A DNA stretch of 63,267 nt, filler included, from Collodictyon triciliatum (taxonomy: Eukaryota): assembly GCA_043381765.1 (NCBI GenBank). It is 5 parts of 5 records of this genome, joined end to end, with 100 filler letters (N's around TTAATTAATTAA, not from the genome) between each part and the next. Parts side by side here need not be neighbours in the genome. Positions count along the whole stretch, not along the records: positions 28,155 to 43,125 come from JBHJMP010000127.1; 4 more parts are not named here. One strand, written 5' to 3'. Every line of letters begins with the position of its first letter. Within the stretch, counting starts at the first letter, position 1. Position numbers and translations under genes: made by a program. Below the pieces are notes generated by a model. The model was not told the origin of the DNA. It did no database searches and was given only the letters and a program-made list of their open reading frames with translations. This document shows positions 1 to 63,267 of this stretch, piece after piece.

Positions 1-14000: not shown

Positions 14001-17000
14001 AAAGCTGAGCATAGGAAGCTCTAACGTAAATCTTTTATTTGTCTTTTATTTTTATTTTTTCATATTACGTAATTCGGAATTTAAATGTTACGAATGCCTG
14101 AGTAAATAGCGACTGAAAAAATTCTGTCTTTTGTTAAAAATTCTAAATATAATACAGACGAGCATTTCTGTCAATTGTGCGGACAGCGAAATGAGCAAAG
14201 CTTTCCAGAACATTCTAAACTCGACAGGAGTCATCAACGTCTCATCACAACGGTCTTACGACTTCTCTAGGACATGGACTCTCACATTTACGGGAGTTTT
14301 TGGAGACATACCTACCCCATCCTTCAATTTGAGTGGCATTACTGGCGGAGACCGCACTCAAGGAGGACCTGCAGTAACATTTAGCGAGATTATTCGAGGC
14401 AGCCTTGGTGCCTTTATAGCCCCACTGTCTGGAGATTATCTGCGCTCATATGGTAACTAATCGGCCCACAAAACTCATTTATTCATTTAATATGACTATT
14501 TTTTATTTTGACACTGTAACACTTCATCCTGACTGATGTATCATCTAACCATAGAGCAAAGTTCTCAAGTGAATATCGAGGTTCAGGGGACTTACGCTGT
14601 CTGTAAAGGCAAGTGCTCCCACAAATACTCCACCCAAGCTACTCCGGTCGTAACGAATGCAACCCAAAAGAATAATGAGACACACGTGCTTCTGGATATA
14701 CACGGATATGGTTAGCGACCTGATGATTGATTCTCCAATTTCATATGCTTGTACAAATAAAACAAACCAACATACAGTTTTTTATTCAACTATTTTATTG
14801 TGAAATTAATATGAACAAAAGAAAGCTACCATTTAGAAATAAAAGAATACGATTAACACGCAAATCAACAGGGTTCTCAAGCAATAGTAATTCTACAGCT
14901 GTTTCATTTGGGCCGAATTCATGCAGCGTTGCATTCTCAGACACTAGTTTCATATCTTGTGTCTGTTTGCCTAACTCAGGGGGTATCTACAATCTTTTGG
15001 TGAGTGCTTAAGGATAATGTAGTTACATTATTAAGTTTCTTCACAATATCTTCATAATAATGCGAGAATATTTACGGAATTCCATTTAAAAATATTGACT
15101 GTCAAAATCTTCCCTGCGTTTAATGAATCCAGTTTACATAATTGCAGTATATGTAAGTTCTTACCGACCAAACCTTACTTCCAATTAATCTCATTTAAGG
15201 TCGCATCCTCAGAATACGGATATGCAGATTCCTCTGTGACAGTAGATGTCGAATGGGAAATTCAGGCGGTCAGGCCAACAGAAATATCATTTTCAGGAGG
15301 CACGGTTGTTACAATACACGGGAGAAGATTTGGATATGACACGAGTTCCATCGAAGTAGTTGTTGGAGGTTCCCCTTGTGCAATTATTTCACTGGAGCCA
15401 GACTCGGTGAATTGAGCATTACATTATTCTGAAGAAGTTAAGATATAACCAGCATTCCTAGATTTTTTATAACCAATGATTATAATTTCAGATTATCTGC
15501 CGCCATGGTATCATTCGTTCTTCGGAAAAAATAAGCAAAGATCTCTATCGTGTTCATGTCTCTGTCTCTAATTTCATGGGGAATAGTTCTGTGACTTATT
15601 ATTTTTCTACAAGGCGAAGTAATTAGCTATATTATAGTCACGCTCGTAAAAAAAAAGAAGCAATATTGTAAATTTAGAAACACTCACATATGCGGAGTAA
15701 AGTGGAAAAATATATTTCAAGTTAAATATCTGAACACTAACGAAAAAATACTGCAGTGGTCGTCCCAAAAGTCTCCAAAATCTATCCAACAGAGGGAAAT
15801 ATAATTACTTCCACCTTGTTCACAATTTCCGGGTATGACTTTGGAAGCAACAAAACAGAAGTCAAGGTTATTTTCAGGAGCAACATTGATAATAAAGGCT
15901 TTGTCGGATGCCCAATTTCCTCAATAAATGATAGTGTGATTACATGTATGACCTACGGAACAAGGTCAGTGTTGTTCGTTTTGCACACACATGGGCATAA
16001 TTTTGCATATTTTTCCATTTTCAATTCATCGGAATTATGCCTTGGTATTCTAATATGATTCAATTATTTTTTATGCCAAGCCTATTTTTTGGAAAAATCA
16101 CACAATAGATGCTATGTATCAGTTTTAGTTTGATTAAAATATTGATAATTTTCCTTTTTTTTTACCCTCACCAAACACCCACAATACTCAGACCCGGGCC
16201 CTATATTTTGGAAGTAATATACGGAAGTGTCTCTGTCCCGTCAGATTCTCCGATGATGGTCGAGTTTCCGTTTGGTATGTGTTGTAATGACTCACAAAAT
16301 ATTTCGTTAGATTAGTCCATATAATTCAATAATTTTTCTTAACGCATTAAATATAACCACTCATGTATTATAATTACAATATAGAAATTGAGAGATTATA
16401 CCCGGTTATGGGCAGTTACAGAGGTGGAATACCGCTGTCAATTTATGGAAACCTGTTTGGTATGGACGCTATCGACATGTCTGTTTACATTGGTGGCATA
16501 GAATGTCCTCTACTTAGAAAAACACCCACTTTGATTGTATGTGCGGTTCCATCTTTCACCGGAAAGAAAATCGATACCCCACAAACTGTGGTCGTAAAGT
16601 CTAGAGTTTTTCAAACTAATTGTACCAGTGACTGCGCGTTCACACCGAGTAGCAGATTGACTGCCCTGGTCCGCTCCATCACCCCACTCCAGGTTTCTGT
16701 GGGGAATTTACTGACAATACAGGGAAGAGGATTTAAAATTTTGGATAAATCCATCAAGGTCTTTTTAGGAGATTACGAAGCAAGAATCACGTCGAAAAAT
16801 GATACGCACATAACTTGCAGAGTTCCTGTCACACCATTTGGTCTGCAGGATGTCAACGTACTTATTACAAAGTATGGATTCGCAGACTCGGCTTCATTTG
16901 CCTTTGTGAAGCCCTATGTTCAGCATATAACTCCACTGAAAGTTTCGTTTGGAGGAGGTCCCCTTACAATAATCGGTTCAGGGTTCCATTCTGATAGTTC

Positions 17001-20000
17001 CAAAAATATTATTTCCGTAGGAAATAGTCCCTGCATTGTTGCTAAATGGTCCAACTCTGTGATGGTTTGCAAAGTGTCACCAGTATTGTCTCCCTTTTCC
17101 GTAGTAAACAAGACGGTATCAGTATCAATCGACACATTTTTGCTATCCCAGATACGAGTTATTTCATTTATGAAGGACTTGTCACCTTCTGTCAGTTCGA
17201 TTAAGTTAACAAATGAAAAGGATAAAGCACCTGCTACTATTGTCATTACTGGTTCAAACTTATCTCCGTACATTTACGAAGATTCCTTCGCTCCAAGTTC
17301 CACTGAAACATATTCACAAAGCCCATCTGACATTCCACCATCACCAACAAACTCGACATTAGATACAAGTCTATCAGTATCCAGTTCTGAATCCTTTTCA
17401 TTATCTGAGTCAAATAATGATATGTATACTAATTCTTTCACCGAGAGCAAAACTTTAGAAAACCTCCAGCCAAGTTACGACAATACTCGAGACGAAAGCT
17501 CTAGTTTATCAATAAGCGATTCAAATAATTATGACTCTGAATCTCCTTCCATATCGCCGTTGCATACAGAGCCTGGGTTTGAGAAGAATGATAATTCTAA
17601 TCGCAGTGGAAAAGGTATGCAAATATTGTCACTATTCGATGTCATTTGAATGCGCATTATATATTCAAATAACAAACTGATCGTTTATATTCTGCAGATG
17701 ATTACTTATCCACAGAATATGACGATCTGGATCCAATAGCAGTAGCATTCCTAGAAGGGCAAAATGATTTAAATCCTCTGAATATTATGAGAGTATACCA
17801 GGATTCCTCCAGCGTGTCGAAAGTGATAATATTTGTTGGGTCTACACAAGCCACCTTGATTAGTGCAAATGACACAACCTTGATTGCATCAGCTGATTCC
17901 ATCCCAGGAGGGGTAAATGATATCACAATAGAAATATCCGGAAAAGGCTTTCCAATTCAGCAATATCTTTCAATAATTGGTGCGTTGTCGATAACTGGAG
18001 TTACTCCTTTGACTGGTGGTTTTGGTGGATATACCACATTAACCATATCCGGAAACGGGTTTGGCCTTGACCAGTCCAACGTCTCAGTCACAATATGCGA
18101 TTTTTCAGCCACCTTGTTGAAATTAACACCAGAGTCATTAATTGTTGAGTCTCCAGCACTAATTAACGACTATTCTCTAAGTACGCTTGGTATGGGACAA
18201 AGTCTTCCTCAAAAAGGATTACCACTAGGAACCTTGTCAAAACTATCGACCGATTCAAACATCGCAACATGGGTCTATCAATACTGCAGTTCTGCATCTC
18301 AGTGCCAGGTACATATATATACATACATATTTTCTTTGTCAAAATTTTCTATTCATAGAATCAAACATTTCTCAAAGACTTGTCTCTAATTAGATTGGGT
18401 ACGACTATGGCGTAAATCGGAAAATGAGATTAAAAGAAGTTCGCCTTTTTCCTGGAGATGAACAGATGAGAGGTATTCAGGCCTTTTCTGCTGTCAACCG
18501 AGGCTCTGACTTTGGTTCTATCCAGGTTTCGAATGACGGTGTCAAGTTCACTTCGATTTATAAGGTGGGTGTCTTTTCTTTGATTTAATCAGGTCTGGAG
18601 AGTGTAAGTATATATTCATCATGGAAAGAATGGAAACCAATGACCGTTGAGTTGGGTTTTACTGAATGCTTTCTGAAATTATACATTTAAAATGACTGCG
18701 CTAAATAGATTGACAAGAGACCCACCAATAACTGGAACTCGTATTCTATTTCGGTCTCGGAGTCATATAGATTTATTCGTTACGTTGGCCCAAACGTTTA
18801 CGGATCGCCATTCACTATAAGCGTATCAGAAGTAGAATTCATTGGGATTTTAGTCGACTCCAGAACTTCAAACAATTGTCCAATCCAAGTATGAAATAAA
18901 CTTCATTTTTAGCCAATTTGTTATTACCTTTGTGTCATAGCTATTCCAGATTGGCCTATTTCTCTTGATTTAACATGCATAATGAATCTCTAGGTTTCAG
19001 TAAACACAGCCACTATAGTGCATGCAGCATCGTTTTCTTACTCAAGTGTTCTCACACCGGTTGTCACAAGTTTAAGTCCTACGATCGGAACCGCTATCGG
19101 AGGGACATTGGTAACGATAAAAGGCGAATATTTACACGAAGAAACATCAGCTACATCTGTATCCTTGAATGGCGTGCCGTGTCGCATCGAAAGTGTAAAA
19201 CAACATCATAATTTTTAAATCTTTCGGCTCTTAATTTTTTTTGGAAAAGTAAAAAGAAACCCCATAATACTTTATTTCATAATACTGACTCTCCCGTTAT
19301 CATGAGCCATCTAGCATGCTTTGAGCAATTTTTGATGAATTTACTGCGATTTTGGTAGGTATCACCTTCTGCTCTGACATGCAAAACTGGACCACGCGGG
19401 CTTTTCGTTGATCCATCAGTCGACTTGTTTGTTGGTGAAAGGGGTAAAGCTGTTGTACGAAAGGGAGTGTCATTCACATACATAGATCGTTGGTCTGCTC
19501 ATACAACATGGGGAAATGGTCCTCTGCCCTTTGAGTGGGGTTTCATTGATAATTTAACATTTCGCTTCATCAAACATCACACTTTTATTTAGATTATATT
19601 TGTATATATTCCTATGAGGTCAAAGTAGATGCTAGAGTCTCTCTTTCAAAGCAGAAATTTTGTGTTTATTAGGGATGATTTCGTATATATCCCATCTGGG
19701 CAGAATGTGTTGTTGGATATCTCTCCGCCAAAACTGGCGCTCATATTAATCGAGGGATCGTTGGTTTTCGAGAACGAACCATCATCTAATATATTCCTTG
19801 ATGTCTCCTACATATTCATTCGAAACGGAAATCTGACGATTGGAACCGAAGAAGACCCATATCAAGGGAAAGCTACAATCACGCTTTATGGAGACCGTGA
19901 GACTCCTGAAATACCAATATATGGCGCAAAGGTATGCTCGGTAAATAAAATAATCTGTGGGGAAATGATTGCATTGGTTAATTAGGGAAGCACAATGTGT

Positions 20001-23000
20001 TTACGCAAGCAGGTCGAGTAATCTGTGTGATTAATACTCATATAAATATTTGAACAATTTTTTTCACAGGTTATTGCTGTGAGAACCGGCGTCATAGACA
20101 TACATGGAGCTCCAAGGACTCCCACATGGACAAGGCTAAACCAGGTGATAAATGGATTTTCTACATGAAAATGAGCTATTAAGTCAAGAGTTCATTGACA
20201 GTTGTAAAATAAATTAACTTAAATGAATTTAAATAACAAAATATGCAGACAATCTACCCCGGAGAACAAATTATAAGGCTCACAGAGCCCGTTGATTGGA
20301 AAGAAGGAGAACGCATAGTCATAGCATCCAGCTCATATGACATGTATGAATATGACGAATGTACCATAGCAGCGGTTTCAGATGACAAAGTTACGCTTAC
20401 ATGTACGTACAATACAAAAATTACGATTAAATTAAAAGTGCGCCTTTCCGTAATATTAATCAAACATGGCTCTTAAACGCACGAAATACAACAAAGTAAC
20501 CGCGCCTGTCACCTATGGTCACTTTGGAGACTTGCCGGAGTACGCTGGTGAAAAATTTGATATGCGAGCTGAAGTCGCTCTTCTATCGAGAAACGTTGTA
20601 ATACAAGGAGATTCCAGTTCAGATGTAAATGAATTTGGTGCAACAGTAATGATTCACAGCCCAGTAAGTAAATCAATAAAAGGCGGGTGCGCTTGGGATA
20701 ATATGAAAAAGGAATACAGTGTATCTTAAAATTGAATAAAGGGAAAAAACCAGTACATAAATTATTTTTTTCAGGGGCACGACTCTTCTGTTGGACGATT
20801 TTCCTATGTTGAGGTTAGGAGAGCTGGTCAGGCATACAGATTAGGTCGATATCCACTTCATTTTCATATGATTGGAAACGTTTTGAGGAGCTACATTCTC
20901 GGTTGCAGTGTCCACCATACATTCAATCGCGCGGTGACCATCCATGGAGTTCATTACCTTAGGTTTCAATTGATATTTCATCCTACATTTTTTTGGGGAC
21001 AATATGTTACCTATTAACTGAATTTTTTACTTTTAGTAAAGAAATAACGCAAATTTTTATTTTTTTGATTATGTTAAAAGAATCACCGACAACGTCGCTT
21101 TCAACGTCATGGGCCACACATACTTTATTGAAGACGCCATTGAAACTCAAAACATATTGACACACAACCTTGGCATGGTAACCAAAGTGTCAACTAGTTT
21201 ATTGAATACAGACCAGACACCAGCAACGTTTTGGGTACATTTGATTTCTTTTTTTGACCAAAAATCATTCAAGATAAATCATGCTGTCACTCATAAACTA
21301 AGCCTCTTAAACTTAGATAACAAATCCCAAAAATGATTTTATCAACAATGCGGCTGGTGGAAGTGATCGATATGGATTCTGGTTCGACCTTCAGCCTAAC
21401 CCAACTGGCCCATCGAGAACCACATCTATCTGCCCACCAGGAATGACATTAGGACAATTTTCTGGAAATTCTGCGCATTCGAATTTCAAATACGGACTTC
21501 GAATATTCCACGACTTTACACCGTTGACAAACCCTTGTGGAAGTATTTTTGACCCAGCCAATCCTCCTATCAGGGCACTCATGTACAACTTTACATCTTT
21601 CAAGAATGGGAAAAATGGAGTGATAGGTTCATTCGTGGGAGATATCCAGTTCATTAATTTCAAAGTTGCAGGTCGGGAAAGGATTTGTTTTTCGGTTTTT
21701 TGTACAGTTTTACACATGCTTTTGAAAAAATTCAACTTAAAAATGTAATTTTTTTTTTAAAACAAAACAAAACAAAACAGATAATCCAAGAGGTATCGAA
21801 GTGTCTGAAGTCAAAGTGGAAGACAATCGTGCCAAAACCATAAACAGCATAATCGTGGGTAACTCGATTAACAGGTTCGGCGGCGAAATCGGACCTGATT
21901 CAACTGGTTGGTTAAATTAAAAATGTCGTGACTTCTCTGTTTTATACTCTTAACCTTTATTATCATATTATATTCGATTAGTTTTTCCGGATTGCGTGTA
22001 CACATTATAAAAATGATTTTTTCTCAAAGGATTCTTCGGTCCTCGTTCTGATAGATACACAATAGAAAACGTGACATTCGTTAACTTTCCTCCAACTTCG
22101 AGGGTATATTAATTTAAATAAGCGATTGTTTGGCATTTATTAGCGACTTTCGTAGTATTTCTTCTTTATATAGCGCTTATGGACTAATACAGAAACCAAT
22201 TTATTCTGTTCAGGCACTTAGCTCCTGCAGTGCTTGCACCCACGGTGCTTCAACAGATAATGATGGTCGAACTCTCATTGTTTCCGGTCTCAAGTTTGTG
22301 AACACAACGCAGAAAATTATTTGGGGATTTCCGTTCAAGGTAACTGAAAAACAAAGCAATTATAAAGCCTGATTAGCGATTTTATTCTAGGACATGTACA
22401 GTTTTTCTTTCTTTCATTTATGTGTATTCAAATAATAATTACCCAAGGGAATCTTCTTTGACCTCGATGGGAGCTTGACAGGAATCCCCTCTGGTACAGC
22501 CACTGCGTATTGGCCTCATAATCACATTAAAAACATTTGCCGAATAAGAGAAGAGTACAATGGTTTGCTCTGTGATTCATCCATCAGAATCAGGAGACTT
22601 GGGATGGACAACCAACAGCCCTCCAGTGCTCTAGATTTTAAGGTTTCCATTATTTCCTTATCAACACATTAGCTTTACGGGATTAAATTGAAATACATCA
22701 TAATTCCCTATACCTTTTACTCGATTAAAAATAGATGCTCCTTCACATACGCATTTAAATCCAAGATATGTGTTGACGTTTTCCCTTCATGTTAGTGCAG
22801 TAATAAATCCTATCAATTAATAAAATTGTAAATGACAGTTAATGTTGATAAGCAATAACAACACCGAAAGCCCGTCTGTTTATTCAAAATTGCCCTGGAG
22901 ATTAAAAAAAGACCCGCTTAGAGGATGGGCAATAGGATTAGCAACAAAGCAACTCTATCAATTCAAGATTGATTCTCCCACAGACTTTACTTCCCTTCGC

Positions 23001-26000
23001 TTTATTCCCTTGTACATGTCTCCTAGCGACTGGTAAAGTTCCTGGAAACCTTATTCTCTAAATTTTTAGAATCCAATAGCACTTGGTGTCCTATATTTAT
23101 TACTTTTATACTAAAATCAGGTACTACGTGTCATTCAACTACACCGACACCCGTGACCACTTTACCATCACCCAAGATGGGTTGCAAATACCTGAATCAA
23201 CACAGCTACCATCTCCATCCGACCGAATGGGGTCGTTTTACCACAATAGGGAAAATAGAACAGTGATAATACTGTTTTCAGGCATAGGGTCTCAGTCTCC
23301 CCTTGTCATTCAGGGTTTCCGCTGTCCACCACAGGGCTGCTTGGAGCCTCAAGTTATACTCATAAATGAAAAATTTCAAAGAAAATGGTCGAATGCTACA
23401 ATGTGGCCTGGAAAGGTATTGCCAAGAGATGGAGATGATGTGAAAATACCTTATGGCTGGCATGTAGTACTGGATATCGACACGAGCTTCCTTGCAAACT
23501 TGGTCATCGAAGGAGAACTCATATTCGACACTTCAAGGTAGCAGTTTTGAATATCTTAAGTCAAGTGAGATTGATATTTTCCCAATTATTTGCTAATCTT
23601 AATATATGCAGGTCATCATCCAGATTGGATGCAAACACAATACTGTTGAGAGGAGGAAACATTACTGCTGGGTCACCATCCAGCCCGTTGCCAAAAGCAA
23701 ATCAAATCGATATTGTCTTGCACGGAGATATTGACTCCTACCCTTTATTGATAACTGATGACATTGATGCAGGGCCCAAAGTGCTAGCCAATTTTGGATT
23801 GCTTGAGCTGCATGGATATCCATACACGCCATGGACAAGATTGTGCGATGTACGCTTTTCGCACGAAAAAAAATCAACAAAAATTATTTTGGCAATATTA
23901 ATACTCCCAAGACTCATGAATTCACATTTTTATTTTAGACATCACTTGCTGGACAGAATAAACTGGTATTATGTGAGCCCGTCAACTGGTCCATCGGACA
24001 AACCATAATAATAACATCAACGGATATGAGTTGGAGAAGAAGTGAAAAAGCTATAATTCAATCTATATCGCCTGATGGTAGATTATTGACACTCGGCTCT
24101 CCTCTTTCAAATGGACATTATGGTGCACCTAATAAAATGAAGCAGAATGGACGGGATGTTGAAATTAGAGCGGAAGTCGGATTATTGTAAGAAAAGGGTC
24201 TATTGTAATGCCTCTCATGATGATTTTGTTAATTTTCTCCTTGATTTATATCGTCATTTACATAAAACTCACTGGTTGAATTTTTTTTAGATCCAGAAAT
24301 ATAAGAATATCTGGTGTCATGTCCGACGACGATGTTGGTTGCCACGTTTTAACGAGTTCTTTCATGGATGGGAAAGTAATACAATTATATCATGCTGAAT
24401 TATTTTTTTGTGGATGCGAGTATACAGCTAACCCTTCTATTTCCAATAGGACAGGAAATCAGGTACTCTAGTTATGCACAATGTCGAAGTGGCTTATTGT
24501 GGCCAATTGGACACTTTGAGAAATGCAGTTAATGTCATTCAGGCGCCAGAATTCTCAATTAGGAACAGCTCGATACACGATTCCTTCAACACAGCAATCA
24601 ATGTCTTAAAATCTTCAGGGGCAATATTTGGGAATGTTATTTACAAAACAATTCAGTCTTCCGTTATTCTTCGAACAACTTCAAATGTTAACATCACCAA
24701 AAACTTAGCGGTCGGAACTACGATGCCAAAATGTACATTCCAATATAAACCTTAATAATTATTTGAATGTCTTTTATGCATCCAATTTAACGATTGTTTT
24801 TGATAGTGACCGATAAAGACCAAGTTATCATACTGGCCACATATGATATTTGCAGCAAAACAGCGTTTTCCTGTCCGTTTATCAACGTTCAGGACAATAT
24901 CGCCGCTGGGTCTGATGATATGGGATTCATGGTTCAGGTTTTCTTGCCTTTTTTTTTTAATGAGTAAATGAGAGATATTATTAAAACATAGAAATCTCAA
25001 AACATCAATTTATTCATTGGGTAATCAAGTATTTTATCTCAAGGGTCAACCATGCACTGACGTGTTGCCAGGCACACCCGTTTTTGAAAACAACATGGTC
25101 CATGCAACCATCATCGGCCTTTACATAGTAAAAAATGGGTTGTGCACAGTTGTCTCGAATTTTACTGCAGGAAAGTGTAGCTTTTACGGTATCATGATGT
25201 TCCAGGTTTTTTTAAAATACAAAAATTGTACTTTCTGAATATATTATTTTATTTTGTTTAAAGAAAAAATTCTTCTTTGATTGGAAAGAAAAAATGAACA
25301 AAAAATATGCTTTTGATGCCTTTTTTTTTTAAAAAAAATTTTTAGGGATCAAGTTTATACCTCAGGAATGTTGTTTTGGTTGATAACATATTCGGCATCA
25401 ACATCAACGTTGCAAAGGAGGGAGACGAAAATTTTGTTTGGATTGATTTATAATGAATATGATAAATTTTTGAGATTAATTAAGATACAAATCAAACCAA
25501 TAAAATTTCTCTTGGTCCAAATCTATCTTTACCTCTGGGCAACACACATTAACAATTGATTCGACTAGGTTAAAGTCCAAGATTCTTTGTTTATTGGAAG
25601 AAGCGATAACGCTGGATGTGGTTCACCAAACTCGATGGTTGGCTGCAATGATTGTGCAAGTGCCATCATCGCAGGAGGAAGAAGAGGTTTGTTGTTGCCA
25701 TTAAAATTAAATGAAAAGAAATAGTAACATAATAAATATTTAGGTTAATTATAAACCAAATAAAACAACTAATTAAGCGCCTCTTTCAATTTCCAAAATT
25801 TTCAAGCAATCATGACCACCACATTCCCTTTATCTGAAAAGGGACTTCCTCCCAGCAAATCGTCTTTACCATGGCATCGCATCAAAAGTGACGCATCTTT
25901 CGGAGGAGTAATTATCTATGATTTGTTTATAAATTAATTATCTTATGATATGAAAGCAAATTCAGCCGTATCCAATTACATGAAGTTATATAATACCAAA

Positions 26001-28054
26001 TCAAATATTTATTAATTTTCATAATTCTCAGATATTCGCAATGGAGAGGTGCCACTTTGCAAACTTCTCTGCGATAGATTCTTGCAGAAATGTCGATAGC
26101 CTGTTTTTCACAAATCCACTGTCTGCGGATGGCACACCTGAACACACACTTAATAATTGCACGACTTCAAATGTTCCGTTTGAGGTATGTATTAATTCGG
26201 TTCGGTATTAATGCAAGTCATCGTTTTTATTTGCAAACTTTCAGAGAAACCAGTTTATTATCCGTTTCAAATGAAGCATACCGGAATCTTTTATTCTGAT
26301 TCGGTTGTAGAAAGGTAGTATTACATATATTAAATATGCATAGTCCATGGCTAAATTTGTGGAACCAAACCCTGGATGGATGACAATAGACGATTGTGGG
26401 ACAGACATAAACTGTAGCGGGCTTAATAACGTTATAATAAGAGACGTAACAGGTGCAATATAATATAGCATACTCATATTTTAAAAATTTTCATCTATTT
26501 TTTTGTGTATTGCTTGCATATGTGAAATAAAAATCTTGTAATGGTGCCGATGCAAATAGGAACTGTAATGGGGAAACCTGGGGGCATAGCAATAAGTAAT
26601 AACGCAGGCATAGCCAGGAGGGACAAATGTGGCTTCGTTGGAATCTGGAATGGGTAAATCCACTCCTTCATATAGCTATCATACATAAGTTATCACTCTA
26701 ATTAAAATCGGAAAATCCTTACAAGTTGTCTCAATATACGAAATATGCTAGATATTACTGCTTAGATGTGAATATGAAAATGTTTACATTTGAAAGTATG
26801 GATTCAGACAGAAATACAAGACTTTTATCTCCAGTTGTGATTTCAGGTTCTCGACCCATAGGATTTCGTAACGTTCTTAACACTATGATGGACCACGGAT
26901 GGGACTTTGACTGTGAGTAAAAGCTGTAAACAGCACTGGAAAGCCAAGCATATCTTTTTTTATTATCATGAAGGTAATCAGACTTAACATTCTATTACTT
27001 TGCATCTCAGATACGTCCTTGAAAAGATTGTCACGATTTTACAGTTTAATCGAATCCAACCGATACTACAATTTGACTTTCAGAGGAACGAATCCTAGAT
27101 CGATGAGGATGCGATTGTACAACTCTAACAATGTAAAAACTTTATAATCACACAAATTCGCATTTGCACAGAAATTTTTGCCCTCTGAATTATGTGGTGA
27201 TATCCTTAATTTCTATAGAACGAGTTTACCATCATGCGAATAAAATTCAGTAATCCAGAAGTACTTCAGTTTTTGGTGAATGATGTCGCAATAGACCAAA
27301 AAACTGTAGATTCCATCCCAGAACATGACCAGATTATGGAAGAGATGAAAACAAATATCACCGTATGTCTATTTCTTGGAAATAATATCCGATATTTTAC
27401 AACTTTTATCCAAAATTTTAAATTTGGACTTTTTCCACCAGAACGGATATAGTCTCTACCATCCGTTAAGCCGCACTGTAGTTTTGCTGGTACGAGGAGA
27501 TTCGATTGTGTCGATGAAAACGTTGGATGCAGTCCATGTCTCCATGAAGATGACAATGACGGTTGAACAATTTTTCCAGACCGGTGGTGAAATGTCATTC
27601 GCTGAGAAGCTAGCTGGCGTGTTGGGCATTGATACCTCTCGCATTCGAGTCGTCTCCGTTGTTCCTGGGAGCCTTGTGGTTTTGTTCTATATCATACCTG
27701 ACCAAACAGTAGCGGATACAACTAGCAACCTGGCAGAAATAAAGCAGAATATCACTGAAGCTCTGAATACAGGTTCTTTGGAGGTACTGGGGGGAGTCGA
27801 AAGTCTTGAAGCTGCAGTTTCAATAACACCTCCAATAGTTCCTGTTAACGTAACCTCAAATTCAACAGCATCACAAAGCCAGTCTCTGAGCCCTTCTGAG
27901 CGCCCCACAGCCTCAAATACAATACATTCTCCAAAGTCAATCACAAAACCAACACAAATGAGTGGAACTTTAACTAAGTCTCAATCTCAATCTCAATCTC
28001 AATCTCAATCTCAATCTCAATCTCAATCTCAATCTCAATCTCAATCTCAATCTC
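11058..28054 (+). CDS. PKHD1L1: Fibrocystin-L (PKHD1L1)-like giant secreted or membrane protein, multi-exon, 3' end cut by the scaffold end
   Basis: Signal peptide MKNLLSPIVAVSLWLVLLTTPASCQ; many IPT/TIG repeats (GSTAGGTLVTVSGIGF, SSVKGGLELTIAGAGF, GSYRGGIPLSIYGNLF, GTAIGGTLVTIKG); PA14-like region (FYVSADD, YYMEILQKEGGG); first G8 domain (DRWSAHTTWG...VYIPSGQNVLLD...LILIEGSLVF); DMRAEVALLSRNV; RAGQAYRLGRYPLHFHM; FNRAVTIHG; second G8 domain (KWSNATMWPGKVLPRDGDDVKIPYGWHVVLD); ends in an (SQ)n tract at the gap. Symbol denotes family resemblance, not proven orthology. Confidence 0.9.
27978..28054 (+). repeat. (TCTCAA)n microsatellite read in frame as poly-(Ser-Gln)
   Basis: Continues the open frame of the last visible PKHD1L1-like exon. 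Confidence 0.85.
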
Positions 28055-28154
28055 NNNNNNNNNNNNNNNNNNNNNNNNNNNNNNNNNNNNNNNNNNNNTT
28101 AATTAATTAANNNNNNNNNNNNNNNNNNNNNNNNNNNNNNNNNNNNNNNNNNNN
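28055..28154. other. Artificial scaffold-joining linker
   Basis: N44-TTAATTAATTAA-N44, with stops in all six frames; identical to the other three linkers. Confidence 0.97.
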
Positions 28155-28388
28155 TTTCTTTTCTTTTTCTTTTTTCTTTTTCTTTTCTTTTTTCTTCTTT
28201 TTTCTTTTCTTTCTTCTTTTCTTTACTTCGCTTTGCTGTACTGTACTGTAATTTACTTTACTTTGAATTGCATTGCACAGCTTTTCTCTACTCTTTACCT
28301 CACTCATGGTTGTTGCATTCGTTTTTCTAATCACGACAACAATCAAATCCCCTGGAAAATTAAATAACAGGCTTGCTACCGCGCGACC

Positions 28389-31300
28389 ATGTACAGGTCT
28401 CCGCAACATCTGCATGGCAACCCTGCCGCTGTAGCCCAAAACTCGCCCCATATTGCAGACTTTCACATCATATCGTCATATATTGCCTTTAAGCCAAGGA
28501 CCCATGTTATTAACAATATCGGAAGAGGTGGGCAAGGTAGTGTATTTCTGGTGAGCCAACACGACTCTATATATGCTGTCAAAGCCATCCGCAAACAAGA
28601 CAGCACTGTGGAAAGAATCTATAGGGAATACCACATCCTTGCGAATGTAAAACATCCTAATATCGTGTGTCTTTACAGTGCCGTTGATACGTTACACTAT
28701 GTTTTCCTAGAATTAGAGTATGTTGATCGCGGTTCCTTTGGCAGTTATATCAGAGAAGTAGGTAGTATCACGCTGCATGATGCACAATTTTTCGTACGAC
28801 AGATTGCCGATGCATTGGCGTTTCTTCATGGCCACCAGCCCCCAATTTTCCATCGGGATATAAAACCGGATAACATTTTGCTGACAAAAACATTTGTTAC
28901 CAAACTTGCCGACTTCGGCGCTGCAAAGAATTTCGATGGGGCTGCTTCAAGCCAATTGTTTGGGACTACCTTGTTCGTGCCGCCCGATGTTCTGGAGGGC
29001 TTTGGAGACAGACCACCTAACAGCGATCTAAAGTGGGATGTCTACTCTCTTGGATTGACCGTTTTATACGCACTTACTGGGGTTCTCCCTTGGATTGAAA
29101 AACAATTTAATTGTGTAACAGAGAAAATAAATGGGCAACTGCCTAATTTGTATCACAATCTCGATAAGATACCTGCATCATTTATCTTTCGACTATGTCA
29201 CCCAGTACCCGAGTATCGCCCGACATCCTCAACCCTCTTAGAGTGGATAAGAGATGATAGAATAACCCTAGGCAATCTTCCTGAATGTCCACCTTATCCA
29301 AAGTCCGGTCTCGTCGATCCGTTGAAGCCTTCCCCTCCACCACCACCACCACCACCACTCGTGAAACTTCCCGCGGCATACTTTGTATCTGTTGAAGGAG
29401 GAAGTACGCGCGACAGGAATGAATTCATCAACAGACACGAACATTTAAGAAAGACTTTGAAGCAACAGCGTTACTTTGAGGATCAACTTCGTATTATTTT
29501 CCCTTGTGACAAGGATACATTCGCCCAGCACACAGGATCTCTTCCCAAATCATCCTTATCTGTTTTTACTGTCTCCTATAACGTTACATCGTTTGACAAA
29601 GTGTACCTCAGAGATTCCATGCGCGAAAGAGGTATGGTTATTTATGAACTTGGGATACCTTTTAATATTACCGAGACCAGAGAACATGGTATTACAGAGA
29701 TTAGTCTGTCGATTAGAAGCCCTGATACGTTTGCAAAAGATATGCAATTACTTCAAGAGCGTTATATACTATATCATGCATATCCAATCAGATTTGTGAT
29801 ATACTCCAAGAAAATCTCTCAGCTTGACATAGAAAGATTACTGTTCTTATCTGCTGAAAATGCTGCCGGCCCGTCGAACGGTTCTCGAAACAAAAGTAAA
29901 ACCCAGTCGCCATTACCTGGGTTCGTTTCATTCGGACCCTATATTTTTTTCATATATACTGAGTCGCTGAGTTATTGGCCTTTGCTTCAAAAGTCTATTA
30001 GCAAATATCTGAATCTTATCAAAGATAGCAATGTCATATATGTGTTCTCTTTGTCTCCACAAAAGCTCCAGGAGTTAATTAAAAACACAAAATCGGATTT
30101 CGAAGTCAGCGACGTAGTGATGGACTCGAATCATGGCTGCTACATTATGTTTAATGTAAGAGAAAGTATTAGTCCTGAGATTGACAGTAGTAATTTGTTG
30201 CAAGGTATTGGCTTTTTTTCATATCACGAGCCCGCAATATATACGGTATACAACCTTCGAATGAATGATATTAAAACGTGTTACACCAAAAAGGCCCACC
30301 TGGTTGTAAGCTCGCGTTTATTCGATTTATATTTGGTACCCACACGAAATTGCGTCTTTCTAGTGAGCGCAAAAAAGTTGGCGATTGATACGCTAACTGA
30401 GGAGCTACAAAGATATTTTGAAAACAGCGATGTAAAGATCGAAGAAACTGGTTCCCTTGAGTTTACCCATGTATGTGACTTCGGGCAAATTCATGAATCA
30501 GATGAGGCCAGAACCATAGCTGCGGTCAACAATTCATATATGTGCCAGTGGATTAAGAGTGATTTCATAGATGTCTACGATCGCATTAACACAGATTTTT
30601 CAAATGTAAGTAACAGACACAAGGTTCATCTTTTAAGAAAAATGGTTCTCCTAAACACCCAAGGAATGCTTTGGAGGGGTAAATACTACGATAAAGCCCA
30701 TGACGAAGAAAAAAGCATACCAACCAATATTTCTCCCATTGTATGCGAACTGTATGAAAAAATAGAAAAATCCAAAAGTGATTTGGAACAACTCAGCTTG
30801 GAGCCATGTGAATCGGCGTACATACACAAAGATTTGTGGCATGAGTCATCTGTCATGATATGTGTCTGGAAGAGTCACAAAGGCGAAAAAAATATCCTAG
30901 ACTCAACCGGTCCAGATACTGATATTTTTGCTCGAACCAACATTCTGTCTGCACAAGATACTATACGCAAACTATTCGAGAGAGATCGTAAGGAAAATAG
31001 CGTACCGTTTCCAAATTACTACGCTCCAAAAGTATCCCTTCTGCGTTCTGATGAAATGTCCGGATTCGAGCTGTTACCAACTTTTAAGGAATTCGACATG
31101 ATATTGTCTTTTATTGATACTAGTTTGTCGAATCAATCAGTGAAAGATATCGAAAAAAATATGGAGGAGAAGATTATTTCGCTCCTTCAAGTGATCTCGC
31201 AGTTGAATAAGAGACACGTTTTCCTTTATTTACCTTCCGTCTATTCGATGGGTGACGCATTTCCTAAATTTTTGATCCTCTTTATGAATGCTTTTCATGA

Positions 31301-31829
31301 ATATTGCACCCCTGCTAGAAAGGTTACGCTTTTGTACACTACAAAGGACAGATTTAAGGAGCTTGATAATAGGATTGATGAATTAGCTATTGACAACCAT
31401 TTCGTCAAGAAATGTGGTGATCGGGATTTGAGACCGGAGATATCTTACTGCCATACTTCTATCTGCAGAAACAATCAACCACAACACTTGTCCGATTATG
31501 TGCACCCAAATGAATGCAAAATCTCATCATGTGATGGCAAAAAAATCAACTTGCATGGAGCTTTTATCGATCACAGTCGATGTACCAAGGATTCCCAAGC
31601 ACCTGATAGACAGTCAAGATCACTTCAGCATATGGTTCATTCTCTTGATTCTTTGTCCACCATCAAAACTAGTGGGACATCGCTCAATTCTTGTGGTTCT
31701 TCCGCAGAACACCGACCCAACAGTTCGAATCTGGGTTCGAATGCAACATCTGACTTCAATCGGATGTTCAATCCCAGTGCTAGCTTCGGAATGACACATA
31801 GCAAAACAGGTAAAAATGTTATCAAGTAA
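28389..31829 (+). CDS. Intronless 1146-aa Ser/Thr protein kinase fused to a degenerate microbial-type PARG (TIGR02452/DUF2263)-like domain and two PBZ-like zinc fingers
   Basis: Kinase motifs GRGGQGSVF, AVK, alphaC Glu (REYHIL), HRDIKPDN, DFG, GTTLFVPPD, DVYSLG; poly-Pro linker; region about 30610-31410 resembles TIGR02452 by eye; two C-x4-C-x6/7-H-x5-H fingers at about 31449-31574. The kinase call is firm, the C-terminal domain calls are moderate. Confidence 0.85.
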   Translation: MYRSPQHLHGNPAAVAQNSPHIADFHIISSYIAFKPRTHVINNIGRGGQGSVFLVSQHDSIYAVKAIRKQDSTVERIYREYHILANVKHPNIVCLYSAVDTLHYVFLELEYVDRGSFGSYIREVGSITLHDAQFFVRQIADALAFLHGHQPPIFHRDIKPDNILLTKTFVTKLADFGAAKNFDGAASSQLFGTTLFVPPDVLEGFGDRPPNSDLKWDVYSLGLTVLYALTGVLPWIEKQFNCVTEKINGQLPNLYHNLDKIPASFIFRLCHPVPEYRPTSSTLLEWIRDDRITLGNLPECPPYPKSGLVDPLKPSPPPPPPPPLVKLPAAYFVSVEGGSTRDRNEFINRHEHLRKTLKQQRYFEDQLRIIFPCDKDTFAQHTGSLPKSSLSVFTVSYNVTSFDKVYLRDSMRERGMVIYELGIPFNITETREHGITEISLSIRSPDTFAKDMQLLQERYILYHAYPIRFVIYSKKISQLDIERLLFLSAENAAGPSNGSRNKSKTQSPLPGFVSFGPYIFFIYTESLSYWPLLQKSISKYLNLIKDSNVIYVFSLSPQKLQELIKNTKSDFEVSDVVMDSNHGCYIMFNVRESISPEIDSSNLLQGIGFFSYHEPAIYTVYNLRMNDIKTCYTKKAHLVVSSRLFDLYLVPTRNCVFLVSAKKLAIDTLTEELQRYFENSDVKIEETGSLEFTHVCDFGQIHESDEARTIAAVNNSYMCQWIKSDFIDVYDRINTDFSNVSNRHKVHLLRKMVLLNTQGMLWRGKYYDKAHDEEKSIPTNISPIVCELYEKIEKSKSDLEQLSLEPCESAYIHKDLWHESSVMICVWKSHKGEKNILDSTGPDTDIFARTNILSAQDTIRKLFERDRKENSVPFPNYYAPKVSLLRSDEMSGFELLPTFKEFDMILSFIDTSLSNQSVKDIEKNMEEKIISLLQVISQLNKRHVFLYLPSVYSMGDAFPKFLILFMNAFHEYCTPARKVTLLYTTKDRFKELDNRIDELAIDNHFVKKCGDRDLRPEISYCHTSICRNNQPQHLSDYVHPNECKISSCDGKKINLHGAFIDHSRCTKDSQAPDRQSRSLQHMVHSLDSLSTIKTSGTSLNSCGSSAEHRPNSSNLGSNATSDFNRMFNPSASFGMTHSKTGKNVIK

Positions 31830-32147
31830 CTGATTAAAAGTGACAGAAAAAAGTAGAGAATCAATTTTGCGTTGATAATATGAGTGAAGTGACATGTGAT
31901 ACCTATTAGTATTTTTTAATTGTGTNNNNNNNNNNNNNNNNNNNNNNNNNNNNNNNNNNNNNNNNNNNNNNNNNNNNNNNNNNNNNNNNNNNNNNNNNNN
32001 NNNNNNNNTTGTTTGTTTTTTGTTTGTTCGGTTACGTGTTTCTTTTTCCGTTAATTCGATATTTGTTCGTATATAATTTAGTGATTTACATCAGGTCATC
32101 AAATAGCATATTCGTTACATAATATATTAAAGAAAAACTAAGATCAG

Positions 32148-32629
32148 AATGCTTTGAAGTTGAAAAATTATTAATTACCACATTTATGAAGTACACTCAC
32201 TTCTCCGTGATTCCTCCCTTGGGCTCCGTTGGTGGCGAATCACTTAACTACAAGGCAGAGTGCGAGATTCTGCAAATTCTTAGCATAATATCTATTGTGA
32301 GCGATATCTTCCTCATTTTAGTGTATTTTTATTTCCATATTACTTGTCTCACTTATCGATTTATGAGAAGTATGTATATTATCAGACACAAGTCGAGTGA
32401 CGGCTTTTTTAATGTTAAATATGTCTTTCCTTTCATGAAATTATTAGGCATCTTTCTTCAGCGGCAAATACAACAATCACTCGCTTCTTGAAAGTATGGC
32501 TTTGAGAAAAAAAATTTCATAATCTGATTCCTTATATTCCTAGAAAAAATCGCAATTTTCGATTCAGATTAATTTTTTGAAATATGTTTCAACCACTTAC
32601 TTTTTCTCTACAACACTAATTTTAATATT

Positions 32630-32695
<66 letters not shown>

Positions 32696-33117
32696 TAGTC
32701 GCTTTTACGGTGATAAGACTGGCCTCTCAGCTTTGTGTGCAAGTTAGCATATGTCAAGGTCTCTTTTACGCTGCGGTTGTTTTTGAGAATCTGGGACTTG
32801 AGTATTGGGGATCTATCTACCAACAAGAAGCGATGGCGTAAGGGAGAAAACTTTAATATGAGATATTAAACTTAAGATATAGATATATAGTCGATTAAAA
32901 AATCGGGTAACATAATAATACTCTACACGAAGAAACAACAAACTCAATTCTTTCCCTTTTAGGAGATTGGAAATGTTAGACGACAAGAACGCCATTTTTT
33001 TCAGACCCAGGGCTAAGTTTATCATAAGTATGATGAAAGGAAATTTTGAAGAGGCCTACAAAGCGTTTGGTTTTGACCCTTTGAGACCAAACGATTATGG
33101 AGAAAAGTAATTAATCC

Positions 33118-33183
<66 letters not shown>

Positions 33184-34800
33184 GTCTATTCATGCACTTA
33201 ATCGAACATTGTAAGACTCCATGATGAATATTTTATAGAATACATAACAAAATGCACCTTTACAATTTTCAGGATTTTAGTTTCAACCGAGACAGCACTC
33301 TCTTCCATCACATCGACTTTGTACTACTCATCAAACTTTTCGTTGGCGCACAAAGTAGCACAGGAACTCGAGGGTATGTCGTTGTGCGAGTTTTCATTTA
33401 TCTTGTCCATATATTCGTAGTGGCTTACGCTATCTCTCTCCTCTTCTTTGTCAGAACCCTCATCACGAGTAAATATTAAGGATATCTATATAGACGATGA
33501 AAAAATACACACAATAATCCCCTTTATTTGCCAGGTTTGGCTAGAAAGAAGGAAATTGGATTATTGGAAATAGCTGCCATAGGAATAGAAGTTTTATCCT
33601 CGTACAAACTTGGAAAGTTTCAGGATTGCCGCGAAATACTGTCGCGAATAGGTGTGTATCCAATTCGGCTTCCTCGATAGTAGTGTGTTCCATTTCATAT
33701 TCACCCTTGATTATTCATCCGAATTTATGATTTTTTTTTCCATTCTGCTATTTCTTTTCAAGATTATCGCAATGCTACATCTGACCCTGCACTACAAATA
33801 TCCTTTCTTTCCACTGCCGCTGCGCTATTCTTTCGCGAGGGAAACCTGAGCAAATGCCTCGAGCTGCTGCAAAGTGCATTTTCGTTTATGAAGCAGCAAC
33901 AGGTAACTGCACAATCTCTTTAGTAATGATGTGTTTGCACAATGCGTATAAAATGAGCCTTTGAAAGAAATGCGGAGGATAATTGTAAGGGTGTACATAA
34001 CCGTATCATTCCGTGTAACCGAGTAATACAACATAATTTAATAAATCGTAGTTAGGAATCAACACGTCGTACATCCGAGCCTTCGGAACGTATTTGGGCA
34101 CCATCTTGGAAGCATGGCAATTTTGTGTATCGCATAAGCTCGATACTATGGCAAAGAGCCGCAGATTCAACCCTGTCCAGTGCCAAGCGGGTCGCCTCTC
34201 GTACTTGTACGAAGGATTAAACGGTGCGTGAATACTCCTCAAAACAAAACAAAACAAAACAAAACAAAACAAAACAAAACAAAACAAAACAAAACAAAAC
34301 AAAACAAAGAAGCAACACCAACCAAGCTCATGACTTTGCGCTTTCCTCTGTCAACACTACAATCGCTTGATGCGCATAATAACATCTAACGTCTGCTAGT
34401 TGTTGTGGACGAAGAGACCATCGGTCAACACACTCAGGAGCTGGAAAAGCTTTACCAAGATGGAATCGAGCGCTCGGGCAAGCTGAACCAGAGTTTTCGT
34501 CCGAATCGACCGCAATACCACATTCTCTGTGGGAGGGCGATGCAGCTGCAAAGCAGCCCCGGCTTCTTCACTCGACGCGCGGTGTTCAAGACCTTGGAAA
34601 GAGGACTGACGGAAGCGCAGGCTTTGAGAATGCGGTTTGAGGAGGCGGAGGCTTTCAAGTACATGGGCTTAATCGCTTCGTCCAGCCCGCTACAGGCTCG
34701 GACATACCTAGTCTCTGCACGCAACATATACGAGGAATTATCGTGTGAATGCGAGTCTCGTGTGATGGCCAAAGCGCTGGAGTGCATACAGTCCGAGTGA
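32148..34800 (+). CDS. C-terminal nine exons of a TPR-like alpha-solenoid protein resembling the tails of soluble adenylate cyclase/STAND-TPR proteins; 5' end unresolved
   Basis: Exons at about 32148-32296, 32449-32493, 32699-32837, 32963-33107, 33273-33373, 33535-33651, 33763-33902, 34051-34123 and 34400-34800 splice in frame with GT-AG ends. The product is helical and ends ...GRAMQL...LERGLTEAQALRMRFEEAEAFKYMGL...ARTYLVSARNIYEELS...*. Family assignment is by eye. Confidence 0.7.
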
Positions 34801-35107
34801 CTGAGATTGTAGAGGAAACCTGTTGATATCAAGTTGAAATTTCATAAATCCCTATAGACAAAATAATTATAAGTTATCGGCTGTGGAGAATATGTCTTTT
34901 TTTCCCTTCTTTTTGCTCCTCTTTTCCTCCTTGATTTCATTTGACACATATGCGGAATTGGCACCGATGCATCACTGAACCAGATTTGATTTATAACAAC
35001 GGAAGTCCGTAAAAAGTTAGGGTGTGAATAGTCATTGGTAACTGATATGTATTAGAAGCCTCTTTCTTTTTATTCATTTGTCTTAGGTAAATTTGAATTT
35101 TTTGATT

Positions 35108-36708
35108 CTAACAAGTAGTCCAGAAAGAATCTTCTGGTTGGTTGGGGACCTGTGGCAGTTCTTCGTTGGAGGTGTTGCTTTCTAGTCTGGATAATCCATT
35201 GGCAATTATGTTTTTGTCTATTCTCTCATTTTTCCTTTCTTTTTCGTTGTTGGATGCTCTGAATACAATATCCATAGTTTCTCTCATTACCATATTCTGG
35301 ATACATGCGTGTACTTTATCACTTCTGCCCAGAACGCTCCTGATGTCCGCGGTTTTCTTAGTGACATTACCGCCTCAAGAGATGATGTATTGTAGCACCA
35401 CTGTTTTCGTGTGATATTTCTTGGCTAGGTCTCTCCTTAGTGTCTCATGTTTACCCACTTTCTCTTGTTCTCCTTTGGCTTGGTATCCTGGCGTCACAGC
35501 CGCTACATCAATTATGTGTATGGTTTTGCGAATTTTATCCTGTATTACTAATTCAGGCTTATAGACGTTTTCTAGACTTCGGAGCCAAAATCGCAGTCAG
35601 AGGGTATTGTAGCGTATTGGTTTGCTATGATTTTTTCTATAATGCGTCTTTTGGGGCATTGGTCTTTCGAGAAGTTGTATTTGAGGCTTAGGTGTTTCTG
35701 GATGCGTCAGACTGCTTCGTTATGAAGTCTGGTGAAGTGTGGTAGGTTAAGAGTGCACCCAATTGCTACGTGGGGAAGGTTCTTAGTGTCTTGCAAGTGT
35801 TGCATTTTGAGATGTTATTAGAGAATACGTTGTCATCCTGTAGGGCGGAACACACAGCTTCTTCTACCGGGGAGCTAAATCCTTTCGTCGGTCATTTGTT
35901 GGAGTCTTTCTTTTGGATTTTCTCTTACTATAGACTTTTTTACAATAGAAAGTGGACTGTTTTCTTATTGTTGCCTTCTTTTAGGTGCTGAACTTGAGCA
36001 TTTTGTAGCTCTGTATTACTAAAATTGACGAGGTCAATCCTCGGGTATTGGGCTGCTAGTATTTCCTCACTGTGAGTGGTCGGGGATATCTCTTTTTTCT
36101 CTATCATGAGGATAGCTGTTTTCTGTGGTTCGAGATGTCACTTAGACACCGTTATAAGTTCATTAGTAGTCTTTCTGCTTTGTACTCAATGCTACCAAAC
36201 TCTCTTCCAATTTCATATATGGGTAGTTAGAGTCTTTCTATGCTTGCAGCTTTTAAGTGGACTTTCTCGCTTCTAAGGAAATTTCTAACTTTTAAGTCCA
36301 TCTCTCTGAATTAGGACATGATATAGTCGACGAGGCCGATATGGTAGTTTAATATTGATAGGCAAACTAATTGATTGCCTAGAAAAGGTGTTTGGCATTT
36401 AGGTTTATTGCACATGGTTTTCTGGTTCTTAGTCCATATCTTCTTGTGTCCCTGTCTTTGTCGTTTTTTCCTACTTGGTTTCCTTGGTCTTCGTAGACTC
36501 CTTGGTTTTTGTATGTCCCGTCTTGTCCTATTTCTCGGGCGTGGGGCGAGTCGGTCTGATATTTGATTGCTGATTTCTCTTCATTTATTATAAGCCCTAC
36601 TTTGTTTAGCTCGCTGACTGTTATGTCTAGCCACGCCTCTAGTTGCTCTTTGGGGGTTGCATATAGCTCCCTGTCTTTCACAAATAACAGGTGAAGTTTA
36701 GTTTTCAT
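35108..36708 (-). mobile_element. Decayed, 5'-truncated non-LTR retrotransposon with restriction-like endonuclease (R4/NeSL-type)
   Basis: Minus-strand translation across stops and frameshifts: RT remnant HLLFVKDRELYA...LNKVGLIINEEKS, thumb LNAKHLF*AIN...VHLKAASIERL*LPIYEIGREF, CCHC region ALQDDNVF...CNTCK/HVAIGC...RLHNEAV, endonuclease KPELVIQDKIRKTIHIIDV...EQEKVGKHETL...YIIS*GGNVT...CIQNMVMRET. Confidence 0.88.
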
Positions 36709-37912
36709 TCACCAAGCTGTAAACAAGCCGTGGTGATCTACCATTACCACCGCCCATTTCTTCTTGATAGACGAGGATCACTCGGAGCCCACCAGATTAC
36801 TCTACTTTTTTGTTCATATTTATTCAATAATTTCCAATTACTAATTATCATTTAATTATTTGATATTTAGATGATTAGGTAATTAAGAATGGAACAAAAG
36901 TATTTATTGTATACAATGAAGCGTTTAAAACAGTATAAAAATGTAATTTTTATATTCTTAGAAAAGATTGAGTCAATGCCATTGAAGTCTTTTCATGCTA
37001 ATGAATAGTTAAAAGAATTGAATATCGAATGGCATATTTAATTATTTTGTTCGATTTCACATACAAAGAATATAAGATAATGGTCGCTTCGTCTCGTTCG
37101 ATTGTCATGAGCGACAACCGAGTTTATTCCCCAAATTCGAGCAGATAAATACGAAAAAGTGTCCGTTAAATAAGGGGCAAAATGAAGCAAAAAAATATCG
37201 AGGAAGAGAAAAAACGCTCTTGCTAAATTCCAGAGGCAAAATGGGTCGCCTGAAGAAAAGGGAGGCCAGACTAGCAAAGACGCGCGTTTACGATAGACAA
37301 AGAAAAAAAAAAGGGAGATACTCCAGCAAAGAGAAGAATGGCTTCAAGTTCAAGCCGTCCGCTCACAGGCAGCAAGAGAATTATGAGTATTGCCCAGTAT
37401 TAATTGTTTTCTTCATTTTTCCTTTTCTATAATTTCTTTCCTTATTTTTTTCCCATACTGATGAGAAGCCCGGGTACCGCAGCTAATATTAAATAGTGCA
37501 TCTCATCAGAACAAACAACCCAGCACGCGGGAAGAACGAGTTTGCGCAACGCAGGTGGAACCGCCGGCATATTGAAAGTTTATCATTTCCGCATATAGAA
37601 AATTCTGGATGAAGTCCAAAAATGTCTGATTTTGATTTGTTTTGTGTTTATTTGGCTGAATCCGGCTATGGTTTCATCTGTCATTCTGGAGTTGGAATGG
37701 GTTGTGTCGGGTTTGTTGATCGGCTGCCACCTGCAATGAGCGATAGCGCAAGGCATTAGTTGGAGAGGCCCGCCTTGTGATGACAACTCTGTCGCTGTCA
37801 TTCTACCTTTAAGTGCATTTTCTCCTCTCTTTACGGGGTTCGCCTTCCTTTGGCTGTTCTTGTTCTCCCTTACCCTTCTTGCCTTTGAAGCTCGTTTTTT
37901 TTCTTCTTGCAT

Positions 37913-38300
37913 TTTTAGTCTTTTTTATTGTCTTTTTTTGTCTTTTTTATTGTCTTTTTTATTGTCTTTTTTATTGTCTTTTTTATTGTCTTTTTTATTG
38001 TCTTTTTTATTGTCTTTTTTATTGTCTTTTTTATTGTCTTTTTTATTGTCTTTTTTATTGNNNNNNNNNNNNNNNNNNNNNNNNNNNNNNNNNNNNNNNN
38101 NNNNNNNNNNNNNNNNNNNNNNNNNNNNNNNNNNNNNNNNNNNNNNNNNNNNNNNNNNNNTGTTTTTTGTTTGTTTTTTGTTTGTTTTTTGTTTGTTTTT
38201 TGTTTGTTTTTTGTTTGTTTTTTGTTTGTTTTTTGTTTGTTTTTTGTTTGTTTTTGTTTTGTTTTGTTTGTTTGTTTTTTGTTTGTTTGTATTTTTTTTT
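37913..38300. repeat. (TTGTCTTTTTTA)n 12-mer and TTTG-rich repeats around a gap
   Basis: Tandem units upstream of the first visible PBZ exon. Confidence 0.9.
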
Positions 38301-38388
38301 ATCCGGTGCCAGGAGCATATGTCACATTTTTTTTAAAAAAAAAACTATATATGTATAAACCCTCTTATTCATCACATAAAAATATCAG

Positions 38389-41367
38389 ATTGTCCCAACG
38401 GAAACGGGTGCAGACTTATCAACAACAAGAAACATTATGACGATTATTATCATAACACGCTTCCACTTTGCCCTGATGAGCCATTCTGCCACAACAGAGA
38501 TAATTGCAAGAATAAGGGAGTGTACTCCCATATCTGCCAGTTTGGGCCAACTTGCACTAAAGGGAAATCCTCTCGCGATTCTAGCCACGAGAAAAATTTC
38601 CTTCATTTGAACACAAGAGTTTGTCCTTTTAACTCTCTTTGCAACTTCCAATATGACCATGACCATTCACTAATGTACTTTCACTTGTTCCACGACAATG
38701 AAAGGATGATATGTCCCTCGGATATGACATGCACAGAAATTAATGATGACGCCCACAAGAAAAAATTCTATCATCAACTAGATACATTATTTTTGTGCTT
38801 GGTTGATCGGTCAAGCAAACCAGAAATTAAATTGTCTTTGAACGAAGAGGCTCTTCTGCCTTTGAAACAATTCTACAATGTCTCATCTCTGCCTTCCGAT
38901 CTGTTGGAATTTTGTTCTTACCTCACTCCAACAATCACCTGCACAGCTACTGACTTTTCGTCATTCGTTAAGCTGGGAGCGATATATCCCAAAGGAAGAT
39001 TCAAGGCTGTCGGTTCAAAATTGGAGTTAGATCAGTATCTTCATAACCATCCGTTCATCCATCAAGTTGGATGGGCCTCCCCGAATATGACGGTGAAGAA
39101 GAGGGAAGTCATTCTCAAGAGTATTTACAAGATTCAGTATTACAGGATTGGAAAATATTTGACGGAAAAATCTCGTCGTGATTACTCAGACCACCAGGCT
39201 GAGGCTGAGATTAAGGCTGCATCACTTGCCGCTCTGGAAGCAGGACTTATACAAGATGAATTGGATTTGTTAGATCAAGTCATCGATTCTTGTTGGGCTC
39301 ACTATTGCGAGCTTTCAATGCCAACAGATAATTCCAACCCGTACCCTGATATGATATCTGATAGAATATTTGGGCAGCTTGGATTTTCCTTGGTAAAGTT
39401 ATTTGCTAAGTCTTTGTGATATAAAATCCTCTTAAAAACAAGAAAAGTGAGAAACTGTCACTCAATTTTAAAGCTCTAATTTTATATTCCATTCGCATGG
39501 CTCAAAGTGGTATTTCATAGTTTTTTTTTTTTTTTACACTCGTCCTTCAATTAAACTCAGTTCTTTTATTGCATAGCCCCAGGGATGCAACACAGAAGTT
39601 ATTATTGTTCTCAAGCAAGACATTCTGTATCACCCGAGTACAATTATCAGTCCTATCACTCCCAATTGCTTGCAATCTGGTTATCCTTCGAAATCGTGGC
39701 TAGCCACACAAAGAGAAGATTCTGTGCAATGCCTAAGGAAGTATAGCTTCACGTACGAAGACCCAATAGCCTTGGATTATATCACTCGCGATTCAATTAA
39801 TCAATTGAGGTCAGCTGGTCAGAGTGACTTCAGCCCCAGCAATTTCGTGCGCCATTGTCTTGATGGCAGATCTAATCTCGCACTTTCGTGCTATCTACCA
39901 TCAATCATCCCTCTTAGTGCAATCGAAAAAATCATTATTCCGCAGGTAAGAGTTTTGCTTCCATTCATAGTTGTTAAAAAATGTAACATTTCATCAGGAT
40001 GCCTTTCATGAAATGATCATTCAATTCTCCTTCTTTTTAATCTTTTTTTAATCTTTTTTTAATCTTTTTTTAATCTTTTTTTAATCTTTTTTTAATCTTT
40101 TTTTAATCTTTTTTTAATCTTTTTTAATCTTTTTTTAATCTTTTTTAATCTTTTTTAATCTTTTTTTTAAAAGTTTTTAATTTTTTTTAATTATTACTAA
40201 TACTTCGAATCTTGTCCAATCAATCCTTCACAGTCTTTAAGTAGGCAGCTGGACCCCCAGTGCAAATCCATGCTGGAGTTGATGAAATGGGATTACCATT
40301 CAGGAATTATGTGCCCAACCGCGAATCCAAACGAAAGCCATATCATTCTCGGCGAAAAGCCCATCCCCTTTTGCTACATGAATCATAAATCATGGCTTGA
40401 ATGTCTGAACGTGCAACTGACGCCGTTTTGTTTCTTCAAGGCTCCACATATAATCTCATTTCGCTCTCAAATGGAAATCGCATTCGCTGTATCCAAAGAC
40501 TTTTTCCATATTAGCCTGTGCTCAGACTTTGAGGACAATATTCCAACCGGGCACATCATAACGTTCCAAGTAAATATTCCGGGTAACTACTCGGGAGTTT
40601 TTGAGAGACGCCCAGAGAAACCTAACGCCCCTGCCTTCCCCGGCGAATGCATCACACACAATACGTTTGCTTTTAATAACGCCCTCACGCTAAAAGTTAT
40701 CCACTTCAAGATTATCATGACCCATGAAAAAGTTACTATGCGCATGGACGGTGTCTCGCGCATCCTCAACGAATTCGAAGTCGGTCACAGCTACCAGGAC
40801 AGAGGGGCAAACCCCAGTAACCTACGGTATCTAGTCTTCCAGTCCCAAGGAGAGCGCCCTCAGCTGGTCTGTCTGCGTCTCTCTGCCGACTCGGAACTCC
40901 CTCCTCTCAAGATTCACTCGGAAACGCCTTCGTTTCCCACGCCGAGCCCTGGTCTGGGCCAAGTCCTTGGGATAAGAAAGTGCCTGGCCGGCCCCAAGTG
41001 CCTGCAAGTCCAAAACCAGTGCCACACCCAATCCTACGAGCACACATTCCTGCCCGTGTGTCCAGACAAGGGCAAGTGTCCTCGCGCCTACGATGAAAAA
41101 GGCTGCCACTCAGCCGAGATGTCGCATCCTTGCCGCTACGGGAAGTTTTGCAAGGTTCCCTCCAATGACGCGCACTGGAACCGCTACTACCACTTGTTCC
41201 GCCCAACGTGTCCGAACGGGGCGGACTGCGCAGATGTGAACCAGGCGTCGCATAGAAATGCATTCTCGCATGTTGGACACCGTGACATACTAATCCCTTG
41301 CAGAAACGGCGCGACCTGTCCGAAACAAAGAGACTCTGAGCATGCCGCGGTGTACTCTCATGATTAG
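38389..41367 (+). CDS. Ten PBZ-like C2H2 fingers (5+5) flanking a degenerate DarT/ART-like domain and a beta-rich domain; first exon(s) unresolved
   Basis: Exons 38389-39392, 39577-39945 and 40234-41367 splice in frame (GT-AG). Fingers follow C-x5-C-x7-10-H-x5-H (e.g. CRYGKFCKVPSNDAHWNRYYH); finger 2 lacks the first His. Central motifs PTITCTATDFSSFVKLGAIYPK, RIFGQLG, VIIVLKQDILYHP and LSCYLPSIIPLSAIEKIIIP. Confidence 0.8.
40035..40170. repeat. (TAATCTTTTTT)n 11-mer intronic repeat
   Basis: Tandem units within intron 39946-40233. Confidence 0.9.
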
Positions 41368-41935
41368 CCGCACACGAGGAACAATGGCGGTGGGGAGGAG
41401 AAATGAAGATGGAGAAATGAAGATGGAGATATGGAGATGGAGAAATGGAGATGGAGAAATGGAGATGGAGGAGCTCATGGCTACGAAATACCGATTGATA
41501 AAGAAAAAAATGAAAAAAAGTCGGAACCATGTAAAAAAAAAAATGACGTGATAACCGCTGTGTCTTTGACTTGTGTGGGACGGTTTATTTTTGATTGGAT
41601 TTGGTTCTTTTGACTCTTATTTTTATCGGTTTTTTTATTTATTTTTTTTTTTATTCTTCCTTTCAATTTTGTGCAGGATGGTGAAGATGTTGGCTTTGGT
41701 TCGCTAGCCATCGTTTGCATGGACGCTACTTGGTGGCCGGGTGGCGGAGAAGTAGTCGGTAATCAGGAATTGCATCCTGCGCTTTGGCCTGTAGCCTGGG
41801 TCTTGTGCTTGCATAAGAGATTTTCCGGTTTTTTTATTAATGTTTTCTTCATTGGATTATTCTTTCCGGTGATTCATTCAGTATCATTATTCTGTTGAGT
41901 AAAGCAAGTGCAGAAAGAAGGGCAGCCACCAAGGA

Positions 41936-42367
41936 ATGAGCGGACGCGTGTGTTTCTTGTGCGGCGAGACAGGCCATTTCCCCATGTACTGTGAGTCGTC
42001 TGACTTTGCGGTAGGGCGCGTGCGTCTTCGAAAAGGCGATCGGATCAGATCAAGTGAGGAAGAACTTGCTTTATTTCTATTCTTGTTTCTGGCTATTAAC
42101 GTCGATTTTGTTTTTGTTTTTTTTTTTTAGCATTTTTGCTTATGTACTTATTTTTTTATTTTTTGCTTCTTTTTACTTTTTTTTCTTCTTTCACTGCGTT
42201 TTTACTTTTCTTTCTTACGTATATAATGACGGTAGTAGATCATATCTTATCTCCATTTCCCTGCAGAAAAAGATCCCGCATGTGTAGACAGCAAAGGTGG
42301 AGAGGCTGGTTTAGGAGAGGCTGATAAAGGTCGGAATAAGAAGGCAAAGGCAAGTCTCCCATCCCTA

Positions 42368-42424
<57 letters not shown>

Positions 42425-42920
42425 CTCTCTCTCTCTCTCTCTCTCATGTATAGATAATCATTTTCATTCGGCGCATCTTTCTTTCTTTTCTCAAGTCCAG
42501 GTCGGACCGTTTCGTCTATTAAATATATATAGGTATATATCGCATCGTCAGTTTTGTTTAACTCCAATCTCTTTTACAACATATTCACCAAAATAGAGGC
42601 CAGTCATCAGAGCAAAGGCCATACTAAAGCAAACTCAGTTGGCATCTCAAGCCAGAAATCTAATAAATTGGGCCCAACTTAGGATTAAACTACGCAGCAG
42701 AGACCAAAGCAGGTTTATACTGCTATATGTTGTCAATTTCTCTGTCGCTAGATTTGATATTAATTGTATTTTCTACAATGTGTTTATCTTATTTTACAGT
42801 AAATTTATTATAATTATGTCCAGTTGCTCACCAGAATCGCCGGTTGGAAAGAAATCACCCCAGCAAGAGATACATTCCTTGGAAAAGGGAAGAGCATCTA
42901 CTGAATGCGATATTGAAGAT
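41936..42920 (+). CDS. Partial gene starting with a CCHC zinc knuckle; function unknown
   Basis: MSGRVCFLCGETGHFPMYC matches C-x2-C-x4-H-x4-C; further exon-like segments near 42268-42349 and 42823-42920; scaffold ends at 43125. Confidence 0.55.
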
Positions 42921-43125
42921 GTAATTTGTATCTTAACGGAGAAAAATAAGAACTAGGATTATCTGCCTATTATACCTAAAGACTTAAGGTGCCTGCGTCT
43001 ATTCACATGTGATATATTTTACTTACTTCTTTTTCTTTTTCTTTTCTTTTTCTTTTCTTTTTCTTTTCTTTTTCTTTTCTTTTTCTTTTCTTTTTCTTTT
43101 CTTTTTCTTTTCTTTTTCTTTTCTT

Positions 43126-43225
43126 NNNNNNNNNNNNNNNNNNNNNNNNNNNNNNNNNNNNNNNNNNNNTTAATTAATTAANNNNNNNNNNNNNNNNNNN
43201 NNNNNNNNNNNNNNNNNNNNNNNNN
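43126..43225. other. Artificial scaffold-joining linker
   Basis: N44-TTAATTAATTAA-N44. Confidence 0.97.
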
Positions 43226-43581
43226 TGTTGTTGTTTTTTTTTTTGTGGTGTTGGGGATCTGCGTGCTGTTTGGCCTCTGTGCCCGAACAAAAAAGAAAAG
43301 AAATAATTGGCATATTCCTATTGCATTTAACTTCAAGTATAAAGTTCATCAAAATCAATTACACGAATAGTTCAAGATTGTGCAAATAAATCACATCTAT
43401 ACCTTGAATAAATTCCTCAACTTTAAATTATCGACAAAAAGATACCACTCTCTCATTGAGCTGTTGGTTCATGGGAGTATGCAAGCATCAAAGCCATTAA
43501 GTATTTGATTCCCATCAACCATATTATTCTAAAATTTTAAAATAAAGATGTTTATCGCCTGAGTATTTTTTTGGGGATTAG

Positions 43582-44979
43582 ATATAAAGACAGGCTATGC
43601 AGTGGACAAAATTGAGACTAAACCTTCGAGGATACCTGTATTGAATCATCTTTACGAAATTCACTTCTCGAACGGAGAAAACTTCGAAGCGGATTTCGTA
43701 ACTATTCCCACACGAAAATACCATTCTTTTATTTTTCCCCTCAAAATGCATGCTCTGCGATGTATGATGATTCTACCTGCTTGAAAGGTTGTAGTTTCAG
43801 TGCCTTTGGGTGTTCTAAAGAGCAGAGCTATAGATTTTTCTCCTCCTTTGCCCATGGAAAAAATATCAGCAATCGATCGAGTTGGTAAATAAAATAATTA
43901 TTAAAATGATATGCCCTCTTTTCATTTTTTGTGTGTTTTATTTCAATCGGGCCATTCGTGTGACAAATTTATTCAAATATATATGCAAATTATTCCGTAT
44001 TCGACTATGCGAATATGAAAACTGAAAAGTGTTGTCATGGTAATTTGGCTCTACGCTCTCAATCATATCACATAATTATCTCGTGTGATGGTAGGATTTG
44101 GTCTTGTGAACAAGGTTCTCTTAAAATTTAACACAAAGTTTTGGGATGGCTATGAATTCTTTGGAATGTCGACAGATGGAGAGCAAGGCCTCTTCAATTA
44201 CTGGATAAACACAGACATAATTGCAAAGTTTTTCTTTTTTATGTGACTACACCATCGGTTGTTTTTGGTTCTTGTTTTGCATGAACTGCTTCTCTTTTTT
44301 TTTCTTTTTTGTCTATTAATAGTTAAAGTATAATTTAGCACAAATATTCTCATTGGAGTTGCTTTGGGAGATAAAGCCGGGTTCACAGAGTCGAATACTG
44401 ACGAAGTTGTCATCGAGGAAGCTATGAAAAGGATTCGGGTGATGTACCCCGCCGCACCGAATCCAATCGAGTATCGCATCTCGAGATGGAGTATATATGG
44501 ATTTTAATTCGTCTTATTTTCACCATTGACTATGATGGCGAATTTATGCTATGATGAGCCGAGATTGTTTGTTTTTTTTTCAAAAGAGATAAATCATAAT
44601 CATTTTTTTTTTTCATAGGAAGCGATCCCTTTTCGAGAGGTTCGTATTCTTTCCCCGCTGTTGGCATGTCTTACACCAAACAAGGCGGAAATCGGAGTCC
44701 GGACTGGGACACACTCTCTCTTCGGGTTGGAAACATTCACTTCGCTGGAGAACACACAGACGGAGACTATCGGTTCGTTTAAATACATATAATGTAATTC
44801 AATTTCTTTATGATTTGCATTTATGTATAGTGCTTATACTCATACTATCACTATCACTATCACCATCACTATCACTATCAATATAAACTTTTTTTTCCAT
44901 CAGAGGAACAGTTCATGGTGCATATCGCTCAGGCGTTCGTGCGGCCATCGAAATTCAAGAGACTTTTGAAAAGAAATAA
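43582..44979 (+). CDS. Flavin-containing amine oxidase (polyamine oxidase/LSD1 family), 3' exons only
   Basis: Spliced motifs FEADF|VVVSVPLGVLK...IDFSPPLP.EK..AIDR, GFGLVNKVLLKF...FW, SRW.SDPFSRGSYS, IHFAGEHT and GTVHGAYRSGVRAA; TAA at 44977-44979. Confidence 0.92.
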
Positions 44980-45093
44980 ATTGATGGATGGATGGATGGG
45001 TTGATTCGCGTAGATGCCCATATTATTCCAATAAAAAAAAAATGCAGGAATCAGTTTTGAGGTAATAATGTAGTAATCATTTATATATGCTTG

Positions 45094-45941
45094 CTAATTA
45101 ATCGAAGAGTGCTTTTTGCTATCGCCATGGTCGCGGCTGAATACAGGTATTGTTCGCATATCTATGATGTGCCGCATTGTGGGTCGGCCATGCGGACAAT
45201 TCCAAGGGTGCTGTAGTGTTCCCATATTTTGAACAATCTATACCCAGTTAAAGAGAAGTTAATATTATATGCGTGATGACTTAATGTGCTTGGAAAGGAG
45301 GAAAGGAGGGAGAGGATTAGCAAGTAACTATGGCTCTAATTTTAGAAGGCGAAGATATCGATTTTTACATCAATTCAGTGACAAAAATGATTCAATTTGG
45401 TCTATTGAAATGAGAAAATACAATACATAATTTGCAGGGGACTTGCCTTGCTCATTTGTGCTTTATCGAGTGCTGTTCCTATCATGACGGCTTTTCGGCA
45501 GGCGCGCGAAGCAAACATTGCGGTTATCCTTTGTGGGCGAATCATTTTTCCAGGCTCCTCCGTCAAACGACAAATCATCTCGGTAATATCTGCATCGAAA
45601 TAATAAACAACCAGCATGAGACAAGCCACCAATTCCATGAGAGAATAAATAAACGTCCAATACTTTTTTCTTTTGTGTGTGTGTTTTTGTTTTAATATAT
45701 ATATATATATATATTCCTGGCGAATGTGGAGCTGTTTAAATATTAAAGAGCAAAAAGCGCTGACTCGATACCTGACGAACCAAATTGAGTATTCTTGCTA
45801 AATGGGATTGTTGTTAGTCTGATTCGTTTGTTGGCAGACTCCTATAAAGTAGAAATAGATCACTTTATCCTGGTCATTACGATTTCGCTCAAAAGCTCTT
45901 TTTTTCTGATGCTGTTTTTTGTATTGTTAATTCTTTGCTGT

Positions 45942-46017
<76 letters not shown>

Positions 46018-49000
46018 TTTTTNNNNNNNNNNNNNNNNNNNNNNNNNNNNNNNNNNNNNNNNNNNNNNNNNNNNNNNNNNNNNNNNNNNNNNNNNNNNNN
46101 NNNNNNNNNNNNNNNNNNNNNNTTTGTTTGTTTGTTTGTTTGTTTGTTTGTTTGTTTGTTTGTTTGTTTGTTTGTTTGTTTGTTTGTTTGTTTGTTTGTT
46201 TGTTTGTTTGTTTGTTTTTCCTGATTAAAAACACCGAGCTTGGGTCATATCCTTGAGTTGCAAATAATAATTTAATATCAAAGTAAAGAAAATCTATTTA
46301 AAAAATACGAGATGAGCTTTTGTGTGTGGATCTCTGTTGATTTTTGCAGAGTTTCAAAATTGTATCTAATTTGTTTGACGACGAAATGATTGGATTCAAT
46401 TAAAAGGACAATTTAGTCATGGTTATTTTTTATTTTTGCTATAAAACAAATACTTTTCATCGGAGGCATGTTGGTCGATAATAAATATATCAGTTCCGTG
46501 TCTTGCGATTATAAATCCTAAGTTAAACTACAATTTTGACATTTCAGTTTCAAATTTATCGTTGTCCCCAAAATTTTATGAGTTTATTGATTAGCATAGT
46601 TGTTGTGACCTAGGCTGAGTATAAAGATGGCGAATAAAACGTGAATACTTGGCCTATTATTTCCATTTCTGCAAAATATTCTTTCCTGAACGTTTTTACA
46701 AGCTCGGCTTCGGCCTAATTTGCGTATTCAGATTCTTGTGTGAATTTTAAATTTTCTTAAGTATTGGTACTTGTTCACGAGATACCTTTTCAGAATCCAT
46801 CTCTGCCTTATAAACTGGGTGGCCTAATATGAATTAACGGTTTTAACATGCGAAGCATTGAAATTTAGTTTCCAAATTAATTATTCATAAAATCTTAATA
46901 TTGACTGGTAAAAAAATCAAATATGTATACTTCTAGCATCCGCATGAGTTGGCTTGCAGAAGAAAAAAAGATGATGTTAATAGGTCTTTGATTGAATGAA
47001 TCAAGAATCTAGTCTCAGAAAAGAATTCATATGTGCGATGATGTATTTTATGAGTTCAACATATACTTTGACTCTGCTTAAAAATCGAGACTTCAGGGTA
47101 TCATAGCAGATATCTACCTCGGAATAATGCCTTTAAATTTTTCGATTTAAATGAAAAGACCTGATAATTAAATATGTGACCCCTAAACTATAATGTGTTG
47201 TTTTGTTTGTTTTGTTTTTTTTTGTTTTTTGTTTTTTTGTTTTTTGTTTTTTGTTTTTTGTTTTTTGTTTTTTGTTTTTTGTTTTTTGTTTTTTGNNNNN
47301 NNNNNNNNNNNNNNNNNNNNNNNNNNNNNNNNNNNNNNNNNNNNNNNNNNNNNNNNNNNNNNNNNNNNNNNNNNNNNNNNNNNNNNNNNNNNNNNTTGTT
47401 TTTTGTTTTTTGTTTTTTGTTTTTTGTTTTTTGTTTTTTGTTTTTTGTTTTTTGTTTACTGTTTTTTGTTTATATTATTTATCACTCTCAAACCTAATAT
47501 GGTCGCTAGAATCTAACAAGTCGGACTCTATTACGATATCATTTGACTCATCTGAGCATTCTTTATACCTATATCAAAGGGGTTAATATATAGTAAAGAT
47601 GAATATTTGATAACAAAACGAAAGAAGCGAATATTACAATTTTTAATATGTGTATTCCCTTTCTTTTCATTCCTAATTTTTCTTCTTTTTCTTTTTCTTT
47701 TTCTTTTTCTTTTTCTTTTTCTTTTTCTTTTTCTTTTTCTTTTTCTTTTTCTTTTTCTTTTTCTTTTTCTTTTTCTTTTAGGGAGGTGGAGATTTTTTCA
47801 GTTAACGAACAAGTTTTTCAAGTCTGATTCTTCAATATTTTCTGAGGATTCGGTGCAAGTCTGGGACAAGACCGCCTATTTTTTTTATTATTTTATTTAG
47901 AAATAAAATAACAATAAAAATTTAAAATGAAGATGAAGGAAGGCATGATATTGAAGTCCTGCTCTGATATATATGAATGACGGCAAGCTATCACTTTTAT
48001 TTATTTTTTGTGTGGGGGACATTCGAATATAACCAAATAAATCGACAAGGAAGACTATTGTGTACTCACGTGTACCTCAGATGAAGGCAAACTGTCTATA
48101 TCGCTTAGTTTGTTGAGTGGTTCTAAAATGACTTTTTTTGATGGCTGTGAACATGTTGGGGATTGTTCAAATATATCCCTGTCATGTTAAAAAAGAAAAA
48201 GAGGGAATGATAAATTGCAGTCATTTTGAAAGTTGATGTCTGCACTATTGTGTAGTGTATGAATATATCATATGTTTCTTATTATACATCGAGACATATT
48301 ATAAAATCAGCAGACATTCACAGCTTCAATCACGAATATATGGGTCATCCTAACGCACTATTGATAAATAAGATAGCAAAATTAGAGGTAAATGCACATA
48401 CTCATCCAAATTTTGATCCGGTGCTTCTGAAAAAGTCTGGTAATGATTAGAGTCTGATGTGCTACCATCAATGATTTCCTCGTCGACTATTCTTGGCTCT
48501 GTTACATGCTATTAATTGTGAAGAAAAAAAAGTATTACTCCAAAGAACTTCGTGAGTCTGCGCATTGTATCTGCGGAAACTAATTTGAATGAAATGCTAT
48601 CCATAATGTTTGAGTTGATATATTGCCTCTTGAAAAGATAAGTGCACATAAGGCATCGGAGTTATCACTTTTGCGCAATGGGGAATAGGTGATGCGGATT
48701 TTGGAGATCCGAATTTAAACTGTGACATATCAAAGGTGCGTTTCAATGGGGATCTGACTTGTCCTTGATAACTAGGGAAATACGTCTGTAATATGAACAG
48801 ATTAGAAGGGTAATTTTTTTCACATTCTCGCTTTCAACTTGTGCAAGATGGGAATTGATTAAGAGGATGATCAAGTGAATGGACGATTAAAAAAAACCAA
48901 ACACTAACAGCTCTAGTTTGCGATGGATTTGTTTTTGGAGGGGAAGAGACGAGAAGTTCATCGCCCGTATGCTTTGAATTCGCACTAGTGATGCGTATTA

Positions 49001-49562
49001 ATATTATCTAGCTGAATCATACCGCTATTTTTAGGCATGTACATTTTCTTCTTTTATTCGATTCAAAGCCCAGCGAGGTTATGCCACGTATTTTAGGCAT
49101 GTATATTGAAATAAAGTAAAAGACTTTTTATTGTGACTTTTTTTATGACATATTTGATTGTGGAAAAAAAATAGGATTCAAGTAAATATTTCCAAATTTT
49201 ATCAAAAAAAAAAAAAAAAAACATGGATAGTTCAAGAATGGGATGGAATTCTTAAAATACAAAATTATCTCTTTTATTCGATACAAACTTAGTATGAATT
49301 GTTCTGGTATAGTAACTTTATGGTTACAGCGAAGTGGTATATTACGAAATCTTCATTCGATTTTTTTTTCATATTATAAATTAAATTACCGTGCATCTGG
49401 GTTTGACTTTTCTCCTTCAATATACTCGCAGCAATCATTTGGAGAGAAATCAATCGTATTTATTGGAATGCTGCAGCTTGACCCATCGTAAAAGTTTGAT
49501 AAACTTTCCTGTTGTAATAACGTTTCGAAGGAGAAATAAAGTATGCATATTCCTTTTAAATG

Positions 49563-49622
<60 letters not shown>

Positions 49623-49882
49623 GCAATTGCATATCGTTGTGTATTCTGCCAAGTTCTTTAGTATACAGAAAAGATGTGCAGGGATAACCAACTTTGATAT
49701 AATCTAGGAGTTTTATCTCGTCATGAACAAATACTTTTCTTTTATCAGGCGTTATATTCACGTCAAAGGCATCTATTAAATTGAAAAATGTAAAGAAATG
49801 TGTCTGACCTTTCATTTAGAATAGCAATCAGGTTATTCATTTATACAAAATGCATAAATGAGATTGTTTGTTTGGTTCTTAG

Positions 49883-49955
<73 letters not shown>

Positions 49956-52435
49956 AAAAAAAATTTTCAAAAAAAAGANNNNNNNNNNNNNNNNNNNNNN
50001 NNNNNNNNNNNNNNNNNNNNNNNNNNNNNNNNNNNNNNNNNNNNNNNNNNNNNNNNNNNNNNNNNNNNNNNNNNNNNNAATATATGCTCTTTTTTTTTTT
50101 TTTTTCTTTTTTTTTTTTTTCAAATTTTTTTAAAAAAAAACCGTTTTTTTTTTTTTTTTGGGTTTTAGAAAAAAAAAAAAAAAAAAGCAAACTAAGACGA
50201 TAAGTGATATAAAAGAAGAACAGGAACAGGAAAAACAATTGAATAGAACTTTTTCACAACAGTCACCTTTGAGCATGATTATGTCCCAAACAACGACTGG
50301 GTATTGAGTTGGATTGAAACTTCGGTATATTTCATTTACTAGTTTTGATAGCTTGGGCAAATCTACTGGTCTGCCGTTAACATAGTAGTACTGACGGTCA
50401 TTTGCTGACCTTCCAGAGCCCGTTACTTTTTTTGAAACTAAGCCACTCATCCTATGAATTCAATGAACGAAGGAAAAATATGAAATATAACAGTAAGATG
50501 TGTCAGCTTCAGCATGTAACAGTTATGATGATTCTATTTTAAATGAAGCAGTATAAATGTAACCAAAATGGCTTGAGAACACTTAGAGACTTGCCTAACA
50601 TCATCACCTTCAAACAAGAAGTCATCCAGCATATCAGCCTGTTTTGGTCCGAATATATTGACAAAATTCGACCGAATATTTTGATTCCTATCTACGGATA
50701 TGACTGTAGATCTCTGTCTAAATAATTCACATGCAAGTTACATGCACAATGGCAGGTCATTCTAGAAAAGTCCCCCATGTGGTTTTGCGGAGGAAGAGTT
50801 TAAAATTAGTATTATATCTCATAATTCGTATGTAAATACATACCCTTGGCCAATTTGATTACTGCAAATTATTTTTAATTCTTTGCTGATTATAGCATAG
50901 CTTTGAAGTACATATAATAGTCTAGCAAATTCCCGTTTGATATTTTTCTTGAATTCTTTGAGTCGGACGGGAAGCGAATGAAAAATATTTCGAACCGTTA
51001 TGGTTGTTCCGACCTTTTTATTTGGAGTTAATACGCTTATTATTATTGTTATTATTTTAACTATTTGATCTGAAGGAAAAGGTTTTGAAAAACGTAGATA
51101 TTAAATAACTGGCTTTATAAAAAAAAATTTTTTAATGAATCCTAATTATATTTTTTTTAAGAATAAAGCCACCTCTCTTGCAGTTTTTGACTGCTCAACC
51201 AAGCAACCGTGTTCATCATAAATGAGTCTATTATTTTATATTTTCTTAATATTTGTATACACATATGTATATATGTTTTTTAATTGCATAGACTTCATTT
51301 ATTCGTTTCCTCATTTTGCATGTTGTTGTTTTTTCGTCATTCAAATATGAATTTATCTAAATTACTATACTTGCTTCCTATTTGCTGCTCTTTCTTCCGG
51401 GTAGTTATCATTAATGAACCAATGGCACATAATGAACTGATCGCTTCTCCTCGGAAACCGAAAGTTGAAAGATTCTTCAAATCGTCAAAATCCGATATCT
51501 TGCTTGTATAATGCTTGAGTGCTTTATTTTTAAAAGGTGTTTTAAATTACATGTATTCTTCTATAGCTCCACTTAAAATATAAAAGCATCATATATAAAC
51601 CAGAATTAAAATATCCGCATTTTTTTCATATTTTCATGTCTTTTTTGTCTTTTTTGTCTTTTTTGTCTTTTTTGTCTTTTTTGTCTTTTTTGTCTTTTTT
51701 GTCTTTTTCTCTTTTTTCTCTTTTTTCTCTTTTTTCTCTTTTTTCTCTTTTTTCTCTTTTTTCTCTTTTTTCTCTTTTTTCTCTTTTTTCTCTTTTTTTT
51801 ATCTCAAATAAGTATACCAACGGTCTCGTAGTCTGATGGGTCTATCCCACTGCCGTCGTCAATAACTTCGTCGGTATGTGTAAAAAAAATAATTGAGGAA
51901 GAGAATAGATTAATCCATTTATGTAAAAGCCACATAATGTGATAACGCTGCACTGGATCAATTCTTCAACGTGACAGGTTAGAGGAAATAATCACTCGGC
52001 TGCGCAAAGTGTAGTTTAATCAAAGGATAAGTTTAATGATCAGAGAATAATGCATTTATTTGGGGGATATACCTTCAATTGTATCGGCTCCGTAGTCTTT
52101 GAGCTTAATTTCTAATAACATTAAAGTGTCTTGTTAACTACAGTTTTTCTAGCAAGTATGAACATTGATATTTTAACTGTAATTATAATGGTAATTCTAA
52201 TTGTAATGAGAAATGAGAAATGAGTAATGAGAAATGAGAAATGAGAAATGAGAAATGAGAAATGAGAAATGAGAAATAACAGGTGAGAAACAATATATGC
52301 ACTGATAGAGTTTTGTCGATTTTTTCCAGAAAATGATTTCGCGTGATATATCAATATCGTACGGATCGTTTTTGCGCCTGCATCCAAAGAATTTTCAATA
52401 AGCTCCTTAACACCGGTAGCCAGGTCGAGAATTAC
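45094..52435 (-). CDS. PMS2: MutL-alpha endonuclease subunit PMS2 (yeast PMS1); first exon missing
   Basis: [67 protein letters not shown], the endonuclease motif [26 protein letters not shown] and [14 protein letters not shown]; stop at 45094-45096. Confidence 0.96.
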
Positions 52436-52663
52436 CTATTATATTATCAATCTGTATATGTAAATACATCTCGGCTCGATTTGAAATATTTTCAGGTACC
52501 ATTCTGTTTCCATCAAAATGCTTTATCAACAAGTAAAAGGTTGTGGTTATATTCTGGTTGTTTCATTTTGTTTGAAACTATATGTATATCGCGTTTGAGA
52601 AGAGGAAAGATAGAGGATATTTAGGAGAAGAAAGAAATGGAAAAAAAAGAAATGAGAATGGGA

Positions 52664-52761
52664 CTAGGATTAGGATTAGGATTAGGATTAGGATTAGGAT
52701 TAGGATTAGGATTAGGATTAGGATTAGGATTAGGATTAGGATTAGGATTAGGATTAGGATT
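52664..52761 (+). repeat. (GGATTA)n hexamer microsatellite at the scaffold end
   Basis: About 16 perfect TTAGGA units running into the linker. Confidence 0.95.
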
Positions 52762-52861
52762 NNNNNNNNNNNNNNNNNNNNNNNNNNNNNNNNNNNNNNN
52801 NNNNNTTAATTAATTAANNNNNNNNNNNNNNNNNNNNNNNNNNNNNNNNNNNNNNNNNNNN
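52762..52861. other. Artificial scaffold-joining linker
   Basis: N44-TTAATTAATTAA-N44. Confidence 0.97.
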
Positions 52862-53072
52862 TTTTTTTTTTTGTTTTTTTTTTTTTTTTTGTTTTTTTGT
52901 TTTTTTGTTTTTTTGTTTTTTTGTTTTTTTGTTTTTTTTGTTTTTGTTTTTTTGTTTCATTTCTTTTTTCACATTCGTTATCATCTAGATATGTAAAAAG
53001 AGAAAATAGGTAGGGGAATGGTATATAATTGCGCATATAATTTCTGATGTGATAATTAATCCATATCTCCAG

Positions 53073-54469
53073 ATGCACATGTAGATTTCTTCAACTACCT
53101 CGGCATTCTTATCCAACCTATTGACATTCGTCTGTCTGACACTCTTCTCTGTGAATGTTTAAATATGTACTACGACATCGCAAAATTATTTAAACCGCCC
53201 AAGGAAACGGGGATGAAAATGTATGCTAATTATTTATTCTGCGTTCTACATTATGCATGTTTAGGTTTTTATGAACGTTGGATGTGTTAACATACTTGTT
53301 ACGTATCACAGAATTTTATCGACGCCGAAGAGACGAACACCTGTTGAACGCCCTCGGTACTTGTACATCGAAGAGCTGCGAGTTTATTCCCTCGAATTCA
53401 ATCTGACATTTAACTGCAGAGACGGCCTCAAGGAGATTCTTTCCTCGTCGTATCCTTATTTTTTTTTTTTTCCATTCAGTCGTCAATTATTCCGCTCAAA
53501 AGTGGACATCAGTGCAAGATTTTGGCTTCTTGTCATTATCCTTTTACTTTATCTTTGTTCTATTCAAGTTCTATTCATTATGACCATTTTCTTATGGTTT
53601 ACATTCTTTGACTATGACTCATATCCAATCCGGCCATGTCAATCCTCGAAGCGGTTTCTCCCTTCCTGGCAAATATAGACGGTCGCTCTATCGCCCTGAC
53701 AACAATCGCTATGGATCGTCCGTTCACAACTCGCCAAGCTTTGAAAACAAGGATTGTAAAAAGCTATGCAAAAAATAGCATATGGGAGGTCACAATTTTA
53801 AATTGTTTTTCAAGCCATTTCCAGTGCAGTTCGATACGAGCCATCTGAACATTCATGAATATCTAGCGCATCGATATTTAAATTTAAATTTATCTTTGTC
53901 TTTGGTTTAGATATATAAAGTCGTTGGCGGTCTTGAAATCATCGGGAAACCAGCTGTCCTTATAGAAGGAATTGCAAAAGGAGTTGCTGACTTGATAATG
54001 GAGGTATGTCGACACCTTTTATTTCATAGCTCTCCTCGTTGTAGTAAACATTTTTGGCTGTGGTTGGAGTTGTATTTAATAATTCCATGCAATATTTATT
54101 TGGATTATGTTTCTTGTTTGTATATTCTGATTTTGTGTTCATGCTTTCTTTTAATCGCTAATGTTATTAATATTCACCTTCCTTATTTTTCTCAATAATT
54201 CAAAATCTAAAAATGTGAACTATAGCCTGCCAATGGAATCGTGAAAGGTCCTGCTGCTTTTGGGAAAGGAATAGCAAAAGGAACCACCGGGTTTATAAAG
54301 AACGTCACTCAGGGTGCTTTTGGGGCTGTTGGAGGAGTTGCAGATGCCGTCAACTCCGGTATAAAAAAAACATTAACGCCGTTGTTTTCTTTTGTTGCTT
54401 TCTTTTGTTGCTTTCTTTTTGTTTGTTTTTTCTGTTTTGTTTTATTTTGTTTTGTTTTATTTTGTTTTA

Positions 54470-54500
<31 letters not shown>

Positions 54501-56168
54501 TTTTTTTTGTTTTGTTTTTTTTTGTTTTGTTTTGTTTTGTTTTGTTNNNNNNNNNNNNNNNNNNNNNNNNNNNNNNNNNNNNNNNNNNNNNNNNNNNNNN
54601 NNNNNNNNNNNNNNNNNNNNNNNNNNNNNNNNNNNNNNNNNNNNNNACGACATATTATTCTAAATAACAGAGTATATTTGTTACCGCTTCTCTTTGTTCC
54701 ATTGTTTTGATCGCTTTCCTGTAGAGTATAGAGAAAATATGTTATAAAAAACTATTTTTCTTTTTTTGTTTTTTGTTTTTTTTTGTTTTTGCTGTAACTA
54801 ATTATGTTTTAAAAAAGCTGGGATAATTCAGCTGATTGCCTGTGCCTCCTTATGTTTGAAACTGCTCTCTGTTTTAGAGCCACTATATAATCTGATTGTT
54901 ATTTTTGGTCGTATTTATTTAGTTATTTAGTTCAGTCTATTGCCCTTGAAAGTACGAGAAAGAAGTACAAAAACTAATATATGTCCCAATCTAATTTCAA
55001 TAGGATTATCGTCGGTTACTGGTGACTCTGATATAAAGAAGATGCGAACAGTTATATCAGATAAAGGCCCGAACAATGTCGTAGAAGGAGTTGCGCATGG
55101 AGTGGCCGGGCTCGGAGTATCCGTTTTCCACGCAGTCACGGGCGTAGTGGTATGTTATTTATTTAGTTATTTATTTAGTTATTTATTTAGTTATTTATTT
55201 AGTTATTTATTTATTTAAAAATTGAAACGAGCACAATTCACACACAAATTGACTCTTGGCTTGTAAGTGAATGTCACTTATGTATGCAATAATATCGCTA
55301 TTTATCATGCGAATATAGACGAAACCCATTGAAGGTGGGAAAAAGGAGGGTGCTTTGGGTGTTGTAAAGGGCTTTGGTGCTGGTGTTCTCGGGTATCAAT
55401 TCATCCTTTTGAGATAATTTATAGTATTACATGTGGGCGCACCCGAACGGACTTTGACAATTACATACATGTATTTAGTCTCGCCGTGAAACCTGTTGCA
55501 GGCGCTATGACATTAGTTAGTGTTCTATCGAAAATACAGGGCATGCGTATAAATAAAAACAGCATTAAAAGGAAGACCGGATTAATTCACACATCCAAAA
55601 ACTAAACCTTAAATAGGTGTCTAAAACGGCTGAGGGGATTCGGAAGAATGCAGAAGTACTGGAAATGAATCCGACCATTAAGATTCGACGCTCGCGTCCT
55701 CCAAGATACATCGCCCCAGATAATGTCATTCGCGTATGGAAATTCGATCGTTGCAAAATCAATACCGATATTGTGGACAATATTGATCAATCTATCTGAA
55801 TCGTGCGGTCTGCCTGTAGCTATGATACAAGTTTAAGTTTGTCAATCTTTTTTAATAAAAAAAAAAAATATTTTAATAGCCGTTTGACATGAAGCAGTCT
55901 CTGATGGTTCATATTCTATCGGAGGCATGTGGCAACACTTATCCATTCGAACACTATGAGGAAAGCATCCCCCTTTCAGAATCGCTCATGCTCTTCGTGA
56001 CGAATAGGTACTTGTGCATGTTTAAACTTGAAGTTGTTATCTGACTATTTATCGGAACTGAATTTCTTTATTACAATCGGCACTTCGTAGACCTTATTTT
56101 AGCATAATATTCTTAGGTCTCTTTTTACCGTCGAAAATGAAAAGGGGCAGCCTCCTAAGATAACTTCC
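53073..56168 (+). CDS. VPS13: VPS13-family lipid transfer protein, C-terminal fragment (VPS13_C/ATG2_C region and start of the PH-like domain)
   Basis: Spliced YLGILIQPIDIRL, YLYIEEL...FNLTF, LANID, IYKVVGGLEIIGKP...IAKGVADLIMEP, GPAAFGKGIAKGT, GVVTKPIEGGKKEGALGVVKGFGAGVLGLAVKPVAGAID and RSRPPRYI. Confidence 0.92.
53450..53622 (+). other. Candidate U12-type (minor spliceosome) intron with GT-AT ends
   Basis: 5' site GTATCCTTA; branch-like TTCTTTGAC at 53604-53612; the frame-compatible 3' end nearest the branch is CAT at 53620-53622. Confidence 0.6.
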
Positions 56169-56325
56169 GTAGTTGGATTATTAAGTCATTAACCATTTAT
56201 ACTATTCTTTTCAATTTTTTTATTCATGTATTCATATATTCATGTATCTGTTTTGTTTTGTTTTGTTTTGTTTTGTTTTGTTTTGTTTTGTTTTGTTTTG
56301 TTTTGTTTTGTTTTGTTTTGTTTTG

Positions 56326-56356
<31 letters not shown>

Positions 56357-56358
56357 TT

Positions 56359-56458
56359 NNNNNNNNNNNNNNNNNNNNNNNNNNNNNNNNNNNNNNNNNN
56401 NNTTAATTAATTAANNNNNNNNNNNNNNNNNNNNNNNNNNNNNNNNNNNNNNNNNNNN
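56359..56458. other. Artificial scaffold-joining linker
   Basis: N44-TTAATTAATTAA-N44. Confidence 0.97.
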
Positions 56459-56553
<95 letters not shown>

Positions 56554-56562
56554 GCATAATAC

Positions 56563-59141
56563 GTGATGAGGAGCGCACAATGTTTCAAAGTAAAAATCAT
56601 ATCCCCATCCTGTGGCTCCATCGTTTTGAATGTACTTCCAAAAGCAACTCCAAGCAGCTCTTTGAAAATAAAATTAAATCAAATTGACCAAAAACAAAGA
56701 AGTGGCTCGCCTTGTATTAAAATTGTTGTTTTGTCCATTTTTACTTAAAAAAAAGAAAACTAATGTAAGTAAGAAAATGCTTCACTTAGAATTTTTTAAT
56801 TTGAGATGTTTTTAAAGATTCATTGGAGCATAAATTATGACTACAATATATGATTGATGCAGTATGTGGTTGTTCTGGTTACCTAGAAAATATTGTCAAA
56901 GGCCCACACTCAACAAAATCAGTCCAGCGACCAACTCTTGCGTCCAAATGTTCTGAATCCGGCGTTTGTAGTAATCGCCGCAAGGATTTTTGTTCGGTAT
57001 TATCATCATATGATCTATGATTGTATATTAAATGAATTAATGATAGCAGAAAGTTCAGCCTCTGACCTTTAAGTAGAATCGATTCAATTATCACGTTTTT
57101 TTCTTTGGATATATTATGAAAGGAAATTGCACGGATGGGTTCTCTAAAGTTACAAGAATATTTGAATGGAATACCAAGATAGAAAATTCAAGGGATATAT
57201 CATACAATTTTCTCTGTATCTCAGGAAGAGTCTTGTGGAATATTGGATACAATGGAGACTTTTTCAAATTAATGTGGGTCTCTTTCTGTAATTTGTTCAT
57301 GGCGCTTTAGAAAATCTTTTTTTAAAAGGAAATGAAATTTGTCCGATTAAAAATGAAAATGGCACCAATAATCTATGATAAGCTTCAAAGTATATGTACA
57401 CATATAACTATGTACTGAATATGTGGCATCTTGACTGGGGTGGCTCCAATCACTGTGGGACTTATTACAGTGAGATGGTTGAGCAACCTAGTTGAAATAA
57501 GTCATGAATTATGATTTCTCCTAAAAAAAATTAAAAAAACATGTAAAACGAAATCGAGTAAAGGAGAAAAAAAAACATGTAAAACGTAAAGCAATATTAC
57601 AATACAAAAATTCATGGTTCTATCTTTCTGCTGAATTTATTAATAGAATACATGGATATCAAACTCTCGAAGGGTTTGTATGATTGTCTTTGGATGTATT
57701 TGGGAGTAATCTGCATCGGAATCTGCCAAAAATATGTATTCATAAACTTCCACAACGCTTGGGTGCAGAAATCTCTTGAAATACCACCATTTCATCCTGA
57801 GTGAATAGGGAGATATTATCCAATAATTTGGTGACCGGACAATCTTTGGACAATACGAAGACGAATTAATTTACTTGAAACAAAATGTCTTGATAAGAGT
57901 CAAAATCATTACTGCTTTGTCACCGCGATTCGGATGGTTTTTTCAAACCAATCATATCTTTTCCATAAACTGAATTCATTATCATACATGAAGAAAAGAT
58001 ACTGGAAGTCTGTCAGCCCAAAACGCTTCACGAAATCATCCACAATGGACTCTGTTCCTTTTCCAATGCCCATCACAATCAGACTGAATAAGGAACCCAT
58101 ATTCTCCGTGAATTATGATAATAACCATGATAATGATAATGATAATGAAGCAAAAAAATAATAATATATGAAATGAAAACATCACAGATAATTATAAAGT
58201 CACAAGTTTTATTAAAAAAAATTCTTGTGAGAGTCTCATAGATATTTTAAAAACCTTTTCTTCCGAGTAACTGGTTGAAGTCTTGGACCCAACATCAAAG
58301 GCTTTTTTTTTAAGCAAAAGAATCAGAACAAAAGGTTAAACAAGGAAATAAATGCATAAAATAAAATAATTAAATAAGATATGCACATAAGAATACATGT
58401 AAAAAATTACCAAGAGTTCGAGGTCAGAAGTCTCTTGAATGGCAGACTCTGCCTTCTCAGACTTTCGAAGTCTAACAGTTGCATTCCTTTGATACTGCTC
58501 GAGTTCGCGGGTGAGCTCAGCCAAACTAACTTTCAGCTCGTCCACCTCCATGACAGTTTCAGGTAGATAGAAAGAAGGGGCAGAAAAAATAAAAAGGAGT
58601 TGTTATTGGGCAAGAAAGAAGAGAAAAGAAGAGAAAAGAAGAGAAAAGAAGAGAAAAGAAGAGAAAAGAAGAGAAAAGAAGAGAAAAGAAGAGAAAAGAA
58701 GAGAAAAGAAGAGAAAAGANNNNNNNNNNNNNNNNNNNNNNNNNNNNNNNNNNNNNNNNNNNNNNNNNNNNNNNNNNNNNNNNNNNNNNNNNNNNNNNNN
58801 NNNNNNNNNNNNNNNNNNNAAAAGAAAATAAAAGAAAAGAAAAGAAAAGAAAAGAAAAGAAAAGAAAAGAAAAGAAAAGAAAAGAAAAGAAAAGAAAAGA
58901 AAAGAAAAGAAAAGAAAAAACAGTCCTGGATAATACGCCAGAAAAAGACACCGCCGAATACCTGTTTTTGATGGTGCCGCTTCTGCTCCTGAAGTGCGCT
59001 TTCGTGGCTGCCTTGCAACTCATCGACTGTGCGCTTTGTAGGCGCATAATCGACAGACGTAACCGTCTGATGCAGCGTCCATTCGACGTGAAGGATGGTG
59101 CAAAGCACAGCAAAACACAGGATTCTCGCCTTGCTCAGCAT
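56563..59141 (-). CDS. DUF707-family glycosyltransferase-like type II membrane protein, 3' end truncated
   Basis: N-terminal signal anchor (ILCFAVLCTILHV) and coiled-coil stem, then FFMYD...W...DW...IRIAVTKQMKWWYFKRFLHPSVVEVYEYIFLADSD (DxD), VAQP, FVECGPLTIFSRAAWSCFWKYIQNDGATGWGYDF, matching the DUF707 motifs. Confidence 0.9.
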
Positions 59142-59561
59142 CCTCTGTCTTTGGAGAGGCTTTTGTCTGCGGTTCTTGTGTTATCGTGCCTGTTTTAATT
59201 CTTTCAGGTCTCTACCAACGACGAAGTAGTATCCTGAGTCACATGATTTTATGTTTACAATTTACTATTTAAACCTACCACAAGGCATCAATGTCGTTCT
59301 TGAAGGGAATGTAATGAGATAAATTATATATTCCGCATTAAATAATTATTTAAGGAATTCAATTGCAATCAATTCATAAGAATGTCATTTTTGTCTTGAA
59401 TCTACGATCCACATCGCGATTGATCGACATCATCCTGTGTGACTTACGGACGATACTCAACTCCTTCGCGCCGTGAAGCGGAAACCCGCAGCCATGAGAC
59501 TCCAACTAACTTTGCTGGTTTGATGGGGATCGGCAAAGAAACAGGAAAACAAAGACCTGGA

Positions 59562-59739
59562 ATGGCCATGGCTTCCTCTGCTGAAGACCGCAAGGATCAT
59601 GACTCCGACGACGAGGAAATCGAAACCCTGCAATACAAGGTCTTTTCTTTTGCCGCCCACTGAGCCGTTTCTGCTTGGTGCTCTTGCTTCGATCAGCCTC
59701 TTTTCGTCCGTGCTCTTTATGACACTGATGAGCTTGAGA

Positions 59740-59804
<65 letters not shown>

Positions 59805-61276
59805 TTTTGCTATCTGTTTTTTTTTTCTTTGTTTTTTTCTTTCTGATCAGACACTTTGGAAGCTGAAGATAAGCCTTTCTAAAATTGGCTGTCCAGATCA
59901 TCCTCTTGGGCGACGGTGCGGTCGGCAAAACATCCGTCTGCAACCGATTCACCACAGACTCCTTCGGCAAAAGCTACAAGCAGACCATCGGACTCGATTT
60001 CTTTATGAAGCGGCTTGTTCTGCCCAGTTTGTATTTTTTCTTATGTTTGCAACATCTCTCATTGCTCCGAACATTTTTCTCAACCATTCATACCAAAGTA
60101 ATATTACAGTCTCTTTGAGAGTTAGCGACAAAAGAAAGCAAAATAAAGCAAAAGCACAAACAAACAAACAACACAAAGCAAAGCAAAGCAAAGCAAAACA
60201 AAGCAAAGTAAAGCAAAGTAAAGCAAATGAGCATTCAAGCATTTGCCTTTTTTTTTTCCTGCACAAACCCTACCTCAAATCCTGACGTCCAACCATGAAC
60301 TTCAAACCAGACGGCATCAACGTCGCCCTCAAGATATGGGACATCGGAGGCCAGACCATTGGAAGCAAGATGATTGGGAACTACATTTTCGGAGCACACG
60401 CTGTTCTGCTGGTGTACGACGTAACCAATTTCCAGTCGTTCCAAAACCTGGAAGATTGGTATCGCCTTGTCACCCGCACGATGGAGAAGGAGCCCACTCC
60501 ATATGTGGCCCTGGTTGCCAACAAAGGTTGTCATCACATTGTTGCTGTCTTATTTATTCTATAGGGCATGATAACACAAACAAAGCAGCCTAGCTCATCC
60601 TTTATAATTTGGAAAATAGCTGATTTGTAAAGCCCTATTCTGCAAAAGAAATACACATCGCTCATCCTTCTTTGTTGCAGCCGACTTGAGTCACATGAGA
60701 ACTGTGAAACCAGAGAAGCACACGCAGTTTGCAGCCGACTTTGACATGCACTCATTCTCAATGTCCGCAAAGACGGGAGACAATGTCAACTCCACATTCT
60801 TCCGCATCGCCGCAGACTTGGCTGGTGTGATTCTGACCAAGCCTGAGGTGGAGGTCGCTGCGGTACGATGTCTATTACTTCCACATACACTGCTCTACTC
60901 TTTTCCTTGTTTATGATGTGTTAAATGACTGCAAATTCGCACAATATCGAAGAAAAAATGGAAAAAATTGATTCCATCAATTACGAATGATCAAGAAACT
61001 AAAAATGAAAATAACAAAAATAGACTCTTTTTTCCTTGATTCGATTCAAAGAATAAATACAGAAAAATAATAATTTGAATCGTTATGGTATTTTTAATAG
61101 AAGAAATATATGCGTGTGAGTTCTTCATTGAAGAAAAATGAAAAAGAAAAAAAAACACAGGAGACTAATTTCATGAAAAATTCCAGAAAGTCGTCCAGGC
61201 AGAAATTGTCAATCATCCTTCACCTGCTGGAGCAGAAACGCCCGCGGAAAAGAAGGACAATTGCACAGTTCAATAA
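59562..61276 (+). CDS. RAB28: Rab28 small GTPase, five exons
   Basis: [36 protein letters not shown], the Rab28-type [24 protein letters not shown], and a C-terminal CaaX CTVQ*. In-frame ATGs at 59523 and 59568 are alternative starts. Confidence 0.93.
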
Positions 61277-61679
61277 AAGAAAACAAAATGAAGGCATTAA
61301 CTCGTGGGATAGGCAGTGAGCGAATGCACGTACGCAGTAGACTATTGCTTTACAAGCTGAACTAAAGCAAACACATACGTAAGGTCGAAAGTAACAAACC
61401 ACACAATATTTCATTCTTTTTTTATGTTCAATATTTCAATCACTTTTGTTCTTATTGCCGCTGCACAGTACACATATTTTGAAATAAAATTTTGCAAGTG
61501 AGCGGCCAAGCTTTTTTTTTTTTTAATTTTAATCAAGAATAGATATAATGGTAAAAATAAGTAAGCATCGCTACAGATAGAAGACAAAGGTGAAACAAAG
61601 GTAAGCTCGTGCGATGAATCAAAAAGAAGGGGGTAAACATAATGACACTCGGACCAAACTGAAACAGCGATTGTCTTGC

Positions 61680-63094
61680 TTAATCGCCTGCAATAATATT
61701 TCTCTGGCGGAGTTCGTCCACGCTTTTTCGGTTTGCCAACCAGGCAGAAAGTTTCTCACACACGGGCTGAAGCATCGGCGCAACTGAGAATGGATCTGAA
61801 CGTGCACAGAAAGCAGGGCAGATTAGGCGGGCCTTTACAGAGTAAGACTGAAAAAAAAAAAGCGATGAAATACAAATACATGGCGATTGGCAGCCAGGAA
61901 TAGGCAATCCACAGCAAAAAACTAGGAAGAACATGGATTGTTGCATAACACACTTGAACAGAATGAGATATAAAGAAATAAGAGCGTGTGAATGAAAAAC
62001 ATGATTCTGACGGGTGTGTATGTGTTTGTTGTTGGGAGTTACCTTTCGCGATTCCCCATTCTACTAACTCATCAAAAGTCGGTCGTGTGGATAGCAAATA
62101 AGAAAGTTTGTGCGGAACATCGGCAGAATCGCCAACTTCATCATCCTCGTCATTATCATCGCCAAACGAGGTTTCCTCTGAGTCAACTTCTGTGATGGAA
62201 ACCTCACTCTCGTCGGCCATGAGAGGCTTGCTCTGTGGCTCCAGGTCAGTTGTCTGTCGATTCAGCTTTTCATCGGCCAGAATGTCATTGTTTCTAATCT
62301 TCTCAGTAAAAATGGTCTTTGATGAATCGCCTAGAAAGAAAATGAACGTGTCATCAAAAGATTCCTAAAGAAAAAAATAGGAATTTGTTGACTATATTTT
62401 ACTTTCTCATATTTTTCTTTCTCTCAATTTGAAGGATAATCGGATTCATTTGTCGACCAACGTCAGCGATGTCATGATATTTTATTATTTTCAAGAGTAA
62501 TGTTTAATCGTATTTTCATAATTTTTTTTTTAAGGGGCAGTTCGACTAATGATACTGCTCATAAACATTTTCTTATGATTTACACTTTGAATGCGCCATC
62601 TAACTGAAACTTCAATATCGTTGACCAAAACAAGGATAAAAAACAATATAATGATATGTGCATATTCTCAGGAAATGCAAACCTTCTGTGACGAGTTTGT
62701 GTCTCTCATCCGAATTCACACGAGCCGAAGAGGGCGATAAAGGGAGTTGACTTCCTATTTGGAGTGACACGATGGGCGATGATGGCGAATAAGATAGCGG
62801 CGTGGACGCGGGCGATGCAGTCGCTGGTAGAGTCGCTGGAATAATGATTGGTTGACTGGACGTTCGCGTTATGGGGGCGATGATGTGAGTAGGTGTCTGT
62901 GGGTTGGAGGAGTCACGTTCTCTGGTGATGCTGCCCGACGGCTTTTCAACCAACGGAAGCCTCGAGTTGGACTCTGACCTCGGGCGTTGTGTGACCGTTC
63001 CTGTACGTGACTTGCGTGAGCCAGCCTCATCCGTTGATACGGGTGACAGAAGTTGGACCCGGTAAAGGTTCAGGATGAAGGAGACTTGCTTGGC
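61680..63094 (-). CDS. RPEL-repeat (G-actin-binding motif) protein, 3' part
   Basis: Ser/Pro/Thr-rich exon, acidic tract, then KLSYLLSTRPTFDELVEWGIAK and KLSAWLANRKSVDELRQRNII*; 5' exons lie beyond the window. Confidence 0.75.
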
Positions 63095-63154
63095 CTATTG
63101 TATTTATGCTGTGAGCAAGGGTTGTTGTGTGACTATGGTGCTATTTCCAAGTGG

Positions 63155-63267
63155 GAAGAAATAAAAGAGAATAAAAGAGAATAAAAGAGAATAAAAGAGA
63201 ATAAAAGAGAATAAAAGAGAATAAAAGAGAATAAAAGAGAATAAAAGAGAATAAAAGAGAATAAAAG
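63155..63267. repeat. (AATAAAAGAG)n decamer repeat
   Basis: Perfect tandem units to the window end. Confidence 0.95.

Follow-up and report, generated by a model that had tools for sequence, protein, structure and literature searches.

Does one scaffold of the freshwater eukaryote Collodictyon triciliatum carry a coupled pair of genes that reads ADP-ribose and converts it to phosphorylation? This is what the original prediction proposed for positions 28389-41367 of the window, the whole stretch of DNA analysed here (63,267 nucleotides, filler included). It placed a kinase fused to a dead eraser-like fold beside a dead writer-like fold of the DarT type (an ADP-ribosyltransferase, ART), both genes bearing PAR-binding zinc fingers (PBZ). 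Our analysis partly supports that reading. We hypothesize, at what we consider roughly even chances, that these are two separate, transcribed orphan genes with recruited PBZ-type fingers, one encoding a kinase docking protein and the other a multivalent scaffold. The coding parts of the two genes, both on the plus strand, are:

28389-31829, plus strand: gene 1, single-exon coding sequence of 1146 codons plus TAA (31827-31829); in-frame stop directly before the ATG
38337-39392, plus strand: gene 2, first known exon, 352 codons, five fingers and then core; donor GT at 39393
39577-39945, plus strand: gene 2, exon 2, orphan core, 123 codons; splice sites and X1 contig joints on both sides
40234-41367, plus strand: gene 2, exon 3, 377 codons plus TAG, remaining core and then five fingers

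PBZ-like zinc fingers in both genes

Gene 1 encodes, in order, a Ser/Thr kinase, a proline-rich linker, an orphan stretch of about 690 residues and a pair of CCHH fingers. Gene 2 encodes five fingers, an orphan core of about 560 residues and five more fingers. The fingers lie as follows:

31449-31574, plus strand: gene 1 finger pair, C-x4-C-x6/7-H-x5-H, from the motif search
38391-38774, plus strand: gene 2 N-terminal five-finger array, second finger degenerate, homologous to the C-terminal array
40981-41361, plus strand: gene 2 C-terminal five-finger array, from the motif search and finger profile

A search for C-x4/5-C-x5-10-H-x5-H in the six frames of the window gave 12 matches, 11 of them in frame in gene 1 or gene 2 and one elsewhere (26550-26606, minus strand). 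The matches are not due to chance: 100 locally shuffled windows averaged 0.39 and never exceeded 3, against the 12 observed. The degenerate finger of gene 2 (38469-38531) lacks its first His, and the total layout is 2 + (5+5). The two arrays of gene 2 are homologous end to end (blastp E 9e-12, 26% identity over 136 residues).

We compared these fingers with the printed PBZ consensus, C-x5-C-x7-H-x5-H with [F/Y] at C1+2, G at C1+3, [K/R][K/R] at C2+2/+3 and [F/Y] two before the last His, as given in PMC4756826. The spacing fits. All four ligands are present in 11 of the 12 fingers, ten have C-x5-C (the gene 1 fingers have C-x4-C), the C2-H1 distance is 7 in 8/11 (6, 9 or 10 in the rest) and the H1-H2 distance is 5 in 11/11. 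At the residue level, an aromatic stands two before the last His in 10/12 fingers, Gly at C1+3 in 6/12 and an aromatic at C1+2 in 3/12, while the basic pair at C2+2/+3 is complete in 0/12 and represented by one basic residue in 5/12 (degenerate finger counted). With the PBZ of APLF and CHFR the fingers share the CCHH ligands, C-x5-C, H-x5-H, the Gly after the first Cys, the [F/Y]-x-H element and the tandem arrangement; they differ in number, with ten copies in the gene 2 protein against one or two in human PBZ proteins.

A profile built from the 12 fingers and searched against 177,635 solved sequences placed APLF at ranks 1 and 2 (2kqb, E 1.1e-4; 2kuo, E 1.2e-4), in line with the PBZ-like character originally claimed. 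Both APLF fingers align to the profile, human APLF with a one-residue gap. The next family, CCCH RNA-binding fingers, followed at E 0.028-0.04, about 250-fold worse, and CHFR was absent from the 15 sequences listed at E<=10. Pfam PBZ (PF10283) reached at best 9.0 bits against a gathering threshold of 22.7 (E 1.9), on one finger, and gave nothing on the whole arrays; the weak Pfam matches to the fingers were to Nab2-type CCCH. The fingers of both genes are PBZ-like; since they miss the Pfam threshold, and the aromatic and dibasic residues of the consensus are absent from most of them, PAR binding is putative.

These same observations sustain a second reading, in which the fingers form a CCHH family peculiar to their lineage, having only the zinc scaffold in common with PBZ and binding RNA, DNA or protein, in fast-evolving orphan genes unrelated to ADP-ribose. 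The missed threshold, the poorly conserved ligand-contact positions and the proximity of CCCH fingers in both the PDB and Pfam searches all speak for it, as do the failure to find homologues among 1.84 billion representatives and the differences between the X1 transcript contigs and the window, most of which change the residue. Nevertheless, the lead of APLF over the next family and the joint agreement of spacing, Gly and [F/Y]-x-H with the PBZ consensus argue against it, and the weak macro-domain hints in gene 1 described below would have to be coincidence. We regard this reading as possible, if doubtful.

Kinase and orphan regions

If the fingers may be PBZ-type readers, what do they serve? 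Besides its fingers, gene 1 comprises three regions:

28503-29240, plus strand: protein kinase domain, aa 39-284 (Pfam PF00069, E 1e-46)
29370-30599, plus strand: orphan region beyond the proline-rich linker, aa 328-737, no family found
30600-31439, plus strand: candidate degenerate macro-like domain, aa 738-1017, with structural hints over aa 877-1000

The kinase scored 159.9 bits against a gathering cut-off of 31.7. Protein kinases are recognised by a Gly loop, the VAIK Lys, HRD, a catalytic Asn and DFG, and gene 1 has them all (GRGGQG 45-50, K65, HRD 155-157, N162, DFG 175-177). In agreement with the original prediction, the Ser/Thr kinase is intact. Among solved structures, the best matches to it are generic (CTR1, BRSK2, Aurora A and AMPK, E ~1e-23). 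For aa 328-737, we found no Pfam, NCBIfam or PADLOC family, no PDB sequence match and no homologue, and the AF2 pLDDT is below 50 throughout.

Three hints agree on the region that follows. Its language-model (Atlas) neighbours are Macro clusters (0.79 and 0.78), and the ten best matches with a family all share that clan. Structure searches (Foldseek and VIA) on a low-confidence model returned macro domains in 22 of the 41 rows shown, from five different proteins, and an independent 731-residue model, also of low confidence, led to the same macro families; model residues 148-271 lay on residues 29-160 of the CHIKV macro domain chain in all top 10 rows. Macro domains, a group that includes the MacroD, Af1521 and alphavirus nsP3 types, gave the best superposition for the aa 877-1000 models, with all scores at noise level. 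Finally, blocks aligned by eye with the TIGR02452 consensus (VMICVWKS 822, DTDIFARTNIL, YYAPKVSLLR 877, RHVFLYLPS 942, KVTLLY 978) are collinear with it at similar spacing, and the best Smith-Waterman path between gene 1 and one TIGR02452 family member passes through them. Together, these hints point weakly to a macro-like fold at aa 877-1000.

TIGR02452 and PF10021 gave no match to gene 1 at E<=10, hhalign against a 62-sequence PARG alignment (Neff 2.1) returned a probability of 0.16%, hmmsearch --max with a PARG-family HMM did not report the real sequence, and 24-137 of 300 shuffles reached the real Smith-Waterman score. The catalytic loop of bacterial-type PARG is GGG-x-QEE (PMC6445106), invariant in our PARG alignment A2, and neither GGG nor QEE occurs anywhere in gene 1; this absence would fit a dead PARG copy and equally an unrelated protein. 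The dead eraser-like fold is weakly supported: the hints point to macro domains and the PARG signature is absent, as originally proposed, but no sequence test reached significance. In our reading, a macro-like domain that has lost catalysis probably occupies the final ~200-270 residues of the orphan region.

The predicted DarT-type ART fold of gene 2 found no support. Its core matches no Pfam or PADLOC family, DarT (PF14487) included at E<=10, nor an HMM built from 30 DarT sequences; hhalign gave a probability of 0.38%, the sole local likeness being 21 residues around HQAEAE on the DarT QAE region, and 135-189 of 300 shuffles reached the real score. In the Atlas, the exon 1 core has fungal hypothetical, DUF8356 and F-box clusters as its neighbours, with no ART cluster among them. 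No similarity was found between the non-finger regions of gene 1 and gene 2.

Perina et al. 2014 (PMC4245714) describe a PARG with several PBZ repeats in the rotifer Adineta vaga. Gene 1 resembles it in coming from a freshwater eukaryote and in joining a candidate macro domain, in place of a PARG-family one, to repeated PBZ-like fingers. As far as that description goes, gene 1 differs in having no detectable PARG similarity and no GGG or QEE, and in its fused kinase and ~400 further orphan residues. One could imagine a converter of ADP-ribose to phosphorylation, in which two PBZ and a catalytically dead macro domain of PARG origin gate or localise the active kinase and the ten-finger gene 2 protein, acting in that pathway too, serves as a PAR scaffold of high avidity, the whole being a lineage-specific reader module derived from rotifer-type PARG-PBZ fusions; we judge this improbable.

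Transcription and arrangement of the locus

Both genes are transcribed, as contigs lie on both. Unspliced X1 and X8 contigs cover part of gene 1 (28584-29044 and 29610-30690), and in contigs of run X1 the exons on either side of each gene 2 intron (39393-39576 and 39946-40233, GT-AG, phase 0) are joined at GT..AG, for example from 39392 to 39577. The loose ends of the contigs resemble what we take to be a template-switch adaptor. The original description of both genes as intron-poor is thereby made precise: gene 1 has one exon, gene 2 two introns.

It is highly improbable, in our estimate, that pseudogene decay or mis-assembly has affected one or both genes, leaving an architecture without present function. 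No Met was found before the fingers in the first-exon frame of gene 2, where a TAA (38334-38336) separates the only upstream in-frame ATG (38319) from the first finger. That TAA lies where a T-run meets an A-run, making an assembly error plausible, and an AG at 38387-38388 is a possible acceptor that would permit an upstream exon. A single-base deletion at 30371 in one X1 contig falls within an A-run and is absent from the X8 contig. N-gaps flank the genes and the genes are orphans. On the other side, the two genes keep open frames of 1146 and 852 codons, all three gene 2 exons join in phase with spliced joints observed, and the two differences between X1 contigs and the window at finger Cys codons (41133, 41229) are both synonymous.

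The N-gaps, at 31926-32008 and 38061-38160 as predicted, are bridged by none of the transcript contigs listed, so that it is the scaffold that links gene 1 to gene 2. The genes had been taken to lie side by side. They are not neighbours, as two features lie between them:

~32717-34866, plus strand: intervening spliced gene of at least seven exons, from contig joints and GT-AG sites, outside the claimed system
36379-36708, minus strand: reverse-transcriptase fragment, a retroelement remnant (sub-threshold match to Pfam RVT_1, E 0.0095)

The intervening gene has an open frame of 397 codons that continues past the contig 5' end, a TGA stop at 34798-34800 and poly(A) after 34866 (contig loose end). 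Its product is helical-repeat-like, with no Pfam family match in the last exon.

We give very little credence to a coupled locus, made by fission of a PARG-PBZ-ART ancestor, in which a dead TIGR02452 PARG-kinase beside a dead DarT-type ART senses or decoys ADP-ribosylation: the PBZ-like fingers, the kinase, the macro-type hints with their collinear blocks and the rotifer PARG with PBZ repeats favour it, and the failed PARG and DarT comparisons, the clusters nearest to the gene 2 core in the Atlas, the sequence lying between the genes and their mutual dissimilarity outside the fingers tell against it. We found no evidence for the fission, for a decoy of pathogen ADP-ribosylation enzymes or for joint action of the two genes.

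Possible roles and significance

Our preferred reading, two separate genes with recruited PBZ-type fingers, suggests the following model. Gene 1 would be an active Ser/Thr kinase, with a proline-rich linker that tethers it to the orphan region and the two fingers. The fingers, perhaps with the macro-like domain, may dock the kinase on ADP-ribose polymer or a similar polyanion, where it would phosphorylate nearby proteins. Gene 2 would be a multivalent scaffold, its ten fingers forming two homologous arrays around the orphan core. Docking is the most likely mechanism, matching the PBZ-module recruitment of DNA-damage-response proteins; PBZ is described as marking damage-response proteins, including Dictyostelium Chk2 (PMC5087659).

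According to these published descriptions, Dictyostelium Chk2 has a PBZ (PMC5087659) and CHK1 a PAR-binding variant motif (PMC4756826). Like gene 1, they pair a Ser/Thr kinase with a PBZ-type reader, and this shared pairing suggests PAR-directed kinase recruitment. The gene 1 kinase differs in being assignable to neither Chk1 nor Chk2, its best solved relatives being generic, and in having its fingers at the C-terminus, beyond the orphan stretch. The arrangement had been thought undescribed. PBZ with PARG (Adineta vaga, PMC4245714) and PBZ with a kinase (Dictyostelium Chk2, PMC5087659) are already in print, which softens that statement; no match to any protein was found, and we take both genes to be lineage-restricted.

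At present, the locus is a lead and does not amount to a discovery. PBZ are described as rare, vertebrates having three such proteins and Dictyostelium seven (PMC4245714, PMC5087659). Since the non-finger regions of both genes are without detectable relatives, they are candidates for new or very divergent folds. The fingers would offer a natural test of how many consensus residues a PBZ needs for PAR binding. If our reading is true, a ten-finger protein and a kinase with two fingers following a macro domain that may be dead would add to the ways in which ADP-ribose signalling is known to connect with other pathways.

Gene models and transcription of the region

The region carries three genes on the + strand rather than the two of the original prediction. 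Both of those do lie on the same strand, as proposed, but a third + strand gene, which the prediction did not mention, was found between them in contigs of the sequencing run X1. The features of the region are as follows.

11247-28050, + strand: large, multi-exon fibrocystin-like gene, upstream, with several IPT/TIG domains, one CEMIP beta-helix and two G8 matches
28389-31829, + strand: gene 1, a single open frame of 1146 codons that starts with the ATG at 28389 and is closed by the TAA at 31827-31829
about 32717-34866, + strand: middle gene, spliced, with at least seven exons and GT-AG joints
36379-36708, - strand: reverse-transcriptase-like fragment between the middle gene and gene 2 (sub-threshold RVT_1 match, E 0.0095)
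38337-39392, 39577-39945 and 40234-41367, + strand: exons of gene 2, at least three in number, with GT-AG borders and all junctions in phase 0

The frame of the middle gene is open for 397 codons up to the 5' end of its contig, where it runs off; it ends in a TGA at 34798-34800, and a contig of run X8 carries a poly(A) tail after position 34866. Its product is helical-repeat-like, and its last exon matches no Pfam family. Gene 1 could conceivably continue into this downstream gene, a reading that no result favours or disfavours.

The label of runs X1 and X8 says no more than 'RNA?'. Their contigs span both introns of gene 2, with joints at 39392|39577 and 39945|40234, and also join across introns of the middle gene. 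Because of these joints, the poly(A) tail and loose ends that we take to resemble a template-switch adaptor, we read the contigs as cDNA. On gene 1, unspliced X1 and X8 contigs lie at 28584-29044 and 29610-30690. At position 30371, within an A-run of gene 1, a base is missing from one X1 contig, a deletion that would cause a frameshift; in the X8 contig the base is present, as in the window. Short contigs from X2, a freshwater metagenome run, also fall on genes 1 and 2 and show 0-3 differences. In X1 relative to the window, 8 codons are changed and 4 differ silently, including both differences in finger Cys codons; though small, these numbers suggest that the sequence evolves fast. Two intervals are uninformative, being without cover in the four runs: 31270-32604, containing the two fingers of gene 1 and the first N-gap (trace depth of 0.19 for X2 in 31270-31714 and of 1.8 for run X3 in 32160-32604), and 38390-38834, with the N-terminal finger array of gene 2.

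The start of gene 2 admits several readings. Just before the finger frame, where a T-run meets an A-run, a TAA at 38334-38336 interrupts the frame that opens with an in-frame ATG at 38319. This TAA could reflect a misassembly, be a genuine nonsense codon or belong to an untranslated leader; alternatively, the acceptor AG at 38387-38388 could receive an upstream exon. A ciliate-type genetic code, prompted by the in-frame TAA, was rejected: since each of the three genes has a different stop codon, TAA, TAG or TGA, the standard code applies.

The two N-gaps lie where predicted, at 31926-32008 and 38061-38160, and neither is bridged among the contigs listed. Repeats of the (TTTCT)n and (TTTGT)n types stand beside N-gaps, and the 63 kb contain 17 runs of N, each 44, 83 or 100 bases long. 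The window is rich in microsatellites and short tandem repeats (for example 40020-40190 and 37900-38300); an 11-base unit fills most of the second intron of gene 2, and a (CAG/AGC)n-type microsatellite closes the fibrocystin-like gene and extends into the N's at 28055-28154, just before gene 1 in the window.

The kinase and the zinc fingers

The intact-looking kinase proposed for gene 1 was confirmed by a Pkinase match at E 1e-46 with all catalytic motifs present. Its best solved relatives are CTR1, BRSK2, Aurora A and AMPK, at E about 1e-23, and by sequence comparison the domain is close to none of the solved kinase families.

Across the six frames the finger motif matched 12 times; locally shuffled sequence gave 0.39 matches on average and at most 3. 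Of the 12 matches, 11 fall inside the two genes. With a degenerate finger at 38469-38531 added, gene 1 carries two fingers and gene 2 two arrays of five. The two arrays align along their whole length (E 9e-12), and therefore one is a duplicate of the other.

The claim that these are PBZ fingers, a kind confined to eukaryotes to our knowledge, stands in part. When a profile of the 12 fingers was compared with all solved structures, the APLF PBZ entries ranked first, with E-values of 1.1e-4 and 1.2e-4, and the two APLF fingers aligned with a one-residue gap; the next matches were CCCH fingers at E 0.03, and CHFR was absent from the matches. On the other side, the Pfam PBZ model did not recognise the fingers, whose score of 9.0 bits falls short of the 22.7-bit cut-off. 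Measured against the consensus printed in PMC4756826, [K/R]-x-x-C-x-[F/Y]-G-x-x-C-x-[K/R]-[K/R]-x4-H-x3-[F/Y]-x-H, they fit well in ligand spacing, Gly and terminal aromatic, but not in the first aromatic (3/12) or the dibasic pair (0/12). From these comparisons, the fingers of both genes are probably of the PBZ type. PAR binding by them is rather more doubtful, if quite possible; the SNM1A PBZ, described in the same source as without critical residues, may not bind PAR (PMC4756826).

The proposed eraser-like and writer-like folds

A dead PARG-like fold had been proposed for gene 1. Residues 328-1146 matched no Pfam, NCBIfam or PADLOC family even at E<=10, no PDB sequence at E<=10, and none of 1,835,955,588 representatives at E<=0.001 in an exhaustive phmmer search. 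A word-indexed homologue search with residues 330-1146 returned 6858 candidates, none at E<=0.01. Homologue scans of metagenomes and viral contigs were likewise empty. Every direct comparison with TIGR02452, using an alignment of 62 of the 120 homologues found, was also null: hhalign gave a probability of 0.16%, and in global mode an end overlap only; hmmsearch --max did not report the real sequence, though 190/500 shuffles gave some match; and in Smith-Waterman comparisons 24 to 137 of 300 shuffles scored at least as high as the real sequence. These profile tests, like those for DarT, are weak because the alignments are narrow (Neff 2.1 and 1.95, respectively); the broader Pfam and NCBIfam models gave no match either.

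What stood of the proposal is the absence of catalytic residues, together with weak macro-like hints. GGG and QEE form the PARG catalytic loop (PMC6445106) and are invariant in the TIGR02452 alignment; both are absent from gene 1, as would be expected of a dead copy and of an unrelated protein alike. Among language-model neighbours of residues 330-1146, Macro-domain clusters scored 0.79 and 0.78, recognition being below the tool's mark, and the ten best family-bearing matches all belong to the Macro clan. AlphaFold2 models made without an alignment were of low confidence (pLDDT 35.6 for residues 340-1070 and 41.9 for 730-1017), so that fold searches with them are leads only. For two separately made models of this kind, the Foldseek matches listed were mainly macro domains, including CHIKV, Getah, VEEV or Mayaro nsP3, Af1521 and macroH2A1.1 (85-91 columns, rmsd 3.4-4.2, probability 0.8-0.95, E 0.05-0.2); PARG-type chains were not among the matches listed and may stand further down. 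Finally, five hydrophobic blocks match the TIGR02452 consensus strands in order and spacing, by eye, as a lead rather than a test. These three weak signals agree on a macro-like fold, which we favour slightly for gene 1; descent of this domain from a PARG-type domain is unlikely.

The DarT-type ART fold proposed as the writer in gene 2 found no support. Neither Pfam nor PADLOC reported DarT, an HMM of 30 DarT sequences did not match, hhalign gave a probability of 0.38% over a 21-residue stretch, and shuffle tests were flat: 135-189 of 300 shuffles scored as high as the real sequence or higher. With low recognition, the Atlas placed the core, which spans three exons, next to fungal hypothetical, DUF8356 and F-box clusters, and a search of the exon 1 core for longer homologous proteins gave 1446 candidates, none matching. 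We consider an ART fold here very improbable. A PADLOC HEC-05 match to the exon 1 core (E 0.0039, 13.8 bits) was taken as chance. Some 240 residues at the end of the core (40234-40968, + strand) give a beta-rich impression by sequence and match no family.

Proposed coupling of the two genes, and precedents

The finger type alone is common to genes 1 and 2, yet it is C-x4-C in gene 1 and C-x5-C in gene 2. Their non-finger regions share no similarity. Nor are the two genes adjacent, being separated by the middle gene and the retroelement fragment. No result supports fission of a PARG-PBZ-ART ancestor or a decoy of ADP-ribosylation.

PBZ fingers are described as a mark of damage-response proteins (PMC5087659). 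Their pairwise unions with other modules are in print: the Adineta vaga PARG bears several PBZ repeats (PMC4245714), Dictyostelium Chk2 bears a PBZ (PMC5087659), and a PAR-binding motif that resembles PBZ occurs in CHK1 (PMC4756826). The arrangement had been called undescribed, and in the literature searched we found no description of a protein joining kinase, macro-like domain and PBZ, or of one with ten PBZ fingers.

The original observation is real, with corrections, and its interpretation is partly supported. The modules and their pairwise unions were known already; what appears to be new here is the particular domain combinations and the ten-finger protein.
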